64,000 nt of DNA. Source: Pelagibacterium sp. (GTDB lineage Bacteria; Pseudomonadota; Alphaproteobacteria; Rhizobiales; Devosiaceae). The notes beneath the pieces are model-generated. The model did not search any database. It saw only the letters and a list, made by a program, of their open reading frames with translations, and was not told where the DNA came from. Below, piece by piece: positions 1 through 64,000 of this stretch (position 1 is the stretch's first letter; each line of letters starts with the position of its first letter). The translations under genes and the position numbers were made by a program. The stretch lies in assembly GCF_965249125.1 (NCBI RefSeq), contig NZ_OZ252217.1, positions 235,736 through 299,735 of the forward strand. Direction: 5' to 3'.

Positions 1-978
1 TGCATCGAGGTGCCATCCGAGCCGACCTCAAGTGGATTTTGCGACAAGATCAAGCTCAAATCGTATCCATGCGTTGAATTTGGTGGCGTGATCTGGACGT
101 ATATGGGGCCGCCGGAGCATAAGCCCGAATTGCCTGAATATGAATGGGCCAAGGTCCCAGCGTCCCATCGCTATCTCTCCAAGCGCTGGCAGCAAAGCAA
201 TTACCTGCAAGCCATGGAAGGCGGAATCGATTCGAGCCACGTCTCATTTCTCCATTCCGGCGATATCAATCGCGATCCCCTTCACAAGGGGACCGACGGA
301 GCCAAATATGCCCGCTCCACCAATACGACGTTCGACATTCATGAATCCTTGGGTGGTCTGATGATCGGCGCACGTCGCAAGGCTGAGCCGGGGTATCATT
401 ATTGGCGCGTGACCCAGTGGATGATGCCTTGGTACACGCTCATTCCGCCCTATAAAGGCAATGCGCTCAACGGTCACGCCTGGGTGCCGATGGATGACGA
501 AAACTGCATGGCCTGGACCATGACCTTCCATCCTACCCGCCCCTTGACGGAGCAGGAGGTCGAGCTGATGGAAAATGGGCATGGCGTTCATACCGAGCTG
601 ATACCGGGGACGTTTACTCCAGTTGCCAACATGACGAACGACTACCTGATGGATCGTGAGGCACAGCGCCAGAAGATCTACTATTCGGGTATCAAGGGCA
701 TCGCTATCCAGGATGCATCGTTGCAGGAAAGCATGGGTGCAATCGCCGATCGGACAAAGGAAAATCTGGTCTCGACCGACAATGCGATCATTATGGCGCG
801 TATGCGCCTCAAGAAGGCGGCCCGGTCGCTTGCAAAGGGCGCCCCGCCCCCAGGCACCGACCCCGAGAGCCATAAGGTCCGGTCAGCGTCCTTCATTCTC
901 CCCGAGGATGGCCCTTTCAAGGAAACGGCATTGGAAGCGTCCGAAATGAAAATCGGCGAACCTTTCGTCGCCGTCTGA
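1..978 (+). CDS. Rieske aromatic ring-hydroxylating oxygenase alpha subunit (VanA/LigX/phthalate dioxygenase-like), 5' end outside window
   Basis: Frame is open from base 1 (CIEVPSE...). Motifs GGVIWTYMGP, NYLQAMEGGIDSSHVSFLH (mononuclear Fe His ligands) and IQDASLQESMG are typical of this family's catalytic domain. Confidence 0.85.
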   Translation, partial: CIEVPSEPTSSGFCDKIKLKSYPCVEFGGVIWTYMGPPEHKPELPEYEWAKVPASHRYLSKRWQQSNYLQAMEGGIDSSHVSFLHSGDINRDPLHKGTDGAKYARSTNTTFDIHESLGGLMIGARRKAEPGYHYWRVTQWMMPWYTLIPPYKGNALNGHAWVPMDDENCMAWTMTFHPTRPLTEQEVELMENGHGVHTELIPGTFTPVANMTNDYLMDREAQRQKIYYSGIKGIAIQDASLQESMGAIADRTKENLVSTDNAIIMARMRLKKAARSLAKGAPPPGTDPESHKVRSASFILPEDGPFKETALEASEMKIGEPFVAV

Positions 979-1040
979 TCAATCTCTAAGGTTGCCTGGC
1001 GGCTTCCGCCCGGCAACACTCATTTCCCTCTGGAGTTGAG

Positions 1041-2285
1041 ATGTCGCAGCAACGCAAACCGATCGTGATCGTCGGCGCAGGTCAGGCCGGTGGGTGGGTT
1101 GCGTTGACCCTCAACCGGATTGCACCTGAGCAGCCGGTTGTCCTGATCGGGTCCGAAACCCATCCGCCTTACGAACGCCCGCCGCTTTCCAAAGACATCC
1201 TTTTAGGCAAATCACCTCCTGAAAGCGCCTATCTCAAGCCGCTGGAGTTTTTCGAGGAGGTGGGCATAGATCTGCGGTTAGGCACCGAGGTCGAAAGGCT
1301 CGATCCGCTTACCAGAACCGTGGAGCTCTCGACCGGCGATCGAATTGAGTACGAGAGCCTGGTTCTGGCGACGGGAAGCCGACCGCGGATCCTCGAAATC
1401 GAGGGCGCGGATGCTCCTTGTGTCCGGACGTTGCGCAGCCTGAGCGATCTCGAACCGATCAGGCGCCACCTCAAACCTGAACGCAACATCGTTTGTATCG
1501 GAGCGGGTTTCATCGGGCTTGAAGTCGCTGCTGCGACCCGAAGTGCGGGATGCAATGTCCACGTGGTGGAGGCCGCTCCGCACGCTCTGGGACGGGCGGT
1601 GGCTCCCCAGGTCGCCGATGCCCTGGTGGCGCGCCACGAGCGCCATGGTGTGGACTTCACGTTCGACGCATCTGTCAAATCCCTAAAAACTGAAGGCGCT
1701 GGCGCTACGGTGACACTCTCAAACGGTCAGGCACTTCCCGCCGATCTGGTCATTGTGGGAGTAGGCGGCACCGCCAATGATCAGCTCGCGCGCCGCGCCG
1801 GGCTCGATTGCAGCAATGGGGTCTGTGTCGACGAAAACGGTTGTACATCCGATCCGCATATTTTTGCGGTGGGTGACGTGGCCCACCACTTCAGCCGGTC
1901 TCTCAACCGTTCTGTACGTCTCGAAAGTTGGCAAAACGCACAGAACCAGGCAATCGCCCTAGCCCACGAGATTGCCGGTCGGCCTGAACCCTGTCTCGAT
2001 CTGCCCTGGTTCTGGACGGATCAGTATGGCGACAATTTCCAGATCATCGGCATGCCCGAGCGATGGGACCGACTCGTTTGGAGAGGTTCGCCTGATGCAG
2101 ACCAGTTCACCGTGCTCTACATGGACGGACCCCGGGTCTGCGCAGGAAATACCCTCAACAATGCTCGTGATATTCGCCCATTGCGCGCCATGATTACAGA
2201 AGGGGCCGAATGGACCGACGTCACGCTCGCGGACACTTCCCGCTCACTTACCAAAATCCAAAAGACAAGGCAGGTCTCAGCATGA
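1041..2285 (+). CDS. FAD/NAD(P)H-dependent ferredoxin reductase (HcaD/putidaredoxin reductase family)
   Basis: GAGQAG FAD motif, PYERPPLSK, GAGFIGLE NADH motif, FAVGD, RLESWQNA and PWFWTDQY. Confidence 0.9.
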   Translation: MSQQRKPIVIVGAGQAGGWVALTLNRIAPEQPVVLIGSETHPPYERPPLSKDILLGKSPPESAYLKPLEFFEEVGIDLRLGTEVERLDPLTRTVELSTGDRIEYESLVLATGSRPRILEIEGADAPCVRTLRSLSDLEPIRRHLKPERNIVCIGAGFIGLEVAAATRSAGCNVHVVEAAPHALGRAVAPQVADALVARHERHGVDFTFDASVKSLKTEGAGATVTLSNGQALPADLVIVGVGGTANDQLARRAGLDCSNGVCVDENGCTSDPHIFAVGDVAHHFSRSLNRSVRLESWQNAQNQAIALAHEIAGRPEPCLDLPWFWTDQYGDNFQIIGMPERWDRLVWRGSPDADQFTVLYMDGPRVCAGNTLNNARDIRPLRAMITEGAEWTDVTLADTSRSLTKIQKTRQVSA

Positions 2286-3001
2286 ATGCAATTGCCAGCA
2301 ATCCGAGCAGCGAAATGATGGGCAGCCTTGAGGGCCAAAGGGTTCTGCTGATCGGTGCCGAGCATGGAGTCGGGCCCGCTGTTGCGGATTCTTTATTGAG
2401 CGCCGGCGCTCAACTGGTGACGGACGGCGGGGAGATCGGAGAAACATTGGCATCGGCAGGCAACGAAGACCTGATTGCAAAGAGCCATGAGCGATTGGGT
2501 GGACTTGACGTCCTGGTGATGAGCCCGCCGCCGGTGCGCAGCAAGCCGGTGCTGAACATGACGGGCCAAGAACTTCGCACCATCACCGAGGCGGAACTGG
2601 TGATCCCGGCGCTTCAAATGCAGGCTGCCGCACGAATCATGTGCAAAAACGGATACGGTAGAATCATCACTCTCATGTCCATGTCGGGCAAGGCCGGCGT
2701 GCATCATCTCGTTGCACCGTACGCCGCGGCCAAGGGCGGCCTGTTGAGTTTTACAAGGGTCTTGGCCGCAGAAACGGCAGAGCATGGTGTCACTGTCAAT
2801 GCCATCGCGACTGCGCTTTTCGAACCGCAGACGGCAACAATGCCCCAGGAAAAGCAGGACCGCCTCAGGGGAGAAGTCCCGGTGCGCCGTTTTGGTCGCA
2901 GTGAGGAGGCCGCACATGCAGTGCTGTATCTCGCCTCTCCGATGGCCGGGTTTGTAACCGGTGAATGTCTCAATTTGTCTGGTGGTCGCTTCATGGACTG
3001 A
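2282..3001 (+). CDS. Short-chain dehydrogenase/reductase (FabG-like)
   Basis: ATG at 2282 overlaps the upstream TGA (ATGA). YxxxK motif (YAAAK), VTVNAIA, GRSEEAAHAVLYLAS and VTGECLNLSGG. Confidence 0.85.
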   Translation: MNAIASNPSSEMMGSLEGQRVLLIGAEHGVGPAVADSLLSAGAQLVTDGGEIGETLASAGNEDLIAKSHERLGGLDVLVMSPPPVRSKPVLNMTGQELRTITEAELVIPALQMQAAARIMCKNGYGRIITLMSMSGKAGVHHLVAPYAAAKGGLLSFTRVLAAETAEHGVTVNAIATALFEPQTATMPQEKQDRLRGEVPVRRFGRSEEAAHAVLYLASPMAGFVTGECLNLSGGRFMD

Positions 3002-3126
3002 TGGCTGCGACTAGCGATGGGACCCTTCCTGTCCAACCCGCAGCCAAGAGACAATCGAGACAAAGCACGGGCAGCGTTTAATCCGGAACATCGGGGCCGG
3101 AGCGCCCAACAGGTGGAGACAGACAA

Positions 3127-3567
3127 ATGATCACGCAGACCATTATCAGGCGGCCAGGCAAACGGATCGAGGGATACAGGAATTCGTCTCCACGGTTCAT
3201 TAAGGTGTTGGGCGTCGGAGAGAAAGTCAGGGACGTGATAGCTGACATCAATGCTGACGAACGCGACAACATCCTCATGACTGGCTCGCTCGATCCGCAT
3301 GGGCTCCAGCCCATGGATGAGCCAGTCAACGGTATCAAGCCCCATGCCGTGATCGTCGTTCACGAACAGGGAGATCAGGACAAGTTTCCATTCTTGATCG
3401 AACGCACGGCTTCGATGTTGTCTTTTGTCATCCTCGAAACCAAGGGCGTGCTGCACGAAGAGGCCGAAAGCAACAAGGTGAGATCAATTCGAGCCATCGC
3501 CGACCTGTTCGTCACAACTTCTGATCGAGGATTCGTCAAGGAGCTGGTCAGCAACCTCGCCAGCTAG
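3127..3567 (+). CDS. Hypothetical protein, possibly a degenerate FtsZ/tubulin-fold domain
   Basis: 146-aa ORF with RBS (GGAG) upstream, in operon orientation. FIKVLGVG resembles the FtsZ N-terminal IKVIGVG; no GGGTGTG signature. Confidence 0.6.
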   Translation: MITQTIIRRPGKRIEGYRNSSPRFIKVLGVGEKVRDVIADINADERDNILMTGSLDPHGLQPMDEPVNGIKPHAVIVVHEQGDQDKFPFLIERTASMLSFVILETKGVLHEEAESNKVRSIRAIADLFVTTSDRGFVKELVSNLAS

Positions 3568-3592
3568 CAGCCCTTGGCGGCGGACATAGAAC

Positions 3593-3630
3593 AAAAAGGA
3601 AGGGCCGCTGGCAACAGCGCCCTTTTTTGC
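3593..3630. terminator. Intrinsic terminator
   Basis: GC hairpin (AGGGCCGCTG-GCAA-CAGCGCCCT) flanked by an A-run and a T-run, just after the 3567 stop. Confidence 0.7.
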
Positions 3631-3808
3631 CATCAGGCAGTGCCAACTTCATTTGCACGTGGGGGCGTTATGTCCGTCAATTTATATGCTTGGCAAATGA
3701 AAGGGGAGGCATAAAATATTGGACGCTGGTTGGCGCAAGCCCTAGTTTTTACTTGTCGGGTGTGGAGGCTCGGCTTGGAGGAACGTCATTATGACAGGGA
3801 GGGAACAC

Positions 3809-5341
3809 ATGCACATCACCAGAAGGGACGCGTTCAAGCTGCTTGGCGCGAGTGCTGCGAGCGTAGCTTTGATGAGCGCCCCGCGCATTGCATTCGGCCA
3901 GTCGGGTGGAGAAATTCGCGTCGCACTCGATGAAATTCCTCGGCAGCTCGATCCGCTGCTGTACCAAACCAATCCCGGCTACCGGGTGATGCAGAACATT
4001 TTCGACACGCTCTTGACTGTCGACTATGCCAATACCGGTGAAATCCGGCCTGGTCTCGCCGAAACCTGGGAGCGGGTCGACGGCAAAACACTGGATCTCA
4101 AGCTCCGGCAGGGGGTCACGTTCCACGATGGATCGCCATTGACTGCAGAGGATGTGGTGTTCAGTTTCGGTGCCGAGCGTCGCACCAGCGAGGATTCGCC
4201 AGGCTTCGGCACAGCCCAACAATTTCTCAACACAATCGAATCTGTCGAAGCCCTCGATGAGAGCACAATTCGGGTCATCTCCAGTGTCGAGGATCCGACG
4301 ATTGAGTTGCGTCTGACGGCGTGGGGTGCACAGATTGTCAGCAAGGCCGCGTTCGAAGCCGCAGGTGGTTTTGAAGGCTTTGCTCAGGCACCCGTCGGCA
4401 CGGGTCCATTCCGCGTGGTCTCCCTAACTGCTGACACCGTGGAACTGGTCTCCTTCGAGGACTATTGGGGGGGGCGGCCCGACATCGATGCATTGGTGTA
4501 CCGACTCGCACCAGAGCTGTCGTCGCGGATTGCGGGCCTCGTCAGCGGAGATTTTGACATCATCGCCGACGTTCCGACCGATCAGTTTGGCCCGATAGAG
4601 TCCAGCCCTAATCTCGAGATCGTCGGGGGTACAGTCGCCAGCATGCGGGTGGTCAAATTCGATACCCGCAATGAGACACTGGCTGACGTTCGAATTCGCA
4701 AAGCTCTGAGCCTGGCAGTCGACCGCCAGGCGATCGTCGACGCGCTTTGGAATGGCCTCGTCGAGGTTCCCAATGGCCACCAGCTGCCAAGTTTTGGGCC
4801 CCTCTACGACCCTGATCGTGATCCTTATCGATATGATCCCGATGAAGCTCGGCGATTGCTGGAGGAGGCCGGATATGACGGCACACCCATTCCATTCCGC
4901 ATCCGTGTTGCGGCCTACGGTCCTGAACTCGCGACCTCTCAGGTGCTCGTGTCCATGTGGGAGCAAGTGGGCGTCAACATCGATCTGCAGATCGTAGAGA
5001 ATTTCGGTCAGATGATGGCTTACCCTGGGACCGGGATCCGTAGCGGGGTTGATCCCATTCTCGTGCCGGATCCGCTTTTCGGCTTATGGCGCTCTTATAA
5101 CGAATCCGAGCGCGAGGTGTGGGAGAATGAAGACTTCTACGAGCAGGGTCACATATTGGAATCTAGCCTGGACGCAGACGAGCGCAAGAAAGCGTTTGAC
5201 GCGATGATGGATATTTTTGACGCCGATCCCCCTGCAATCATCCTGCACACGATGGGCGTTTTCTACGGCAAGAGGAAAAACGTTGAATGGGATCCTCTGC
5301 CCTCTGTCTACATGGATTTCGCCAACGCCTCGATCAGCTGA
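3809..5341 (+). CDS. Dipeptide/oligopeptide-family ABC substrate-binding protein, Tat-exported
   Basis: Twin-arginine signal TRRDAFKLL; LRQGVTFHDGSPLTAEDVVFS and PVGTGPF family-5 SBP motifs; RBS GGGAGG before ATG 3809. Confidence 0.9.
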   Translation: MHITRRDAFKLLGASAASVALMSAPRIAFGQSGGEIRVALDEIPRQLDPLLYQTNPGYRVMQNIFDTLLTVDYANTGEIRPGLAETWERVDGKTLDLKLRQGVTFHDGSPLTAEDVVFSFGAERRTSEDSPGFGTAQQFLNTIESVEALDESTIRVISSVEDPTIELRLTAWGAQIVSKAAFEAAGGFEGFAQAPVGTGPFRVVSLTADTVELVSFEDYWGGRPDIDALVYRLAPELSSRIAGLVSGDFDIIADVPTDQFGPIESSPNLEIVGGTVASMRVVKFDTRNETLADVRIRKALSLAVDRQAIVDALWNGLVEVPNGHQLPSFGPLYDPDRDPYRYDPDEARRLLEEAGYDGTPIPFRIRVAAYGPELATSQVLVSMWEQVGVNIDLQIVENFGQMMAYPGTGIRSGVDPILVPDPLFGLWRSYNESEREVWENEDFYEQGHILESSLDADERKKAFDAMMDIFDADPPAIILHTMGVFYGKRKNVEWDPLPSVYMDFANASIS

Positions 5342-5379
5342 TCATTGTCGGTCCAATCTGGCTGCATGGGAGTATCTAT

Positions 5380-7017
5380 ATGCCGCACACCCAACTGAAA
5401 GAGCCGGCCGTCAGCGTCGAAAATCTCAACATCGCCCTGCCGGTCAGTCCTCCCATGGAGCTGGTCAGGAATATTTCGTTTTCGATCGACAAGGGTGATT
5501 ATTTCGCCCTTGTCGGAGAGAGCGGAAGCGGTAAGAGCATCACCTGTCATTCCATGATGCGACTGTTGCCTTTCAAACCCAAGATCAGCGGTCGCATCAT
5601 CATTGATGGAAAGGACGTCTGGAGCCTCGGTTACAAGCAATTGGTGGAGTTCCGCCGCAAATCGGTAGGCATGGTCTTTCAGGACCCGCTTGCTGCTCTC
5701 AATCCGGTCCGCACCATCGGCTCGCAAATGCTCGAAACATTGCGCATTTACTATCCGCAGGCCGATGCCGATGAACTGCGCAACAGGGCCATTGCCGCTC
5801 TCCGGGAGGTGCATATCCCAGAGCCCGCCTCGCGCCTGGGTGTCTACCCTCATCAGCTTTCAGGCGGGCTCAACCAGCGCGTCATGATTGCATTGGCACT
5901 TCTGGGCGACCCGCAGCTCTTGATTGCGGACGAGCCCACGACTGCCTTGGACATGAGCGTCCAGGCAGAAGTACTCGATCTCATCGACGAGTTGCGGCGC
6001 AAGAATGATCTCACGGTTCTGCTTGTGACCCACGACCTTGGTATCGTACGCGACAGGGCCACGAACATCGCCGTGCTCCAGCGCGGTGTGATGGTCGAGC
6101 AGGGCCCCGCCAACGAGGTTACCTCGTCACCTAGAGCAGAATATTCTCGTGAACTTTTCGAAGCATCTTCGGTCGAATGGCCTGGACGCGACACTGTCGA
6201 GCGCAAGAACACGCCGGTGTGCCTAAGCTTTGCGGGCGTCAACAAGACCTTCTTTGCATCCAAGCGCGACCGTAAGATGGGAGTCGGCATACCGGCGGCA
6301 AAGAACCTGTCGTTTGAAGTCCGCGCCGGTGAAATCGTGGCTTTGATTGGGGAAAGCGGATCCGGCAAGACCACCGCCGCCAAGATGGCCATGGGGCTGG
6401 AAACGCCCGATACAGGACAGGTCGTCGTGCATAAGAGCCCTAACGACCCCTCCAAGCCACTGAACATGCAGATGGTCTTCCAGCACCCGCGCGATTCCCT
6501 CGACCCTCTGATGCGCGTCGAAGACCAGCTGCACGAGGTGCTTTTGGTGCACGGTTGGCGCGACAAAGCGAAACGGCGTGCCCACATTCTCAAGATCATC
6601 GAGGACGTCGGGCTCGAGCCACATGTCCTTGATCGCCGACCGACCTACCTCAGTGGCGGCGAGGCCCAGCGTGTGGTGATCGCGCGCGCTCTGCTCCTTG
6701 AACCCGACATGCTTATCGCCGACGAACCACTTTCGGCCGTCGACGTCCGCATCCAGAAACATATCCTGGACTGCCTTCATCGCTTGCGCGACCGGCTTGG
6801 TATCGCAATCCTGCTCATCACCCACGACTTGCGCGTCGTGTTCGAAATCGCGGATCAGGTCGTAGTCCTGCGTCGCGGTCGGGTGGTTGAAGATGTCCCC
6901 GTGTCCTTGTTCACGGATGGTGCCCGCGATGAATACACCCAGACGCTGATCAACGCAGTGCCAGGCAAGACGGCGGCAAGAACACTTGATCCTACCCCCC
7001 GCGCGGCCTTGGCCTAG
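5380..7017 (+). CDS. Fused double-domain ABC ATPase (OppD+OppF-like)
   Basis: Two Walker A motifs ([16 protein letters not shown]), two signature motifs (LSGG) and two Walker B motifs (IADEP). Confidence 0.9.
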
Positions 7018-7043
7018 TACCAGCCTTCACGAGGATAGATATC

Positions 7044-7967
7044 GTGACACTAACATTGAGACTGCTCCGCGCAATCGTATCGCTTTGGGTTATCGTGACG
7101 CTGGTTTTCCTCGCGCTGCGAGCCACGGGCGACCCGATCACCGCGATATTTGACCCCGACAATACTACCCAGGCGGCGCTGGATGCCTATCGCGTCCAAT
7201 GGGGCTACAGCGGCACGATATTCGAGCAGTATGTGGTTTATATCGGAAACATCCTACAGGGAGATTTCGGATTCTCCTCGATGTCCAACCGATCCGCCGC
7301 GAGTGTGGTCTTCGAGCGACTTCCGGCGACCCTGCAACTTGTCGGATTAAGCACCCTACTGATGATTGTCGTGGGTTTGCCAATCGGGGCGCTTGCTGCG
7401 CTTAACTCCGGCGGTCCGCTCGACCGGCATGTGATGAACTTTACGACCGTGGGCTTCGCCCTGCCCAATTTTGTTCTGGGGCTGGTTCTTATCCTGATAC
7501 TGTCGGTCAATATGCGTTTGCTTCCTTCCAACGGTTCGGGGTCCTGGCAGCATCTGGTCATGCCCGTTCTCACGATCGGGCTTTCCAAGGCCGCAATCTT
7601 CACGCGTTTTGTTCGCTCGTCCATTCTGGACGCGGCCAAGCTCCAATGCGTGGTATCCGCCCGAGCACGCGGGGTGGGGGAGTTCGAGATCTTTTGGCGC
7701 CACATCGTGCCCAACGCCGTGCTCCCACTGGTGACCATCACACCGCTGCTCGTTGGCGCGATGGTTGCAGCCAGCGCCGTCATTGAATCGGTATTCGGTT
7801 GGCCCGGGGTCGGGCGGCTCATTGTGGAGTCCGTTGCCCAGCGCGATCTGGCGGTTCTCCAGCTCATCATCATGCTGATCGCATTCGTCATGATCGCGAC
7901 AAATCTGATCGTCGATCTGTCTTACGCCAAACTCGACCCGCGCACTGCAGCAGCAGGCGCCCACTGA
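7044..7967 (+). CDS. ABC permease (OppB/DppB family)
   Basis: GDFGFS, RLPATLQL, EAA-like loop (SARARG), HIVPNA, VIESVFGWPGVG. Confidence 0.9.
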   Translation: MTLTLRLLRAIVSLWVIVTLVFLALRATGDPITAIFDPDNTTQAALDAYRVQWGYSGTIFEQYVVYIGNILQGDFGFSSMSNRSAASVVFERLPATLQLVGLSTLLMIVVGLPIGALAALNSGGPLDRHVMNFTTVGFALPNFVLGLVLILILSVNMRLLPSNGSGSWQHLVMPVLTIGLSKAAIFTRFVRSSILDAAKLQCVVSARARGVGEFEIFWRHIVPNAVLPLVTITPLLVGAMVAASAVIESVFGWPGVGRLIVESVAQRDLAVLQLIIMLIAFVMIATNLIVDLSYAKLDPRTAAAGAH

Positions 7968-7981
7968 CCCGGAGTGCAACA

Positions 7982-8860
7982 ATGTCCGATGTCACGCCCG
8001 CACAAGCTGACTCAGCTGTGGCAAAATCCCCACGGTTCAATCCGATGCTGCTGCCTTTGGGCGTCCAGTTGGCGATGGTCTGGATGCTGATCTGCCTGGG
8101 CCTCATCCTTGTTCTGCCACTGATCGTCTCCCTCGACGTTAACGCGATCAGTCTGACGGCACGCCTGCAGCCTCCTGTCTTTTTTGGCGGAACTCTGGAC
8201 CACGCCCTGGGGACCGACGATCTGGGACGGGATGTTCTGGCGCGTTTGATTGCCTCGCTGCAAACGAGTTTGTCCATTGCATTGGCGGCGACCGTAATTT
8301 CCGCCACGCTCGGAACCCTGATCGGTGTCGTTTCGGCGCATTTTGGAGGCTGGATCGATCAGTTCATCGTTGCGGCGGTCGACGCGCAGGTGTCGGTCCC
8401 CTTCATTATCATCTCGCTGACCTTGACCGCGATCTTTGGCAATAATTTCCTTCTGTTCATATTCATCCTGGGGCTGTTTGGCTGGGAGCGGTACACCCGT
8501 CTTGCTCGCGCCATGACCCTGGCGTCGAAGGGGCGGGGGTATGTGCTGGCCATGCGAACACTCGGCTTCCCATGGAGGCGCATCTACCTGCGCCACGTTC
8601 TGCCCAACATCGCAAGTTCGCTGCTGGTGACCGCCACGATCACGTTTCCCGAGGTCATTCTTCTTGAAACCTCGCTGAGCTTTCTCGGCCTTGGTATTCA
8701 GCCCCCAATGACCAGCCTGGGGAATATGCTTGGATTTGGTCGCTCCTATCTGCTCACAGGATGGTGGATCGCGGTTGCTCCGGCCCTCGTGATCTTCCTG
8801 TGCGCGCTAGCCGTCAGCATCATTGGCGATTGGGCTCGGTCAGTCATTAGTAGGATCTAA
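7982..8860 (+). CDS. ABC permease (OppC/DppC family)
   Basis: HALGTDDLGRDVLAR, RHVLPN, LSFLGLGIQPP. Confidence 0.9.
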   Translation: MSDVTPAQADSAVAKSPRFNPMLLPLGVQLAMVWMLICLGLILVLPLIVSLDVNAISLTARLQPPVFFGGTLDHALGTDDLGRDVLARLIASLQTSLSIALAATVISATLGTLIGVVSAHFGGWIDQFIVAAVDAQVSVPFIIISLTLTAIFGNNFLLFIFILGLFGWERYTRLARAMTLASKGRGYVLAMRTLGFPWRRIYLRHVLPNIASSLLVTATITFPEVILLETSLSFLGLGIQPPMTSLGNMLGFGRSYLLTGWWIAVAPALVIFLCALAVSIIGDWARSVISRI

Positions 8861-8885
8861 CCGACCTCAAATGCGCAAACAAGTT

Positions 8886-8916
8886 CGGCCCGCAAGCGTT
8901 GCTTGCGGGCCGTTTT
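8886..8916. terminator. Terminator between convergent operons
   Basis: Perfect 12-bp stem CGGCCCGCAAGC-GTT-GCTTGCGGGCCG followed by TTTT. Confidence 0.85.
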
Positions 8917-8934
8917 CAGTTCACTTTGGAAGAG

Positions 8935-9597
8935 CTAGCGGGACAGCAACTCACGAAGCCGGGAGACCGCCGCACCGGGGGCCGACAGAACCGGCACTGT
9001 CGTTTTCTCTGAAAGAGCTCGTGCAGCGCGCGACGTGGAAAAGTGCGCCAGCATGATTGTATCAAACGTGCTGAGTTCTTCGGCGTTCTCGGCGATGAGC
9101 CGGTTGTGGGTCTCGGCATCTCCGGCACGCAGTGCGGCCATGGCCGGCTCAACGACAATGGTGGTCAGCTTGGCCCGCGCACCAGTTTCGGCCATGAACT
9201 CTTTAAACTCAGCTTCCATTGTAACGACGGAGGGCCGGAAAGTTGCCACCATGGCGATGTTCTCGCCTTTGTTCAGTGCAGCCCGGAACATGGCTTCATT
9301 GGGTTTCAGGACAGGGACGGGCAGTTCTCCAGCCAATCGATCGATAGCCGGCCCAAAAGCCGAGCATGTAACAAGGATGGCGTCGGCTCCGATGCCATGT
9401 CCGTAGCGACCGAACGAGACAAACCGCTCGATCATCTCCGGAGTGAGGTTTTGGGTCAGGGCCCGATCGGGACTGAGGCTGTCGTCGAGCAGGTTGACCA
9501 GTTCAGGCTCTTCCCAAATAGCTCTGAATGCATCCTCAATGGGCTGGACGGCGACGGGAGTGGCGTGAAGCAATACAATGCGCGGCGGTTTGGACAT
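8935..9597 (-). CDS. Asp/Glu/hydantoin racemase family protein
   Basis: LVTCSAFG and IMLAHFS segments, PVLKPNEAM; RBS AAGGAG before ATG 9597. Confidence 0.75.
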   Translation of the reverse strand: MSKPPRIVLLHATPVAVQPIEDAFRAIWEEPELVNLLDDSLSPDRALTQNLTPEMIERFVSFGRYGHGIGADAILVTCSAFGPAIDRLAGELPVPVLKPNEAMFRAALNKGENIAMVATFRPSVVTMEAEFKEFMAETGARAKLTTIVVEPAMAALRAGDAETHNRLIAENAEELSTFDTIMLAHFSTSRAARALSEKTTVPVLSAPGAAVSRLRELLSR

Positions 9598-9676
9598 TTG
9601 AGTCTCCTTGGACATGACGAGCAGCACTCCCGCCTGGAGGCGGGAACGCTGCCGACTTCAAGAGGTGGTGAGTGGC

Positions 9677-10378
9677 TCAGAACCGCAGTTTGAGACCGCG
9701 ATTTTCATAGCTGCTCCGTGCTCGTGAACTCGATAACAGCTCGATGAACTTGCGCGCTCCGTCGCGATTGTCTGCTTGCGAAAAGAGGGCGGCCGAGAAA
9801 TCGGTGGTCTGTTGGCAATCGGGAGGGAGGGGACCAGCTATTGTTACCCCCTCCACCGCGCGCAGTTCGCTCATTTGCTGGATAGCGATGGCGGCCCGCC
9901 CCGATGCGGCCTGCTCGGCCGTCAGGCCCGCGGGAATGACCATGGCCTTGCTGCGCACAGCATCACCAATACCGAGGCGATCGATAAGGGATTCAAAATA
10001 GATCCCACTTGCGCCCGCCCGCGAGTAGCAGAGGTTCGGAACCGACAGCAGGAGCGCGACCAGATCATCGGCGTCACGCAGCGGAGGCGTGTCCATTCCC
10101 GGAGCGATTGCAATGCCAAACTCAGCCTGAACAAGCGGTAGGATCGAGTCCGGCTCGACAATTCCGCGCTCGGCAAGCTTGGAAATGGAATTGTCGATGG
10201 CAAATATCCCGTCGGCGGTTTCTCCAGCCTCGATGCGGTCCATCAGTTTGGCAGTCGGATCCCAGATGATCTCAGGGTGCTCCTCGGCACCGGGCAACAG
10301 ATCCTCTTTGACTGCCTGCAAGATAACCAGCGCGCACATGAACCTGGTGGCTGCGGGACCGACCGTTTTAGCCGCCAT
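9677..10378 (-). CDS. ModA-like periplasmic-binding-fold protein (orphan)
   Basis: YSRAGASGIYF, AIQQMSEL, GPLPPDCQQTTDFSAA typical of ModA-like SBPs; no adjacent permease. Confidence 0.75.
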   Translation of the reverse strand: MAAKTVGPAATRFMCALVILQAVKEDLLPGAEEHPEIIWDPTAKLMDRIEAGETADGIFAIDNSISKLAERGIVEPDSILPLVQAEFGIAIAPGMDTPPLRDADDLVALLLSVPNLCYSRAGASGIYFESLIDRLGIGDAVRSKAMVIPAGLTAEQAASGRAAIAIQQMSELRAVEGVTIAGPLPPDCQQTTDFSAALFSQADNRDGARKFIELLSSSRARSSYENRGLKLRF

Positions 10379-10379
10379 T

Positions 10380-11060
10380 CTAGGTGTACTCCACGGTATA
10401 TGGCGATGACGCTATCTTGTCTTCGATCCACTTGCGGTCCACCGTGCCATTTCTCACGCGGTCTCGCTGTGCGTTTTCCCCCGCCAGACGCTTATGTGCA
10501 TCAGGGTAGATCGCTTCAACCTGCTCAAAGGGAATGCAAATGACTCCGTCGTCGTCCCCCAGGATCAAATCGCCGGGTTGAACGGCCATAACGCCCACCG
10601 CGATAGGGACATTGACATGACCCGGGCCGCTCTGAAACGGTCCGCGCAGGGTGATCCCTGCTGCAAAGACAGGAAACGGATGGTTGCGGACATGGCCGGA
10701 GTCGCGGATGGCTCCGTTGATGACCACCCCGGCGAGCCCGCGAGTTTCCGCATGGGTCAGCATCATTTCGCCCATGATGGCGTTGTCGAGGGCACCACCG
10801 GCGTCCACCACAATCACGTCGCCGGGCTGTGCCAGATCGATGGCTCGGTGGACAAAAAGGTTGTCGCCTGGACGGGTGGTGACCGTATAAGCGGGGCCAG
10901 CGAGGACTGTGCCACCCGCATGCATTGGGCGGATGGTCGCGGGTGCCGCCAATATGCGCGCCATGCAATCACCGACGACCGCCGTGGGTATGTCGCGGTA
11001 TTTGGCGACATGGTCAGCCGAAACGCGACGCTGGGGCTGGTTTATCTTGAGGGCGTACAT
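10380..11060 (-). CDS. RraA/HMG-aldolase (4-hydroxy-4-methyl-2-oxoglutarate aldolase-like) family protein
   Basis: AGPAYTV, PGDNL, GDVIVVDAGG, AIMGEMM, GAIRD, PGDLILGDDDGV. Confidence 0.85.
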   Translation of the reverse strand: MYALKINQPQRRVSADHVAKYRDIPTAVVGDCMARILAAPATIRPMHAGGTVLAGPAYTVTTRPGDNLFVHRAIDLAQPGDVIVVDAGGALDNAIMGEMMLTHAETRGLAGVVINGAIRDSGHVRNHPFPVFAAGITLRGPFQSGPGHVNVPIAVGVMAVQPGDLILGDDDGVICIPFEQVEAIYPDAHKRLAGENAQRDRVRNGTVDRKWIEDKIASSPYTVEYT

Positions 11061-11131
11061 AGGGTGCTCCAAAAAAGTCTCTCTTACCTCTGCTATCCGA
11101 GCGAGAAAGGGAGAAAAAATACAGATTCCTG

Positions 11132-11146
11132 AGTATCAACCATAAA
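11132..11146. promoter_or_regulatory. Possible LysR binding box (T-N11-A)
   Basis: ATA-N9-TAT in the short divergent intergenic region upstream of the LysR gene. Confidence 0.35.
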
Positions 11147-11150
11147 AATC

Positions 11151-12116
11151 TTGTATATGGGTAGCATGCGTGGATCCCTCGACATCAGGCGGCTGCGATA
11201 CTTCTTGGCCACAGCGGAAACTGGGTCCATTTCGGCTGCGGCCCGGGCGTTGCATACTTCCCAGCCGGCACTGAGCTATCATATGGCCGAGCTCGAGCGT
11301 CTGACGGGCCATGTGCTGCTCTTGCGAGACCGCAGTGGGGTGTCGCTGACAGAGGCGGGAAGGTTGCTGCGCACGCATGCACGTCTCATCCTTGACCAGC
11401 TCGATTTGGCCGAAACTCAACTGGACGCGCTCGAACGGACCGGAGGGAGTCCCTTCGGCCGCGTGCGCATCGCCATCATCTCATCGCTCTCGGCGCGTCT
11501 CATACCGATGCTTGTTGAGCGGGTCCGCGCCGAAATGCCTGACGTGACCCTCCAGCTCGTGGAGGCGGGAACCAATGACATCACGGCTCGACTCGATCGT
11601 GGAGACGTCGACATGGCGGTCTATCTGGCAGCTGATCGCTCACGGTCCGAGCAACAGCTGGCCAGTGAGCAGCTCTATTTTCTCAATTTGGCGGATGATG
11701 AGAACAGATCTGGCAAGCCGTTGAATCTGATGGATCTCGGCTGGCAGCGCCTCATATTGCCAGCCGAGGGCAATCCTTTGCGCGATTTCGTGCAAGCCAG
11801 GGCGCGACAGCATGGCCTTCGTCTGGATGTGGTGCTCGAAGTGGATGGTCTCAATTCGCGTCTGACGGCGGTGGCGAGCGGGGTGGGAGGGACAATCGTT
11901 GGCGCGCAGGGAGTGAGCCAAGACGATCTCGGAACCGTCTACGCTATCCGCGAGATTGTCGAGCCTCGACTTTTCAGACCGATATTTCTTGGGGTCCGCG
12001 AGGACCTTGATCCGTATTTGCAGCGCCAGCTGGGCGGGCTATTGCGGGATTGCCTGCTCAAACTCAGTCTTGATCTTCCTACGGAGAGTGGTCAGTGCTC
12101 CAATCCTGTGATCTAA
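11151..12116 (+). CDS. LysR-family transcriptional regulator
   Basis: N-terminal HTH (LRYFLATAETGSISAAARALHTSQPALS), divergent from the RraA operon; start may be 11166. Confidence 0.9.
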   Translation: MYMGSMRGSLDIRRLRYFLATAETGSISAAARALHTSQPALSYHMAELERLTGHVLLLRDRSGVSLTEAGRLLRTHARLILDQLDLAETQLDALERTGGSPFGRVRIAIISSLSARLIPMLVERVRAEMPDVTLQLVEAGTNDITARLDRGDVDMAVYLAADRSRSEQQLASEQLYFLNLADDENRSGKPLNLMDLGWQRLILPAEGNPLRDFVQARARQHGLRLDVVLEVDGLNSRLTAVASGVGGTIVGAQGVSQDDLGTVYAIREIVEPRLFRPIFLGVREDLDPYLQRQLGGLLRDCLLKLSLDLPTESGQCSNPVI

Positions 12117-12175
12117 GTCAAATAAGAGACACTCGCTCATATTTGCTAAATGAATAACAAGGTAGGGTAATCGGA

Positions 12176-12970
12176 ATGCTTCGTTTCGCTGCAAATCTCA
12201 CGACCATGTATGGGGCCCTTCCGGTGCTAGACGCGATAGCTGCCGCTGCCGGCGATGGATTTGAGGCGGTCGAGTGTCGGACTGTCTTTGATTATCCCAA
12301 GGAAGAGGTGCGCGATGCTCTGGCCCGCCATGGCGTCACCCTTGTTCAGTTCAACTGTCCCATGGGCAATATGGCAGCGGGGGAACGGGGTTTGGCTTGC
12401 GTTCCCGGCAGAGATGACGCTTTTCGGGACTCCATCGTGCCCGCGATCGAATACGCCCGGGCCTTGGGGGTAGGGCAGGTCAATTGCGTTGCCGGGATTC
12501 CGGGCCCAGGCCATCACGACGCGGCGGAGATCGAATCGCTGATGATCGAGAATTTAACCTACGCAGCGCCACGCTTTGCGGATGCAGGGGTCAAGCTCCA
12601 AATCGAGCCGATCAATCCGGTGGACAACAAGGGTGTCTTCTTCACCAGAACCGACCAGTTCGAGCGCATCCACGAACGCGTTGGCAGCGACAACCTCTAC
12701 CTCCAATACGACTTCTACCACTTGCAGATTACTCAAGGAGACCTGCTGCGCCATTTCGAACGCCTGCAGCCCCTCATAAACCACGTTCAGGTGGCTGGCG
12801 TCCCAAACCGCGATGAACCTGACAATGGCGAAGTCGCCTACTCCTTCGTCCTCTCCGAGCTCGAGCGCCTCGGCTACCAAGGCTGGGTCGGGTGCGAGTA
12901 CGTTCCGGCTGGGACGGCGGCTGAGGGTCTTTCGTGGCTGGACGAGTACAGGCGATCAGCCACCATGTAA
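12176..12970 (+). CDS. hyi: Hydroxypyruvate isomerase / OtnI family TIM-barrel isomerase
   Basis: RFAANL, GFEAVE, IEPINP, LQYDFYHLQI, HVQVAGVPNRDEP, GWVGCEY. Confidence 0.85.
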   Translation: MLRFAANLTTMYGALPVLDAIAAAAGDGFEAVECRTVFDYPKEEVRDALARHGVTLVQFNCPMGNMAAGERGLACVPGRDDAFRDSIVPAIEYARALGVGQVNCVAGIPGPGHHDAAEIESLMIENLTYAAPRFADAGVKLQIEPINPVDNKGVFFTRTDQFERIHERVGSDNLYLQYDFYHLQITQGDLLRHFERLQPLINHVQVAGVPNRDEPDNGEVAYSFVLSELERLGYQGWVGCEYVPAGTAAEGLSWLDEYRRSATM

Positions 12971-13031
12971 GTGCGAAAACTGAAGCAGCCGGCATTTTGG
13001 CGCTCGGATTCCGAGATCCTCCAGTTGCGAG

Positions 13032-13361
13032 GTGCGATGGTGTATGTCTCTCGACGGGGATGCCGTTATGAGCGTCGGCGGCGCCAGTTGCAGTGGGGCC
13101 ATGGCTAATTATATTGGCAGCCTGCCTGACTACCACCGTGACGAAGCGTCTTCTGCCAATTGGGGCATCAGAGAACTGCGTTGCATTCCCCGCGCCGTCC
13201 GTCTGGTTGAGGTTGCGCGAGAGCGGTTTCGAATTGTGCTGGACGAGACACAGAAGCGGCGCACGGCGCTTCACGACCTCGCCACGGCTTGGTGGGAGAG
13301 TGGCAAGACCATACAGCCAGCGCGCGAGGCCTATTGGCTAAGCGATTGGCAAAAATCCTGA
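13032..13361 (+). CDS. Hypothetical protein (109 aa), possibly a remnant
   Basis: Standalone ORF in an otherwise empty gap; GTG start; no recognisable motif. Confidence 0.3.
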   Translation: MRWCMSLDGDAVMSVGGASCSGAMANYIGSLPDYHRDEASSANWGIRELRCIPRAVRLVEVARERFRIVLDETQKRRTALHDLATAWWESGKTIQPAREAYWLSDWQKS

Positions 13362-13449
13362 GATCGACAACGGATTTCCAAAGTTGAGCCTTCGGGTTTG
13401 TTCGGCCCTGCCTTTTATTTCATAAGCAGCCGAGACGTTCTGGCCACAA

Positions 13450-13550
13450 ACGGTGTGACAGCTTATTGGTAATTTCGATCCGATTGCCGACGGGCAGCTT
13501 TCGGCCCCTTTGTTGTCTCTCATCCGAACTGACAGCAACTGGCGCCAGGG
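13450..13550. repeat. Cluster of degenerate palindromic junction repeats
   Basis: 24-mers GCCGACGGGCAGCTTTCGGCCCCT (13486) and CCGAACTGACAGCAACTGGCGCCA (13524) match the units at 26516, 26657, 53344, 56177 and 62227. Confidence 0.65.
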
Positions 13551-13601
13551 AGTGGCCGCCCAAGGCCGATTACATTTGCTTGAAGCTCTGTTCACATATG
13601 C

Positions 13602-13958
13602 CTATCGTGCAATTGCCGTGACCTGTATTTCGACACGCAACGCTGGATCGGCAAGCTTTGCCTCAACGCATACGCGGGCAGGGGCGTGCTCGGGAACGAT
13701 CCAGCTGTCCCAGACTTTGTTCATCTCGTTATAATCCGAGATATCTGCCAGCCAGATGGTTGCCGAGATCATGTTTGACTTGTCACATCCCGCCTCAGCG
13801 AGAACGTCATCGATTGCTTCAAGGGTCTGCGCAGTTTGAGTCGCAACGTCGAGGGAGTTTTCACGAGCAACTTGACCGGCCAGAACGATGATATCGGAAG
13901 CGGAAGAATATCGCACAGCTTGGCTCATGCGCGATCCCGGTCTTATTCTTTTTACCAT
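13602..13958 (-). CDS. Rid (YjgF/YER057c/UK114) family protein, YoaB-like
   Basis: RMSQAV, LAGQV, QTAQTLEAID, WDSW...PARVCVEAKLA, VEIQVTA. Confidence 0.9.
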   Translation of the reverse strand: MVKRIRPGSRMSQAVRYSSASDIIVLAGQVARENSLDVATQTAQTLEAIDDVLAEAGCDKSNMISATIWLADISDYNEMNKVWDSWIVPEHAPARVCVEAKLADPALRVEIQVTAIAR

Positions 13959-13990
13959 ATGAGCTCTCCATTTTTTGTAGGTCGAGGAAC

Positions 13991-14617
13991 TTAGCCCCTT
14001 AGCGGTGCGACAACCCTTGAGCAGATCCAGAGCACTTCGGCATCATCGTCTGAAGCTTTGAGCAAGGCATGGCCCATCGTGCTGTCAAAATAGACGCTAT
14101 CGCCAGCAAAGAGTCGGGTGGGTGCGTAGAACTGGGTGTGCAGTTCGACCTCCCCGAACAGGACATAGACAAACTCCTCCCCTGCGTGCGACAGCATCTC
14201 GGGAAAGCTGGCAATGTCGTTGGCCTTGATCGTGGCGCGTAACGGCACAAACTGCTTGTTGGCAAGATCGGTACACAGCATCTGATAATCGTACTGATCT
14301 GTCGAATGGGCGATGCCTTCACCTTTTCGTGTAACGGTTCTGCGCCCCCCCACCGAGGTCGTCTGCCGCCTGGAAAACAAGTCTGCCACATCGACATCGA
14401 GCCCCTCGCTCAGGCTCAGAATCGTATCGTAGGTCGGCGACATCTGGCCGTTTTCGATCTTGGAAAGCGTTGAGGGCGCCAACTGGCAAAGCCGCGCGAG
14501 CTCGTTGAGCGTAAAACCACGCGCCTGTCGCATGAGCCGCAATGTTTCGGCTATTGATGAGTTGGGATTTCGCGCCGAACGCAACGCGATCGAGTGTGCA
14601 GCACCTTTGTTCATCAA
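13991..14617 (-). CDS. XRE-family regulator with C-terminal cupin domain
   Basis: HTH (TLNELARLCQLAPSTLSKIENG) plus cupin (HAGEEFVYVL, GDSVYFDS..GH). Confidence 0.9.
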   Translation of the reverse strand: MMNKGAAHSIALRSARNPNSSIAETLRLMRQARGFTLNELARLCQLAPSTLSKIENGQMSPTYDTILSLSEGLDVDVADLFSRRQTTSVGGRRTVTRKGEGIAHSTDQYDYQMLCTDLANKQFVPLRATIKANDIASFPEMLSHAGEEFVYVLFGEVELHTQFYAPTRLFAGDSVYFDSTMGHALLKASDDDAEVLWICSRVVAPLRG

Positions 14618-14644
14618 CAGCGACCAGTCTTTGTTTGCAAGCGA

Positions 14645-15655
14645 TCAAGCTTGTGCCATTGCTTGGAGCGTCGCAAGGTTGTCCTTGGTAATATAGATGC
14701 CGTTTTCAAGAGCTTTCTTGCGGGCACTGTTGCGCCGATCGCCGGGAAGTCGGGAGACCTCGGCCCCCATCATCTTTTCAACCAAATTGGCCGCACGATC
14801 ACCAAACCCCGTGGTTCCTCCGCGGGCGGGATCAATCAGCAGTATGAACTGGCCAGTGTGAGGGGTTTGTGCTCCGGCATATTGGGACCAGTCGAACTCG
14901 AACGAGAAGTTTCCGCCCGTCAAGGCTGCACCCAGGAGCTCAATCATCATCGAAATCGAGGAGCCCTTGTGACCTCCAAAGGTCAACAGCGCTCCTCCGT
15001 TCAAGACCGCTTGAGGATCGGTGGTGGGCGCGCCGCTGGCGTCGACGCCAGAGTGCTCGGGCAGGGCCTTGCCGGCGCGTGCAGCCATTTGCACGTCGCC
15101 ATTGGACATAGCGGAAGTGGCCAGATCGAAAACCAGGGGATTGCTGGCGCCCCGGACGGGTGCTGCAAATGCAATCGGGTTGGTCCCAAAAAGGGGACTG
15201 CGACCATCAAAGGGCACGGTACAGGCAAAGCTGTTGACTGCTGACAGCGCCACGAGACCCTCACGCGCGAAGGGCTCTACATCTGGCCACAATGCACTCA
15301 GATGGTGCGAATTGCGAATAGCCAGAACGCAGACGCCTGTATCGCGCGCCTTTTCGATCGCAAGGCGTCGACCAGCCGCCAAGGCAACCTGGGCAAACCC
15401 GTTCTCGGCATCGATCCGACAAAACGATGGGGCGCTGTCCTCGATGATCGGCACTGCAGCTCCATTAACCCAGCCGCTTCGCAGCGAATCAATATACCCT
15501 TTCATTCGGAAAATGCCGTGGCTGTGCGACCCGTCCCGCTCGCACATGGCGCAGTTCTCGGCCAGGATCGCAGCAGCGTCTTCACGTACGCCGTTCCTCA
15601 CGAAGATGGCCTTCAACAGGGCTATGAGGTCTGGGTAGGCGACAGCTGACTGCAA
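14645..15655 (-). CDS. dpkA: Ldh_2-family oxidoreductase, Delta1-piperideine/pyrroline-2-carboxylate reductase-like
   Basis: ERDGSHSHGIFR, NSHHLSALWPDVEPFA, FGTNPIAF, FDLATS, GGHKGS and FSFEFDWS closely follow DpkA as recalled. Confidence 0.8.
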   Translation of the reverse strand: MQSAVAYPDLIALLKAIFVRNGVREDAAAILAENCAMCERDGSHSHGIFRMKGYIDSLRSGWVNGAAVPIIEDSAPSFCRIDAENGFAQVALAAGRRLAIEKARDTGVCVLAIRNSHHLSALWPDVEPFAREGLVALSAVNSFACTVPFDGRSPLFGTNPIAFAAPVRGASNPLVFDLATSAMSNGDVQMAARAGKALPEHSGVDASGAPTTDPQAVLNGGALLTFGGHKGSSISMMIELLGAALTGGNFSFEFDWSQYAGAQTPHTGQFILLIDPARGGTTGFGDRAANLVEKMMGAEVSRLPGDRRNSARKKALENGIYITKDNLATLQAMAQA

Positions 15656-15841
15656 GGGGCGAGCTCCTCAAACAATAGGCGCGTTTTTCCGATAAGAAAC
15701 GCTATATCCCGAAACCATGAGCCGACGCAAGTGCGATTGCAGGTGCGGTTCCACGGCGTAACTGGAACAGAAATGCCTGATATTTTATGCGCTTTGGCGC
15801 CAAGGACGGCACAGGCGGCCCCAGAATTTCCCTAGATCGAA

Positions 15842-15885
15842 TTGACAGGGGGTGCAGAGCATGTACTATCGGAAACATCGTTTCC
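15842..15885 (+). promoter_or_regulatory. Sigma70-like promoter with adjacent palindromic operator
   Basis: TTGACA (15842) -16 nt- TACTAT (15864), then the perfect palindrome GGAAAC-ATC-GTTTCC (15871-15885); candidate site for the XRE regulator. Confidence 0.6.
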
Positions 15886-15976
15886 TTTAGGCGCGCTCTT
15901 CGAGGGGCGTTGAGAGCGCCCCACGCAGAAACGCGTGAAATCCATCTTGACGCCCGCAATCGAAAGGGAAATTCGA

Positions 15977-17563
15977 ATGCGTATCGGAAACAGGATGAAC
16001 AAGCCGCTCGCGGCGGCGTTGATGGCCGGCATTGCCGGATTGGCCGGACCCGTCCTCGCCCAGAACTCTGAATTGGTGGTCAACAGTGCTGTGGCGCCGA
16101 GCACGCTCGACCCTGCATGGGCTTGCGGCCTTCAGGAGATCAGCTTTCTTCAGAATTTTTACGTTCGGCTCGTCCAGCACGGCACCGCAGAGGGTCCTGA
16201 AGGTACCCGCGTTGTCGACTATTCCAGCATCGAGCCCTATCTCGCCGATTCCTGGGAGGTGAGCGAGGATGGTTTGACCTACACCTTCTACCTCAAGGAG
16301 GGTTTCACATTCGAAAGCGGCAATCCCGTGGACGCCGAGGCGGTTCGCTATTCCTTCCAGCGTGTCCTCGACATGGCCGGCTGCGGCCGGTTTTTCTTAA
16401 CCGATGGACACATCGATCCTGTCATCTTTGACTCTATTGAAGCGGTGGACCCGCTGACGGTCGTCATCACGCTCAATAAGCCCAACGGCAATATGCTGGG
16501 CGATCTTGCAACTCATGCAGCCTCAATCGTTGATCCTTCGATCATTGAAGCCAATGGTGGCGTCGTGCCGGGGCAGCCCAATGAGTTCATGGCTGCAAAT
16601 GTGACCGAATCCGGTCCCTTCCTGCTCGAATCCTATTCTGCAAATCAGAGCGCCCGGATGGTTGCCAATCCCGAATTTGCGGGAGAGGCCCCAGCCTCGG
16701 ATGCGATCAGTGTGAACTGGATCACCGCGGCACCCACGCTCTTGCTACAGGCGCGCACAGGTCAAGCCGACATCACCTTCGGTCTTGCAAAGCAGGCGGT
16801 GAGCACCATGGGTAACAATCCGGGCACTCGTGTCATTGCTTATACGAACCCCTTTGTGCAGCAGATGATGTTGCCTAACACCAAGGCGCCCTGGGACAAT
16901 GTGTTGTTCCGTGAAGCGGTAGCCCACGCCGTTCCTTACGAGGATATCGTCGAGCGTGTCGCTTATGGGTATGGCACACTCTATTATGGGCCCATCCCCC
17001 CAAGCCTTCCCGGCTTTAATGCGGAGCTGAGCCAGCCGGTCCCCTTCAACCTCGACCGAGCTCGCCAATTGATCGCCGAAATCGGCATCGAAACTCCCGT
17101 CGACATCGAGGTGATGATTCAGGAGGGCGATGCGACCCAGCAGCAGCTGGCCACGATATTGCAGAGCACTTGGACCGAGCTGGGCATCAATCTCAATATC
17201 CGCGTCGCTCCGGCAGCCGAGTTCCAGGACCTCTCCCAGAGCCATCAGGTTCAATCGCTGATGCGTCTTGATGGCCCGGGCGTGTTCGAAGTCGGGTACT
17301 ACTGGGGCTATGACGCTGTCTGCGACAATCCCAACAATCTCACCGAGTATTGCAACCCCGAGGTCGATGCACTGGTCGAACAGTTGCGCGCGTCTTCCGA
17401 TGAAGCCGAGCGTCAGCAGATCATGGATGACGTCACCGAGATATGGCGCTCGGAATTCCCAAAGATCCTCTTCTTTGAAGATCAGCCGGTTGTGGTGCTC
17501 AGCGATGCGGTGAGTGAGTTCACCTTCTCCCCGCTTCCCGATTACCGCTACTGGGCAAAATAG
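15977..17563 (+). CDS. Family-5 ABC substrate-binding protein
   Basis: Signal peptide, LADSWEVSEDGLTYTFYLK, FESGNPVDAEAVRYSF; RBS AAAGGG before 15977. Confidence 0.9.
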   Translation: MRIGNRMNKPLAAALMAGIAGLAGPVLAQNSELVVNSAVAPSTLDPAWACGLQEISFLQNFYVRLVQHGTAEGPEGTRVVDYSSIEPYLADSWEVSEDGLTYTFYLKEGFTFESGNPVDAEAVRYSFQRVLDMAGCGRFFLTDGHIDPVIFDSIEAVDPLTVVITLNKPNGNMLGDLATHAASIVDPSIIEANGGVVPGQPNEFMAANVTESGPFLLESYSANQSARMVANPEFAGEAPASDAISVNWITAAPTLLLQARTGQADITFGLAKQAVSTMGNNPGTRVIAYTNPFVQQMMLPNTKAPWDNVLFREAVAHAVPYEDIVERVAYGYGTLYYGPIPPSLPGFNAELSQPVPFNLDRARQLIAEIGIETPVDIEVMIQEGDATQQQLATILQSTWTELGINLNIRVAPAAEFQDLSQSHQVQSLMRLDGPGVFEVGYYWGYDAVCDNPNNLTEYCNPEVDALVEQLRASSDEAERQQIMDDVTEIWRSEFPKILFFEDQPVVVLSDAVSEFTFSPLPDYRYWAK

Positions 17564-17584
17564 ACTTTCCAGGAGAAAGAACGA

Positions 17585-19603
17585 ATGGCTACGCGAATTG
17601 GTGTCGATATTGGCGGCACGTTCACAGATCTCGTCTATTTCGACGAGCGGACCGGCAAGACGGTGGAGGGCAAGGTTCCCACCGTGCCTTCCGCTCCCGA
17701 AGAAGGCGTGGTCAACGCGATCACACAGCATGTACCCCAAGACATCATCAAGGACGCCGAGTTCTTTCTCCACGGCACAACGGTTGGTCTCAATGCTCTT
17801 TTGGAGCGTCGGGGCGCCAAGGTTGGACTGATCACCACAACAGGTTTCCGCGACGTGCTTGAAATCCGTCGCGGCGACCGGGCCGAGATGTACAATCTGT
17901 TTTGGAAGCAGACCGAGCCTTTGGTTCCGCGTCGGCTGCGGCTTGAAGTGGATGGACGGGTGCTCGGCAATGGCAGTGAATACCGGCCCCTCGATGAGGA
18001 AAGCGTTCGCGCTGCCACAAAAAAGCTCATCGCCGAGGGCGTAGATGCTATCGCTGTCAGCTTGATCAATGCCTATGCCAATCCCGATCATGAACTGGCG
18101 GTTGAAGCCATATTGCGCAACGAAGATTTTGAGGGAGGCATCTCACTTTCCCACAAAATCTCGGGCGAATATCGCGAGTATGAGCGCACCTCGACGACGT
18201 GCATCGATGCTTTCGTGCGGGGCCGGATGTCGAATTATCTTCGGCGGCTAGACGGGCGCCTTCGCGAACTTGGGTTCAACGGCATATCCCTTATTACCCG
18301 GTCCGGCTCTGGATCGATGACGTTCGCAGAGGCCGAAGATCGACCCTTTGAAACGATCATGTCGGGGCCTGTAGGGGGCGCCCAGGGCGCCAGCGAATTG
18401 GCAAAGCTGCTCGGGATCAAGGCGCTTGTTACAGCCGATGTTGGCGGAACCAGCTTTGATACCGCGCTCGTGATCGATGGGCAGCCTCAGGTTCTGTTTG
18501 AAGGGGTGATCGACAACATGCCGATCCAGAGCCCATGGGTCGATGTGCGATCCATCGGGTCGGGCGGCGGTTCGATCGCCCATATCGATCCGGGCGGACT
18601 GATGCGCGTTGGCCCCCGGTCAGCAGGGGCTGTGCCCGGCCCGGCCTGTTACGGCAAAGGCGGGACAGAGCCAGCCATGACCGATGCCGCAGCTTGGCTG
18701 GGGATGCTTGGCCCGGGCGACCTTGCGTCCGGCATTCACCTTGACATCGACAAAGCGCGTCAAGCGCTGGAAGCGGTGGGCAGCCACATCGATCAGGATG
18801 TTGAGTCCACAGCAGCAGGCGTCATGCGGATATCTTCGGCTGCGATGGCCAATGCCATGCGGGAGATTTCTCTCGATCAAGGTCTCGACCCCAGGACCAT
18901 CACACTGCTTCCATTTGGTGGTGCCGGTCCGCTCATGGGCACGCTGCTGGCCGACGAGCTTGAGATGAACCACGTCATCATTCCTCCCCTTGCCGGCAAT
19001 TTTTCCGCATGGGGTTTGCTGGGCGCCGATATGGTCCAGTCAACGGCCAGAACGCGGCTGCTTGATTTCGTTCCCGGCGTACTCGAGGAGGTCAACGCCG
19101 TTCTGGGCGAGCTGTTTGCCACGCTCAAGGAGCGCAGCACCGCCCATGAGGACGCTGTACAGTCAGCGCGCTTGGACCTCCGTTATAAGGGACAAGAGCA
19201 TACCCTTACGGTGGAAGTTGATGTGACGGGCGGCAAGATCACCGAGCCCGAGCCAGTTATTCTCGAGCGATTTATCTCTGAATATGGGCGCACATTCGGG
19301 GCAACGATGAACCAGGACGTCGAGCTGGTGTCGGTTCGCGCCAGCACAACGGTTCTTCTGCCACGGCGAGAGCTCAGCTATACGCCCAAACGCTCGGAAG
19401 GCGACAGCGACCGCACCATGGAGGTTTATTCCTTCGAGTCAAAGGCGCGCCTGCCGTTCAGGATCATACCGCGCAGCATAATATCGGGGCGGATCAGCGG
19501 CCCGGCCATCATCACCGAAGACACAACGACAACCTATGTCGATGTTCAATGGACAATCTCGAGCGGCAAGGCCGGAGAGATCATTTTGGAGCGGACACAC
19601 TAA
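17585..19603 (+). CDS. Hydantoinase/oxoprolinase subunit A (ATP-dependent lactamase alpha)
   Basis: GVDIGGTFTD, HGTTVGLNALLERRG, SGPVGG, DVGGTSFD, IGSGGGSIA, GPRSAGAVPGPACYG. Confidence 0.9.
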   Translation: MATRIGVDIGGTFTDLVYFDERTGKTVEGKVPTVPSAPEEGVVNAITQHVPQDIIKDAEFFLHGTTVGLNALLERRGAKVGLITTTGFRDVLEIRRGDRAEMYNLFWKQTEPLVPRRLRLEVDGRVLGNGSEYRPLDEESVRAATKKLIAEGVDAIAVSLINAYANPDHELAVEAILRNEDFEGGISLSHKISGEYREYERTSTTCIDAFVRGRMSNYLRRLDGRLRELGFNGISLITRSGSGSMTFAEAEDRPFETIMSGPVGGAQGASELAKLLGIKALVTADVGGTSFDTALVIDGQPQVLFEGVIDNMPIQSPWVDVRSIGSGGGSIAHIDPGGLMRVGPRSAGAVPGPACYGKGGTEPAMTDAAAWLGMLGPGDLASGIHLDIDKARQALEAVGSHIDQDVESTAAGVMRISSAAMANAMREISLDQGLDPRTITLLPFGGAGPLMGTLLADELEMNHVIIPPLAGNFSAWGLLGADMVQSTARTRLLDFVPGVLEEVNAVLGELFATLKERSTAHEDAVQSARLDLRYKGQEHTLTVEVDVTGGKITEPEPVILERFISEYGRTFGATMNQDVELVSVRASTTVLLPRRELSYTPKRSEGDSDRTMEVYSFESKARLPFRIIPRSIISGRISGPAIITEDTTTTYVDVQWTISSGKAGEIILERTH

Positions 19604-19604
19604 T

Positions 19605-21329
19605 ATGGTCAACAGACACGACCCCGTCGTTCACAACGCAGGCATGTTCGGTCGCAAAACGGAAGCGAAAGCCGATCCCATCACGACTGAAGTGATCCGA
19701 CATGCGCTCAATTCCGCCGCCAACCAGATGAAGCGGGCGCTCATACGGACCTCGTTTTCGCCTATCATCTATGAGGTGCTGGATTTCGCGGTTGCAATTT
19801 ACGACACGGAGATTCGGCTGCTGTCGCAGGCTCCGTCCCTGCCCATGTTCATGGGCACGCTATCCTTCTGCATTTCCGAGGCTGTAAAGGCCAATGGTGG
19901 ACCAGAGACGCTCAATCCCGGGGATGCTTTGATTTACAACTGGCCATTCGGAACAGGCTCGCATCCCCAGGACATGGTCATCATCATGCCGGTGTTCCAC
20001 AATGATGGGGAACTGATCGGATATACCGCGATCAAGGGTCATTGGCTCGATATTGGCGCCAAGGACCCCTATTGCACCGACACGACTGATGTCTTTCAGG
20101 AAGGGGTGATCTTTCCGGGGGTCAAGATCTACAAGCAGAACGTCCTTAATGAGGACGTCTTCCGAATGATCATGGCCAATACACGGGTCCCCCACATGGT
20201 CCGGGGCGATCTGGACGCTCAGGTCACGGCGTGCCGGGTGGGCGTTAAGTCGCTGCTTGAGGTGGTCGACAGATTCGGCCTCGACACCTACCGTTCGGCC
20301 ATCGACGACATGTTCGATCATGGTGAGCGCATCGTTCGGTCTTACTTCGAAAAGATTCCCGATGGCCGCTATGTCGGCAAGGGCGAGATGGACAACAACG
20401 GCGTCACCAAGGACCGGATCCCGTTCGAGATCGTGCTTGAGGTTAGCGGATCAGAGGTAACACTCGACTTTTCGGGCGTCCCTGATGAACAGGTGGGGCC
20501 TACAAATTCTCCGCTTCCGACCACGATCTCGGCGAGCCGAGTGGCGATAACCATGCTGGCTGGATATGGTGAGGCGCCTCACGAGGGACATTTTCGACCC
20601 CTCAAGGTGATCACCCGCCCTGGTTCGATGTTCGATCCACTGCCTCCCGCGCCCTCCTTTATCTACGGCTGGCCTGGTCTGCAGTCTATCGAAGTGATCT
20701 ACAATGCTGTCGCCAATGCGCTACCCAAAGCTGTTCCTGCGCAGTCTGGCGGATGTATTTGTTCTCTCGTGGCTTGGGGCCAGCGTGAAGAAACTCGGCA
20801 GCCCTGGGCTGACGGCACCCCGCTGCCGACTGGACAGGGGGCTTGGCATGGCGGCGATGGCGGGACAATGCTGCACATTGCTGAATCGGCCACCCGCTTT
20901 ACTCCAGCCGAAGTGTGGGAGCAGCGCAACCCTTGGATTATCGAGCAGTTGGCCCTTGCCGAGGACTCGGTGGGGCCGGGTAAATGGCGCGGTGGGCCCG
21001 GGCTTAATCTCGATATCCGGATGACCGAAGACACGCTCATTACCACAGTCTTCGACCGCTCACTAAATGCCCCTTGGGGACTTGAACAGGGCGGGGAAGC
21101 GCGACCGAACAACTGTTATGCGCATATGCCGGACGGTGAGGTGCATTCAATCGCAAAGTCCACCCATTTCCACATGCCAAAAGACGCTGTGCTCAAAATG
21201 AAGACGGGCGGCGGTGGCGGCTACGGCAATCCTAAGGACAGGCCGGTGGAAATGGTCGAGCGTGATCTGGAAGACGGTTACATCACCGAGGCTTTTGCTC
21301 GCAAACATTATCCCCACGCCTTTGCCTAA
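19605..21329 (+). CDS. Hydantoinase B/oxoprolinase subunit
   Basis: TSFSPIIYEVLDF, HPQD, GHWLDIG, QEGVIFP, DSVGPGKWRGG, TGGGGGYGNP. Confidence 0.9.
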   Translation: MVNRHDPVVHNAGMFGRKTEAKADPITTEVIRHALNSAANQMKRALIRTSFSPIIYEVLDFAVAIYDTEIRLLSQAPSLPMFMGTLSFCISEAVKANGGPETLNPGDALIYNWPFGTGSHPQDMVIIMPVFHNDGELIGYTAIKGHWLDIGAKDPYCTDTTDVFQEGVIFPGVKIYKQNVLNEDVFRMIMANTRVPHMVRGDLDAQVTACRVGVKSLLEVVDRFGLDTYRSAIDDMFDHGERIVRSYFEKIPDGRYVGKGEMDNNGVTKDRIPFEIVLEVSGSEVTLDFSGVPDEQVGPTNSPLPTTISASRVAITMLAGYGEAPHEGHFRPLKVITRPGSMFDPLPPAPSFIYGWPGLQSIEVIYNAVANALPKAVPAQSGGCICSLVAWGQREETRQPWADGTPLPTGQGAWHGGDGGTMLHIAESATRFTPAEVWEQRNPWIIEQLALAEDSVGPGKWRGGPGLNLDIRMTEDTLITTVFDRSLNAPWGLEQGGEARPNNCYAHMPDGEVHSIAKSTHFHMPKDAVLKMKTGGGGGYGNPKDRPVEMVERDLEDGYITEAFARKHYPHAFA

Positions 21330-21394
21330 GCCTTTGACCGGTGACGCGGTTTTCCCTCCGCGTCACCACCTCATATCCGACAAAAAAGAGGTTT

Positions 21395-22246
21395 GTGCTG
21401 GTGAGACGCATTTTTGCTCATTTGGCCCGTGATCATGAGTTGCTGTTGGGCGCCTTCCTCTTTGGCGTCATCATTTTTCTTGCCGTTTTTGGACGTCTGA
21501 TCTGGCCGGTCGACCCCTTGCGGGTTGACGTCCTCAACTCGCTCATGCCGCCCAGTCTCGCCCATCCGATGGGGACCGACGATGTGGGGCGAGACGTCCT
21601 GGCGAGATTCATACAAGGCGCACAAGTCTCGATCGGTGTCGCCATCGGCGTCACTATTGCCGGAACCCTGATTGGTGGCACCCTGGGATTGGTGGCCGGC
21701 CTTGTCGGAGGCTGGGTTGATGCCGTTGTCTCACGAGCAATGGACGCCATCCTCGCCTTTCCGCCCCTGATACTTGCGATGGCCGTGGCTATTGGTTTGG
21801 GTCCGGGCATTCTGTCGGCGGCAATCGGCGTTATTCTGGCGGCTATTCCCTGGTATTACAGGCTCCTGCGCAGCGAGGTTCTGCGCCTGCGGACACTAAT
21901 GTATGTCGAATCCGCTCGGGCACTTGGAGCCTCCAATTTGCGATTGATTCGGTTGCACATCCTGCCGCAGACCACGTCGACCATCTTCATACAGGCCTCC
22001 TCGGTTTTCAGCTTCTCGATCCTCACACTGGCGGCATTGGGGTTTGTTGGCTTGGGCATTCAGCCCCCCATCCCTGAATGGGGAACAATGATCACCGAAG
22101 GTCTCGCTTACGCGCTGACCGGCCAATGGTGGCTCGGGGTATTTCCCGGTCTTGGCATTTTTGCGCTGGCTGTATCGGCAAATCTCATAGCGGACCGGTT
22201 GCGCGACATCTATGACCCGAAGTCCGGCGCGCAGCTGTCGATATAG
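21395..22246 (+). CDS. ABC permease (OppC family)
   Basis: HPMGTDDVGRDVLAR, YVESARALGAS, LGIQPPIPEWG; GTG start after AAGAGG. Confidence 0.88.
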   Translation: MLVRRIFAHLARDHELLLGAFLFGVIIFLAVFGRLIWPVDPLRVDVLNSLMPPSLAHPMGTDDVGRDVLARFIQGAQVSIGVAIGVTIAGTLIGGTLGLVAGLVGGWVDAVVSRAMDAILAFPPLILAMAVAIGLGPGILSAAIGVILAAIPWYYRLLRSEVLRLRTLMYVESARALGASNLRLIRLHILPQTTSTIFIQASSVFSFSILTLAALGFVGLGIQPPIPEWGTMITEGLAYALTGQWWLGVFPGLGIFALAVSANLIADRLRDIYDPKSGAQLSI

Positions 22247-22255
22247 GAGCTGGCC

Positions 22256-23257
22256 ATGATGAACTTTATCCTAGCCCGCATCGGTTCGGCCATCGTGACC
22301 ATATTTGGAGCGTCAGTGCTGGCCTTTGTGGTTCTGCGAGCCGTTCCGACCAATCCCGCAAGATTGATCGCCGGGCCGTTCGCTAATGACGAGGTGATAG
22401 CGCAGGTGACCGCGAACCTGGGTCTGGACCAGCCTCTGCCGGTGCAATATTTCGACTACATTGTCTCGTTCTTTGGCGGCGATTGGGGGTTTTCTTATAG
22501 TGCAGGCCAGCCCGTTCTTTCCCAGATTACTGCCCGCCTGCCTGCGAGTGCGGAGTTGGCGCTGTACGCCTTTCTCTTTGCCTTTATCGGCGCGGTGCTG
22601 ATCACCGTTCTCGTGAGCTTTCTCAAATCCCGCTGGCTGGACCGGCTCTTGCGGGTCATCTCGTTCGTCAGCGTCGGCATTCCGCCCTTTTGGCTGGCTC
22701 TTTTGTTCTTGATGGTGTTTTTCGAGCAGTTGGGATGGTTCCCGGGACCGGTGGGGCGGGGGCCAGCACCTGAGGTCATACCTACGGGCATTTACACGAT
22801 AGATTATCTGCTGGCTGGCGACCTTTCCGGATTTGGAACCGCGTTCTATCACCTGACCTTGCCGGCCTTGGCCTTGGCACTCGGGCCGTTTGGCTATCTT
22901 GTTCGATTGCTGAGGGCCAATTTGCTCGATGTGATCAACGAGCCTTTCGTCACCGTTTTGCACGCCAAAGGTGTTGCGCCGATCTCCGCTCATTTCAGTC
23001 ACATTCTGCCCAACGCGTTCATGCCAACGCTGACGGCGGGAGGGCTCATTCTGGCTCAATTGCTGGGCGGCAGTGTTCTGGTCGAGCGCATCTTCATGTG
23101 GCCCGGCATAGGCACCCTGGTGATCGATGGGATCCTGCGGCAGGACTATGCAGTCGTGCAGGCATTCATCATGCTGAGCGCCATTATCTATATTGGCGTC
23201 AATCTCTTGGTCGACATCTTGTACGGCTATGTCGATCCGCGCGTTCGCAGGAGCTGA
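22256..23257 (+). CDS. ABC permease (OppB family)
   Basis: [44 protein letters not shown]. Confidence 0.9.
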
Positions 23258-23261
23258 GGCC

Positions 23262-24287
23262 ATGGAAAACCTTTCACCCTCGCTACCGCTGCTCGAGATC
23301 TTGGGCCTCAAAACGTCTTTCAAAACCCCTCGCGGTGTTGTGCGCAGTGTTGACGACGTTTCCTTTGTCATTCCAAAGGGCCAGACTCTGGGTGTGGTGG
23401 GCGAGTCAGGGTCTGGAAAGAGCGTGACCTCACTTTCCATCATGCAATTGGTGTCACGAGGAGGCGGCCAGATTGATGACGGCCGCATCGTGCTCAACAA
23501 GCCAGGACAACCCGGTCTGGAGCTTACCTCGCTTGATGAAAAAGCGATGCGCAGGATCCGGGGCAACGACATCGCAATGATCTTTCAAGAGCCCATGACC
23601 AGCCTCGACCCGGTGTGGTCGATCGGTGATCAGATCATTGAGGCGATCCGCCTGCATCAGCAGGTGTCCCGAAAGGAAGCACGCGAAAAAGCAATCGAGA
23701 TGTTGCGGCTCGTGGGCATTCCGGCTCCAGACAGCCGCGTGGATGATTATCCTCATCAGCTCTCGGGCGGAATGCGGCAGAGGGTAATGATTGCAATTGC
23801 GCTCTCGTGCCGTCCATCGTTGTTGATTGCAGACGAGCCAACGACAGCCCTCGATGTGACAATCCAGGCCCAAATACTGGACTTGATCCGACGCTTGCAG
23901 CAAGAAATTGGGATGTCGGTGCTGTTCATCACTCACAATTTGGGGGTGGTGGCCGAAATCGCAGATCGTGTTGCGGTCATGTATGCAGGCCAGGTTGTCG
24001 AAGAAGGGCCAGTCCGCGAGATCTTTTCAAGGCCACGACATCCTTACACTGTGGGACTTCTCAAATCGATACCTGGTGCCGCCCGTGAGAAGGATACAGC
24101 GCCGGCGAGCCGACTTGAGACCATCGGAGGCACACCGCCCAATCCCCTTGAACTGCCCAGTGGCTGCCGGTTTGCCCCGCGTTGTAGTCTTGCCGTTGAT
24201 GCGTGCCGCTCCAGTGTCCCTCCGCTTTTCGACGTCGGGCCCGAGCACGGCGGACGCTGTATCCGCTGGCAGGAGGTGAGCAAATGA
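23262..24287 (+). CDS. ABC ATPase (OppD family)
   Basis: [32 protein letters not shown]-terminal HPYT and GCRFAPRC. Confidence 0.92.
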
Positions 24288-25261
24288 ATACGGCTCCGTT
24301 GCTTGACGTTCGTGCTCTTTTTAAGCGGTTCCCGATCAAGGGATCGCCGTTCTCAAAGGAGAAAAAGGAAGTCCACGCCATTTCGGACGTCAGCTTTACG
24401 ATCAATCGCGGCGAAGTTGTTGGACTTGTGGGCGAATCTGGCTCAGGCAAGACGACGATCGGGCGCACGATCATGCGACTTACTGACCCTACCGAGGGCC
24501 AGATCCTCTTTGACGGCACCGATATTGCGCAAATCTCCCAGCGCGAGATGATGGCGTTTCGGCGCAAGATTCAAATGATCTTCCAGGATCCCTTTGCCAG
24601 CCTCAATCCGCGACGAAAGGTCGGAGAGCTCGTGGCCGAAGGCATGGAAATCCATGGCCTCGGCAACCGCCAGGAGCGGCAGGCGGAGGTGAACAGGCTC
24701 CTTGAGCTCGTCGGACTGCCTGCTGATGCTTCACAGCGACATCCCCACGAATTTTCAGGCGGCCAGCGCCAGCGCATCGGCATTGCTCGGGCTTTAGCCG
24801 TATCGCCGGACTTTATTGTAGCTGACGAACCGGTGTCAGCGCTTGATGTGTCGGTCCAAGCGCAAGTGCTCAATCTGCTGCAGGATCTGAAGGAGCAATT
24901 GGGTCTCACTGTACTCTTCATTGCTCACGACCTTGCAGTTGTTGAACATTTTTGCGACCGCGTCATCGTCATGTACTTGGGCCGCATCATGGAAATAGCT
25001 CCTCGACGCCGCCTCTATGCTGCTCCGCAGCATCCCTATACCGAAGCGCTTCTTTCGGCTGCGCCGGCGCCAGACCCGGATCGCTCCGGTCAACGCATCG
25101 TTCTCGAGGGCGATATCCCGAGCCCGATCAACCCACCATCGGGATGCGTCCAGCGCACCCGTTGCCGGTACGCGATTTCTGATTGCGCCAAGATCGTTCC
25201 CCAGTTGCGCGAAGTTGCACCAGGACACTTCAAGGCCTGTATCCGCGACGATATTTTCTAG
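24284..25261 (+). CDS. ABC ATPase (OppF family)
   Basis: [30 protein letters not shown]; ATGA overlap with the upstream gene. Confidence 0.92.
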
Positions 25262-25271
25262 GATTATTGCC

Positions 25272-26438
25272 ATGCCGATTCTCAATTCGATCATTGATGC
25301 GCATCAGGAAATCACGGCCTGGCGCCGCGATTTTCATGCCCATCCCGAACTTTTGTACGATGTCCATCGAACGGCGGAGAAAGTGGCGGAGCAGCTAGAG
25401 AGTTTTGGCGTCGATGAGGTGGTTACCGGCATTGGCAGGACTGGTGTGGTGGGCGTTATTCGCGGACGCGGCACAGGGCCAACAATCGGGCTGCGGGCAG
25501 ATATGGATGCACTGCCCATCACCGAGAAGAGCTCGGCCTCTTACGCTAGTCAAAATGCGGGCCTGATGCATGCGTGCGGTCACGATGGTCATACGGCCAT
25601 GCTGCTCGGGGCTGCACGATACCTCGCCGAAAACCGAGGTCTTGATAGCGATGTAGTCGTCATTTTTCAGCCCGCAGAAGAAGGTGGTGCGGGCGGTTTG
25701 GCCATGGTGGAGGACGGATTGTTTGAGCGTTTCGGGATTGATGCTGTCTATGGCTTGCACAATTTGCCCGGACTGCCGGAGGGATCATTCGCCACTTGCT
25801 CTGGCGCGATCATGGCCTCTGCAGATGAGTTCGAGATCGAAATTTCTGCGAAAGGTGGTCATGCCGCATGGCCTCACAATACGGTCGACCCGATCCTTGT
25901 AGCCGGGCAAGTGATTACTGCACTCCAATCGATTGTGGCGCGCAATGTGGATCCCCTTGCGTCAGCTGTTGTGTCGGTAACTCAGATGCACTCCGGGTCC
26001 GCTTATAACGTGATACCGTCAGAAGCGACCCTGCGCGGCACGGTCAGAACCCTTGCTCCACGAACACGTGATGTTGTCGAAGAGCGAATGAATGAGATAG
26101 TCACACATATTGCCGCGGGATTTGGAGCCACCGCAAAGCTTAATTTTCGCCGCGGCTATCCCGTCACGGTCAATGATCCGAATCAGGTGGCCTTCGCTTG
26201 CGACGTCGCTGCCAGCATTGTCGGTGAGGAAAAGGTTGAGCGCTTCATGACTCCGATGATGGGCGGCGAAGACTTTGCCTTTATGCTGGAGCGGTGCCCC
26301 GGCTCATATCTGTTCATTGGAAACGGCGACACCAGCGGGCTTCATACCGATGAATACGACTTCAACGACTCCATCATACCAATAGGAGTCAGCTACCTTG
26401 TTGAACTCGCCCGCAGTGCGACCTCTCATAGGAGATAA
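25272..26438 (+). CDS. M20 amidohydrolase (hippurate hydrolase-like)
   Basis: RRDFHAHPEL, LRADMDALP, MHACGHDGH, FQPAEE, GGHAA, GEDFA, LH. Confidence 0.92.
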   Translation: MPILNSIIDAHQEITAWRRDFHAHPELLYDVHRTAEKVAEQLESFGVDEVVTGIGRTGVVGVIRGRGTGPTIGLRADMDALPITEKSSASYASQNAGLMHACGHDGHTAMLLGAARYLAENRGLDSDVVVIFQPAEEGGAGGLAMVEDGLFERFGIDAVYGLHNLPGLPEGSFATCSGAIMASADEFEIEISAKGGHAAWPHNTVDPILVAGQVITALQSIVARNVDPLASAVVSVTQMHSGSAYNVIPSEATLRGTVRTLAPRTRDVVEERMNEIVTHIAAGFGATAKLNFRRGYPVTVNDPNQVAFACDVAASIVGEEKVERFMTPMMGGEDFAFMLERCPGSYLFIGNGDTSGLHTDEYDFNDSIIPIGVSYLVELARSATSHRR

Positions 26439-26479
26439 AGTGCTACGACTTCGTGGTCGACCGTCTGGAACCGGCGTGA

Positions 26480-26700
26480 CGATGAATGGCAGCTTTCTCT
26501 GATTTCACGGCAGCACCGGACTGACCGCTTACGGCTCCCTGCCTGACACACCGAAATATGAACGAATGGCAGGTACGGGGCGGCGACCGGAGCCTGCCGA
26601 AGGGCGACTTTTGGGTCGACAGGCGAACGGCCGCTATTCGCAAATCCCGACCGAAACCCGACAGACAGCTTCCGGCCCCGACTTTGCCGTTCAGCAAGAA
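26480..26700. repeat. Cluster of degenerate palindromic junction repeats
   Basis: Several GAAYGNCMGC-type arms plus 24-mers CCGGACTGACCGCTTACGGCTCCC (26516) and CCCGACAGACAGCTTCCGGCCCCG (26657). Confidence 0.65.
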
Positions 26701-26813
26701 GTTCGGATCGCCCGCGTACTGGAAGGGCAACTTGCCGATACAGATTACCGTAGTTTCGCTGTGATGGCGTGTGAGGAGGCGACGGGAGCTAAGACAATTG
26801 AGAGAGTGATGCG

Positions 26814-27254
26814 TTATGCATCGTCAATCAGGTCGAAAATATCCTCGATGCTGGTTTCCCAGGTGCCACCGCCCTTCGTCGGTCGTGCATGGTCATCCCG
26901 CGGCCTGGGTCGAAGAGAAGGTATCCATTCCGGATCTTCGTGCTCTGAACGGTGAACGAGACGATCAGCGATAGCTTGGGCGGACGGCCCTACAGCATAT
27001 CCCTCGCGTTCGAGGATGACGCGTGCCGTCTTCATCACGGCAACCATAGATAGACCACCGCTGTCCCCATCCAGCTCGCAGCGCAACGCACTGGTCTTGG
27101 CCAGCCAGAACGCGAGAGACTCAGACAAGGCGGCATCGACGACGCGCGGCTCGGGTGATCCTTCTTTCTTCTTGCGCTCACGGTACCGCCTGGCGCGCTC
27201 GGCCGCGTTCCGGCGCTGGCGGGCGGCGCGCTGGGATCGTGTCTCTTCAGGCAT
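26814..27254 (-). CDS. Hypothetical protein with a basic helical N-terminus (possible DNA-binding protein)
   Basis: RBS GAGG before ATG 27254; RQRRNAAERARRYRERKKK segment; globular remainder. Confidence 0.6.
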   Translation of the reverse strand: MPEETRSQRAARQRRNAAERARRYRERKKKEGSPEPRVVDAALSESLAFWLAKTSALRCELDGDSGGLSMVAVMKTARVILEREGYAVGPSAQAIADRLVHRSEHEDPEWIPSLRPRPRDDHARPTKGGGTWETSIEDIFDLIDDA

Positions 27255-27925
27255 GGTCACCTCGTGGTCCGGCGTCGGCAATGATCGGGTAGTTTTATGA
27301 AAGAGACAATCACACCGCGTCACGCGTTCGCCGTCACGCTTTCCAATCCCCGTGAGGGACACTTGGGAGAAGGTTGGCCTCGATCACGGTCTTCTCTTGG
27401 GGGCGATGAGGCACGCGGCAGAAGTGGCTTGCAGAAACCTGGTGGAAGGCGGCCAGGTCTTTACCGGTGTCGTAAACAACCGGCGCTGAGAGCCTTCTGC
27501 GCAGTGGAGGGCGGTCTAGGCCTGTTAAACCAAACTTCTCGCCCGGCGGTCTCAATCCATCTCTACGGCGCTCTCGCCGCCGCCCGCCAAGACGCCGCCA
27601 GTTGACCTCATGCGCAAGAGTTCGAGCCAGCGATCCGCGAGGTCGCGACCGTTGCGGATCTTGCCTTGGAAGCGATCGCCATCCAGGCGCCCTCCATAAG
27701 TTTGGCGGGAGCGTAAGGTGGATCGACGTTCAGATCGAAAAGTTGGCGACCAAGCAGATCCCGGATGCCCCGGTCACGTCACCGCACCCGTCGACTGAGA
27801 TTGTGCCGCTACCTGTAGATGCCGATCCTTGGGTCGAAGTCGTCGAATTTAGATCAAATACCGGCCATTGGATCCGTCGACCCTCAACGGTTTCGTGATA
27901 TACAGCGCACAGGAGATCACATCAC

Positions 27926-28168
27926 ATGTTTGGACCCAGCAATAACGGAGACGATCTCGCCCTCGCTCTTTCGGCGCTCAACACTCTTGGTAGCGAACGC
28001 CGTGCTCGCAGCCGGGCGGATGCCCGCACGCGAAACAGCGTTGAACGCCTGGCCCAGTCCCACCGCGCCGCATTGGCGCGCATCGCCGACCTGGAAGCGC
28101 AGCTCAAGCGTGAGCGCAGCGCCCGCCTTGCTGCCGAGATGAACCTCGAGCGCGTACATCGAGCATAA
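27926..28168 (+). CDS. Hypothetical coiled-coil protein (80 aa)
   Basis: RBS AGGAG; heptad pattern ALARIADLEAQLKRER. Confidence 0.6.
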   Translation: MFGPSNNGDDLALALSALNTLGSERRARSRADARTRNSVERLAQSHRAALARIADLEAQLKRERSARLAAEMNLERVHRA

Positions 28169-28190
28169 AAAAGCCGGCGGTGCCGCCGGC
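28168..28190 (-). terminator. Intrinsic terminator for the minus-strand gene
   Basis: GCCGGCGG/CCGCCGGC stem with an A-run on its left (T-run on the minus strand), between convergent genes. Confidence 0.65.
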
Positions 28191-28215
28191 CAATCTCCGT
28201 TTCGACCCGCCGCGA

Positions 28216-28716
28216 TCAAGCGGTCCGCATCAGCCCCAACTCGTCGACGACATCGCGTAGGTATCGTCGGCGCGGTGCTGGTTGGGGGCGGTCGTAATTG
28301 GCGATCGCCTCGCGGTCGAACGCCAACACCCCCTTCATGGCCTGACCGCCGTGGAGATGCAGATCGATTGCACTGTCGCTTGCACACGCCATACGGCATA
28401 GCATTGGCCTGGGCATCACCCGGAGCCATTCAACAATCGATGGGTCCACCGCCTCGACCTGCTCGGGCCGGACGGAGCCGGCGGCAAGGCTCGCGGCAAG
28501 CTGTCTGATCGGCTCCATCTTAACACCCTTGTTTGGCACCTCCCGCTCGGCCTCGGCTGAGATGGCATCCTCGGCAATTTCGTATGGCAGTGGCGGCATG
28601 GGCGGCGATCCCATCAAGACGATCCTCCGAACCAGTCTCCCACTCTCGCGCACGATCCGCACGACCATTAACGCCATGGTCGCAAAGGCTGCTCTCAACA
28701 TTGCAAAAAATCTCAT
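28216..28716 (-). CDS. Hypothetical protein
   Basis: RBS AAAGGAG before ATG 28716; 166 aa; ends at a terminator. Confidence 0.6.
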   Translation of the reverse strand: MRFFAMLRAAFATMALMVVRIVRESGRLVRRIVLMGSPPMPPLPYEIAEDAISAEAEREVPNKGVKMEPIRQLAASLAAGSVRPEQVEAVDPSIVEWLRVMPRPMLCRMACASDSAIDLHLHGGQAMKGVLAFDREAIANYDRPQPAPRRRYLRDVVDELGLMRTA

Positions 28717-28994
28717 CGCCTCATCTCCTTTCGACAATTGAGATAACAGCAATATCGATTCGAAGCGTGCATACGACAAGAACGATATCGGAACATTCAA
28801 ATCGCAACGAATGGATTAGAGTTACATTTATTCGAAAAATGACCTTGAGATCCCAAGAATAGGCACCTGTGGCGCATGAATGCAATGTTGGTATCGAGGT
28901 GCTATGGCCTTAATTCATTATTCGTACTATTTTTTCTTGAAATCTGAATTCGGTTCGGCAATCTTTGTGTCTTGTGTAGACGCAAGGGTTTCTT

Positions 28995-29282
28995 ATGCGC
29001 AGACCTGCTTTCCCCACCCGAGTACCCGCCTCAGTCGCGATTGCTGAGCCGCTGTCGCGGTTCGTCGATGGTCTCGTTGACTACCTCAATGACGAGGGCG
29101 ACGTCGTCGTCCCCGAGGGCGTCACCGCAGCGGAGCCGGCACTGCCGTCCGATGAGGACTGGGATGATCCCTACGGCGAGCGCCGTATCGAGCAGGCACC
29201 GCGGGCCGCCGACTTGGTCGAGGCTGAAGATGAAGAATTGCCCGAGTTTCTCTTCGCCGAAACTTTTGGGGAAAAGCGCTGA
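28995..29282 (+). CDS. Hypothetical acidic protein (95 aa)
   Basis: First ORF of a coupled chain; its TGA overlaps the next ATG (TGATG). Confidence 0.55.
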   Translation: MRRPAFPTRVPASVAIAEPLSRFVDGLVDYLNDEGDVVVPEGVTAAEPALPSDEDWDDPYGERRIEQAPRAADLVEAEDEELPEFLFAETFGEKR

Positions 29283-29386
29283 TGTTCGTATCCGCCGTCG
29301 TGCTTCGGCAGCGCATCCTCGCCCGCAAGAAGTATGCGGACGTCGCCAAACGCTACGGATCGGCCGAAGGCGCAGGCACCCAGTGA
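29282..29386 (+). CDS. Hypothetical microprotein (34 aa, MFVSAVVLRQRILARKKYADVAKRYGSAEGAGTQ)
   Basis: Below the ORF-track cutoff; TGATG overlaps at both ends. Confidence 0.45.
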   Translation: MFVSAVVLRQRILARKKYADVAKRYGSAEGAGTQ

Positions 29387-29571
29387 TGACACCGTCCCGG
29401 CGTTTCGGCTCGTGCCCTTCTCAGCTATCACCGCGCTGGTCGAACCAAGGTCGGCGTTGCCTCTGTGTCGTGAACGATTTCTCGTCGACAGGCCCCAAAG
29501 ACGTCGTCTGGCTGCGCTGCAAACGGAGCGACAAAAAAGACTACAAGGCCGTAGAAGGGCACGCCGCATGA
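29386..29571 (+). CDS. Hypothetical microprotein (61 aa)
   Basis: TGATG overlap upstream and ATGA overlap downstream. Confidence 0.4.
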   Translation: MTPSRRFGSCPSQLSPRWSNQGRRCLCVVNDFSSTGPKDVVWLRCKRSDKKDYKAVEGHAA

Positions 29572-29753
29572 GTTTTCCAGAACCCAGACTTCCAACAGAT
29601 CCATGGGCGCGCCGCTGCTATGAACGGATGCCTCGTCAGCGGACGTTCGCAGAAGAAATGCAGTGGCCTATCGCGCAGGAAATCCTTGCATCGCTACTCG
29701 ATGATGACCGCGACGCCATGCTGTCGGTCGAAGGGAGAAAAAATGAGCGCTGA
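29568..29753 (+). CDS. Hypothetical microprotein (61 aa)
   Basis: ATGA overlap upstream; overlaps the start of the next ORF. Confidence 0.45.
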   Translation: MSFPEPRLPTDPWARRCYERMPRQRTFAEEMQWPIAQEILASLLDDDRDAMLSVEGRKNER

Positions 29754-29883
29754 ACGTATCAAACGCAAAACGATCGGCAAAGATGGGCTCATGCGCGCCG
29801 AATTCGATATTGTTGCTGATACTCGGTCAGGCATCGGTGAAGAGATGGTGCAATTGAAGAAGCACTATCCACCAACTGGGTAG
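29743..29883 (+). CDS. Hypothetical microprotein (46 aa)
   Basis: RBS GGGAG before ATG 29743, which lies inside the previous ORF's 3' end. Confidence 0.4.
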   Translation: MSAERIKRKTIGKDGLMRAEFDIVADTRSGIGEEMVQLKKHYPPTG

Positions 29884-29970
29884 ACGCAGTGGATATCCGA
29901 TCTTATCCAGCTCGAGGACGGGTGCTGGATGTCGCGTAAAGCATAGCCTGTCCTGTGATTGAGTAGAACC

Positions 29971-30729
29971 ATGCCCCAAATCTTGCTTGAAAATGATCCG
30001 ATCGATGATCTTGAAATCGAGGAGATCATCACACGTGCTACAAAGCCTGACCATGCGCTGTTCGAGAGTGGTCGAGCTTGGGATTTCCTGCAAAATCTCA
30101 AGCTTCTGGAGCTGTTCGATGATCGCAAGATCCTCGATATCAAGCTCGGAATGCTACATTTCAAGCAACTGAAGGGGTTTCGCCCATTTCACACCGATGA
30201 ATTTACCGCGCTTAGGTTCGGTAAATTGCTTAGTTGGGGGCTCCATAAGAAAATCGTTCGTCACCATGGTGGGGCTCTGCGATGGCGGCTGCTTCATTCG
30301 GAAATGCAGTACGAGATGTGTGGCCCCGCTGTCAGGCAGCGAGCTGTACGTGTGCGAAATGTCAAAGACTGCTTCGAAGCTGCTGAAGCGCATCAGATCT
30401 GGCAAAAGGAACTGAAGCGCCGCGAACGCGTGCGAGCGCGTTACGCCGAAAAAATGGCTGCGGAAGCTTCTGAGTATATCGACTTCATCATCGATGAGGC
30501 GCCCGAGACCAAACTGCCCGACCCGATCGCGAGTCTTGCGGTCGCCGATCATGACACCATTGCAGCGTGTCGTGACGTTATGATCATTGCGATGCGTGAT
30601 CTCGGCGTCGAAGAATGTCGCAACGTCCACGGCCAATTGCGAAGAGCGTATCGAAAGGTTGCCGTAAAAGCTAAGCAGCAGAAAGAAGCTGACATGGACG
30701 CCATCGCCGATCTCACGGATTTTCTCTAA
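29971..30729 (+). CDS. Hypothetical protein (252 aa)
   Basis: Long ORF ending the small-ORF chain; helical, charged C-terminus; no motif recognised. Confidence 0.65.
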   Translation: MPQILLENDPIDDLEIEEIITRATKPDHALFESGRAWDFLQNLKLLELFDDRKILDIKLGMLHFKQLKGFRPFHTDEFTALRFGKLLSWGLHKKIVRHHGGALRWRLLHSEMQYEMCGPAVRQRAVRVRNVKDCFEAAEAHQIWQKELKRRERVRARYAEKMAAEASEYIDFIIDEAPETKLPDPIASLAVADHDTIAACRDVMIIAMRDLGVEECRNVHGQLRRAYRKVAVKAKQQKEADMDAIADLTDFL

Positions 30730-30839
30730 GGAGAACGTGTTCCTTGCAAGTTCCCCAACCGGTCCTTCGTTAGTACAGGTTTGGCCGGCTGTCTGAAATC
30801 AAGGTGCCCGATGGCCACAGCGATCGAGGGATGCCAACT

Positions 30840-31130
30840 TCAGATATGATCGCGAGGCACGGTCTCACGCCAGGATCGGCTGTACACCCTTGCGTCGCCT
30901 TCGAATGCGTCCAGTTCGGCATCGATATAGAAATTGTCGGCATCGCAGGTGAGTCGCATTCGCGTTCTGGTACGGACCTTCCAGTTCCCACGCTCAAGGG
31001 TGCGGTGCCATTCGGTTTCGCCGGACTGTGAGTTGTAGTCGCCGATGACGACCCGATACCGCTCTCTTGCCGAGGCGCTGAACGTCAGATCGATATCATC
31101 AAGCCGCATCGCTCCGCGATCGTCTATAAC
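30840..31130 (-). pseudogene. 3' remnant of a CocE/NonD (X-Pro dipeptidyl peptidase-like) hydrolase, truncated by IS3
   Basis: WKVRTRTRMRLTCDADNFYIDAELDAFEG...W...VPRDHI matches the C-terminus of this family as recalled; frame is open up to the IS end. Confidence 0.65.
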
Positions 31131-31132
31131 GT

Positions 31133-32376
31133 TGAGCTACTCCCTGAAAATGGGACGCTGACGTAAGCTACGAATTGTTGTCTGCTGGTCTTCGACGATG
31201 GAGATCAGAGATGTCGAAACGCAAGCAGCATTTGCCCGAGTTCAAGGCGAAGAGACGGTATCAGAATTGGCGAGCCGGTTCGGTATCCACCCTACGATGA
31301 TCCACCAGTGGAAACGGGCGTTGCTCGAAGGGGCATCGGGTGTGTTCGAGCGTGGCGGGCGCAAAAAGCCTGAGATTGACGATGAACAGGTCAAGGATCT
31401 GCACGCCAAGATCGGAGAGCTGGCTGTCGCCAATGATTTTTTGTCACGAAAGCTCAAGCCCTGGGGCGGGAAGTGAGACGGGGGATGATAGAACCTGATC
31501 ACCCCGTTCTCTCGATCGGCAAACAGTGCACGCTGCTGTCGATCGCGCGCTCTTCATTCTACTATACGCCGAAAGGGGAGACTGAGATCAACCTTGCCCT
31601 GATGCGCAGGATCGATGAGCAATTCCTGGAGACGCCCTTCTTCGGTGTCCGACAGATGACCTGGCACCTGCGCAATGAAGGTCACCTGGTGAACGAGAAG
31701 CGCGTGCGTCGGGCTGATGCGGCTCATGGGTCTGATGCCGATCTACCAGAAGCCCAATACCTCGAGACCGGCCAAGGGGCATAAGGTCTGGCCTTATCTT
31801 CTGAAGGGGTTGAGGGTGGAGCGCCCGAACCAGGCCTGGGCCGCGGACATCACGTATCTGCCGATGCGCCGGGGCTTTCTCTACCTGGTGGCCATCATGG
31901 ACTGGCACACACGCAAGGTGCTGGCCTGGCGCATCTCAAACACGCTGGAGGCCGACTTTTGCATCGAAGCGTTGAACGAGGCGGTCCACAAGTTCGGCCC
32001 GCCCGAGATCATGAACACCGACCAGGGCAGCCAGTTCACGTCCTTTGCCTGGACCGATCGGTTGCGACGAATGGGGGTGCGCATTTCCATGGATGGCAAG
32101 GGCCGGTTCCTCGACAACATCTTCGTCGAGCGGCTCTGGCGCACCCTGAAATACGAATGCGTCTATCTGCACGCGTGGGAAACCGGTTCACAGGCTCGCG
32201 CCGGCGTCCGCGAATGGATGGACTTCTATAATCATCGACGCCCCCATTCCGCCCTTGGCGGCAAACCGCCTGCCGTGATCTATTGGCAGCGCATTGACCA
32301 AACCCAACCCGACCAGCAGGTGCAACGAGTAGCTTAATTTACGGCGAAATCTGTCCAGCGATTGGGGAGTAGCTCA
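31133..32376 (+). mobile_element. IS3-family insertion sequence, degenerate
   Basis: Terminal IRs TGAGCTACTCCC / GGGAGTAGCTCA; orfA and orfB with a DDE domain (WAADITY, NTDQGSQF, NIFVERLWRTLKYE); no target duplication. Confidence 0.92.
31211..32337 (+). pseudogene. IS3 transposase orfA/orfB, each frameshifted
   Basis: orfA changes frame at 31244-31252 (MSKRKQHLPEFKAK to GEETVSEL); orfB has an extra G at 31711-31713 (RVRR to LMRLMGL in another frame). Confidence 0.8.
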
Positions 32377-32792
32377 TGATGGTGGGAACGAGGCGCCTTG
32401 GCTGGGAGGTGGGTAGAACCTGTATTCGCATCAAAAAGTAACTGTTTCGAAGACGCAGAACTGACGGCTTCTCACATTAGCCAACAGTGCAATGGACCGT
32501 TCAGGTGGCTACCCGTTAGGGCTGCGTTCCAATACTTGATCGCGTCTTCATTATGATCTTGCTCGCTGCTACGACCGTCAAAGGTAGCCAAATTGTATGT
32601 CGCAGCAAGTCCGGGCCAGGATTCCATGGGCCCCCGGACACTTCGCGGGAGGCATTCCCGATGTTGATGGCAATTTCAGGCGCTCAGACGCGGGACCAGC
32701 AGACCGAGTTCTTTTCCCTGTGGAATATGCGGCAAAACCGCACTGGCCCCGCGTCGCCAACGGCAGATCGTCTTTGCGTTCGCGCTAAAACA

Positions 32793-32836
32793 CTTGACAA
32801 CCCGTCAAGCGAAAAATATGGAATGGCATTCTATAT
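32793..32836 (+). promoter_or_regulatory. Promoter/operator upstream of the IclR gene
   Basis: CTTGAC-AACCC-GTCAAG palindrome containing TTGACA, then near-palindrome ATATGGAAT-GGC-ATTCTATAT (32816-32836). Confidence 0.5.
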
Positions 32837-32868
32837 CGGAAGGCTATTCCATTTTTTGAGGCGAGAGC

Positions 32869-33675
32869 ATGTCGGCAGTAGAGCGAGCCCTTATGTTGCT
32901 GGAGCATCTTGCCAGTGTAGAGCAGGACAGCATAGCAGACATATGTCGTGTTCTTCCCTTGCAGCCAAGCTCAGCTCACCGAATTCTCGGCGAACTAATC
33001 CGTCTTGGATATGTTCGACAGCGGGGTTCGCAAGGGCACTATAGCTTGACCATCAAGCTCAGTTCACTGGGCCTTACGCACCTGGCTGCACGAGGCATTA
33101 CCGATATCGCCCAACCGATCCTGGACGAGTTGGCTCATGAAGTTTGTGAATTGGTTCGCTTCAGTGTCGTTGAGGGTGACGACCTCATTTGGATCGCCAA
33201 ATCGCAGGGGGCGAAAGCTGGATTGCGATACGATCCTGATCCTGACATGGGCTTGAAGGTCAACCTGGGAGCCACTGCCAGCGGTCTTGCGCGGCTGCTG
33301 ACGCTCACTGACAACGAAGCGGTGATGTTGTTGGGGCGACAGGGTGTTGAATTTCCCTTGAAGGGTTTTGGCTCAGCGGCCCCGACCAGTATCGATGAAT
33401 TCCTTCAGGTTCTCGGTCGATGCCGCAGCGTCGGTTACGGCTTCGTTCACGATAGCTATGAAGATGGAACAAGTGCGATGGCAATGCCGGTAGTGAAGGC
33501 GAGAAGCGCTGAAGTGATCGGCGTCATCAGCATTGCCGGCCCATCGGTCCGAATGACAGCGGCGAGGATGTCAGCGATGGCCCTCCCATTGCGTGCCGCT
33601 ACAGAGCAACTCGCCGAGATAGGCGCCGGCTTGTCATTTGCAAATTCTGCGGGTTTTGAGACGCTCGACGCTTAA
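32869..33675 (+). CDS. IclR-family transcriptional regulator
   Basis: SAVERALMLLE HTH, LIRLGYVRQ, ATASG, GYGFVHDSYEDG, GVISIAGP. Confidence 0.9.
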   Translation: MSAVERALMLLEHLASVEQDSIADICRVLPLQPSSAHRILGELIRLGYVRQRGSQGHYSLTIKLSSLGLTHLAARGITDIAQPILDELAHEVCELVRFSVVEGDDLIWIAKSQGAKAGLRYDPDPDMGLKVNLGATASGLARLLTLTDNEAVMLLGRQGVEFPLKGFGSAAPTSIDEFLQVLGRCRSVGYGFVHDSYEDGTSAMAMPVVKARSAEVIGVISIAGPSVRMTAARMSAMALPLRAATEQLAEIGAGLSFANSAGFETLDA

Positions 33676-33761
33676 GTCCCGCGCGCAAGACAGCGCCGGG
33701 GGGCGCCCAAGAACAGCGGACTGCAAGCCCCCGATTGCAGTTCTAGATCTGGGAGCGAGTA

Positions 33762-34760
33762 ATGTACAAAAAAATTGCGCTGGCTGTTGGCTTTGTCGCC
33801 GCGGGGATACTCCCTGGCGCTGCTGCTGAAATCACAATGGGCCACGGGGATCCGGGAGGAGAGTGGTACACCAGTATGAACCAGGCCGCATCGGTGCTTT
33901 TTGAAAGCATCCTGGAAAGTGAGGCAGAGGCAGACCTTACTGTAAATGTCTATCCGGCCGGTCAGTTGGGCAGTGAGGCCGACCTCTTGCAATCGGTTCA
34001 ATCAGGCGCTGTCCAGGTTGCAATGGCTGCCGCGACCTTTTCAAGTGTTTGTCCTGAGGCCGCAGTATTCGACGTGCCATATCTCTTCTCTTCTGAGCCT
34101 GACGCATGGCAATTGCTCGACGGGCCCATCGGAACCAAACTTCGCGATATTTGCATAGAGCGTGCTGGGGTAAGAATTCTAGGGTATGGAGAGTCGGGTT
34201 TCCGGCATTTCACCAACTCGCGCGGGCCAATTTCCGGACCTTCTGACCTTAGCGGCCTCAAGGTGCGCGTGATGCAGGCGCCGCAATATATAGAGATGCT
34301 ATCGGCATTGGGCGCAGAGCCGACGCCGATTCCATTTCCTGATCTGCCAGCCGCTCTCGCGACTGGAGTGGTGGACGGTCAGGAAAATCCAATCTCTGTG
34401 ATTGTGTATGGAAAACTCTATGAATCCCAAGACTATTTGTCACTTGATGGGCACACTTACACTGTCGCCTTCATGCTCATCAATGAGGATTTCTTTCAGT
34501 CTCTTACCGCAGATCAACAAGCGTTAGTTGAGCGCGCCGGAAAGGCATCAATGATGATGCATAGGTCCATCCAGCAACTGAATTCCGCTCAGGGTTTGAC
34601 CGAGTTGACCGAACAGGGAATGCAAGTGAACCGGCCAGATGCAGACAGCATCGCTGAGTTCAAAGCGGTTACTCAACCAGCGGTTATCGATTGGCTCAGA
34701 ACCACCGATGCCGATCAGAACTTTATCGACGAAGTTCTCGACGCTGCGCAGTCCCAGTAA
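33762..34760 (+). CDS. dctP: TRAP transporter substrate-binding protein
   Basis: VYPAGQLGSE, FDVPYLF, GFRHFTN, GLKVRVM, LATGVVDGQENP. Confidence 0.92.
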   Translation: MYKKIALAVGFVAAGILPGAAAEITMGHGDPGGEWYTSMNQAASVLFESILESEAEADLTVNVYPAGQLGSEADLLQSVQSGAVQVAMAAATFSSVCPEAAVFDVPYLFSSEPDAWQLLDGPIGTKLRDICIERAGVRILGYGESGFRHFTNSRGPISGPSDLSGLKVRVMQAPQYIEMLSALGAEPTPIPFPDLPAALATGVVDGQENPISVIVYGKLYESQDYLSLDGHTYTVAFMLINEDFFQSLTADQQALVERAGKASMMMHRSIQQLNSAQGLTELTEQGMQVNRPDADSIAEFKAVTQPAVIDWLRTTDADQNFIDEVLDAAQSQ

Positions 34761-34823
34761 ACAATCCTACAAGCGCGCCTGACGTAGCAACGCGATAGGC
34801 GCGCTTACAATTAGAGGCCTGCG

Positions 34824-35297
34824 ATGAAGAAAGTCTTTGAAATTTATGATAAGGCTCAAGAGGTTATATTATCCGTACTAGGGTTTTCACTTTTTATCGC
34901 AATACTGATAGGAATATTTTCCAGGCAATTTGCCTGGAGAATTCAGTGGGCGGATGAGGCCTCGCGGTTTATAATGATATATGCGGTAATGATCGGAACG
35001 GCGATTGCGTATAGATCCGGTAGGCACATAGCAGTTGGTTTGATTTCAGAGTCTATTCCTGAGTTATATCAAACAATACTAAAGCTAGGTGTCCATATTT
35101 CGGTAGTTGTTATCGGTATAATAATGATTCATTCCGGGACGCTTCTCGTGTCCTCTCAGGGCCACATTTTGGCTCCCTCCCTTCGAGTTCCATTAGCATT
35201 TGCCTACTCGGCCATACCTGTTGGAGGCATCCTTTTGTCCATTGAGGGCGTGAGGATGACCATTTCAGTCATACGTGGAGGGAGAAAGATATGCTAA
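34824..35297 (+). CDS. dctQ: TRAP small permease
   Basis: WADEASRF, GRHIAV, four hydrophobic helices, located between dctP and dctM. Confidence 0.88.
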   Translation: MKKVFEIYDKAQEVILSVLGFSLFIAILIGIFSRQFAWRIQWADEASRFIMIYAVMIGTAIAYRSGRHIAVGLISESIPELYQTILKLGVHISVVVIGIIMIHSGTLLVSSQGHILAPSLRVPLAFAYSAIPVGGILLSIEGVRMTISVIRGGRKIC

Positions 35298-36562
35298 CGA
35301 TAATAGTACTAATAGTCAGTATTGTAATCGGTGTTCCTGTCGCGTTATCCGTGATCGTGTCTGGAGCGCTAGTTGTTTACACGGGTCCTCTACCTGACAG
35401 CGTTGTTGCTCAACGGATATTCGGTGGACTAGATTCCTCCGCACTGCTTGCGGTTCCGTTGTTTGTTCTTGCTGGCGAAATTATGAACGCGAGCGGAATA
35501 ACAAAGCGGATTATAGAGATGGCAAAGGCATTTGTTGGTGCTTCTCGTGCCTCTCTCGGGCTGGTCAACGTCTGGTCCTCGGTGATTTTTGGCGGCATTT
35601 CGGGTTCTGCAGTTGCGGACGCCTCTGCGCTAGGTCGAGTGTTTATCCCGGAAATGCAACGTACGGGCTATCCGCCTGCATACGCGGCAGCGCTGACCGC
35701 CGCATCCTCCGTAATCGGCCCATTAATTCCCCCGAGTATTCCGGTAGTCATCTACGCGGTGACGACGTCGGGAGTATCGGTTCCTGGGCTATTCCTCGCC
35801 GGCGTTGGTCCTGGGCTAGTGATGGCAATTTGCCTAAGCGCTGCGGTCATGACCGCTGGAGCCAAGTACGAACGCGCTGGGCCACGGTTGTCGGTCAGAA
35901 CACGATTGGGGATGGTGGTGCGAGGCTTCGTGCCGGTGTCCATGCCGTTATTTATCGTGCTTGCGCTACTGACTGGTTTTGCAACGCCGACAGAAGCTGC
36001 GGGGTTGGCGGTCCTTTACGCGTTGGCCATCGGGTTCTTTATCTATCGCACGCTCAAATTCAGTCAAATGTTCAGCATAATGGGTGCCGCCATGCGCGAT
36101 AGCTCCGTGGTGCTGGTTATCATAGCGGCAATGGCGTTTGGAAACTGGCTGCTGACCTTGGCGCAAGTCCCCCAGACCCTTTCCGGATTTCTGACTGATG
36201 GAATCAGTGATCCGATGATCTTCCTCGTTGCAGTGGTTATGTTCCTGCTGGTGATCGGTTGCTTTCTTGAAGGTGCGGCGGCGATATTGATACTCGTGCC
36301 AATATTGCATCCCTTGGCAATTAGTTATGGCATCGACCCTATTCACTTCGCGATGATTGTAATTTCAACGCTAATGGTGGGATTAGTGACGCCGCCTATG
36401 GGTATGTGTTTATTTGTTGTGAGTAGTATATCCGGCATAAAAACTTGGCATATTGTTAAGTATGTGTGGCCGATGCTTCTAATACAGCTGGTAGCAATCG
36501 GTGTTATTGTTGCAGTTCCGCAAATATCAACATCGCTGCCTAATTTCTTCGGATTTGGATAA
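35291..36562 (+). CDS. dctM: TRAP large permease
   Basis: LLAVPLFVLAGEIMN, GISGSAVAD, PLIPPSIP, TPTEAA, GIDPIHF, TPPMG. Confidence 0.93.
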   Translation: MLTIIVLIVSIVIGVPVALSVIVSGALVVYTGPLPDSVVAQRIFGGLDSSALLAVPLFVLAGEIMNASGITKRIIEMAKAFVGASRASLGLVNVWSSVIFGGISGSAVADASALGRVFIPEMQRTGYPPAYAAALTAASSVIGPLIPPSIPVVIYAVTTSGVSVPGLFLAGVGPGLVMAICLSAAVMTAGAKYERAGPRLSVRTRLGMVVRGFVPVSMPLFIVLALLTGFATPTEAAGLAVLYALAIGFFIYRTLKFSQMFSIMGAAMRDSSVVLVIIAAMAFGNWLLTLAQVPQTLSGFLTDGISDPMIFLVAVVMFLLVIGCFLEGAAAILILVPILHPLAISYGIDPIHFAMIVISTLMVGLVTPPMGMCLFVVSSISGIKTWHIVKYVWPMLLIQLVAIGVIVAVPQISTSLPNFFGFG

Positions 36563-36579
36563 ATGGTGAGGCAGTAAAA

Positions 36580-37392
36580 ATGGCCGTTTTAAACAACGAG
36601 ATTGGAGCGCACACGTTCAGCCTGGTTTGGCACGGACGCGCAAGTGACTGCATTGAAGAGCTGCACAGCGAGGGTTTCCGAAAAATTCAGCTTCTGGTTT
36701 CTCCCCCGCACGTAGAAATGTTTCACGACAGAGAAGCGGAGCGAATTCGGAATGTCCTCGATGCTAACGGCATTGACCTAATTTCCATAGATTTACCCGC
36801 TAGCGAATATAATCTTGCCAGTCCGATTAGTGAACTTGCGGAATACTCGTGCCGGGCCTATTTGGAACTAGTAGATTTCGCTGCCAAATTGGGGAGTAGG
36901 TCAATTACGCTCGTTGCTGGACGGCGACATTCTCTATTGGAGGCGCCGTCAGGCTATCTTGAGGGGGTATTTCTCCCCAGTTTCAGAAGAATTCTGGCTC
37001 GTGCTCAAGAGCAAGGCGTGCGCGTGATTGTAGAGAACCATCCGCAAAGTCTCCTATCAACGGCGTCAAGCATCCGAACCTTGTCGGACGAATATCCGGA
37101 TACCGGGGTTCTCTATGACGTCGCTAACGCTGTGGCGGTAGATGAAGATCCGGCGGAAGGTATATGCATACTCAGTGACGTCATAAAAGTTCTGCATTTG
37201 TCTGACGCTAAAGAAAAAGAGTGGCGCCATGATCCTATAGGGGATGGAAGTATCAACTTTAGCGAAGTAATTGACACTGTTAAGAAATATCAGATCGATT
37301 GTGATGTTGTTCTGGAAATTTTCTCAAAACAACCGGTCAGAGACTTAATTAGCGGTCGAGAAAAAATCGTTAAGTTAATGGAGAAGGCATAG
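36580..37392 (+). CDS. Sugar phosphate isomerase/epimerase-family TIM barrel
   Basis: IVENH, LYDVAN, LHLSD, IGDGSINF, VLE metal-binding pattern. Confidence 0.8.
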   Translation: MAVLNNEIGAHTFSLVWHGRASDCIEELHSEGFRKIQLLVSPPHVEMFHDREAERIRNVLDANGIDLISIDLPASEYNLASPISELAEYSCRAYLELVDFAAKLGSRSITLVAGRRHSLLEAPSGYLEGVFLPSFRRILARAQEQGVRVIVENHPQSLLSTASSIRTLSDEYPDTGVLYDVANAVAVDEDPAEGICILSDVIKVLHLSDAKEKEWRHDPIGDGSINFSEVIDTVKKYQIDCDVVLEIFSKQPVRDLISGREKIVKLMEKA

Positions 37393-37395
37393 GCA

Positions 37396-38043
37396 ATGCG
37401 CATCGCAGGTATTTTGGCGATATGGCACGATATTACGCCAGGCTATTCCCTGGAGTTCGAGAAATGGCACAGCATCGAACACCTTGCTGAGCGCGTTAGC
37501 GTGCCAGGTTTTGTATCAGGCAGGCGGTTTATGAGCATTGATGGTTCTGAACCTGAATGTTTCACTCTCTATGAAGCGAACCACATTAAAGTGTTCGGTT
37601 CAGTAGAGTACCTTAGCAGGTTGAACAGCCCTTCGGACTGGACGGTAAAAGTTCAGCCAAACCTGACTAATTTCGATCGAGCGGCGGCAAGTGTAGTGCT
37701 GCACTTGGGTGCAGGGCACGGCGGTTTTGTTGTAACGGTCCAAGTACCAGAATCTTCAGCAGATAATGCAGAAATGCAGAGGTTGGTACTTGAACTCTAT
37801 GAATTGTCCAGCGTTGTTGCGGTCACGCTTGCGAAGTCGTCGCCGTCGATAAGCGAACTGCCGACTGCTGAGCGGGCATTGCGGGGGCAGCAAAACGAGA
37901 CAGAGAGTGCTTGGATTGTCTTAGTGGAGATGTTCACGACGGTGGACGTCGCTGAGGTTTATGAGGTGCTCCGTGGGAAGTTTGGCAGTGCTGAAGCCGC
38001 CAAAACCGCAGTATATCGTCTATCACACACTGTGATGGCTTAA
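37396..38043 (+). CDS. Hypothetical protein (dimeric alpha+beta barrel, DUF4286/EthD-like)
   Basis: FEKWHSIEHLAERVSVPGFVSGRRF and YLSRLNSPSDWT pattern. Confidence 0.65.
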   Translation: MRIAGILAIWHDITPGYSLEFEKWHSIEHLAERVSVPGFVSGRRFMSIDGSEPECFTLYEANHIKVFGSVEYLSRLNSPSDWTVKVQPNLTNFDRAAASVVLHLGAGHGGFVVTVQVPESSADNAEMQRLVLELYELSSVVAVTLAKSSPSISELPTAERALRGQQNETESAWIVLVEMFTTVDVAEVYEVLRGKFGSAEAAKTAVYRLSHTVMA

Positions 38044-38061
38044 TAAAGCCGAGGAAAGAAT

Positions 38062-38946
38062 ATGAAAGTATTATTGACTGGTGGTGGCGGTTTCATTGGG
38101 CGGCACGTAATTTCGAGACTTGTTGCTGAGGGCGTTTCGATTAGAGCGATTGATACCAACTCCATGCCGGGAGACTTCATTGATATGCTCGGACAGAAGG
38201 CCTCGTTAGTTGAGTGGCTGCAGGGCGATGTTTCCGACGAGGCGTTTGTATCTGAAGCAGCGACCGGCTGCTCAAGTATATGTCATATTGCGGGCGTATT
38301 AACTCCTGCCTGTCAGGAAAACCCCATTCGGGGAGCCGTGATAAACGTGCTGGGAACGCTTTATGTATTTGAGGCGGCACGCCGCCATGGCATTAGCCGT
38401 GTGGTCTACACGAGTTCAGCTGCGGTGTTCGGAGCCGGGGGCGAGAGCTTCCCGAAACCGGATACTCACTACGGTGCCTTTAAGCTTGCGAACGAGGGGT
38501 CAGCTCGCGCTTACTATAATGATCATGGACTTTCTAGTGTGGGTCTAAGACCGTTTGTGGTCTATGGACCGGGGCGTGAGGTTGGTCTATCCGCAGGCAT
38601 CACTCTTGCTTGTAAAGCCGCGGCATCCGGGCAGTCTTATACAATCCCGTTTACCGGCACTGCTGGCTTTGTGTATGTGGACGAAGTGGTTTCAGCATAT
38701 TTGGCTGCCCTTAACGAGCCGTTCGAGGGCGCGCAAGCTTTGGATCTTAACGGCGAAATCGTGACCGTTGACGTTGTGCTAGATACAATCAGAAACCTTG
38801 TACCTGGTGCGAATGTATCTGCAACCGGCCCGGCACTTCCAACAATCGTGCCACAAGCCGGTCCGTCTCAGGAAACTAGGCTGGTGTTGCCGGAGCCCAT
38901 AAGCCTTGTCGAGGGTATATCTAAAACGATCCAGTTCTATCGATAG
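38062..38946 (+). CDS. NAD-dependent epimerase/dehydratase (extended SDR)
   Basis: TGGGGFIG, YTSSAAVFG, YxxxK (YGAFK), LRPFVVYGPGR. Confidence 0.9.
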   Translation: MKVLLTGGGGFIGRHVISRLVAEGVSIRAIDTNSMPGDFIDMLGQKASLVEWLQGDVSDEAFVSEAATGCSSICHIAGVLTPACQENPIRGAVINVLGTLYVFEAARRHGISRVVYTSSAAVFGAGGESFPKPDTHYGAFKLANEGSARAYYNDHGLSSVGLRPFVVYGPGREVGLSAGITLACKAAASGQSYTIPFTGTAGFVYVDEVVSAYLAALNEPFEGAQALDLNGEIVTVDVVLDTIRNLVPGANVSATGPALPTIVPQAGPSQETRLVLPEPISLVEGISKTIQFYR

Positions 38947-39120
38947 AAAATCTGCATGCAATGGGGCGGGGTTTCGCCCGCCTCAAATTGTGGCGGTCGT
39001 GCATGTCCGGCCAACCTGAGCCGCTACGCACTTTGGACCATCCGGATGGTAAGCCTTCGGGTATGCCTCCGTTGAGGGCCGCCTTGGCCCGAGGGGCCGA
39101 TCTGGTAGCAAACTATCAGT

Positions 39121-39531
39121 ATGGATATCCTTACTGACAAAAGTCGCGTCGAGCGGCTCGAGATTGTGGACACAGGCCGGCGCCGGCGGTTCAGTGATGC
39201 GGAGAAGATCCGGATCGTTGAAGAAAGCTTGTCGGCCCCGCGAATGGGTTCGGCGACCGCGCGACGGCATGGCATTGCGGTGCCATTGATTTTTGCGTGG
39301 CGCAAGGCGTATCGCGAGGGACAGCTAGGTCACGAGGCGCCTTCGTTTTATCCGGTGCGCTTGGATGGGAGTGGGGGTCATGCCAGCGATGGCAGCCTTC
39401 CACCAGAGCCGCCCACGGATGGTTCAGCCAGTCCTGTCGAGATCGTGCTGCGCAATGGTCGCCGCATGATCATGCGCTCCGATATTGCACCTGAGGTGCT
39501 GGGTCGCCTGCTCGATGTGGTGGACCGATGA
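39121..39531 (+). CDS. tnpA: IS66 accessory protein TnpA
   Basis: [36 protein letters not shown]. Confidence 0.9.
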
Positions 39532-39875
39532 TCCCGGTTCCGAGCGGGACGCGGGTCTGGCTGGCAGCGGGCCACACTGACATGCGCAAGGGGTTCAACT
39601 CTCTGGCGCTGGTGGTGCAGGAGGTGCTCAAGCGCGATCCCCATGGCGGACATCTGTTCGTGTTCCGGGGTCGCAAGGGCAATCTGGTTCGCATCATCTG
39701 GCATGATGGTCAGGGCGCATGCGTGTTCACCAAACGGCTCGAGCGCGGGCGTTTCCTCTGGCCCTCGCCGGCCGATGGTGTTGTGACGATCTCGCCCGCC
39801 CAGCTCGGATATCTGCTTGAAGGGATCGACTGGCGGATGCCGCAAAAGACCTGGCGGCCACTCTCGGCGGGATGA
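39528..39875 (+). CDS. tnpB: IS66 accessory protein TnpB
   Basis: [38 protein letters not shown]. Confidence 0.95.
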
Positions 39876-39964
39876 CCATAGTGCACCGCGACACGGTGAC
39901 TCATCTGGTGCAAAACGGGTCCAACCAGCTCGTGGCGAGGACCAGATTCTGGTAAGGTCACGGC

Positions 39965-41599
39965 ATGGTCGAACCTGCCGGAAACGCCGAGATTGCTGCC
40001 CTTCGCGCTGCACTTGCCGCAGCCGAACAGCGTGCTGATCTGGCGGAAGCCGAAGCGGCGCGGGTTGTTGCAGAAAAGACCGATGGCGACGCCGAGATCG
40101 CCCGTCTCAAGCTCGAGATCGAAAAGCTCAAGCGCAGTCTTTATGGACAGCGCTCCGAGAGGAAGGCCAAGCTGCTCGACCAGCTCGAGTTCGAACTCGA
40201 GGATCTCGAAGCAGCAGCCACCGAAGACGAGCTTGCCGCCGAGATGGCCGCAGTCAGGACCACTTCGGTCCAAGCCTTTACCCGCAAGCGGGCACAACGG
40301 CGCGCCTTTCCCGAACACCTGCCGCGCGAGCGCCTCGTGGTGCCGGCACCGCAAGCCTGTGAATGCTGCGGGTCCGATCACCTGGTCAAGCTGGGCGAGG
40401 ACGTGACCGAAACGCTCGAAGTGATCCCGCGTCAGTGGAAGGTGGTCCAGACGGTACGGGAGAAGTTCAGCTGCCGGGATTGCGAAAAGATCAGCCAGCC
40501 GCCGGCGCCGTTCCATCCCACCCCGCGTGGCTTTGCCGGCCCCAATCTTCTGGCGACGATCCTTTTTGAAAAGTTCGGCCAGCATCAGCCGCTCAACCGC
40601 CAGTCCGAGCGCTTCGCCCGCGAGGGCGTGCCCATCGGCCTCTCCACGCTCGCCGACCAGATTGGCGCTGCAACGGTGGCGCTCAAGCCGCTCCATGATC
40701 TGATCGCCGATCACGTGATGGCCGCCGATCGCTTGCACGGGGACGACACCACGGTGCCGATCCTGGCCAAGGGACAGACCAGAACGGGTCGGGTGTGGAC
40801 TTACGTACGCGACGATCGTCCCTTCGGCGGCGCTGACGGTCCGGCAGCTCTGTTCTACGCCTCACCCGATCGCAGGGGCGAACATCCAAGAAGCCATCTT
40901 GCCAACTATTCCGGCATCCTGCAGGTGGACGCCTTTGCCGGTTACAACGGCCTGTTCGATCCCGAACGCCGCAGTGAGCCCATCCAGCCGGCCTTTTGCT
41001 GGGCGCACGGACGACGACCATTGTTCGAGCTCGCCGATATCGAGAGGGTGAGAAAGAAGAAGAGCAAGGGCGGCGCCATATCCCCGGTGGCGCTCGAGGC
41101 GGTGCGCCGGATCGACGAGATCTTTGCCATCGAACGCGATCTTTATGGCCTGCCGCCCGATCAGCGCCTTGCCGAGCGGCGGCGGCTTTGCACGCCACTG
41201 GTTGATGAGCTGCATGCCTATATGATGACCGAGCGCGAAAAGCTATCGCGTCACGCTCCCGTGGCCAAGGCCATGAACTACATGCTCGCGCGCTGGACAG
41301 GCTTTGCCGCGTTCCTTGAGGATGGCCGCATATGCCTCTCGAACAACGCGGCAGAACGGGCTCTGCGCGGAATTGCCCTTGGCAGAAAAGCGTGGCTGTT
41401 CGCCGGTTCGGACCGCGGTGCCCGCCGGGCCGCGTTCATGTACACCCTCATTGTCTCGGCCAAGCTCAACGATATCGATCCTCAAGCCTGGCTCGCCGAC
41501 GTGCTCGCCCGCATCGCCGACATGCCGCAGAACCGGCTGGGGGAACTGCTTCCCTGGAACTGGAACGCTGACAAGGATGCCGCTAAGCTCGTTGCATGA
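39965..41599 (+). CDS. tnpC: IS66 DDE transposase TnpC
   Basis: Coiled coil, zinc finger (CECCG...CRDC), HGDDT, CWAHGRR, NNAAERALR, LLPWNW. Confidence 0.95.
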   Translation: MVEPAGNAEIAALRAALAAAEQRADLAEAEAARVVAEKTDGDAEIARLKLEIEKLKRSLYGQRSERKAKLLDQLEFELEDLEAAATEDELAAEMAAVRTTSVQAFTRKRAQRRAFPEHLPRERLVVPAPQACECCGSDHLVKLGEDVTETLEVIPRQWKVVQTVREKFSCRDCEKISQPPAPFHPTPRGFAGPNLLATILFEKFGQHQPLNRQSERFAREGVPIGLSTLADQIGAATVALKPLHDLIADHVMAADRLHGDDTTVPILAKGQTRTGRVWTYVRDDRPFGGADGPAALFYASPDRRGEHPRSHLANYSGILQVDAFAGYNGLFDPERRSEPIQPAFCWAHGRRPLFELADIERVRKKKSKGGAISPVALEAVRRIDEIFAIERDLYGLPPDQRLAERRRLCTPLVDELHAYMMTEREKLSRHAPVAKAMNYMLARWTGFAAFLEDGRICLSNNAAERALRGIALGRKAWLFAGSDRGARRAAFMYTLIVSAKLNDIDPQAWLADVLARIADMPQNRLGELLPWNWNADKDAAKLVA

Positions 41600-42189
41600 G
41601 CCCTGCATCCCACTTCGTTGCCACCATCACCGTCATTCTCGAGGACGTCGAGCCGCAGGTCAGGCGCAAACTGATCGTGCCGCTCAACCTGCGCATGGAT
41701 CGGCTCCACATCGTCTTGCAGATCGCCTTTGGCTGGACCGATAGCCATCTCTACGAGTTCCGCTACCAGGATATCGGGTGGGGCGTTCCCGATCATGACT
41801 TTGGCACCGATCTTCGCGACGCCTCCAAGGCAACACTGCTCCGGGTTCTTCAGGAAACAAATGCTCGTGCCATCACCTATCTCTATGACTTCGGTGATGG
41901 CTGGGAGCACACCATTCGGATCAACTTTATCTGCGAGCCCGAGCCCGGTGCCCTGTATCCCCAGTTGATCCTGGCCGAGGGACGGACCCCGCCCGAAGAC
42001 ATTGGCGGCCCTCCGGGCTTCGAACTCTTCCTCGAAGCGATCAACGACCCAAGCCATGACGATCATGCCGAAATGCGTGAATGGTATCTTGAGAACGGCT
42101 TCGATCCACGTCTGGTTGATGTCGATGCCATCGAAGGAGAACTCAAGCGCTACGCCCGCAAGTGGAATCCCAGGGCAAAAGCGAAATAG
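41596..42189 (+). CDS. Plasmid pRiA4b ORF-3 family protein (IS passenger)
   Basis: LDRLH-like motif with AFGWTDSHLYEF, YLYDFGDGWEH, PPEDIGGPPG; ATGA-coupled to tnpC and inside the IRR. Confidence 0.85.
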   Translation: MSPASHFVATITVILEDVEPQVRRKLIVPLNLRMDRLHIVLQIAFGWTDSHLYEFRYQDIGWGVPDHDFGTDLRDASKATLLRVLQETNARAITYLYDFGDGWEHTIRINFICEPEPGALYPQLILAEGRTPPEDIGGPPGFELFLEAINDPSHDDHAEMREWYLENGFDPRLVDVDAIEGELKRYARKWNPRAKAK

Positions 42190-42213
42190 CTGCGGTCGTC
42201 AACGGAGGCTTAC

Positions 42214-42378
42214 GCCTTCGGTGAGGACCACGGCGGCTATTGCTCGTCGCTAAAGCTAGGTTAGGCGGCCTTGGTCATGGCCCGCGGGGCCCAATTCCAA
42301 GGAAGAAGTTCTCCCAGCTCGCTCTGCGGCATGTCGGCAATGCGGGCGAGCACGTCAGCGAGCCAGGCCTGGGGATCT
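42214..42378 (-). pseudogene. Right end and tnpC 3' tip of an older, inverted IS66
   Basis: Minus strand reads DPQAWLADVLARIADMPQSELGELLPWNWAPRAMTKAA* (stop at 42261), then runs into an IS66-type terminal repeat. Confidence 0.85.
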
Positions 42379-42430
42379 ATATGCCTGGCCGTACGGTCTT
42401 GTCAGCATGATGATCTTTTTGCTGCACAAG

Positions 42431-43729
42431 TCATTGGACATTTTTGGCTCCGACGTTGCGAAAGAACCAGAGCCCGCAGCCACCCAAGATGCTGAGCACG
42501 CCAAGAAACACAAAAATCCCCGCCAGACCGAGTGATGCGCTCACGGGAGCTGACACCGCTTGAATAACTGCCGCTCCGACAAAAAATGACAAATTGACCG
42601 CCGAAAGCGCCTTGCCAGCATGCCGGGGTTCGACGGAGGCGCGTCCGAGCGCGAAGAGGAGTGGCTGGACCGAGATGACGACACCGAATGCGACGATCAA
42701 GGTGATATCAAAACGTGTCGATAGAACATCAACGCCCATTGCGAGCGCGAGAAATCCGTTATCAGCCCCGGTCGGGAGAAGGACAAGAGCCACTCCTGCA
42801 AGCACATGGCCAATCGCGAGCAACATGTAAGGTCGGCCAAAACGCTTTTCGATGAGCCCAATAGCCATCGGCATGACAATCAGCATGAGCGTTAAAACGA
42901 GCAACACATTGCCTGCTGAGACCCTCGCCATACCCTTGGCCTCCATCAACCATGGGCCGCCCCACATGCCGCGCACGCCGATCATCACCGCAAAAGACAC
43001 AAAGGCGAGAACGATTACACCGCGAAGCACTGGGGAGATGCCAATCTTCAGCACTTCCCTGATTTCCGAACCCACGCTGGCAGGCACTTCTTGGGAGGGC
43101 CGCACCGGCCGAATGGTCAATTGCACAGTGACGAGCACGATCAGCGCAAACAGTGCGGGCAAACCATAGGCCAGGCGCCAACCGTAGTGCTCGATGAGCC
43201 ATGCCATTGGGCTTGCCGAGATCACCATGCCGGTGTTGCCTATCGCCAAAATCGCGGCTGACCAGAGGGCAAACCGGCTCGGATCGGTCGTTCGTGCGGC
43301 GTAAGTGAGGGGACACAAGAGCATGCCACAACACCCGATGCCCACAATGATCTGCGTTATGACAAAGCCCACTGGACCTTGGATAAACGCAGCAAAGACC
43401 GACCCTGCGACAATGATGCCCAAGAGGGTGCTGATGACGGCTTTGACGCTGTAGCGGTCAAGAGCGACCCCGACCGGAATCTGTCCGGCAGCAAACGCCA
43501 GATGATAAAATCCGGTCATTGCTGCGATATCGCCCGCCGACACCGATAGGTCCTGAGCGACCAGATCAGCAGAGACCGCCGGAAGCGTTCGCACAAGGTT
43601 GGAAATTGTGTGGCCCAGCGCCAAGATTATCAGAGGGAGGGCGGCCTGCCAGACCGAGCCAGACAAAGCGTTGGTGTTTGCCGGAGCAGGCAACGGGCGG
43701 CGAGACAGCATATTGTTACTCATCATCAC
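42431..43729 (-). CDS. MFS transporter
   Basis: About 12 hydrophobic segments; GQIPVGVALDRY motif-A-like segment. Confidence 0.88.
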   Translation of the reverse strand: MMMSNNMLSRRPLPAPANTNALSGSVWQAALPLIILALGHTISNLVRTLPAVSADLVAQDLSVSAGDIAAMTGFYHLAFAAGQIPVGVALDRYSVKAVISTLLGIIVAGSVFAAFIQGPVGFVITQIIVGIGCCGMLLCPLTYAARTTDPSRFALWSAAILAIGNTGMVISASPMAWLIEHYGWRLAYGLPALFALIVLVTVQLTIRPVRPSQEVPASVGSEIREVLKIGISPVLRGVIVLAFVSFAVMIGVRGMWGGPWLMEAKGMARVSAGNVLLVLTLMLIVMPMAIGLIEKRFGRPYMLLAIGHVLAGVALVLLPTGADNGFLALAMGVDVLSTRFDITLIVAFGVVISVQPLLFALGRASVEPRHAGKALSAVNLSFFVGAAVIQAVSAPVSASLGLAGIFVFLGVLSILGGCGLWFFRNVGAKNVQ

Positions 43730-43736
43730 AAAGAAT

Positions 43737-43759
43737 GGGGGCAGCGTTTTTCTGCCCCC
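43737..43759. terminator. Hairpin downstream of the basic microprotein gene
   Basis: GGGGGCAG / CTGCCCCC 8-bp stem. Confidence 0.5.
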
Positions 43760-43764
43760 GGTGC

Positions 43765-43890
43765 TTACTTGCCTTTTCGCTTACCAGCTTCCGGGGCGAG
43801 CAGACCACTGATCGATTCGGGAGCGGGGGTTTGTTTCTGCTTTTTCTTTTTGGGTTGTAGGCGCTGCTGATCGCCCTTGCGCTTTGCCAT
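43765..43890 (-). CDS. Small Lys-rich protein (41 aa)
   Basis: MAKRKGDQQRLQPKKKKQKQTPAPESISGLLAPEAGKRKGK, followed at once by a hairpin. Confidence 0.5.
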   Translation of the reverse strand: MAKRKGDQQRLQPKKKKQKQTPAPESISGLLAPEAGKRKGK

Positions 43891-44049
43891 GTTGAGAGCT
43901 TTCAATAGGTTCGCAACTGCTGGCGAACTCCGAATAAAAAAATCCCTGATTGGGATCAGTGAAAATGTCACCCCTGGTCGCAACTATGTGCCGACCAGGG
44001 CCATCCTCCTGTTTGAGAACGCCTCCAGCGCGTTAAAAGAATCATGGCG

Positions 44050-44541
44050 CTATGCTGCCTTGTTGGGCAGGGTACGGCTTGAGTAGATACCTACACTTGC
44101 CAATACATCTTCGACTGCGGAAGCAGATTTAGCTGCGCGCAACCGAGCGGCCAATTCGGGCGCCTCTGCCAGTTTGGCAAAGCGGGGGAGAGCCAGGTGC
44201 AGCCAGCGCAAATCATGGCGATTGCCCACAACAGACAACAACACATCCACCGGAGTGCCATCACTTGCGTCGAAGTCGATAGGGTATTTGAGTTGGGTGA
44301 CCTGGACCAGGGGCGGGCAGCTCTGTTTGAAGATTGTATGGGGCGCTGCAACGCCCGAGCCGATGGCTGTTGATCCCAGCTTCTCACGCGCCAGAAGGCA
44401 GTTGCTGATATCATGTGGAGAGATGTCGGGTCTGCACGACCCAATGCGTTGAGCCAGAGAGCTCAAGGCTGCCTTGCGCGATCTGGATGTCCTATCGATT
44501 GTGAAATCTATTTCGAACGAAACACTTGCGAGTGCCATCAC
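44050..44541 (-). CDS. ptsN: PTS EIIA(Ntr)-like protein
   Basis: LLAREKLGSTAIGSGVAAPH (phospho-His motif), IDFDASDGTPVD, RLRAA. Confidence 0.85.
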   Translation of the reverse strand: MMALASVSFEIDFTIDRTSRSRKAALSSLAQRIGSCRPDISPHDISNCLLAREKLGSTAIGSGVAAPHTIFKQSCPPLVQVTQLKYPIDFDASDGTPVDVLLSVVGNRHDLRWLHLALPRFAKLAEAPELAARLRAAKSASAVEDVLASVGIYSSRTLPNKAA

Positions 44542-45164
44542 GAACCTCCGTCAGGCAGCCTTGCTGCTGACCAAAGAATTAAAGTTGTCGTGAGTATTGT
44601 CCCGGAAGCGCGAAGTGTTTCGCAGCTTCCGGGTCAGGCATCCCGGTCGCTGCACACAAGCCGACAAATGGGTGTTAAATGACAAGTGTTCATGGCCGAG
44701 CAAAGCTAGCGTTGATTTGGATTAAGTCAACTGGGAATTTTTGTCGCGCCGCACCGCAGGCACGGTGACTTGCAAAAAGAACTTCTGATGCTATGTGAAT
44801 AACCATGCTCCGCACATCGATCCAAACCGCCTGCACCAGGACGCCAATGGGCGCACTCTCTGCCCCCCGGGGCGGGGAATGTGTATTGCGTTAGCGCCAA
44901 CACACCGCCTCGGGCCTGGTGGTCCTTGTCATTTTACTTTCTCGCAAGCGCGAGCGGAGGCCGGTGTGCGCAATTCTCTCAGTCCTTTCACATGTCGTCA
45001 TTGTACCGAAACCATTCCACGGGCTGCCGTGCGGTGCCCATGGTGCTTAAAGCCACTGCCAGATCACTGGCCTGTTCGGTTTCCTCGTCCCGGTGCCATC
45101 TATGGGTTTGATATGGTGGAGCGCATGTGACCGGCGACCCTCGGTCGCATGCAGAGGGGCTCGC

Positions 45165-45193
45165 TTGACTTCCCTGCCCAAAGAGCTAGCAAT
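45165..45193 (+). promoter_or_regulatory. Possible sigma70 promoter for the rnk-greA-like-gdhA unit
   Basis: (C)TTGACT -17 nt- (T)AGCAAT. Confidence 0.4.
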
Positions 45194-45265
45194 GGTCTCA
45201 TGATGATCCGAGCGCGTTTGACACTTCAGAAAATGCTCATGGGACAGCCCGTAATAGGACTGTAG

Positions 45266-45302
45266 CCCGAAGCTCGGCCATTCGCGCCTTCCGAGCTTCG
45301 GG
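45266..45302 (+). promoter_or_regulatory. Perfect 12-bp leader hairpin upstream of rnk
   Basis: CCCGAAGCTCGG - 13 nt - CCGAGCTTCGGG; no U-tract. Confidence 0.55.
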
Positions 45303-45403
45303 AGGTGCGCTCATCGTTTGCACGATCAGCGCCTTTGGCGCCTTCACAATCTCCTGAAATTTCGGACCGCCGGCACAATGCCTGGCGGAGATCGTGTGCA
45401 ATC

Positions 45404-45811
45404 ATGTCTCAAACTGCAATGAAATCGGCGGCCTTGCCGCGTTTGATCCTTGGTGTCGAGGATCATGGAAAACTGATGACCATGGCGAACGGTATCACCG
45501 GCCCCATGGCCAATGTTGCCGACCAGCTCATGAACGAACTGGATCGCGCCCGCGTCGTGGCCCAGTCCAAGCTGCCCGCAGATGCCGTGCGGCTGGGGTC
45601 GGTTGTTTCCTTTACCACGACCGATGGCTTTGACCGTACCTATCAGTTGGTGTTCCCCGGCGAAGCGGACATCTCGTCGGGAAAAGTGTCCGTGCTCACC
45701 CCGATCGGTGCTGCCCTGATCGGGTTGCGCGAAGGACAAAGCATTCCCTGGACCGCCCTTGACGGCCGTCGGCTGTCCTTGACCGTCGTCCGCGTTGAGC
45801 AGAGCCAGTAA
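45404..45811 (+). CDS. rnk: Nucleoside diphosphate kinase regulator (Rnk, GreA/GreB C-terminal fold)
   Basis: LMNELDRARVV, VRLGSVVSF, LVFPGEAD, VSVLTPIGAALIGLREG. Confidence 0.9.
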   Translation: MSQTAMKSAALPRLILGVEDHGKLMTMANGITGPMANVADQLMNELDRARVVAQSKLPADAVRLGSVVSFTTTDGFDRTYQLVFPGEADISSGKVSVLTPIGAALIGLREGQSIPWTALDGRRLSLTVVRVEQSQ

Positions 45812-45926
45812 TATGGACGTCCATATCGCAGTGAAAGCAGTGCTCAAGTTCGGAGCATAGGGCCAGGCCGTCATGAGGTCGGTCTGGTCCCGTGTTCTGC
45901 CCTGTTTTCAACCAGAGGTCCATTTC

Positions 45927-46439
45927 ATGAGCCCTGCCATGCTGCCGAGACTTACACCGCGCGATTTTGCAATCCTGGAAACCATGCTCGCCGACCACTT
46001 AGGTGACGATGAGCTGCTGATCGCTGCCATCCGCAAGAAAATGCAATTCGCCAAAATTGTGTTTGCCGACGATCTGCCCGGCGAGATCGTGACAATTGGC
46101 TCTCGCGTCGCCTTCACGGTGGATGAGGAATGGCCGCAAGAGCGCCGACTGGTAACCCTTGAGCACTACGTCCCGGGCCAGGACCACCAGTCAGTGGCCA
46201 GCCTTCGGGGTATCGGGCTACTTGGCCAGGCAGCGGGAGACAAGATCGAGATTGATTTTGGCGGTCGCGTCGTCGCGCTCGAAATCCACACTGTGCTCTA
46301 CCAGCCAGAGGCCGAAAGCAAGGCCCGCAGAAAACCATCCGATCTGCATCTGGTCGCAAGCCGGGGCGATAGCCGGCAGCCCGTGTCTCACCGCTCAGGC
46401 CGGCGGCCGGGAGATGATCCCGGTCCCTCTGCCGCGTGA
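45927..46439 (+). CDS. Second, divergent Rnk/GreA-like protein
   Basis: IRKKMQFAKIVFADDLPGEIVTIGSRV, SVASLRGIGLLG, VLYQPEA pattern of the Rnk fold. Confidence 0.75.
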   Translation: MSPAMLPRLTPRDFAILETMLADHLGDDELLIAAIRKKMQFAKIVFADDLPGEIVTIGSRVAFTVDEEWPQERRLVTLEHYVPGQDHQSVASLRGIGLLGQAAGDKIEIDFGGRVVALEIHTVLYQPEAESKARRKPSDLHLVASRGDSRQPVSHRSGRRPGDDPGPSAA

Positions 46440-47897
<1,458 letters not shown>

Positions 47898-47964
47898 GCG
47901 CCAACTGGTGGTGTCCTGGAATGGCGCAGCCTATCATGGCAGTGTCTTGTACGGAGGAAATTTA

Positions 47965-49238
47965 ATGAAACTCGAAACTCTCGCCCTTCACCATGGGTAC
48001 ACGCCAGAGCCGACGACCAAGGCGGCCGCTGTGCCGATCTATCAGACGACCTCCTATACATTTGACGACACCCAGCATGGCGCCGACCTTTTCGACCTAA
48101 AGGTTGAAGGCAATATCTATACGCGCATCATGAACCCAACCTCTGCGGTGCTCGAGCAGCGCATGGCGGCCCTCGAAGGGGGCGTCGGTGCTCTTGCGGT
48201 CGCCTCGGGCATGGCTGCCATCACATATGCAATCCAGACAATTGCGGGGGCGGGCGATAACATCGTGTCGGTGAGCCAGCTTTATGGCGGTACCTACAAT
48301 CTATTCATGCACGCCCTGCCGCGCCAAGGCATCGAAGTGCGTATGGCTCCAGGTGACGATCTCGATGCATTCGATGCGTTGATCGACGAAAACACCAAGG
48401 CGGTCTTTTGCGAATCGATCGGCAACCCGGCTGGCAATGTCGTGGACATCGAAAAGCTCGCCGAAATCGCCCATCGTCACGGCGTGCCCCTGATCGTGGA
48501 CAACACGGTCGCAACGCCGTTTCTTTGCCGTCCGTTCGAGTTCGGCGCCGATATCGTCGTGCACTCGCTGACCAAATATATCGGCGGCCATGGCAATGCA
48601 ATTGGCGGTGTGATTGTGGATTCGGGCAAGTTCGATTGGGCGGCGCACAAGGAGCGCTTCAAAATCCTCAACGAACCTGATCCGTCATACCATGGCGTTG
48701 TCTATACTGAGGCGCTTGGTGCAGCTGCCTACATCGGTCGCTGCCGGGTCGCGCCGCTGCGCAACACCGGCGCCGCGCTGTCCCCGCACAATGCATTTCT
48801 CATTATGATGGGACTCGAAACATTGGGTCTGCGTATGGATCGCCACTGCGAAAACGCGCTCAAGCTCGCGCAACATTTGCAGTCCCACCCAAAGGTAAAC
48901 TGGGTGAACTACGCAGCGCTCGACACCAGTCGATATAAACCCATCTGTGACAAGATCGCTGGCGGCAAGGCGTCGGGGATCGTCAGTTTCGGGGTCATTG
49001 GCGGACGTGAAGCCGGGGGGGGAAATTCATCGACGCACTCCAGATGATCTACCGGCTGGTCAATATCGGGGATGCCAAATCCCTGGCGTGCCATCCGGCC
49101 ACAACCACTCATCGCCAACTCGATGCCGATGAACTGAGATTGGCAGGCGTTTCGGAGGACCTTGTGCGCATTTCGGTGGGCATTGAAAATATCGACGACA
49201 TCATCGCGGACGTCGATCAGGCGCTGGCGGGTCTATAG
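47965..49238 (+). pseudogene. metY: O-acetylhomoserine sulfhydrylase / aminocarboxypropyltransferase, frameshifted at a G8 tract
   Basis: [25 protein letters not shown] (PLP Lys). Frame breaks at GGGGGGGG (49015-49022); the C-terminus [26 protein letters not shown] continues in another frame to 49238. Confidence 0.9.
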
Positions 49239-49242
49239 GAGG

Positions 49243-50753
49243 TGTACCCCGTCAGCACCGATGGCACAGATTTGATCTTGTGATGTAAGGAGGGTTTTGG
49301 TCTCGTCGGAGTGACGAAGGAACGACGATGAGATCAAAACCCTCGAAAGCCAAGAAGCCCGCCGAACAGGTGGTCAAGGATATCCGCCGCGCGACACGGC
49401 GGCACTTTTCTGCAGAAGACAAGATCCGCATTGTGCTCGATGGCCTGCGTGGAGAGGACAGCATTGCCGAGCTGTGCCGCAAGGAAGGCATTGCCCAGAG
49501 CCTCTATTACACCTGGTCCAAGGAATTCATGGAAGCGGGAAAGCGTCGGCTTGCTGGCGATACAGCCCGTGCTGCCACCACCGACGAGGTCAAGGAACTG
49601 CGCCGCCAGGCCGGAGCGCTCAAGGAGTGTGTTGCCGATCTGACGCTGGAAAACCGTCTGCTCAAAAAAAGCATGATCGCGGATGGGGACGACGACGCAT
49701 GAGGTATCCAGCATCCGAAAAGCTCGAGATCATCAGGCTGGTCGAGCAATCCCATCTGCCAGCAACACGCACGCTCGATAATCTGGGCATCGCGCGCCGG
49801 ACCTTTTATCGCTGGTATGACCGCTACCTCAATGGTGGGCCCGAGGCGCTGGAGGACCGGCCATCGGCGCCCAGCCGGGTGTGGAACCGGATCCCGACCG
49901 CCATCCATGATCAGATCATCGAGATGGCGCTGGAACAGTCCGAACTGAGCCCCAGGGAACTGGCGGTTCGGTTCACCGACGATAAGGGCTACTTCGTGTC
50001 TGAAGCCAGCGTTTACCGGCTTTTGAAGGCCCACGACCTGATTACCAGCCCGGCCTATGTCGTGATCAAGGCTGCCGATGCCTTCCACACCAAGACCACC
50101 CGGCCCAACGAGATGTGGCAGACCGATTTTACCTACTTCAAGATCCTCAGCTGGGGCTGGATGTATCTCTCCACCGTGCTCGACGATTATTCCCGCTACA
50201 TCATCGCCTGGAAGTTGTGCTCAACGATGCGGGCACAGGATGTCACCGACACTTTGGACCTGGCACTGGCAGCTTCAGGGTGCGATCGGGCCCATGTCCA
50301 CCATAAGCCTCGGCTGCTCAGCGATAACGGCCCGAGTTACATCGCCGGGGAACTGGCCAACTACATCCAGGCCAACCGGATGAGCCATGTGCGCGGTGCA
50401 CCCTGTCATCCTCAGACCCAGGGCAAGATCGAGCGCTGGCACCAGACACTCAAGAACCGGGTGCTACTGGAAAACTACTTTCTGCCGGGGGATCTCGAGG
50501 CCCAAATCGCTGCTTTCATCGAGCATTACAACCACCAGCGTTACCACGAGAGCCTCGACAACGTGACCCCGGCCGACGCCTACTTCGGCAGGGCACAAAC
50601 CATCATCAAACAGAGAGAAAGGATCAAACGACAGACCATCGAGCATCGGCGCTTGCAACACCGCAATCTCGCCGCATAAAATCAACCCACAGACGAGGCC
50701 AACGCTCCTCTATTCAACGCAACAAATTGCGCCAAATCATCTGACGACAGACA
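49243..50753 (+). mobile_element. IS3-family insertion sequence
   Basis: Imperfect IRs TGT....CGTCAG at both ends; orfA 49328-49702 and orfB 49699-50679; slippery A7G at 49664-49671; no target duplication. Confidence 0.9.
49328..50679 (+). CDS. IS3 transposase OrfAB (programmed -1 frameshift)
   Basis: OrfA HTH; OrfB DDE (WQTDFTY, SDNGPSY, QGKIERWHQT); AAAAAAAG joins the two frames. Confidence 0.88.
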
Positions 50754-51457
50754 GTTTGAAGTCGATCAAGTCCGAGACCGAGATTGGCCTTATGAAGATC
50801 GCCGGCCGCCTGGCCGACGGTGGGCTTGCGGACCTGCGCGACAATCTCAAGGAAGGCATGACCGAGCGTGAAGCCGTTCGGATCTGCTACACCTCGATGT
50901 TCTCGAACGGTGCCGACAGCCAGGCCTTCGACATGATGGTCCAGTCTGGCGAGAATTCCGCCAAGTACTTCCTGGCCCGACCGCGCGACAAGGTTATCCG
51001 CAAGGGCGAACTCCTCCTCGTGGACATCGGTTGCCGGTTTAACGGTTACGCATCGGACATGGCGCGTGGCGTGGCCTTCGGTGAAGTCAGCGCCAAGCAG
51101 CAGGAACTGCTCGATGTGACGCTGGAAGCATGGCTGGCCGGCACAAAGCACCTCAAGGCCGGCAACAAAGCCTCCGCACCGGACAAGTATATCAATGAAG
51201 TCCTCGAACAGCGCGGATATCTGCATGGCAATGGCGAGGGCCGCTCATGCGGCCATGGCACCGGCATGGATCCCGAGGAAGAAATCCCGTCCATGGGTTC
51301 GGATGTGATCCTCGAGGAAAACATGAGCGTGTCGTACGAAGTGACGGTCCAGATCCCGGGCGTCGGCGGTAGCCGCGTCGAGGACGATGTGATCATCCGC
51401 AAGGACGGTCCGGAGTTCCTCACTCACTTCGCCCACTCGTGCCAGTGGGGCGTCTGA
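50754..51457 (+). pseudogene. M24 (Xaa-Pro) metallopeptidase C-terminal domain, N-terminus removed at the IS end
   Basis: Starts at the IS junction with LKSIKSETEI (the usual domain linker); VDIG..FNGYASD, HGTG, EVTV, RVEDDV. Confidence 0.85.
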
Positions 51458-51464
51458 CAACCCG

Positions 51465-51497
51465 GGGGTGGCCGGCGCTTTAGGGGCCGGCCACCCC
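51465..51497. terminator. GC-rich hairpin
   Basis: GGGGTGGCCGGC / GCCGGCCACCCC 12-bp stem, no U-tract. Confidence 0.45.
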
Positions 51498-51512
51498 ATC
51501 GTGGAAGATGTC

Positions 51513-51758
51513 ATGATCGTAGACTTCTGTAGCACCAACCTGCGCCTGCTCGAATCGGCGAAGGCCTTGCACGACACGGCGACCGACCAACTGCGCCCGG
51601 GCGACCGCGTGCGGGTCCTGCGGTGCATCACGCGTTGCCATACCTGCGGCTACACGCCCAATGTGAGAATCGATTTTCAAACCTTTGACGATGTGAGCCC
51701 GCTCACGCTCAAGAACTTGCTTGCGCAGGAAGGTCGATTCCACGATGTCTCTGAATGA
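51513..51758 (+). CDS. Small Cys-containing protein, DUF1450/YuzB-like
   Basis: MIVDFCSTNL and CITRCHTC parallel the EFCxxN...CLSxCGxC pattern as recalled for DUF1450. Confidence 0.55.
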   Translation: MIVDFCSTNLRLLESAKALHDTATDQLRPGDRVRVLRCITRCHTCGYTPNVRIDFQTFDDVSPLTLKNLLAQEGRFHDVSE

Positions 51759-51789
51759 CTATGACTTCAGAGATGGAGAACGCAGGAGA

Positions 51790-52824
51790 ATGTCTACCCT
51801 CAAAGAAGTTGCTGCATTGGCCGGTGTATCGATGGCCACGGCGTCCGCCGCCATAAACAACGGACCGGTCGGCAAGGCGTCGCGCGAAAGAGTTCTCGCT
51901 GCCGCAAAGCAGCTCAATTACGTCCCGAGCAAGGCCGGACGGATGCTGATGACGGGAAAGAGCAACGTCATCGAAATGGTGATCATGACCATTGATGGCC
52001 ACCCGGACATCGTCCGGCGCACGGCCTTGTTCTATTACTTGATGTTGGGTGTCTCCGAAGTCGCCGAGGCCAATGGTTTTGGCGTACGCTACACCACGAA
52101 ATCTCATGATGCGCCTGACGTCACGGAATATTTCGATCACGTTGTCGGCGATCGATCGGCCGACGGCATTATCATCGTTCCCCAGTTCGCCCGTGACTAT
52201 TCATTTCTCAGCGCGCTGCACCGGGCCAGGTACCCCCATGTGATGTTGCGCCCGAGCCGCAATGCAGAAGATAGCAATTACGTCGACCTCGGCGACTACG
52301 AGGGGGGGCAGATGGTGGGGCAGGAACTCGTCGGGGTCGGCGCCAGCAGCATAGCGCTGATCAACGGCCCACAGTCACACCTCTGCGCCATAGAGCGCGA
52401 GCGTGGTCTGTCGGACGCTCTGCTCGACCTGGGTGGGACGATCGTCGCAAAGTCTTACAGCGACTATACGATTTCGGGCGGATACGACGCCATGGCCAGG
52501 ATATTCGAAAGCGGCAAGCTGCCGGAAGCCGTGTTCTGCACCAATGACTATATGGCCGCCGGTGCGATGAACTTCCTGCGGGAAAAAGGCGTGTCCGTGC
52601 CAAGGGATATCGCCGTTATCGGTTATGACGACAGCGATCTGGCCACGGTGGTCTATCCCGCGCTCACGACCTTGGATAACCGCTTCTTCGAGATCGGCCA
52701 AGCGCTTGCTGAAGAACTGATTTCCGTCATCAGAGGCGAAACAACCACTATCGCCCGCTCGCTCATCCCGATCTTTCGGGAACGCGCCAGCCACAGTTAT
52801 GGCAAAACGGGGTGGGCAGATTAG
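51790..52824 (+). CDS. LacI-family transcriptional regulator
   Basis: TLKEVAALAGVSMATAS HTH, AVFCTNDYMAAG, VPRDIAVIGYDD; RBS AGGAG. Confidence 0.92.
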   Translation: MSTLKEVAALAGVSMATASAAINNGPVGKASRERVLAAAKQLNYVPSKAGRMLMTGKSNVIEMVIMTIDGHPDIVRRTALFYYLMLGVSEVAEANGFGVRYTTKSHDAPDVTEYFDHVVGDRSADGIIIVPQFARDYSFLSALHRARYPHVMLRPSRNAEDSNYVDLGDYEGGQMVGQELVGVGASSIALINGPQSHLCAIERERGLSDALLDLGGTIVAKSYSDYTISGGYDAMARIFESGKLPEAVFCTNDYMAAGAMNFLREKGVSVPRDIAVIGYDDSDLATVVYPALTTLDNRFFEIGQALAEELISVIRGETTTIARSLIPIFRERASHSYGKTGWAD

Positions 52825-53343
52825 TTGGAACACGCTGTTCTTCAATCGACCAGGGTCTGGCTTCGTCAGTCTCAAGAACGCCGAAATAATGCGCGAACCT
52901 CCAGGCCCTTTGCCAAGGTTAAGCAGGTCGCAGCGTCGCCAGCGAAACGATCCAAACCGGATGCGGCAGTAGCTCGAATGCCGCCGCCGAAGACCGAGAG
53001 AGCCGCTCCAATCCGCTCAATCACATTCCCTCCGGCCAAAGCGTCGATCAGCCTTGCCACCCGGCACGCTCGCGATAATTTACACACCCCTCCCGCCGCC
53101 GCAATATCGTCATCGCGGCGCGCCAACGCCAATGCCTGACTACCCTTTCCAAAACCACAACGTTTCGTTTCGGGGTGTACCACATAGCACTGGTATACAT
53201 ATGTCTGCAGCGCCGGTATCTCGAATGCAGTGGGCACCGCCGCGCACTTTGCACCTGACAGTTGTGCATTCATAAGCAACCGGAAAGTGTTCGAGCCGAT
53301 AGTAGAAGATTTGACGTCCGCTTTGCTGGCCTGAAAGCCAAAA

Positions 53344-53418
53344 TCGGACCGTCCGTAATCGGCCCCGCGGCTGCCGATCTCATCGTTTCTCTTTTGGCCA
53401 ATCACGGCCAAAGGAGAA
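53344..53418. repeat. Junction repeat plus 13-6-13 palindrome upstream of recombinase 1
   Basis: 24-mer at 53344; TTCTCTTTTGGCC-AATCAC-GGCCAAAGGAGAA at 53387-53418, identical at 62270-62301. Confidence 0.8.
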
Positions 53419-53423
53419 CTGAA

Positions 53424-54056
53424 ATGGGATACTCTCGATATGATGCCGCAGCCCGAGGACGGGCTGCATGGAATGCTGGAAAGACAGTCGGGACCAAACG
53501 CCCTCTTACGCAGAAGCAGATCTGGGCTGTCCGTTTCTTCCTGGATCGGGAGGGCCGGGTTCGAGACCGTGCCCTGTTCGACCTTGCCATCGACAGCAAG
53601 CTTCGCGGCTGCGATCTGGTCAAGATCAAGACTGGCGACCTAGTCACAGGGCCGGAAATTCGAACGCGGGCCATGGTCGTTCAGCAAAAGACCGGGCGGC
53701 CAGTTCAATTCGAACTGACCAGCGATGTGCGTGCCAGCCTGCTCTCATGGCTTGAGAAGCGAGGGGGCAGTGTCAGTGACTATGCCTTTCCGAGTCGTAT
53801 TGACCACGGCAATCACATGAGCACACGGCAGTATGCCCTTCTGGTGGACGAATGGGTCACAGCCATTGGTCTTCGATCCTCAGACTATGGCACGCATTCG
53901 CTGCGAAGAACGAAGGCGGCGATGATATACAAGGCAACCGGAAACCTGCGCGCCATCCAAATTCTGCTCGGCCACACCAAGATCGAGAATACCGTTCGGT
54001 ATCTCGGTGTGGACATCGAGGATGCTTTGCTTCTGGCTGAACGGACCGAAATATGA
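53424..54056 (+). CDS. Small tyrosine recombinase (210 aa), copy 1
   Basis: Catalytic R (KLRGCDL), HxxR (HSLR), LGH and Y (TVRY); no arm-binding N-terminal domain. Confidence 0.92.
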   Translation: MGYSRYDAAARGRAAWNAGKTVGTKRPLTQKQIWAVRFFLDREGRVRDRALFDLAIDSKLRGCDLVKIKTGDLVTGPEIRTRAMVVQQKTGRPVQFELTSDVRASLLSWLEKRGGSVSDYAFPSRIDHGNHMSTRQYALLVDEWVTAIGLRSSDYGTHSLRRTKAAMIYKATGNLRAIQILLGHTKIENTVRYLGVDIEDALLLAERTEI

Positions 54057-54060
54057 GCTG

Positions 54061-54240
54061 GAGCGGTCATTCGCTCACCACGGATGACCGCTTCGTTCCA
54101 CTGGCTCTAGGTTCACAGATGCCGACACCGGGGTGGGAACCTGCCGTTCCCGCGACCAGCCCCTGAATGCAGCTATGTGGACAAAGCGCTAATTCGCTGC
54201 AGTTACTCGAACGACCGCTTCACGGTGAATCTAAATTCGT
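54061..54240. repeat. 13-7-13 palindrome and degenerate repeat cluster downstream of recombinase 1
   Basis: GAGCGGTCATTCG-CTCACCA-CGGATGACCGCTT (54061-54093); further GAAYGNCMGC-type arms near 54166 and 54209. Confidence 0.7.
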
Positions 54241-54295
54241 TCGGCAAAGCGCCTGATGCGTTCCACCAGGCGCCTCTTGTTCCTGTCACATCGCG

Positions 54296-55015
54296 TTACT
54301 TGATGGCGAGGATGTCGAAGTTGTGGACGTTAGCGACCACACCGTCGTCCCACCCGCCAGCGACCAACTCCGCTGCCCGTTCGTTCAGCAGCCCGGCGAC
54401 TTGACCGGCAAAGTGTGCTTCACGGCCAGCATTGTTGGTGAAGATGTCGAAGATTGCGAAGGATGTTTCGTCAATCTGCAGCGCCGCCCAGAACAATGTG
54501 CCGGGTTCGGTTTCTCCGACGATGGGACCAGCTGCGGTCAGCAAGGCTGCCAATTCCGGCCCTCTGCCGGGTGCTGCTTCGAGCGTGATGTACGTGGCTG
54601 TCGTGGCCGAGTAGAGATCAACCGGTTCCCTCACCGACAGGACATCGGAATTGTTGATATTCGCGACAACACCATCGTCCCAGCCCCCGGCGACCAGCGC
54701 GTCGGCATTTTGGTTCAAAGCCGCGGCCATAGCGCCGGAGAAATGCGCATTGCGCGCTTCTTCATCCACGAAGATATCAAAGATCGCGAGCGTATCGTCG
54801 GCTTGTAAGGCAAACCAAAGCACGGTGCCTGGTTCGGTGTCCGCGACAATCGGGGCGGCTCCGGCCAGAAATTCGGCGAATGCTTCGGTCTGGCCTTCAG
54901 CGGCGAGCATGGCGATGTAGCTGGCAGTGTGATTTTCCATTGGGGTTTCCTGTGCGGGTGCAGATGTCGTGATCAAGGCCAAAGCGGCGAGTGTCTTGAG
55001 AATTTGGGCTTTCAT
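54296..55015 (-). CDS. Secreted protein with two tandem ABM/quinol-monooxygenase-like domains
   Basis: Sec signal (MKAQILKTLAALALITTSAPA); internal duplication TEPGT..W.AL...AIFDIF...R.AHF.G...LVAGGWDDGVVAN. Confidence 0.8.
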   Translation of the reverse strand: MKAQILKTLAALALITTSAPAQETPMENHTASYIAMLAAEGQTEAFAEFLAGAAPIVADTEPGTVLWFALQADDTLAIFDIFVDEEARNAHFSGAMAAALNQNADALVAGGWDDGVVANINNSDVLSVREPVDLYSATTATYITLEAAPGRGPELAALLTAAGPIVGETEPGTLFWAALQIDETSFAIFDIFTNNAGREAHFAGQVAGLLNERAAELVAGGWDDGVVANVHNFDILAIK

Positions 55016-55112
55016 GGTCGCCTCCTGATTGAGAGGTCGTTGTGTTTGGTTTCGATGCATCCTTTTCCCATGCCGAATGCCTCAGGCACCAATCCCGAAC
55101 TTCTATTCTTTG

Positions 55113-55127
55113 ATAGACATGTGCTAT
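55113..55127. promoter_or_regulatory. LysR box
   Basis: ATAG-N7-CTAT palindrome (T-N11-A) between divergent genes. Confidence 0.6.
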
Positions 55128-55165
55128 GGTGAACCTCATGGCGGAAAGTGACGGAGACTGTGGCA

Positions 55166-56032
55166 GTGGAGATGAACCAGATCAGGTATTTTTTGGCTGT
55201 CTGCCAGCATCGCAACTTCACCCATGCCGCTAGCGCCTCAAATGTTTCCCAACCGTCCTTGACGACCGCGATCAAGAAACTTGAACACGAGCTCGGGGGT
55301 GATCTGTTTGTCAGGGACCGCGCGGGATGCAGGTTGACGGCACTCGGAAAACTCATGCAGCCAAGGCTACAGAAAGCGCATGACGAAACGCAGGCAGCTA
55401 AGGCAGAAGCCGTCCGCCACACGCGACTAGAGCGGGTTCCTATTTCTGTCGGTGTTGGCGAAACGATTGGTCACAACCGGATTTCAGCCGCCGTGGAACG
55501 CTTCCGTACACGATTGCCGCAAGCCGAAATAGAGTTGATCGTGGCGTCTGCCTCCAAGCTTCTGGCCGGATTGCGAGAGGGTAAATTTGACGTCGTTGTC
55601 ACAGCGGCGACGGTCAGTGAAGACCTCTATCGAATAGACCAGCTCTATGACGAGTCCTACAAGGTTGTGGTGTCCAAGTCGCACCCGTTGTCTGAACGAG
55701 ACGCTATTTCTCTTTCGACACTCGCTGAAACTGACATGCTCGATCGACCCAATTGCGAAATGCGGGATGCGTTGCATGGGGCATGTGCAGACCAAGGTCA
55801 CGAACTCTACGCGGCCTATCGGTCAAATCGCGTGGATTGGTTAGTCGAACTCGCGCGGCAGGGATTAGGCGCGGTGATTTTGCCAACCACGGCAATTCCA
55901 GCAGACAGGGGCCTCGTTTCGATACTCATCGACGGCCTTGAAATTTCGCGAACTGTTTCTGCTCTTCGTTATCGGCACCAAACGACGAGACCAGAGACAA
56001 ATGATCTGATCCGTGAGATTGCGCGTGTGTAG
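55166..56032 (+). CDS. LysR-family transcriptional regulator
   Basis: MEMNQIRYFLAV...NFTHAA...VSQPSLTTAIKKLE HTH. Confidence 0.9.
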   Translation: MEMNQIRYFLAVCQHRNFTHAASASNVSQPSLTTAIKKLEHELGGDLFVRDRAGCRLTALGKLMQPRLQKAHDETQAAKAEAVRHTRLERVPISVGVGETIGHNRISAAVERFRTRLPQAEIELIVASASKLLAGLREGKFDVVVTAATVSEDLYRIDQLYDESYKVVVSKSHPLSERDAISLSTLAETDMLDRPNCEMRDALHGACADQGHELYAAYRSNRVDWLVELARQGLGAVILPTTAIPADRGLVSILIDGLEISRTVSALRYRHQTTRPETNDLIREIARV

Positions 56033-56039
56033 ACGTAGT

Positions 56040-56330
56040 ATCATTGATGGCCGACATTCGCGCATAGTGCAGTAACTGGTACTTTGGGCTCGAATCGGTC
56101 GTTCCGGAAGCCAATCGCGAATGGCCGGAATGGCGTCGGATGCTGAATGTCGGCTTTGTCCGCATCCATGTCAGAACCGGTCAGTCCGCTGTCGGCTCCA
56201 AATTGTGCCAATGCCTCGGCGCAGCGGATCCTCTGCTGGTGACCGGCATGAGGTAGTTTTAGGCGGGCAGCTTGCAGCGACCAAGTAGAGCATGCAGACG
56301 TTCGCGTTGGCTTTTATCATGCAGACGACC
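56040..56330. repeat. Degenerate palindromic repeat cluster inside the cargo
   Basis: GCCGACATTC (56049) / GAATGTCGGC (56146) perfect inverted pair; 24-mer at 56177; GCAGACGTTC near 56313. Confidence 0.7.
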
Positions 56331-56455
56331 GGGCGTCGAGGCGGCGTGACCGGGCAGCACTGTTTCAGCATAACCTTCAGGGGCTTGCCGTAAGTTTAGT
56401 TACCGTAGATGCTCAGTATCAGACTTTGGGAAGCTTTTCAGGTTGATCTGTCGCT

Positions 56456-57406
56456 ATGGGGGAAACAAAAAACGCATCTGAAGTCAGCGACTTTCTGCTG
56501 GAACTATACCATGATGCGTCTGAATGCAGGCCGGAGGAACTTCGCCTGCGGGTGCTGCAAAACCTACAGCGCTTCATTCCTTTCGATTTCGGGGTGTGGG
56601 GCGGTGGCTGGGCCAATGGCCGGCTGGTTACGGACCTGACGGTTCTCAATCAAAGCGAGGCGATATTGGGCGAATGGGACTCTGTCGCCCAGGAGGATGC
56701 CTTCTGTGACCTGACGCTCAATCGTCTCGGCACGACCGCCCGTTTCGATGACGTTCCAAACTATCGCGCAAGTCTGGCCTTTAATGAGCATTGGCAGCGC
56801 TTCGATGCCACGCACATGATGGCGACGATCGTCGGGGAAAAGACGGACGGCTATGTTAGCTTCGTGGGTCTGTGCGCGGAAAATAGACCGATGACGTTCT
56901 GCGATACCCAGCGCAGGTTCAAGCAGCTGCTTATGCCACATCTATCGCAGGCGCTGCGTATGAACCGTGAACTGTGGACCGGTCGCGCGGCACTGGAACA
57001 TGAAGCGATCGCGCTGATAGACCGGGAAGGTTGGGTGCTGTGCACACAGGGGCCCTTTGACGATTTTGCCGAACACGAATGGGGTGGGCGCATAGCGCAA
57101 CTACCCGCTCACGTCATGGACACGCTTAAACGTGGCAATCGCTGGCGGGGCGAAATGCTGGATGTTCGATTGTCCCCGTTCGGCAGCAATTATTTCGTCC
57201 ACCTGTCAATCCATCCCGCCCTTTCGAGTTTGTCTCCGCGTGAACGTGAGGTCGCTGGATTGTTCGGCTCCGGCATGACCACCAAGCAGGTGGCGCGTGC
57301 CTTGGGTACATCACCATCCACAGTGCGCAATCAGGTCGTGCGCATCTACGAAAAGCTCGGCATCTCCAGCAAAGCGCAGCTCGCGACACTTGCCGGCGGT
57401 AAGTAA
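56456..57406 (+). CDS. LuxR-type HTH regulator with an N-terminal sensor (GAF-like) domain
   Basis: LSPREREVAGLFGSGMTTKQVARALGTSPSTVRNQVVRIYEKLGISSKAQL. Confidence 0.88.
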   Translation: MGETKNASEVSDFLLELYHDASECRPEELRLRVLQNLQRFIPFDFGVWGGGWANGRLVTDLTVLNQSEAILGEWDSVAQEDAFCDLTLNRLGTTARFDDVPNYRASLAFNEHWQRFDATHMMATIVGEKTDGYVSFVGLCAENRPMTFCDTQRRFKQLLMPHLSQALRMNRELWTGRAALEHEAIALIDREGWVLCTQGPFDDFAEHEWGGRIAQLPAHVMDTLKRGNRWRGEMLDVRLSPFGSNYFVHLSIHPALSSLSPREREVAGLFGSGMTTKQVARALGTSPSTVRNQVVRIYEKLGISSKAQLATLAGGK

Positions 57407-57424
57407 CCGCCGTGCTGCGCTGCC

Positions 57425-57444
57425 AATAGAGCAAATGCTCTATT
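57425..57444. promoter_or_regulatory. 20-bp palindromic operator candidate
   Basis: AATAGAGCA-AA-TGCTCTATT, perfect, between the LuxR gene and the downstream operon. Confidence 0.6.
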
Positions 57445-57514
57445 TTCAATCGAGCCTGGACGCGATTACCTTCAGAACGCGCGCCAGACGAGAGCGGGCG
57501 CAATTGGGGGATGC

Positions 57515-58489
57515 ATGTGGGATTTCAGTGTTGGCAGGGCAATTGGTCTGATGATGCAGACCCTGCCTTTCGTTGTGCTTAGGATGGCCGTCTATTTCGT
57601 TATTACCTTGGCCTATATCCTTGTGACGGGCACAGGCGCGGGAATCGGGTTTGGCGTAGGCGCCCTGGGCGATGCTGGCTTTCAGACCGGTTCGACCTTC
57701 TGGGGCGGCCTGATCGGTTTCGGTATTGTCGGGGCCGTCATGTACTGGGCGCGCGAATATATCCTCTACATCGCTAAGGCCGGCCATATCGCCGTGCTGG
57801 TAGAGTTGATCGATGGTAAGCAGCTGCCCGAGGGGCGCTCGCAGGTCGAGCATGGCAGGGTCGTTGTGACGGAGCGGTTCGCGCAGGCCAGCGTGCTGCT
57901 TGCAGTCGATCAACTCATCAAAGGCGTGTTGCGAGCGGTCACCGGGCTGATCCGCGGTCTACTCACCATTTTGCCGATACCGGGCGTCCGGCAACTGACC
58001 GGCATCCTGCATGCCTTTCTACAAGTGGCGGTCGGATTTATCGACGAAGTTATCCTTGCCTACGCCATCAGGACTGGCTCGACCAATCCGTGGGCCTCGG
58101 CCAAGGACGCGCTGGTGCTTTATGGGCAGAACTACAAGGTCATGCTCAAGAATGCCGCCTGGCTCTCCATCATCGTCTATCTCCTGAGCTTTGTGGTGTT
58201 CCTCGTCATGCTCGCGCCCGCAGCACTGGTTGTCTACCTGATGCCGGGCGCGTGGGCGGCAGGCGGGTTCGTCTTTGCGCTTCTGTTCGCTTGGGCGGTC
58301 AAGGCTGCGCTTTTAGAGCCGTTCGCCATTACCTGCCTGATGCAGGTCTATTTCAAGACAATCGAAGGCCAGCAACCCGATCCCGAATGGGATGCACGGC
58401 TTGAGCAGATGTCGGGCAAGTTCCGCGACCTCAAGACGCGTGCATTCGGCAGCCAGGCTCAACCCGATGCCAGCGCCCAACCTGCCTGA
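57515..58489 (+). CDS. Hypothetical polytopic membrane protein
   Basis: Several hydrophobic helices; RBS GGGGA; operon position. Confidence 0.8.
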   Translation: MWDFSVGRAIGLMMQTLPFVVLRMAVYFVITLAYILVTGTGAGIGFGVGALGDAGFQTGSTFWGGLIGFGIVGAVMYWAREYILYIAKAGHIAVLVELIDGKQLPEGRSQVEHGRVVVTERFAQASVLLAVDQLIKGVLRAVTGLIRGLLTILPIPGVRQLTGILHAFLQVAVGFIDEVILAYAIRTGSTNPWASAKDALVLYGQNYKVMLKNAAWLSIIVYLLSFVVFLVMLAPAALVVYLMPGAWAAGGFVFALLFAWAVKAALLEPFAITCLMQVYFKTIEGQQPDPEWDARLEQMSGKFRDLKTRAFGSQAQPDASAQPA

Positions 58490-58509
58490 CACGACACTGC
58501 GAGGGAAAT

Positions 58510-60546
58510 TTGATCATGAGACTTTTCGCGCTCCTGCCGCTGGTGCTCGCCTCGAGCTTGGTGCCGTCTATCGCAGCCGCATCCGAGGATGTGGTGGTCG
58601 TTTACGACGGCTCGGGTTCGATGTGGGGGCAGATCGCCGGCGTCGCCAAGGTCGAGATCGCGCGAGAGGTCATGGGTGATCTTATCGCCACCTGGCCTGA
58701 GGGCGCAAACATAGGGCTCGTGGCCTACGGTCACCGGCGCGAAGGAGACTGCTCCGACATCGAGACCTTGATTGCACCGTCCCCGCTGGACAGGGCGACC
58801 TTCATTTCGACGGTCAACGGGGTCACGCCGCGCGGGCGCACGCCGCTCACCGAGTCCGTTCGTCAGGCCGCCGATCTGCTTTCCTATCGCGACACGCAGG
58901 CTACCGTGATCCTGATTTCGGACGGATTGGAAACCTGCCAGGCCGATCCTTGTGCGCTCTCGGCAGAGCTGGCGCAGCAGGGGGTGAACTTTACCGCCCA
59001 TGTGGTCGGCTTTGATCTGACCGAAGAAGAGCACGCCGGCCTTGCCTGTATTGCGGAGAACACGGGCGGGGTGTTCGTGCCTGCGCAAAATGCCGATGAG
59101 CTGCGCGATGCGCTGGCTCATGTGCAAAACGTTGTCGACCTTCAGCCGCTCTCTCCGCCCGAATCCGTAACGGAGCCTGACCCCGTACCGGAACAGCAGG
59201 TCGATGCCGAGATCGAGCTTGACGTGCCCGCTACAGTGGTCACCGGTGCCAGCTTCACCGTCGCATGGTCTTCCACGATCGACCCGCAGGATTATATCAC
59301 CATCGTTCCCGTTGGGGCGGATGAAAACACTTATGGCAACTACCAGCGGGTGTACGGCAATACAGAGAGTAGCCTGACTGCGCCCGCCGAACCGGGACTT
59401 TACGAGGTGCGCTATGTCCTGGACGAGGGCACACGCGCATTGGGTTCTACCCCGGTGGAGGTTGTCGAAGCCGAAGTCTCAATCTCCGCTCCCGACGAAG
59501 TCACGACAGGTGCCAGTTTTGATGTTTTGTGGTCGTCTTCTATTCATCCCCAGGACTACGTCGCCATCGTTCCTGTGGGCGCGGATGAAGGCACCTACAC
59601 CAATTACCAGCGCGTGCGTGACCAGACGGAAGGCAGCTTGACTGCGCCTGCCGAGCCGGGGCTCTACGAGGTGCGGTATGTGCTGGAGGAAGGCGCGAGA
59701 ACGCTGGCGTCGGACCCGGTGGAGGTGATCGAGGCCGAGATATCTGTTTCGGCCCCGGAAACGGTCACGACCGGAGCGAGCTTCACTGTTTCCTGGTCAT
59801 CCTCGGTCCATCCCCAGGACTACGTGACCATCGTTCCTGTGGGCGCGGATAAAGGCGCCTACACCAATTACCAGCGCGTGCGCGACGACGCGGAAAACAG
59901 CCTGATCGCCCCTGCCGAGCCGGGACTTTACGAGGTGCGGTATGTTCTGAACGAAGGCTCTCGGACGTTGGCATCAGCCTCGATCGAGGTCCTCGAGGCT
60001 GAGGTGATCCTGCAAGGCCCGGACGTCGCGCGTGCACAAACACCGCTGCGCATAAGCTGGTCTATGATCATTCATCCTCAGGACTATATCACCATTGTTC
60101 CGGCTGGCGCCGATGAAGGAAGCTACCAGGACTATATCCACGTCAGGGACGATCTTGAGGGAGATCTCGACGCGCCTGCCGATCCCGGCCTTTACGAGAT
60201 CAGATATGTTCTGCAGGAGGGCGCACGCACGATTTCCAGCCGCATGCTGGAAGTGGTTGGGGCTGACGCTCCGCTCGATGATGGTGTGGGCTTGATTGTT
60301 CCGTCGCAGGCCGGTTCCGGCGAGACGATCACCATTACCTGGTCCGGGGGTGCTGACAGCGCCGACTAGCGCCTGGCGCTTGCCCGGGCCGATCAGGCCG
60401 ATTTCAGCTGGATCGAAGCCTATCGCATCGGCGAGGAAACCACAGTCGAATTGACCATGCCAAATGAGCCGGGCCGCTATGAGATCCGGTATCTTGATAT
60501 CAGCGGACAGGCCGTTCTTGGGCGCGCCATCGTGGAGGTGGAATGA
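58510..60546 (+). pseudogene. Secreted VWA-domain protein with tandem 88-aa Ig-like repeats; premature TAG at 60367-60369
   Basis: MIDAS DGSGS, LISDGLETC; repeats at 264-bp period; frame continues 58 codons past the TAG to a TGA overlapping the next ATG. Confidence 0.85.
59230..60290 (+). repeat. Four intragenic 264-bp tandem repeats
   Basis: (D/H)PQDY.(T/A)IVP.GAD-coding segment recurs at 59281, 59545, 59809 and 60073. Confidence 0.9.
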
Positions 60547-61403
60547 CCATGTTTCTTGCCAAAAAGACTCAATGGCTTGCTGTGGCGGCCGCCGTTCTTG
60601 TGCTTCCCTGCTTCCTTGCGGCCGCTCACGCCGAAATCGACGGCCACGGTCCCGACGCGTGGCGGGTCATAGATGTTGGGGCCAACGATGTGCTCAACGC
60701 CCGCATGGGGCCCGGCACCAACTATCCCGTGATCGAGACCTTTGCGTATGACGCGCGGGGATTGCAGCAGATCACCTGCGTTCCGTTTTACACGATGGCG
60801 CATTTTTCGGCGATGACCGACGCCGAACTCGCGGCCCTGCCGCCGCGCTGGTGTCTTATGCGTTCCGCCGATTTGAGCAAGGCAGGCTGGGTGGCGCAAC
60901 GCTTTCTGATTGCCGATTTCGATGATGACGTCCTTTTCGGGGATGGCGGAGGGTATGACGAGCCCGAGGAGGTGATGGATGTCGAAAAGATCCTTCCCGC
61001 GCCCACGGCCGGCTCTGACGCGTGGTCCAGTGACGAACTGATCGAACACGCGCGTGGGCTCGTTGCGGCGCTATATGCCTATGATGACCCTGCTCGGGGC
61101 GTGAGCCATCGCGATCCGGCCGCGCCCGATGTGTTTTTCTCCAGTGAATTCAGGGATGCGCTGCGATCCCGCCCGCCCGGCGCGGACCTGCTCATAGGCG
61201 CGCAGGATTTCCAGGGCAGCGTTTCCGAGCCGATGCCGGACCCCGATCAGCCCATGTTCCGCGGCATGATTACAATCAATGTCGAGGTCGAAAACTTCGG
61301 CCAGAGGCACACGGCCATCTTCCGCCTGCGCGGCGACACCACCCGACCTGACGCCCCGCTGCGCATTTTCCGCATCGAGCACGACGGCTGGTCGTACCCG
61401 TAA
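60543..61403 (+). CDS. Secreted protein with an SH3-like (bacterial SH3b) N-terminal domain
   Basis: Signal peptide; VIDVGANDVLNARMGPGTNYPVI and GWVAQRFL SH3b-like motifs; small C-terminal domain. Confidence 0.75.
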   Translation: MTMFLAKKTQWLAVAAAVLVLPCFLAAAHAEIDGHGPDAWRVIDVGANDVLNARMGPGTNYPVIETFAYDARGLQQITCVPFYTMAHFSAMTDAELAALPPRWCLMRSADLSKAGWVAQRFLIADFDDDVLFGDGGGYDEPEEVMDVEKILPAPTAGSDAWSSDELIEHARGLVAALYAYDDPARGVSHRDPAAPDVFFSSEFRDALRSRPPGADLLIGAQDFQGSVSEPMPDPDQPMFRGMITINVEVENFGQRHTAIFRLRGDTTRPDAPLRIFRIEHDGWSYP

Positions 61404-61425
61404 GCGCATAAAAAGGACGTCTTCA

Positions 61426-61965
61426 ATGAAACTGTATCCAGCGCCTATCCTGGCAGCATTCGGACTCACCCTGTGCCTGGCGCAGCCTGCGCTGGGCCAA
61501 ATTGCAAAAACGGTGGTGGGTTCAGTCGAAGCTACGATCGGCGATATGGCCTATGCGGGCGAAACGCTCGATGTGCCCTCCGAGGGGTCCTCGACCGCCG
61601 AAATTCGATCTTTTGGCCCGGTGACCTCTATCTCCATCCAGGCTCACGACCCCGAGGCCGACAGCCTCATGCGCAACGTCCTGACCATTGAGGTTTCGCT
61701 GATGGGAAGCGATGCCTCCATCATTGAACCGTCAGTTGCATGGTGGCCGGAAGGGATGAGCCCGCCCTTCTATCTCAGCGAAGACAGCGGGGCGGCCCCC
61801 GAAGTCGTCTTTGATGTGCTTTCTCTGGAAGACGGGGCCGCCGCCGCCAAGGGCAGTTTCTCGGCCGTCGTCTGCCGCAGGGAAAGCATGCTCGCGGAAG
61901 CTGACACGAGCGACTGCCGTCAGGTCGAGGGTACTTTCGATACCGCCTTGCGCAAGGCCGATTGA
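61426..61965 (+). CDS. Hypothetical secreted protein
   Basis: RBS AAAGGA; Sec-type signal ending PALG; beta-rich mature part with two Cys. Confidence 0.7.
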   Translation: MKLYPAPILAAFGLTLCLAQPALGQIAKTVVGSVEATIGDMAYAGETLDVPSEGSSTAEIRSFGPVTSISIQAHDPEADSLMRNVLTIEVSLMGSDASIIEPSVAWWPEGMSPPFYLSEDSGAAPEVVFDVLSLEDGAAAAKGSFSAVVCRRESMLAEADTSDCRQVEGTFDTALRKAD

Positions 61966-62159
61966 ACCATAACAAACCAGTCGCTTGCTCGTTTAATACT
62001 GGTGTCTGATGGGAACGCGGCGGCCCCTCATGGCCTACAATCACGTTCTGCACCGTGCGTAATAAGAGTGCGGAGGACGAGATAGCAAAACGTCGGGTGG
62101 ACATGACGCGGTCGCCAATGACTACTGCACATGCAGGGTCCGGTTCCAAAAGCGAGGAC

Positions 62160-62301
62160 TATTAACGCGAACGACCGGGATGGGGTCGGCAGCCGGATGG
62201 CCGCTTATCGAGCGATTTCGCCGAAACCGGACAGGCAGCAATCGGCCCCGCAGCCGCCGGTCTCAGCGTTTCTCTTTTGGCCAATCACGGCCAAAGGAGA
62301 A
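62160..62301. repeat. Repeat cluster plus 13-6-13 palindrome upstream of recombinase 2
   Basis: GAACGACCGG and GATGGCCGCT arms, 24-mer at 62227, palindrome 62270-62301. Confidence 0.8.
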
Positions 62302-62306
62302 CTCCG

Positions 62307-62939
62307 ATGGGATACTCACGATACGATGCTGCAGCTCGAGGGCGGGCTGCATGGAATGCTGGAAAGACTGTTGGGACCAAGCGCCCTCTAACGCAGAAGC
62401 AGATCTGGGCTATCCAATTCTTTCTGGATCGGGAGTGCCGAGTCCGAGATCGTGCCCTGTTCGATCTTGCGATCGACAGCAAGCTTCGCGGATGCGACTT
62501 GGTGAAAATTAAAACCGGAGACCTGGTGACAGGGCCGGAAATTCGAACGCGGGCTACCGTGGTGCAACAGAAGACCGGGCGTCCTGTCCAATTCGAATTG
62601 ACCGGCGATGTGCGCGCCAGCCTACTGGTGTGGCTCGAGAGACGCGGCGGCACAGTCGAAGATCATGCTTTCCCAAGCCGGATCGACCACTCGCACCACA
62701 TGAGCACGCGCCAGTATGCCCGCCTGGTGGATGAATGGGTCACAGCGATCGGGCTTCGATCATCGGACTATGGCACACACTCGCTCCGCAGAACCAAAGC
62801 GGCCATGATTTACAAGGCCACCGGCAATCTGCGCGCCATTCAGATATTGCTCGGCCACACCAAGATCGAAAACACGGTGCGGTATCTCGGTGTGGACATC
62901 GAGGACGCGTTACTTCTTGCTGAACGGACCGAAATTTGA
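62307..62939 (+). CDS. Small tyrosine recombinase (210 aa), copy 2
   Basis: Same catalytic residues; 13 aa differences from copy 1 by eye count. Confidence 0.92.
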
Positions 62940-62969
62940 GCCTGGAGCGGTCATTCGCTCACAACGGAT

Positions 62970-63137
62970 GAGGGTGGTGGCGGCGGCCAGCGCGGCATCC
63001 ATAGCGTTGCCGCCGCGCTCGAGCATTTGAAGGCCGGCCTGGACAGCGAGCGGCTGGGACGTTGCAACAATATTTTGCGCCATCACCGGGGCCTGTGTTG
63101 CGCCATAGGGGGCTGCATAGGAAAACGCGATGGTCAT
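62970..63137 (-). pseudogene. ggt: 5' remnant of gamma-glutamyltransferase
   Basis: [30 protein letters not shown] is the GGT N-terminal signature; it stops at the recombinase-proximal palindrome. Confidence 0.85.
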
Positions 63138-63449
63138 GTTTGGTCCTGATTGTTAAAGGGGCTTGAACGGACGTCGGCTCTGGAGCGCACGCGCTCAAAA
63201 GCGGTTGTGAGGGTCTGCGCAATGCGGAATCGAACGGGTGATGCTAGCCCCGATCCCTGCCAATCGGCATATTCATAAGTAAATTGCAGAACGCAGACCT
63301 TCACACCTGCGATGCTAGAGAGCTACTTTGTGAGGCGGAATACTGCTGTGCTGCAATGGACAGGAAAAGTCGTCTTTCACTCATGAGTATGCTAGTGCCA
63401 ACCGATCTATCGGTTGTCGATCTCCCACGTATTTCCAGCGGGGCCGCTG

Positions 63450-64000
63450 ATGAAACGACGCTCATTGCCTACCATAAATGCTCTGACCGCCTTTGAAGCG
63501 GCCGCTCGATTGGAGAGTGTAGCCCAGGCTGCCGAGGAGCTGAACCTTTCTCAAAGTGCTGTGAGCCGACTGGTGCAGCAGGTGGAGTACGCTCTTGAGG
63601 TGCCCCTATTTCTGCGTGTAAAGCAGCGCATTGTGGTGACTGACGCCGGGCGCGCTTACGCTGCAAATATTCGAAAAATGCTCTACGACCTTGAGCAGAC
63701 TACGCTACGGGTGATGTCGTACGGGTCGGCGTCGGGCAATCTATCGCTGGGGGTATTTTCTACTTTTGCCAGCAAGTGGCTTCTGCCGCGCTTGCCGGAT
63801 TTTCGAAGGAACAGGCCAGATGTTGTCATAAGTTGTTTTGTCCGGAGAGAACCGTTCAATTTCGATGATGATCCGCTTGATGCAGCAATTCACTATGGTG
63901 AGCCTGTTTGGTCCGGAGCAATAGCTGAGCCGTTATTTTCTGAGACAGTACTTCCGGTGGCAAGCCCCACCATACTGGACATAAAATCGGTTCGCGAGCC
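63450..64000 (+). CDS. LysR-family regulator (GcvA-like), runs off the window end
   Basis: Own translation: MKRRSLPTINALTAFEAAARLESVAQAAEELNLSQSAVSR...KWLLPRLPDF; divergent from the ggt remnant. Confidence 0.9.
   Translation, partial: MKRRSLPTINALTAFEAAARLESVAQAAEELNLSQSAVSRLVQQVEYALEVPLFLRVKQRIVVTDAGRAYAANIRKMLYDLEQTTLRVMSYGSASGNLSLGVFSTFASKWLLPRLPDFRRNRPDVVISCFVRREPFNFDDDPLDAAIHYGEPVWSGAIAEPLFSETVLPVASPTILDIKSVRE

Follow-up and report, generated by a model that had tools for sequence, protein, structure and literature searches.

The window, a 64,000-nt stretch of a Pelagibacterium sp. genome (contig NZ_OZ252217.1, positions 235,736–299,735), carries a 13-kb catabolic gene cluster at 13.6–26.4 kb. 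Its minus strand encodes a Rid/YjgF-family protein (13602–13958; Pfam Ribonuc_L-PSP, 1.5e-27), an HTH_3 plus cupin transcription regulator (13991–14614; Pfam) and an Ldh_2-family (malate/L-lactate dehydrogenase type 2) oxidoreductase (14645–15655; Pfam Ldh_2, 4.7e-98). On the plus strand lie a family-5 periplasmic solute-binding protein of the peptide/opine ABC type (15995–17563; Pfam SBP_bac_5), hydantoinase/oxoprolinase A and B (17585–19603 and 19605–21329; Pfam Hydant_A_N, Hydantoinase_A and Hydantoinase_B), two ABC permeases (21401–22246 and 22256–23257; Pfam BPD_transp_1 and the ORF table), two ABC ATPases (about 23262–24287 and about 24203–25261; Pfam ABC_tran plus oligo_HPY on called genes, and the ORF table) and an M20 amidohydrolase (25272–26438; Pfam Peptidase_M20 plus M20_dimer, start set from the congener G005). 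The second ATPase is named from its position, its ABC-signature-like repeats and a 331-aa Walker-motif ORF at the equivalent place in G005, not from a Pfam scan. Hydantoinases A and B carry the same annotation in plasmid relatives, and the whole cluster is predicted to serve the uptake and breakdown of cyclic amides. The conserved part runs from the regulator to M20: homology to all relatives stops at the regulator's stop codon, near 13991, and Rid is absent beside the cluster in every one of them.

Short repeats lie at both ends of this region. The first-pass annotation had picked out 24-mers at 13486, 13524, 26516 and 26657 as matching those beside two recombinase genes further downstream, and had placed them just outside Rid and M20 as first and last genes of one regulon. 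All four sequences are present, and three are the conserved right (3′) halves of a two-fold symmetric, double-strand-type site of ~70 bp, here called el (consensus ATGGGGTCGnnnGCnGAAnGGCnGCTTTCC-N14-CCnAAAGCGGACnGTCCGCTnnCGGCCCC); it contains two 6-3-6 palindromes (AGCGGA-N3-TCCGCT), and a ~16-nt spacer separates its large arms. Searching the window unfiltered with R1, an el model taken from other genera and genomes only, returned six copies, all on the plus strand, with the next independent match at ~8 bits. The copy at 13524 received no R1 score and is not supported. On the left, a degenerate site A (13447–13508, plus strand; 18.7 bits, window E 7.6e-5; containing the 24-mer at 13486) lies in intergenic DNA 94 nt past the Rid stop (13602). 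The right-hand pair begins 40 nt past the M20 stop (26438) and comprises the nearly intact site B′ (26478–26535, plus strand; 32.6 bits, E 3.5e-9; genome-wide HMM E 7e-7; containing the 24-mer at 26516) and the full-length site B (26613–26679, plus strand; 51.5 bits, E 4e-15; genome-wide HMM E 7e-11; containing the 24-mer at 26657), which is the top-scoring copy in the window. The observation is partly confirmed: the sites do flank Rid and M20, but Rid, although inside the bracketed segment, is not in the conserved cluster. The degenerate 22-mer with which the repeats had been described matches four times in the window, where shuffled sequence would give 0.02 matches; with up to three mismatches it has no match elsewhere in the 3.86-Mb genome, and all its window matches are on the plus strand.

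Bracketing depends on site A, the weakest of these copies. Were 13447–13508 a chance or unrelated sequence, only the right-hand sites would be real and the cluster would be bounded on one side, with no bracketed unit. Its 18.7 bits compare with 32–51 for other copies, its HMM score (13.7 bits, genome-wide E 0.14) is reached in 1 of 100 dinucleotide-shuffled windows, and the adjacent copy at 13524 fails entirely. Even so, site A ranks sixth among the window's matches, 10 bits clear of the seventh, it has the strand of all the other sites and is intergenic, close to where the first gene of the segment ends, and, by our own reading of its sequence against the el alignment columns, its right half retains all but one of the invariant or near-invariant positions. 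We consider a chance origin of site A very improbable, and take 13447–13508 as a decayed el site that forms the left boundary of the first segment of an array (13447–26535), comprising Rid and the complete uptake and degradation cluster.

The remaining three window sites accompany the recombinase genes, and R1 finds sites of the same family upstream of both. Site D (53314–53366, plus strand; 31.6 bits; left part degenerate) lies upstream of rec1 (53424–54056, plus strand), site E (56131–56196, plus strand; 50.0 bits) at the junction of the rec1 unit with a LuxR-led operon, and site C (62181–62249, plus strand; 50.1 bits) upstream of rec2 (62307–62939, plus strand). The site upstream of rec2 resembles site B over about 80 nt. 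The two genes, 27–36 kb downstream of the cluster's right-hand site, each encode a 210-aa tyrosine recombinase (Pfam Phage_integrase) consisting of the catalytic domain only, with the core-binding domain absent; LRGCD, HSLRR and GHT...RY motifs are found in rec1. Both are intact, strongly conserved and 94% identical to one another. Copies in Rhizobiales and Sphingomonadales share 82–97% identity, with the nearest in Pelagibacterium, and the recombinase is widely transferred among Alphaproteobacteria. It scores far below the cutoffs of established families: 23.7 bits against 265 for TIGR02249 integrase_gron (NCBIfam), and 53 and 38 bits against 335 and 330 for the XerC and XerD models. The NCBIfam 'tyrosine-type DNA invertase' model matches it weakly in full length (residues 25–196 of 210; E 3.5e-4), at 20 bits against a cutoff of 222.

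Site and enzyme occur together well outside this genus. An el-type element of ~70 nt lies upstream of the 210-aa recombinase in hundreds of alphaproteobacterial genomes, and the architecture seen at site C recurs 5′ of the gene in more than 50 other genomes. Across 77 loci from other genera, el is 5′ of the recombinase gene in most, and a second, co-oriented el follows 1–5 kb downstream. In the present genome there are about 14 el copies, grouped in two or three regions. One of these is an array in which 8/8 sites lie on the plus strand over 77 kb, with the two recombinase genes within it; the proposal that the system covers at least 50 kb of the window is thereby borne out. The array lies in a low-GC island of ~110 kb, and its eight sites delimit segments of 0.1–27 kb within those 77 kb. 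The orphan el sites are solo sites, with no recombinase remnant or leader behind them. The window is also rich in IS3, IS66 and rve-type transposases, and no conjugation genes were seen in it.

Among 17 congeners, el copy number tracks the presence of the recombinase: genomes with the gene hold 3–24 sites (mean about 12) and those without it 1–6, with one outlier at 15. No el sites were found in 13 genomes from other genera of the order. The congener arrays are likewise co-oriented, with an inter-site spacing of 2–16 kb, which makes a unit of 13 kb typical for the genus; the arrays make up ~2% of a genome. This distribution bears on whether el has a role in recombination at all. It could instead serve some DNA-binding protein as an operator, act as a terminator or be a structural repeat of the REP kind, and accompany the recombinase gene by chance, as might be suggested by its two 6-3-6 palindromes, typical of dimeric regulators, and by a spacer between the large arms that exceeds classical tyrosine-recombinase cores. 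Such roles would fit poorly with a repeat that is low in copy number (1–24 per genome), occurs in co-oriented clusters and tracks the recombinase, and that sits at the borders of cargo differing between genomes. Nor does el show a conserved fold: across 51 sites the share of paired cells equals that of shuffles (65% in each), compensatory changes are not enriched and covariation is absent; folding is not in excess of shuffles (z-scores −0.8 to +0.9); and neither terminator features nor an Rfam match were found. We regard a role without recombination as very improbable, and treat el as a recombination site below.

Evidence on whether cargo moves between sites comes from comparison of arrays, among which large el-bounded cargo recurs. 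In the congener G013, two arrays, one with and one without a recombinase, have a common 8.5-kb cargo (90% identity), which begins 6 nt past the site in one of them and has co-oriented sites on both sides in both. Between the pair, no clear homology is seen in the 130–220 nt that separate this cargo from the site that follows. The homology blocks terminate at stop codons, 40–220 nt before the downstream site is reached. A simple site-to-site exchange should carry the spacer and most of the downstream site with the cargo, and this pattern counts against it.

The cluster itself occurs again inside a recombinase array in a second species of the genus (G016), between el-family sites and with other neighbours. 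The order there is el, a LuxR unit (82–83% identical to window 56.4–62.2 kb), an el cut by an IS110-family insertion, the cluster, 55 nt and a variant el (CCTCCCGCGAAGCGGGT...CGGCC); in two other genera the recombinase gene is preceded by this same variant. The order of gene units differs between G016 and the window, while their orientation relative to the el sites is the same. In a tree of hyuAB, the two array-resident copies of the cluster (G016 and the present genome, G000) are not sisters. Elsewhere the cluster is free of sites: no el lies beside it in the congeners G005, G011, G013 and G015 or at 80 loci from other genera (about 85 genomes). The expectation that homology to relatives would end within the repeat clusters was not borne out, as it breaks off at the terminal stop codons and the flanks are unrelated. 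Between G015 and G016 (92% identity), for example, it ends at the regulator stop and 2–3 codons before the M20 stop, a break ~55 nt short of the el site, beyond which the flanks are unrelated. The cluster is an old, horizontally travelling operon, and we think it was taken into el arrays, apparently more than once, rather than born as a cassette.

These comparisons leave room for passive bracketing, in which genuine recombinase sites mark the ends or scars of other insertions in a landing-zone island, and the cluster, which happens to sit between two of them, comes and goes through other processes, be it homologous or illegitimate recombination following transfer or the activity of IS elements. 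The block ends at stop codons amid unrelated, site-free flanks in most genomes, as this account would have it; IS110/IS5 and IS3 elements flank the G016 cluster; a 7.1-kb unit has el sites at its borders in G016 but occupies a site-free locus in both the present genome and G013; and IS3, IS66 and rve-type transposases abound in the window. It is harder to reconcile with an M20 end that falls 40–55 nt from an el-type site in two non-sister lineages when arrays occupy so little of the genome, with a cargo orientation relative to the sites that is preserved between G000 and G016 and among three copies of the G013/G016 cargo, and with sites regularly spaced and co-oriented, as expected of units and not of random scars. 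We view passive bracketing as a serious possibility, though less probable than an el-borne unit. No recombination or excision product, empty-site allele or polymorphism was found in the public assemblies, which hold the identical strain only.

Our preferred reading, to which we assign a probability of roughly one half, is that the cluster can plausibly be seen as a large unit in a system of el sites and mini-recombinase that is integron-like and undescribed, and would be mobile as such. Strand exchange between two co-oriented el sites would be carried out by Rec1 or Rec2 acting in trans; the segment would exit as a circle carrying one el site and could re-enter at any other; and the array would in this way stockpile and reorder operon-sized modules that need no integrase of their own. 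Lying between el sites, the 13-kb cluster may represent an operon-sized cassette in a gene-shuffling system that has not been described. The first-pass annotation's large cassette mobilised in trans is partly supported: family sites that are co-oriented, their normal spacing and the recurrence in G016 speak for it, while the site-free state of most copies, homology that ends at stop codons, the non-sister relationship of the array-resident copies and the degenerate site A speak against. Since site A is decayed, excision of the 13-kb segment today is doubtful.

Cargo without a recombinase of its own that would be served in trans is a feature shared with integrons, including sedentary chromosomal integrons and CALINs, as are a tyrosine recombinase, a co-oriented array of short sites parting swappable cargo and one site directly beside the recombinase gene. 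The el recombinase differs in its 210-aa length, its lack of a core-binding domain and of an IntI-type integrase match (TIGR02249 below cutoff), and in a gene that points into the array. Whereas attC is a folded single strand, variable in sequence and conserved in structure, el is conserved in sequence, symmetric and of double-strand type; and whereas an integron cassette usually consists of one ORF that lacks a promoter and is expressed from Pc, el units are multi-gene (2–27 kb), have their own regulators and use both strands. Integrons are reported absent from Alphaproteobacteria (PMC4889954). A broader reading, which we put forward tentatively, is that Alphaproteobacteria have their own gene-capture platform, a catalytic-domain-only tyrosine recombinase acting on ~70-bp double-strand sites, with which Pelagibacterium would stockpile and reorder whole regulated operons (2–27 kb) as cassettes that lack an integrase and are served in trans; the 13-kb hydantoinase/ABC/M20 regulon would be a cassette of this kind, captured by two species independently of each other. 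If so, a class reported to be integron-free would possess such a platform of its own.

Other systems share some of these features. The Acinetobacter pdif (dif) modules are likewise one to several genes between short double-strand sites, shuffled between replicons with the recombinase in trans, but pdif sites are 28-bp, 11-6-11 XerC/XerD sites of alternating orientation, on plasmids, served by the housekeeping Xer pair (PMC6449649, PMC13141974). The el sites are ~70 bp, of another consensus, in one orientation and chromosomal, with a single dedicated mini-recombinase that is below the XerC/XerD cutoffs. CIMEs and tandem island accretion similarly place integrase-less DNA between att-type direct repeats, excisable by a related element's integrase, and build arrays from repeated integration at one site. 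Their att sites are 3′-terminal stretches of tRNA or housekeeping genes, their large ICE/IME integrases have arm-binding domains, and arrays hold two or three elements (PMC5704250), in contrast to the eight or more sites of the el array, its minimal recombinase and a window in which no conjugation genes were seen.

FimB/FimE-type invertases are similarly small (about 200 aa), with essentially nothing beyond the catalytic domain, but the el recombinase is far below the cutoff of the invertase model that it weakly matches. The substrates of these invertases are inverted repeats on either side of a single promoter segment; el sites are direct repeats over tens of kilobases. REP/BIME repeats with RAYT are also short, intergenic, palindrome-containing and tied to one enzyme gene. 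REPs are scattered over a genome in hundreds of copies, fold into stable hairpins and are linked to an HUH (Y1) transposase, whereas el has 24 or fewer copies, is clustered in islands, shows no hairpin stabilization and is paired with a tyrosine recombinase. Among rhizobial repeats, el presumably bears a likeness to RIME.

Two tyrosine recombinase genes, rec1 (53424–54056) and rec2 (62307–62939), lie on the plus strand of the window and are the only copies in the genome; each encodes 210 aa comprising the Phage_integrase catalytic domain only, and the products are 94% identical to one another. More than 500 relatives at 82–97% identity occur across Rhizobiales and Sphingomonadales, the closest in Pelagibacterium. 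The first-pass annotation had matched 24-mers at 13486, 13524, 26516 and 26657, on either side of a hydantoinase/ABC transporter gene cluster, to repeats next to these recombinases, and had proposed that the cluster is a large cassette mobilised in trans. Lining up the 130 nt upstream of 77 recombinase relatives reveals that the 24-mer is the right end of a conserved site of ~70 nt, here termed el: ATGGGGTCGnnnGCnGAAnGGCnGCTTTCC-N14-CCnAAAGCGGACnGTCCGCTnnCGGCCCC (alignment A1). A 13-6-13 palindrome covers the ribosome-binding site ~45 nt beyond el in these upstream regions. The stretch 26603–26679 matches the region upstream of rec2 across ~80 nt, not 24. The degenerate 22-mer drawn from the original repeats has four matches in the window against 0.02 expected by chance on shuffled sequence; at ≤3 mismatches all matches are on the plus strand, with none in the 3.86-Mb genome outside the window.

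We trained a sequence-only model of el (R1) on 51 sites taken from other genera, leaving this genome out, and ran it unfiltered on the window, where its E-values are rough. Six copies are found, all on the plus strand: A (13447–13508, 18.7 bits, E 7.6e-5), B' (26478–26535, 32.6 bits), B (26613–26679, 51.5 bits), D (53314–53366, 31.6 bits), E (56131–56196, 50.0 bits) and C (62181–62249, 50.1 bits), D and C being those upstream of rec1 and rec2. The next independent match reaches ~8 bits. Three of the four 24-mers (13486, 26516 and 26657) thereby fall within R1 matches, and the supposed copy at 13524 drops out with no R1 score. The hydantoinase segment is delimited by true members of the recombinase's site family: two good sites on the right and, on the left, a single degenerate site with an intact right half. 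Site A is weak, its HMM score being equalled in one of 100 dinucleotide-shuffled windows (anywhere, either strand); a one-sided boundary, with A a chance match, is nevertheless very unlikely in our estimation. Sites B' and B, whose starts are 135 nt apart, enclose nothing and form an 'empty' unit, which is not the product of a simple integrate/excise cycle. All site counts are lower bounds, as the R1 and HMM profiles miss a second type of right half in which CCTCCCGCG(A/C)AGCGGGT replaces GCGGACnGTCCGC, with some copies upstream of the recombinase and others orphans (L012:9131–9175, L044:63, L050:9991, L068:11468 and L087:810).

The four 24-mers fall within two intergenic gaps, at 13362–13601 (bounded by a 105-aa ORF and by the stop codon of a Rid-family gene) and 26439–26813 (after the stop of an M20 amidohydrolase gene). 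Between the gaps, the minus strand encodes Rid, an HTH-cupin regulator and an Ldh_2 oxidoreductase, and the plus strand a family-5 binding protein, hydantoinase/oxoprolinase subunits A and B, two ABC permeases, two ABC ATPases and M20. Plausibly, these genes take up and degrade a cyclic amide or hydantoin-like compound under a regulator of their own. This A–B' segment spans 13.0 kb and is followed by the empty B'–B unit (0.13 kb), B–D (26.6 kb), D–E (2.8 kb; rec1, an ABM-domain gene and a LysR gene) and E–C (6.0 kb; a LuxR-led operon); from C onward, segments of 19 kb and then 9 kb extend beyond the window. Because eight co-oriented sites cut the region into segments, from A to C and beyond, the earlier suggestion of a system spanning over 50 kb of the window is borne out. 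The window is a patchwork of IS elements and of transport and catabolic modules led by regulators; it lies within a ~110-kb stretch of low GC (55–59% versus 61%) that starts near two tRNA-Val genes (genome 218779–219140) and reaches to about 328 kb. At the right edge of this stretch, adjoining core liv-type ABC genes, is the last el (genome 325941–325998). The entire region is at 55–59% GC with no composition break at the sites, and inspection by eye of the ORFs adjoining the tRNA-Val genes showed no large integrase.

Several identities for el can be set aside. A folded attC-like or RNA structure is excluded: in the 51 sites, paired cells are as frequent as in column shuffles under both the long-hairpin and the local-hairpin model, with no excess of compensatory change; five window copies fold as single-stranded DNA no better than shuffles; and Rfam gives no match. 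The symmetry in the consensus fits expectation for a double-strand protein-binding site. Nor is el a terminator: the only two terminator-like matches at 13.3–13.7 kb (13394–13408 and 13553–13568) lie outside site A, and none lies at B'/B. A genome-wide REP-like repeat is likewise excluded by the copy number of only ~14, clustered at 249–326 kb (eight, all plus strand), 2.07 Mb and 2.55–2.59 Mb and tied to the recombinase. Orphan sites show neither protein nor leader similarity downstream, and so are solo sites and not 5' remnants of decayed recombinase genes.

Across 17 congeners, site number tracks recombinase presence: there are 3–24 sites (mean ~12) in the ten genomes with the recombinase and 1–6 in the seven without it, save one draft genome of 50 contigs (G009) with 15, including a co-oriented run on contig 30. 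In this draft no match to the recombinase reaches E 1e-30; either it holds an array that has lost its enzyme, or the gene lies in an assembly gap. Thirteen genomes from other genera of the order have no el, some carrying only recombinases of 48–55% identity. Runs of el are co-oriented, spaced at 2–16 kb in Pelagibacterium and 1–5 kb in other genera. The sites may resemble rhizobial RIME repeats. A role for el outside recombination is, in our estimation, the least probable of the readings.

The block from regulator to M20 (13991–26402) recurs in five congeners at ~76% nucleotide identity, in a context that differs in every genome holding it, including all Pelagibacterium carriers. In one of these, G016, it again lies inside a recombinase array, in the order el, a segment 82–83% identical to the LuxR unit of the window, a second el cut by an IS110-family element after its left two-thirds, 135 nt, the cluster, 55 nt, CCTCCCGCGAAGCGGGTCGTCTAATCGGCC and an IS3 element. 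CCTCCCGCGAAGCGGGTCGTCTAATCGGCC is a variant right half of el; the same variant takes the place of el ahead of the recombinase gene in one Mesorhizobium and one Erythrobacter, and occurs as a downstream orphan in two more loci. Two species therefore hold the cluster between el-family sites, with different neighbours and the same orientation relative to the sites. In a hyuAB tree G016 groups beside another congener, G015, and the present genome stands alone on a long branch, such that the array-resident copies are not sisters. With the cluster ending 40–55 nt from el in two non-sister lineages, and arrays making up only ~2% of the genome, chance is hard to credit, which suggests that the capture of this module is linked to arrays.

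The alternative is passive bracketing, in which the arrays are a landing zone and the cluster arrived by other means. The remaining carriers (G005, G011, G013 and G015) have no el at either end of the cluster, and 80 further loci with a HyuB relative, including Sinorhizobium, Kaistia and one Rhodobacterales genome at 86–89% protein identity, have neither el nor recombinase within 10 kb. The hyuAB genes are ~78% identical in nucleotides to those of Sinorhizobium medicae USDA1037 (L102) and ~79% to those of congeners; together with the copies at 86–89% protein identity in another order, Rhodobacterales, this suggests transfer of the cluster across orders (loci compared: L102; L103, Sinisalibacter; L105, Kaistia). 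The first-pass annotation proposed checking whether homology ends within the site clusters. G015 (C1:3170146–3182568) and G016 (C1:328646–341071) share 12.4 kb at 92% identity that ends exactly at the regulator stop codon and 2–3 codons before the M20 stop, with unrelated flanks; the 55 nt leading to el in G016 have no counterpart in G015. Some agent moves the block with gene-exact ends. In a simple two-site exchange the spacer and most of the downstream site would travel with the cargo, attC-like, and the breakpoints as we read them do not fit such an exchange.

Other cargo bears on both readings. In the congener G013, an 8.5-kb cargo is present in two arrays as copies 90% identical to each other (L186 rc 2761–11620; L187 5044–14663), one in the order el, 6 nt, cargo, 218 nt, el, without a recombinase between left site and cargo, the other in the order el, recombinase, 184 nt, cargo, 133 nt, el. 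Large cargo recurring between arrays counts, with the G016 arrangement, in favour of a cassette; the right-hand sites of the pair are 75% identical, and the spacer ahead of them is not clearly homologous, which counts against. A 7.1-kb unit lies between two el sites directly upstream of the recombinase in G016; it is found without sites at 3.12 Mb in this genome and G013, and is absent from that locus in G015 and G016, with a clean junction. There it forms part of a 13.5-kb insertion relative to G015/G016 (genome 3112136–3125624; L099:8136 to L100:3625), also cleanly joined, composed of a 6.4-kb and the 7.1-kb part; a paralogue of the 6.4-kb part adjoins the hydantoinase cluster in G013. No el sites occur at the junctions of this insertion in our genome, and modules of such size clearly also move without el in the genus. 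Considering the site-free copies, changing contexts and gene-end breakpoints, we regard passive bracketing as a possible reading, if a less probable one.

Empty-site alleles, also sought at the suggestion of the first-pass annotation, gave nothing usable among congeners (one genome per species): in G002 the right-flank genes have homologues, but their context differs and no site accompanies them; in G001 a homologue of the first gene in the window is 12.5 kb away from a site, but there is no synteny; and G015 and G013 lack the G016 array flanks. Public contigs with the Rid gene or the 105-aa ORF are all 100% identical to the window, that is, from the identical strain, and a look-up of the 182-aa ORF right of site B returned nothing. 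Of the original proposal, delimitation of the segment by el-family sites stands; since the readable breakpoints lie at gene ends and nothing shows excision, we hold mobilisation in trans as a cassette, a mechanism that we infer throughout, at a probability of about 0.5.

A literature search, including a tyrosine-recombinase classification paper, returned no account of this recombinase/site system, an absence that is not proof that it is undescribed. Integrons are nearest in logic but differ in their IntI-type integrase, folded attC and single-ORF cassettes, none of which is matched by the 210-aa recombinases, the el sites or the segments here. Acinetobacter pdif modules come nearest in having multi-gene modules that are flanked by double-strand sites and served in trans; they differ in using host XerC/XerD and 28-bp sites of alternating orientation. 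Cis-mobilizable elements and island accretion come nearest as regards integrase-less DNA between att-type direct repeats. New here are the operon-sized units in Pelagibacterium, the presence in two species of a complete catabolic regulon within such arrays, and readable breakpoints at odds with a simple exchange between sites. Should the sites be active, the system would be one of cassettes made up of complete catabolic regulons in place of single promoterless genes, operating in a class reported to be without integrons (PMC4889954). It would help to explain how marine and soil Alphaproteobacteria build islands of substrate-specific uptake and degradation modules, and the very small recombinase with its defined ~70-bp site would be a possible tool. 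If the sites merely mark a landing zone, the hydantoinase cluster would be a free-floating block with breakpoints at its own stop codons, which el arrays still repeatedly come to adjoin. The el profile offers a means to delimit units of such islands for annotation.

By a hand count on numbers that do not allow significance, site C looks mosaic. Compared with the site at genome 316893–316961 and with site B, its left 43 nt show ~84% and ~67% identity, and its right 27 nt ~60% and ~82%, respectively. The pattern could reflect a crossover where the two parts meet. The IS110-family element within the G016 el (transposase start MQIITLGLDLAKRIFQVHAVD; L011:14647–14800, G016:C1:326646–326800) sits directly after ...GCCGGAACCAGA and is itself broken by an IS5-type element. 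Palindromic sites are known targets of IS110-family elements, so el may be a preferred target.

Follow-up and report, generated by a model that had tools for sequence, protein, structure and literature searches.

TnpI of Tn4430, a tyrosine recombinase of ~280 aa that lacks an arm-binding domain and possesses a core-binding domain, resolves cointegrates of one transposon, and the Tn4430 IRS combines an inverted-repeat core (IR1-IR2) with copies of the same motif (DR1 and DR2) on one side only, directly upstream of tnpI. The locus described here, from a 64,000-nucleotide stretch of Pelagibacterium sp. DNA (the window), appears alike in having a tyrosine recombinase with no arm-binding domain, a site with an inverted-repeat core upstream of its own gene, and one-sided extra motif copies, whereas its sites are spread over arrays, where they delimit modules that can be exchanged. 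With integrons it shares a tyrosine recombinase, same-direction arrays with one site at the distal end of each unit, crossover at a short conserved core that borders a longer degenerate site, persistence of arrays without the recombinase gene (as in CALINs), and signs of unit reordering and horizontal spread. Unlike integrons, however, the enzyme has neither the IntI insertion nor a core-binding domain, the sites have neither GTTRRRY nor a conserved fold, the units are multi-gene, and no fixed attI platform or shared promoter is present. Rather than standing divergent from attI in such a platform, the recombinase gene travels as part of a unit and points the same way as the array; one such unit (L006/L007, below) was found in differing contexts.

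The pdif modules of Acinetobacter plasmids are likewise discrete blocks of genes, found in varied contexts, with short sites for a tyrosine recombinase at their borders, but pdif sites alternate and use host XerCD, whereas the present sites are co-oriented and accompanied by a dedicated linked gene. Accretion of ICE, IME and CIME elements also features an integrase gene adjoining its attachment site, co-oriented att-separated arrays formed by reintegration into a regenerated site, and gene-less members that could be mobilised in trans. In contrast to those elements, the units here are far smaller (1.3–5 kb for those bearing the gene) and the enzyme has only half the customary length. The units target not a tRNA or housekeeping gene but the system's own 80-bp site, and the array itself lies inside another, tRNA-integrated island. 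FimB and FimE are comparable in size (~200 aa) and in consisting of a catalytic domain with a short N-terminal extension, but they flip a single promoter segment flanked by 9-bp inverted repeats, whereas direct sites bound cargo here. No published description of this recombinase-site system was found, and it has the look of a previously undescribed, integron-like system in a host class reported to be free of integrons (PMC9668308). We consider it probable (roughly 0.72) that the junction repeats are double-stranded, sequence-specific sites of the adjoining 210-aa tyrosine recombinase, which would exchange modules at them. The recombinase is tiny and very widespread, and whole gene blocks are swapped exactly at the sites between genomes.

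Two intact recombinase genes of 210 codons lie on the plus strand, rec1 at 53424–54056, encoding a catalytic domain only, and rec2 at 62307–62939 (Pfam PF00589, Phage_integrase; 74.9 and 68.7 bits, respectively, against a cut-off of 27.1 bits). A preliminary description had reported such a pair in direct orientation, bracketing cargo; the 8.25 kb between the genes does hold cargo (an ABM gene, a LysR gene and then a LuxR-VWA operon), but the region comprises three tandem units rather than one cargo. R61, K89, H158, R161, H184 and Y193 are kept in both proteins, and with this complete RKHRHY set and a dN/dS of 0.04 both genes look functional. At 94% protein identity, 83% coding-DNA identity and a dS of 0.97, rec2 is no recent duplicate of rec1 but, judged from this divergence, an old paralogue or xenologue. 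The alignment of rec1 to XerD covers residues 125–281 only, corresponding to the catalytic domain, with just ~39 residues N-terminal to the aligned region, and the Pfam match spans residues 29–196 of 210 (83–250 in the numbering of a 264-aa ORF); the ~100-aa N-terminal core-binding domain usual in Xer, Cre and Int is absent. More than 8000 relatives of rec1 were found at identities of at least 82–85%.

Several family assignments were considered and rejected. The enzyme is not IntI, as had been recognized initially (TIGR02249 gives 16 bits against a cut-off of 265, over residues 131–194 only, with no extra domain). XerC/XerD orthology fails on the XerC, XerD and XerA models (38–59 bits against cut-offs of 220–335), and FimB/FimE identity on PRK09871 (20.5 bits) and PRK09870 (17 bits), with cut-offs of 222 and 221; PRK09871 does give a weak full-length match (E = 2.7e-4, residues 27–196 on profile positions 6–174 of 198). 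The attA-adjacent gene of Rhizobium etli p42a, IntA, encodes 382 aa without significant similarity (E = 0.19), and its 23-bp att site, TCCGATAAGCATTACTTATCGGA (PMC4928290), is unrelated to the present sites. A REP/REPIN system with RAYT, in which an HUH (Y1) transposase has inverted REPs on its flanks and tens to hundreds of copies are dispersed, was set aside on the grounds of an enzyme that belongs to PF00589, not Y1_Tnp, and ~16 clustered sites per genome.

Each site consists of four boxes of type AAAGCNGNC and a core, CGGCCC(C/A). The core-type part, GNCNGC-NNN-CGGCCC(C/A)-NNN-GCNGNC, is proposed to represent a pair of recombinase boxes in inverted orientation flanking a 7-bp overlap, and its right arm mirrors the left in the position profiles of both 53 recombinase-adjacent and 61 solo sites. 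Extra boxes of the same type occur on the left side only, AAAGCNGAC abutting and GNCNGCTTT 17–19 nt further out (a spacing of ~13 nt had been estimated before), and the full site reads GNCNGCTTT-N17-19-AAAGCNGAC-N-GTCNGC-NNN-CGGCCCM-NNN-GCNGNC. Judged from this layout (6-3-7-3-6 plus left accessory boxes, co-oriented) rather than with a dif model, the sites are not 28-bp dif-like sites (11-6-11). The earlier analogy with folded hairpins is not upheld: RNAalifold returned no consensus pairs across 53 sites, suggesting sequence-specific recognition unlike that of attC, and the attC R box GTTRRRY, already noted as missing, is absent from the sites, which instead carry the CGGCCC(C/A) core. Taken together, the lack of GTTRRRY and of a conserved fold makes recognition look sequence-specific and double-stranded. 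Recombinase relatives at 51–58% identity have related boxes upstream without the CGGCCC(C/A) core, a hint of enzyme-site co-evolution.

In the window, site S1 (53290–53366, plus strand; nhmmer E = 8e-10 and pattern match) carries left boxes GACGTCCGCTTT ... AAAATCGGAC-C-GTCCGT, the core CGGCCCC at 53360–53366 and, directly after it, the right arm GCG-GCTGCC; homology between copy 1 and copy 2 of the recombinase region begins at S1. Module A (54296–56032) comprises by Pfam an ABM-domain gene (54296–55060, minus strand) and a LysR regulator (55148–56032, plus strand), and recurs (54172–56106) at 81–82% identity in G012, G002 and, in two copies, G014, without extending as far as the site. It is parted from module B by the solo site S2 (56119–56199, plus strand; nhmmer E = 5.7e-12), with core CGGCTCC at 56193–56199, the strongest profile match in the genome. 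Module B (56200–62169, plus strand), which has no recombinase, contains five ORFs (Pfam): a LuxR-type regulator (56456–57406), an uncharacterised gene (57515–58489), a VWA protein (58510–60369) and two uncharacterised ORFs (60543–61403 and 61279–61965). No recombinase remnant was found at its left end. Site S3 (62170–62249, plus strand; nhmmer E = 2.1e-11 and pattern match) has the core CGGCCCC at 62243–62249, directly followed by the right arm GCA-GCCGCC. Thus organized, the window holds three tandem units (rec1 + A; B; rec2 onward) that belong to a longer array; the units delimited here are ~2.8 and 6 kb and multi-gene, and several units carry regulator genes. Two further co-oriented sites (26459–26679, plus strand; nhmmer E = 1e-8 and 5e-10), with cores at 26532–26538 and 26673–26679, lie 141 bp apart and enclose an empty unit, the first beginning 21 nt past the stop of a 473-aa ORF, and a weaker co-oriented site occupies 13429–13508 (plus strand; core 13502–13508; nhmmer E = 1.4e-4 and pattern match).

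These six cores coincide with the six matches to GNCNGNCNGYNNNCGGCYCC (at most one mismatch) in the window, all on the plus strand and against 0.84 expected, and the 24-mer of the preliminary description is thereby borne out. Its grouping of all junction units into one family holds for S1, S2 and S3 (at 53.3, 56.04–56.33 and 62.16–62.30 kb), but the unit at 54.06–54.09 kb is a terminator-like hairpin, that at 54.13–54.25 kb represents, in degenerate form, a second conserved element located 3′ of the gene, and the profile gives no match at 63.2–63.3 kb. The arm GAAYGNCMGC is weakly enriched (10 matches against 4.7 expected), with two of the matches being arms of the post-stop hairpin, and crossover is located in CGGCCC(C/A), beside the boxes, rather than in the GAAYG arms.

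A site profile built from 57 related loci (nhmmer) matches S1, S2 and S3 with E values given overall as 1e-10 to 6e-12. In 57 of 84 family genes (Rhizobiales, Sphingomonadales) a site lies ~60 nt upstream, its core ~55–65 nt before the ATG, with CGGCCC invariant. The present genome (3.86 Mb) contains ~16 sites, only two of which adjoin a recombinase gene; eight fall within 77 kb (249–326 kb of the genome), all on the plus strand like both recombinase genes, and inside a 107-kb tRNA-integrated island. The 1.15 Mb surveyed around family genes contains 72 solo sites, or ~0.6 per 10 kb compared with 0.04 in this genome (~15-fold). Most of the 67 found in loci with a recombinase gene are co-oriented with the nearest gene (55, against 12 opposite) and downstream of it (51, against 16 upstream); the anticipated enrichment of the profile beside this recombinase family is therefore observed, together with co-orientation. 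Related loci also yielded 41 co-oriented consecutive site pairs, and recombinase-bearing units measure 1.3–5.3 kb (median 3.5 kb). Among 300 genomes sampled across the class, 22 had sites, 15 had the gene (E ≤ 1e-40) and only 5 had both. Three genomes (G156, G256 and G281) have co-oriented sites and no intact gene, indicating that sites persist, or work, without a resident copy.

Comparisons between genomes place the breakpoints at the core. A 5187-bp unit is present at 100% identity in two species (L006 and L007); it extends from CGGCCCC to CGGCCCC between flanks that are unrelated on either side, and comprises the recombinase gene, a TetR gene, an HlyD gene and two ABC-2 permease genes. Homology of 94% between a solo site (L052) and a recombinase-adjacent site (L044) ends at core +3. 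A close relative, G003 (the same metagenome-assembled genome as handle G001), has the order X | B - rec1 - A | Y, compared with rec1 - A | B - rec2 here: module B, 94% identical, lies upstream of a rec1-type gene rather than downstream of module A, the B-rec1-A link in this assembly ending 260 bp past the gene. Both junctions in G003 fall inside CGGCYCC, each flank of S2 continues into different DNA precisely at the core, and the junction at S1 changes flank within CGGCCCCGC. In G012, a module 89% identical to genome positions 318001–325998 stops at its core and is followed by a recombinase unit. Homology is thus lost inside the 7-bp core, or no more than 3 bp from it, in these four comparisons. 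Of 1058 homology endpoints overall, 198 are at most 15 bp away from a core, compared with 7 for random positions, and most of the 198 represent the recombinase-adjacent boundary. Module M1 of the array occurs in G016 at a different locus with no site there, so some module boundaries are not explained by these sites. The proposal of a non-integron system exchanging multi-gene modules at the repeats gains support from both the profile enrichment and these breakpoints.

Mechanistically, strand exchange would take place inside the 7-bp overlap, such that two co-oriented sites could excise the intervening DNA as a one-site circle, which might re-enter at any other site. Repeated rounds would generate same-direction arrays of [right arm - genes - left boxes - core] units, in which units with a recombinase gene just past the core would be autonomous and cargo-only units, such as module B, would be moved in trans. 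The site family with its geometry, its linkage to and co-orientation with the gene, and the breakpoints at the core are observed directly; catalysis by the 210-aa recombinase, the circle intermediate and the in-trans movement of cargo-only units we infer.

Alternatively, small integrative elements may have accreted in tandem, each recombinase-bearing unit being a mini genomic islet that at one time inserted at an already present copy of its attachment site, with cargo-only units as decayed islets minus the gene and no present-day shuffling or capture. As in classical integrative elements, the gene always occupies the end of its unit that adjoins the site, recombinase units are small (1.3–5.3 kb, median 3.5 kb), rec1 and rec2 are old (dS 0.97), and gene-less arrays exist. 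We nevertheless regard such accretion as unlikely: the A/B order differs from that of a 94–99% identical relative, and therefore either a cargo-only or a recombinase unit must have moved, the 100% identical unit in two species denotes recent mobility, and no recombinase remnant was found in module B. Accretion differs from module exchange by the recombinase mainly in level of activity, not in chemistry.

The precision of the junctions bears on whether the sites are instead REP-like or regulatory host elements, with breakpoints produced by homologous recombination between dispersed 80-bp repeats and the recombinase inserting beside them. Homologous exchange would scatter, whereas in three base-resolved comparisons the junction falls inside one and the same 7-bp segment at the right repeat edge, or no more than 3 bp from it, and the left arms of the partners are too dissimilar for RecA-type exchange (~75%, one pair aligned by eye). 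Such elements would account for intergenic sites just past stop codons, partly palindromic with profile matches on both strands, and present in genomes without the gene; the sites are, however, few, island-clustered and co-oriented, unlike REPs, and have no conserved hairpin, making this explanation highly improbable. Least probable of all is action on the sites by host XerC/XerD or some other unlinked recombinase (cf. pdif), with the 210-aa protein a passenger or regulator. Gene-less arrays exist, all such genomes have Xer-like matches (~30% identity), and the 210-aa protein is itself Xer-like in its catalytic domain, but the gene-to-site geometry is fixed in two orders, the sites are co-oriented where pdif sites alternate, and the related boxes without this core in the 51–58% relatives hint at co-evolution of enzyme and site.

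Further conserved elements flank the recombinase genes. A leader hairpin (13-6-13; 53387–53418, plus strand; RNA fold –28.4 kcal/mol, z = –6.3) buries the rec1 Shine-Dalgarno sequence; that of rec2 (62270–62301) is identical, and the GGCCAATCANGGCC..AGGAGAA leader is conserved throughout the recombinase family. Directly 3′ of the rec1 stop, a second hairpin (GAGCGGTCATTCG ... CGGATGACCGCTTC; 54060–54094, plus strand; –27 kcal/mol, z = –6.3) is probably a terminator. Almost every relative retains it, and compensatory changes in its interior were seen by eye. Its arms look like site boxes. The degenerate downstream element (54128–54250) was recognized from the family alignment, in which its consensus, TGGGGTGG-AAAGCGGAC-N-GNCNGCTTT-N17-AAAGCGGACATTC, accompanies the gene on its 3′ side at 45 of 84 loci; weak minus-strand matches to the site profile recur ~85–150 nt 3′ of the stop codon at loci of the family. 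After rec2, alignment to copy 1 reveals a shortened post-stop hairpin (62943–62971, plus strand), and homology between the copies ends after GGATGA (62971). A short minus-strand ORF follows (62972–63137), weakly resembling the N-terminus of gamma-glutamyltranspeptidase (PF01019, E = 0.003, over 20 residues only).

We consider it about an even bet (probability roughly 0.5) that this locus belongs to an alphaproteobacterial cassette system, in which a half-size, cassette-borne tyrosine recombinase acts on a double-stranded, multi-box site to excise, capture and reorder multi-gene, self-regulated modules throughout the class, on islands, plasmids and chromids alike, with cargo-only modules moved in trans. 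The two open reading frames named in the preliminary description are indeed intact, each encoding 210 aa on the + strand (rec1, 53424–54056; rec2, 62307–62939), with a Pfam Phage_integrase match and the residues R61, K89, H158, R161, H184 and Y193 in both. They are the only copies of the family in the whole genome, which is a single contig of 3.86 Mb (61% G+C; window at positions 235,736–299,735), and the closest named relatives of the window genes come from Pelagibacterium species. The repeat common to the two copies covers ~53338–54088 and ~62221–62971. Their proteins are 94% identical and their coding DNA 83%; this DNA identity, with a dS of 0.97 and a dN/dS of 0.04, argues for old, independently arrived genes under strong purifying selection rather than a recent duplication. 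Alignment with XerD covers the catalytic domain alone (XerD residues 125–281), without a core-binding domain, and the specific NCBIfam families (integron integrase, 16 bits against a cut-off of 265; XerC/D; FimB/E invertases) all fall far below threshold. Structure prediction stayed below usable confidence, with a mean pLDDT of 50 for the sequence alone and of 49.5 when an alignment of 44 rows was supplied, because the available relatives are all too similar. A promoter scan found no sigma-70-type promoter upstream of rec1, and read-through from the preceding unit may therefore matter.

Flanks of the gene were compared across 79 loci from species-representative genomes, holding 84 gene copies. 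An upstream site of ~85 nt ends 55–65 nt before the ATG, with the consensus ..GGGGTCGG-N5-GAAYGNCNGCTTT-N17-19-RAAGCNGAC-N-GTCNGC-NNN-CGGCCC(C/A), of which CGGCCC is invariant; the 24-mer of the preliminary description corresponds to its right-hand part. Between site and gene lies a 32-nt leader hairpin (13-6-13; 53387–53418 for rec1, 62270–62301 for rec2; –28 kcal/mol, z = –6) that buries the Shine–Dalgarno sequence, and that has the same sequence in both copies despite a coding dS of ~1 and is conserved family-wide with compensating changes; it probably keeps recombinase translation low. Directly 3′ of the stop codon stands a second hairpin, GAGCGGTC...GACCGCTT (–27 kcal/mol), with a variable interior in which compensating changes are visible by eye. 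Finally, 45 of the 84 loci carry, 60–100 nt downstream, an element TGGGGTGG-AAAGCGGAC-N-GNCNGCTTT-N17-AAAGCGGACATTC, which is an inverted copy of the upstream site with another core. The palindromic arms first described (GAAYGNCMGC / GCNGNCRTTC) stand as a recurring box of these conserved elements, but are weak as a signal on their own, with 10 matches against 4.7 expected and two of the matches in a terminator-like hairpin.

Another conserved motif, GATTCCGnCAnACnGCAATGCGCCCnCATTnCAGCCnTTCAG, with the short form GGCTATGCGCCC, comes after some cores and some post-gene hairpins, as at genome 316,964–317,005 (outside the window), at positions 639–700 of one fetched locus (L091), and downstream of the recombinase hairpins in five others (L042, L044, L052, L057, L062). 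In three loci from three genera (L040:1–899, L035:1–155 and L082:1–90), all at contig starts, CCCCTCCCGCGAAGCGGGTTCGTGC takes the place of the gene-adjacent site's left boxes as far as the core. This sequence forms, in L040, the end of an element encoding, on the other strand, a larger tyrosine recombinase with a SAM-like N domain. Another mobile element may target or share the CGGCCC-type core.

The core-type site, GNCNGC-NNN-CGGCCCM-NNN-GCNGNC, consists of two inverted boxes around a 13-bp centre, with two extra boxes on the left side only. Its inner boxes and core, taken as a 20-mer, match six places in the window where 0.84 would be expected, and every match is on the + strand. Searching this genome with a profile HMM of 57 sites from other genomes (E < 0.05) gives ~16 sites, two of them adjacent to a recombinase gene; eight lie within genome 249–326 kb, every one on the + strand, and a second small cluster occupies genome 2.556–2.588 Mb. 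Three of the cargo junctions proposed in the preliminary description are recovered as sites (53290–53366, 56119–56199 and 62170–62249), and the window holds three more elsewhere. In position profiles, the 53 gene-adjacent sites and the 61 solo sites (those away from a recombinase gene) both show conservation to the right of the core. A folded, attC-like site would predict a shared structure; no consensus secondary structure emerged among 53 aligned sites, and the variable box positions showed no covariation by eye. We therefore rejected such a fold and regard the site as a set of sequence motifs with no conserved hairpin. Rfam has no family matching 52.5–64 kb of the window. At 26539–26679, two complete co-oriented sites 141 bp apart surround an empty unit, which would be the expected remainder of module excision or of a site captured alone.

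Comparison of orthologous loci, which the cassette reading had called for, yielded four cases with breakpoints in the core or at most 3 bp from it. In one of them, 5187 bp are 100% identical between P. luteolum (L007, L096) and genome UBA1912 (L006, L097), from the CGGCCCC upstream of the recombinase gene to the CGGCCCC of the next site, with unrelated flanks on both sides; its genes encode the recombinase, a TetR regulator, an HlyD-type protein and two ABC-2 permeases, and the unit is followed by a second recombinase gene in UBA1912 and by something else in P. luteolum. An 8-kb module of this genome (318,001–325,998) is 89% identical in P. luteolum, where it ends at its own site core and is succeeded by that same 5187-bp unit. 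Upstream of a Pararhizobium solo site (L052) and a Sinorhizobium gene-adjacent site (L044), 1.1 kb of DNA matches at 94% identity, and the homology ends 3 bp past the core. The remaining case involves module A, the ABM and LysR genes behind rec1, and module B, the LuxR–VWA operon at 56200–62169, in a close-relative metagenome-assembled genome (G003) that is 94–99% identical in the compared region. There, foreign DNA and a different left-box copy precede module B (56143 onward), the far end of module B is joined to a rec1-type gene followed by the start of module A, and module A ends at 56196, with foreign DNA beyond. From these junctions, the order in the relative is X / B – rec1 – A / Y, compared to rec1 – A / B – rec2 here, with both junctions inside CGGC(C/T)CC. 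When a tyrosine recombinase exchanges DNA conservatively, a moved segment is expected to show 7 bp of identity at each of its ends. Across the full set of alignments, 198 of 1058 homology endpoints fell within 15 bp of a core, mostly at the gene-adjacent boundary, compared to 7 for random positions.

Strand exchange would most likely occur between two co-oriented sites within the 7-bp overlap, so that the DNA between them would leave as a circle carrying one site, and this circle could enter any other site. Units starting with a recombinase gene would be autonomous, while cargo-only units such as module B would depend on enzyme supplied in trans. In the TnpI/IRS system of Tn4430, one-sided accessory motifs set direction or assemble the synapse, and by analogy the one-sided accessory boxes may do the same here. 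The 9.8-kb stretch singled out initially is not one bracketed cargo; it is best read as three tandem units, comprising the site at 53290–53366 with rec1 and the ABM and LysR genes, the site at 56119–56199 with the LuxR–VWA operon, and the site at 62170–62249 with rec2 onward. The third unit has lost its hairpin's end as well as the downstream element; within the right arm of the post-stop hairpin its homology to the first copy breaks off (62966–63137 region), and it then abuts a minus-strand ORF, present as a 5′ fragment, that weakly resembles the N-terminus of a gamma-glutamyltranspeptidase (to 63137). The remainder of this cut ggt-like gene was sought upstream of rec1 and is absent there, the region holding a LacI regulator and minus-strand ORFs without a Pfam match.

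The link between site and recombinase is strongest close to the gene. A profile search (E < 1e-4) of 1.15 Mb around family genes returned 129 sites, 57 directly upstream of the gene and 72 solo, and the anticipated enrichment near the family was borne out, solo sites occurring there at ~0.6 per 10 kb but at 0.04 per 10 kb in this genome as a whole. In gene-bearing loci, 55 of 67 solo sites are co-oriented with the nearest gene (12 opposite), and 51 lie downstream of it (16 upstream). Between consecutive co-oriented sites, units with the gene measure 1.3–5.3 kb (median 3.5 kb) and those without it 0.9–11.6 kb. Among 300 alphaproteobacterial genomes drawn evenly from the class, with per-genome site counts as lower bounds, the site occurs in 22, a relative of the gene in 15 and both in 5, where ~1 shared genome is expected; the genome-level association is thus positive but weak, and looser than around genes. 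Two genomes (G196, G221) contain frameshifted or partial recombinase copies only. Three others (G156, G256 and G281) have co-oriented site arrays and no intact gene, a situation resembling integron-less attC clusters. One of these, G156 (C1:589–621 kb and 1108–1112 kb; L116–L118), is an alphaproteobacterium of another order; its genome contains 14 or more good sites, among them four co-oriented sites over 32 kb, and no recombinase relative above 30% identity. The cassette model does not account for such gene-less arrays, nor for a 12-kb module, M1 (window 13995–26402), which moved without sites. M1 lies left of the sites at 26.5 kb and is 76–77% identical in three comparison genomes (G016, G014, G012). 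In G016 it forms a 13.5-kb insertion (L099, C1:3,170,176–3,183,650) between backbone positions that are adjacent here (2,800,397 / 2,800,401), and no site or recombinase lies near that insertion; since the locus is site-less, M1 is uninformative or contrary as a test case for exchange.

Several known arrangements were weighed against a separate cassette system. Integrons are the closest in logic, but every defining molecular test for them failed, namely enzyme type, attC sequence and fold, and a fixed platform. The system also resembles pdif modules and integrative elements accreted in tandem, with differences from each. Solo sites could represent miniature copies lacking the recombinase, made of a left repeat, a short inner part and a right repeat; this was rejected, as a search of this genome with the downstream-element profile gave no partner next to any solo site and the left end of module B holds no recombinase remnant. 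IntA of R. etli, an early candidate, proved to be an unrelated protein of 382 aa with a different att site. Full-text literature searches turned up no description of the recombinase family or its site, and neither appears in a tyrosine-recombinase classification paper.

The family itself is very large and tightly conserved, with upwards of 8000 scored relatives (90%-identity clusters) sharing about 85% identity or more with this protein; none of the best 120 falls below 84% identity, nearly all of them are exactly 210 aa long, and their hosts are Rhizobiales and Sphingomonadales. Its gene occurs on 217 plasmid records from rhizobia, sphingomonads, roseobacters and acetic acid bacteria. Databases annotate it generically as an integrase, and on annotated plasmids it appears as a lone "tyrosine-type recombinase/integrase" amid unrelated transport, regulatory and catabolic genes. 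Relatives at 51–58% identity (L101–L110, ~200–210 aa) are preceded by AAAGCNGNC-like boxes and followed by a GGGCAGAGC...GCTCTGCCC hairpin, with no CGGCCC core, which suggests sister systems with their own sites. Should the cassette reading be correct, the system would be a main route for assembling modules for catabolism, transport and regulation on the islands and plasmids of Alphaproteobacteria, filling the gap left by integrons, reported as "entirely absent" from the class (PMC9668308). The enzyme would rank among the smallest self-sufficient tyrosine recombinases, raising the structural question of how a catalytic-domain-only protein grips DNA, and the asymmetric ~85-bp site with its 7-bp overlap could make a compact genome-engineering tool. 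Genome annotation can already draw on the site profile to mark where modules begin and end.

A 107.5-kb island (genome 218,983–326,524) encloses the whole window and splits a tRNA gene, with the 5′ half at the left end (C1:218,950–218,982) and the ...GGTTCAATCCC...CCACCA 3′ end at the right (326,300–326,335). In a complete genome from the genus (G327), the tRNA gene at that place is intact, with neither island nor site there; the site array thus rides on a larger island that integrated conventionally. Two tRNA-Val genes mark the left island border. A repeated element, probably an IS, has its end at window 50000–50755; this stretch abuts a Peptidase_M24 ORF starting at 50756 and has two more 100% identical copies at genome 226,539–227,294 and 2,529,576–2,530,329.

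Follow-up and report, generated by a model that had tools for sequence, protein, structure and literature searches.

A palindrome upstream of a widespread mini-recombinase gene probably masks the ribosome-binding site as an mRNA hairpin

In IS10 and IS50 the native start site lies inside and the native mRNA escapes inhibition. An upstream sequence in both elements reportedly pairs with the ribosome-binding site and leaves transcripts from outside untranslated, as Davis, Simons and Kleckner are said to have described in 1985 and Krebs and Reznikoff in 1986. The Shine-Dalgarno (SD) sequence of IS200 tnpA is sequestered in a stem-loop of the 5'UTR, inhibiting 30S binding (PMC4513863), and in ISPpu9 a structure in the 5'UTR takes in the ribosome-binding site and lowers translation of the transposase (PMC8450116).

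The locus described here lies in a window of 64,000 nt from a Pelagibacterium sp. genome, this window being the whole stretch of DNA that was analysed, and contains two copies of a small tyrosine recombinase gene, each preceded by the same palindrome. Like IS200, it is a small mobile-element gene whose near-consensus SD sits in a stable 5'UTR hairpin and which has a separate terminator-like hairpin. However, IS200 encodes an HUH (Y1) transposase rather than a tyrosine recombinase and has a longer stem (nt 69-138); an antisense sRNA and Hfq also take part there, neither of which is known here, and its sequence shows no similarity to the present element. ISPpu9 likewise has a 5'UTR fold that includes the ribosome-binding site, whereas here the hairpin is 32 nt long and no sRNA is known. 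An upstream sequence that pairs with the ribosome-binding site is also the point of likeness to IS10 and IS50, the difference being that the conserved block found here suggests that the arm may belong to the native mRNA. Tight control of a cassette-type recombinase, which for the present locus is a proposal, is shared with integron intI, but intI has a LexA box and there is none here, and the control that we propose is translational and not transcriptional. The palindromes and the genes that follow them are listed below.

53384..53420, + strand: 37-nt block of copy A, the same in copy B (62267-62303), with the family-wide CGTT start, ending after GGAGAACT
53387..53418, + strand: palindrome copy A, 13-6-13, as RNA a hairpin with the Shine-Dalgarno in its 3' arm
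53411..53416, + strand: Shine-Dalgarno AAGGAG of copy A (62294-62299 in copy B), 7 nt 5' of the ATG
53424..54056, + strand: recombinase A, 210 aa, PF00589 catalytic domain only
62270..62301, + strand: palindrome copy B, 13-6-13, same sequence as copy A
62307..62939, + strand: recombinase B, 210 aa, 13 aa differences from A

Each palindrome is built from two 13-nt arms with a 6-nt spacer between them, and TTCTCTTTTGGCC-AATCAC-GGCCAAAGGAGAA matches exactly in front of both recombinase genes, as the initial annotation had reported (the 32-mer gave 0 matches in 100 shuffled sequences). The same annotation had placed AAGGAG inside the right arm, where it is indeed found in both copies, and had read the single arm mismatch (T53392 against G53413) as a U.G pair in the sense RNA, which is what the + strand gives. 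The palindromes end 5 nt upstream of the start codons ATG 53424 and ATG 62307, and the core TTGGCCAATCACGGCCAA has only two copies in the 3.86-Mb single-contig genome, both in the window. It had further been claimed that flanks and synonymous sites differ between the copies. This held for the synonymous sites, since 86 of 211 third codon positions differ, but not simply for the 5' flank, where homology between A and B extends about 40 nt further from the palindrome, through AATCGGCCCCGC. The 37-nt block is nonetheless the longest run without a difference in the whole duplicated unit, and taking the neutral rate from third codon positions of the A and B genes the chance of 37 straight identities is approximately 4e-9. 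This identity in the face of diverged third positions indicates that the observation is real and that the block is under selection.

Three further features around copy A are noted here. Public annotation has a minus-strand gene call at 52872-53405 (177 aa, no Pfam match) that would begin within the loop of the palindrome; codon positions 1, 2 and 3 have GC contents of 0.60, 0.53 and 0.58, flat unlike those of the neighbouring real genes, and the call is therefore probably spurious. Two Logan contigs (L089 and L090) start at 53391, inside the palindrome, which is best explained by an assembly-graph break at the shared 37-mer rather than by biology. Upstream of the left site unit described below, a stretch of approximately 490 nt that reaches to the LacI-family gene looks non-coding.

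The recombinases match the tyrosine recombinase catalytic domain alone. PF00589 scores 74.7 and 68.9 bits in A and B, respectively (gathering cut-off 27.1), and an N-terminal core-binding domain is lacking from both; R61, K89, H158, R161, H184 and Y193, read from motifs, make up the R..K..HxxR..H..Y set. Against the curated NCBIfam models the proteins remained under every cut-off (XerA 58.8 bits against 220, XerC 57.5 against 335 and the FimB/FimE invertase 20.5 against 222), and the XerD structure was only a remote match (E = 7e-4). Genes A and B differ at 41% of their third positions (59% identity) yet encode proteins with only the 13 differences listed above, and they are old paralogues. 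Of 401 Pseudomonadota genomes sampled, 57 contain the family, which also occurs on many plasmids, among them E. coli IncF plasmids. A literature search on catalytic-domain-only recombinases with such sites found no specific described family. Neighbouring genes vary between loci, and the recombinase gene often sits behind genes of the same direction. In another genome two recombinase copies with the same direction are separated by 5.2 kb (contig DDGC01000028.1, loci L009 and L013), and paired copies bracketing cargo therefore recur.

As RNA, the palindrome of the window folds into a stem of 12-13 bp with a predicted energy of -20.1 kcal/mol and a z-score of -7.25. The minimum free energy structure accounts for 50-69% of the ensemble, with no sign of another fold, and the ATG lies 5 nt past the stem that contains the SD. 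A reading of the palindrome as an intrinsic terminator was rejected because the stem is not followed by a U run: CUGAAAUG comes after it, and a terminator scan did not report it.

The initial annotation had asked whether the palindrome is kept upstream of homologous genes. A scan of one genome per species gave 80 loci from Hyphomicrobiales, Sphingomonadales and one Arenimonas, with proteins 82-100% identical and 78 distinct upstream regions, and in 80 of 80 a related element occupies the same place, made up of CGTT, a pyrimidine-rich arm, GGCC-AAT-NNN-GGCC, a linker of 2 or 3 nt, GGAGAA and the ATG. Across the 78 sequences column identity is 80% in the palindrome and 89% in its apical 14 nt, compared with 42% in the spacer just 5' of the palindrome, 56% at third codon positions and 88% at codon positions 1 and 2. 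This comparison of column identities suggests that the palindrome is under purifying selection.

We compared the predicted folds of these regions (-45 to -1) with those of 600 genes with a GGAG SD from the genome to which the window belongs. The mean energy was -18.9 kcal/mol for the 78 close upstream regions and -11.5 +/- 4.4 kcal/mol for the controls, and GGAG was fully paired as the 3' arm in 54 of the 78 (69%) as against 19% of the controls (Fisher p = 5e-19, for sequences that are not independent). Only 0.8% of control genes match the window copy in both stability and pairing of the SD. With the SD left fixed and only the 27 nt upstream shuffled, mean z came to -3.9 in the close set, -1.6 in the distant set and -0.3 in the control genes. 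In the predicted folds the SD bases pair as G:C or G:U and as A:U, and the left arm varies between C and U opposite G.

Covariation within the close subfamily is weak, since the SD arm cannot vary and leaves little room for change on both sides. The apical stem carries two double compensatory changes to GACC/GGTC (L017 and L087) and three U.G variants. At the pair adjoining GGCC we counted UA 21, CG 21, UG 18 and CA 9. By hand calculation on these counts about 77% can form a pair, where composition by itself would give about 73%. An alignment to a covariance model, a method biased towards structure, has 88% paired cells compared with 85.5% in column shuffles, and cells of the G.U type outnumber those of the A.C type by 69 to 42. 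Folding favours the + strand over the - strand (-18.9 against -17.8 kcal/mol, 49 against 29 sequences, Wilcoxon p = 0.002), and does so for the window copy too (-20.1 against -16.9 kcal/mol). The strand asymmetry and the G.U and A.C counts only modestly back a structure in the sense-strand RNA.

The strongest argument for an SD-sequestering hairpin comes from more distant homologues. Forty loci with 44-77% amino acid identity were fetched, in 34 of which the start codon could be placed, giving 33 distinct upstream regions. Most of the 34 have a hairpin that pairs the SD, built from unrelated sequences; the pairing takes in all four SD bases in 16 of the 33 regions and at least three of them in 26 of the 33. 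One homologue with 71% identity (L094) has the hairpin TTCCC-U-GCCGGC-GUAG-GCCGGC-U-GGGAG, two others pair the SD as GUCCUCC/GGAGGAC (L115) and ACUCUCC/GGAGAGU (L116), and enterobacterial genomes have a ACUCAAAUCUCC-N9-GGAGAUUUGAGU-AUG hairpin. The copy on an E. coli IncFIB plasmid, ACTCAAATCTCC-N9-GGAGATTTGAGT-ATG, forms a perfect stem of 15 bp (-21.3 kcal/mol) in which the SD and the AUG are both paired.

NZ_CP025845.1, 3935-3976: homologue L133 on the IncFIB plasmid, 50% identity, annotated as 'site-specific integrase'

A separate palindrome, GGGACGGGCT-AC-AGCCCGTCCC, lies upstream of the stem on this plasmid. One lineage with about 55% identity (L099, L101, L103, L107, L109, L113 and L122) has no anti-SD arm and instead a G-rich leader, GGGAGGG..GGATCGGAGG; the hairpin is therefore not universal in the family. 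Since unrelated sequences pair the SD in the distant homologues, at 44-70% identity, it is the pairing that is conserved among them and not the sequence. A right arm that is always the SD, with an upstream partner kept across the family, has the signature expected of a function at the RNA level, and such a pattern would not be expected of a DNA site to which a conserved protein binds.

We conclude that the palindrome probably works in the mRNA, folding into a hairpin that covers the ribosome-binding site and so keeping the recombinase scarce. The initial annotation had proposed such a hairpin as one of two readings, and it gains support both from the pairing of the SD in nearly all close homologues and from its reconstruction out of unrelated sequences in distant ones. 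We infer that the left arm is transcribed and that pairing lowers translation. In a transcript that includes the complete palindrome, the 5' arm, which is rich in pyrimidines and mimics an anti-SD (UUCUCUUUU), would pair with the strong SD AAAGGAGAA (AAAGGAG), and the GGCC/GGCC clamp would close the top of the stem. The resulting hairpin of about -20 kcal/mol would block 30S binding, and the recombinase would therefore be made at a very low level, whichever of the variable promoters reads into the mobile gene. A terminator-like hairpin after the stop codon would complete a compact, insulated gene.

54060..54094, + strand: post-stop hairpin of copy A, -22.1 kcal/mol, then TT(T/C)

By eye, both sides of the stem of this second hairpin change across homologues, and the hairpin resembles a terminator; its only match in Rfam 15 was at chance level (E = 0.43). 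In the corresponding region of copy B (62942-62971), homology to all relatives ends at 62971, within the 3' arm, and copy B has therefore lost its right flank.

The GGCC, AAT and GGCC of the hairpin top are each conserved in at least 90% of the close homologues, and the conservation of GGCCAAT...GGCC seems to exceed what the stem needs. A possible though unlikely explanation is that apical GGCCAAT-N3-GGCC is a specific DNA or RNA site for the recombinase or a host factor, superimposed on the masking of the SD and serving autoregulation or regulated opening. The 14 nt are 89% conserved, although pairing alone would allow free covariation in the stem and would demand no conservation of the loop, and autoregulation would suit a site that overlaps the region of translation start. 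However, this top is specific to one lineage, homologues with about 70% identity using GCCGGC/GCCGGC and more distant ones having no GC clamp, and it does not resemble the half-site that the flanking units repeat. No LexA box, GANTC site, Rfam family or terminator signature accounts for its conservation. The alpha-type LexA box GTTC-N7-GTTC had three loose matches in 82 upstream regions, none of them at the palindrome, and the CcrM site GANTC had 0 matches. We consider it doubtful that the hairpin top is a recognition element bound as RNA or DNA by the mini-recombinase or a partner, and so more than a passive brake. If it were, the enzyme's own level, or the state of the neighbouring recombination site, would feed back on how much of it is synthesised, and the element would be the control element of a widespread, undescribed cassette-exchange system of Alpha- and Gammaproteobacteria.

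Against a hairpin that simply attenuates translation stands its own stability, as -20 kcal/mol should nearly abolish translation. Strict fold-back inhibition of the IS10/IS50 kind would leave room for expression, because the gene's own transcripts would start in or after the left arm and be translated, and only read-in transcripts with both arms would be silenced. IS10 and IS50 use such logic, and it would be fitting for a recombinase gene that lands in many contexts, often behind genes of the same direction. A promoter-like motif was, however, not found in or just before the left arm, a scan for the consensus sigma-70 promoter gave no match, and the conserved block begins sharply at CGTT, just 5' of the left arm. 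Several Rhizobiales have by eye a weak -10-like motif, TAGnGC or GATGCT, 7-9 nt before the CGTT block, and we infer that a start site specified by such motifs would precede the left arm. We give strict fold-back inhibition only a slim chance; in the reading that we retain, native transcripts may carry the whole hairpin, for constant attenuation, or may start within it, in which case only read-through transcripts would be silenced, as in IS10.

The other reading in the initial annotation was that the palindrome is the core site of the recombinase, at which crossover between the direct copies, in the manner of loxP or dif, would excise the 8.9-kb segment between them. Cores of the loxP/dif type have two arms of 11-13 bp around a spacer of 6-8 bp. 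The palindrome has the geometry of loxP, dif and FRT sites, with inverted 13-nt arms and a 6-nt spacer beside a tyrosine recombinase gene, and its two direct copies stand beside two recombinase genes. Unlike such sites it lies away from junctions, has no partner copies, varies in arm geometry and always has the SD as its right arm. In 495 kb of homologue loci GGCCAATNNNGGCC occurs 62 times, all 62 at the SD of the gene with no partner site elsewhere, and most loci have a single copy. Conservation runs on for another 90-110 nt upstream, and the palindrome is therefore inside a unit and not at its junction. Among enzymes that are more than 82% identical, the GGCC-GGAG linker is 2 or 3 nt long and the arms have indels, bulges and internal loops of up to 5x2, only GGCC and the SD being fixed; that the right arm should be the SD in every lineage is not required of a DNA site. 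The one switch from B-type to A-type sequence that we identified (L008) falls in AATCGGCCCCGC (53356-53367), upstream of the palindrome, and a different family of palindromes is found, inverted, on the two sides of the gene and again at cargo junctions. These results do not support a core site or excision between the copies, and we regard that reading as very unlikely.

The palindromes of this second family belong to two inverted site units of about 57 bp on either side of the gene. Each unit consists of an outer half-site (A)nGkCmGCTTTC, a spacer of about 17 nt and an inner palindrome AAAGCgGAC-n-GTCCGCTtt. The closing element is CGGCCCC in the left unit and CCACCCC (reverse complement) in the right one. 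Those in the window are as follows.

53313..53366, + strand: left site unit of copy A, outer half-site GACGTCCGCTTTG, CGGAC-C-GTCCG, then CGGCCCC; candidate recombinase site
54130..54193, - strand: right site unit of copy A, GGGGTGG, GGGAAC-CTGCC-GTTCCC, outer half-site; inverted relative to the left unit, degenerate
56144..56200, + strand: solo site unit in the cargo, same type as the flanking units, with no SD palindrome after it
62195..62249, + strand: left site unit of copy B, flanking-unit type

Allowing up to 4 mismatches, the inner palindrome was found 165 times in the 80 homologue loci, compared with 24 times for a reversed control. Many of the matches lie 1-3.5 kb from the recombinase gene, and 116 of the 165 fall outside two narrow intervals set for the flanking units, although some of these are flank sites matched on the other strand. 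In the branch with about 70% identity the top of the SD hairpin is different, but the flanking sites are still of this type. Family-wide retention of the flanking half-site CGTCCGCTT was only partly borne out, a strict match being present in 5 of 34 distant upstream regions, compared with 1 for the control. Since the SD motif never occurs away from the gene and the flanking palindrome AAAGCGGAC-n-GTCCGCTTT recurs at cargo junctions, the flanking units, and not the SD palindrome, are likely candidates for the recombination sites of a cassette-like system.

Two observations on the cargo may be added. In a Pelagibacterium MAG (L008, 2900-3010) the upstream flank of copy B, at the cargo end, is joined to an A-type gene and its downstream sequence (compare 53337-53420 and 62220-62303 of the window); the switch occurs within the 12 shared bases of AATCGGCCCCGC, and this junction could reflect either site-specific exchange or gene conversion. 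Within the cargo ORF at 58510-60369 (619 aa), whose product is VWA-domain containing in public gene calls, positions 59242-60231 are made up of four tandem 264-bp units that are 71-82% identical.

An RNA thermometer or conditional switch of the fourU or ROSE kind, opening under stress, is scarcely credible despite the U-rich strand that pairs with the SD and the one U.G pair in the stem, as a hairpin of -20 kcal/mol with a GC clamp is, to our knowledge, far more stable than known RNA thermometers, and folding showed no competing structure.

The SD hairpin is thus probably a control element of a known kind, on a mini-recombinase that is little studied and very widespread. Among the covariance models of Rfam 15 nothing matches the palindrome, and it would represent a predicted conserved cis-regulatory RNA element that is absent from that collection. 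The analysis separates this regulatory palindrome from the candidate recombination-site palindromes around the same gene. For the proposed cassette-exchange system, the flanking AAAGCGGAC-n-GTCCGCTTT units would be the substrates to use, and expression of the enzyme would call for the SD hairpin to be removed or opened.
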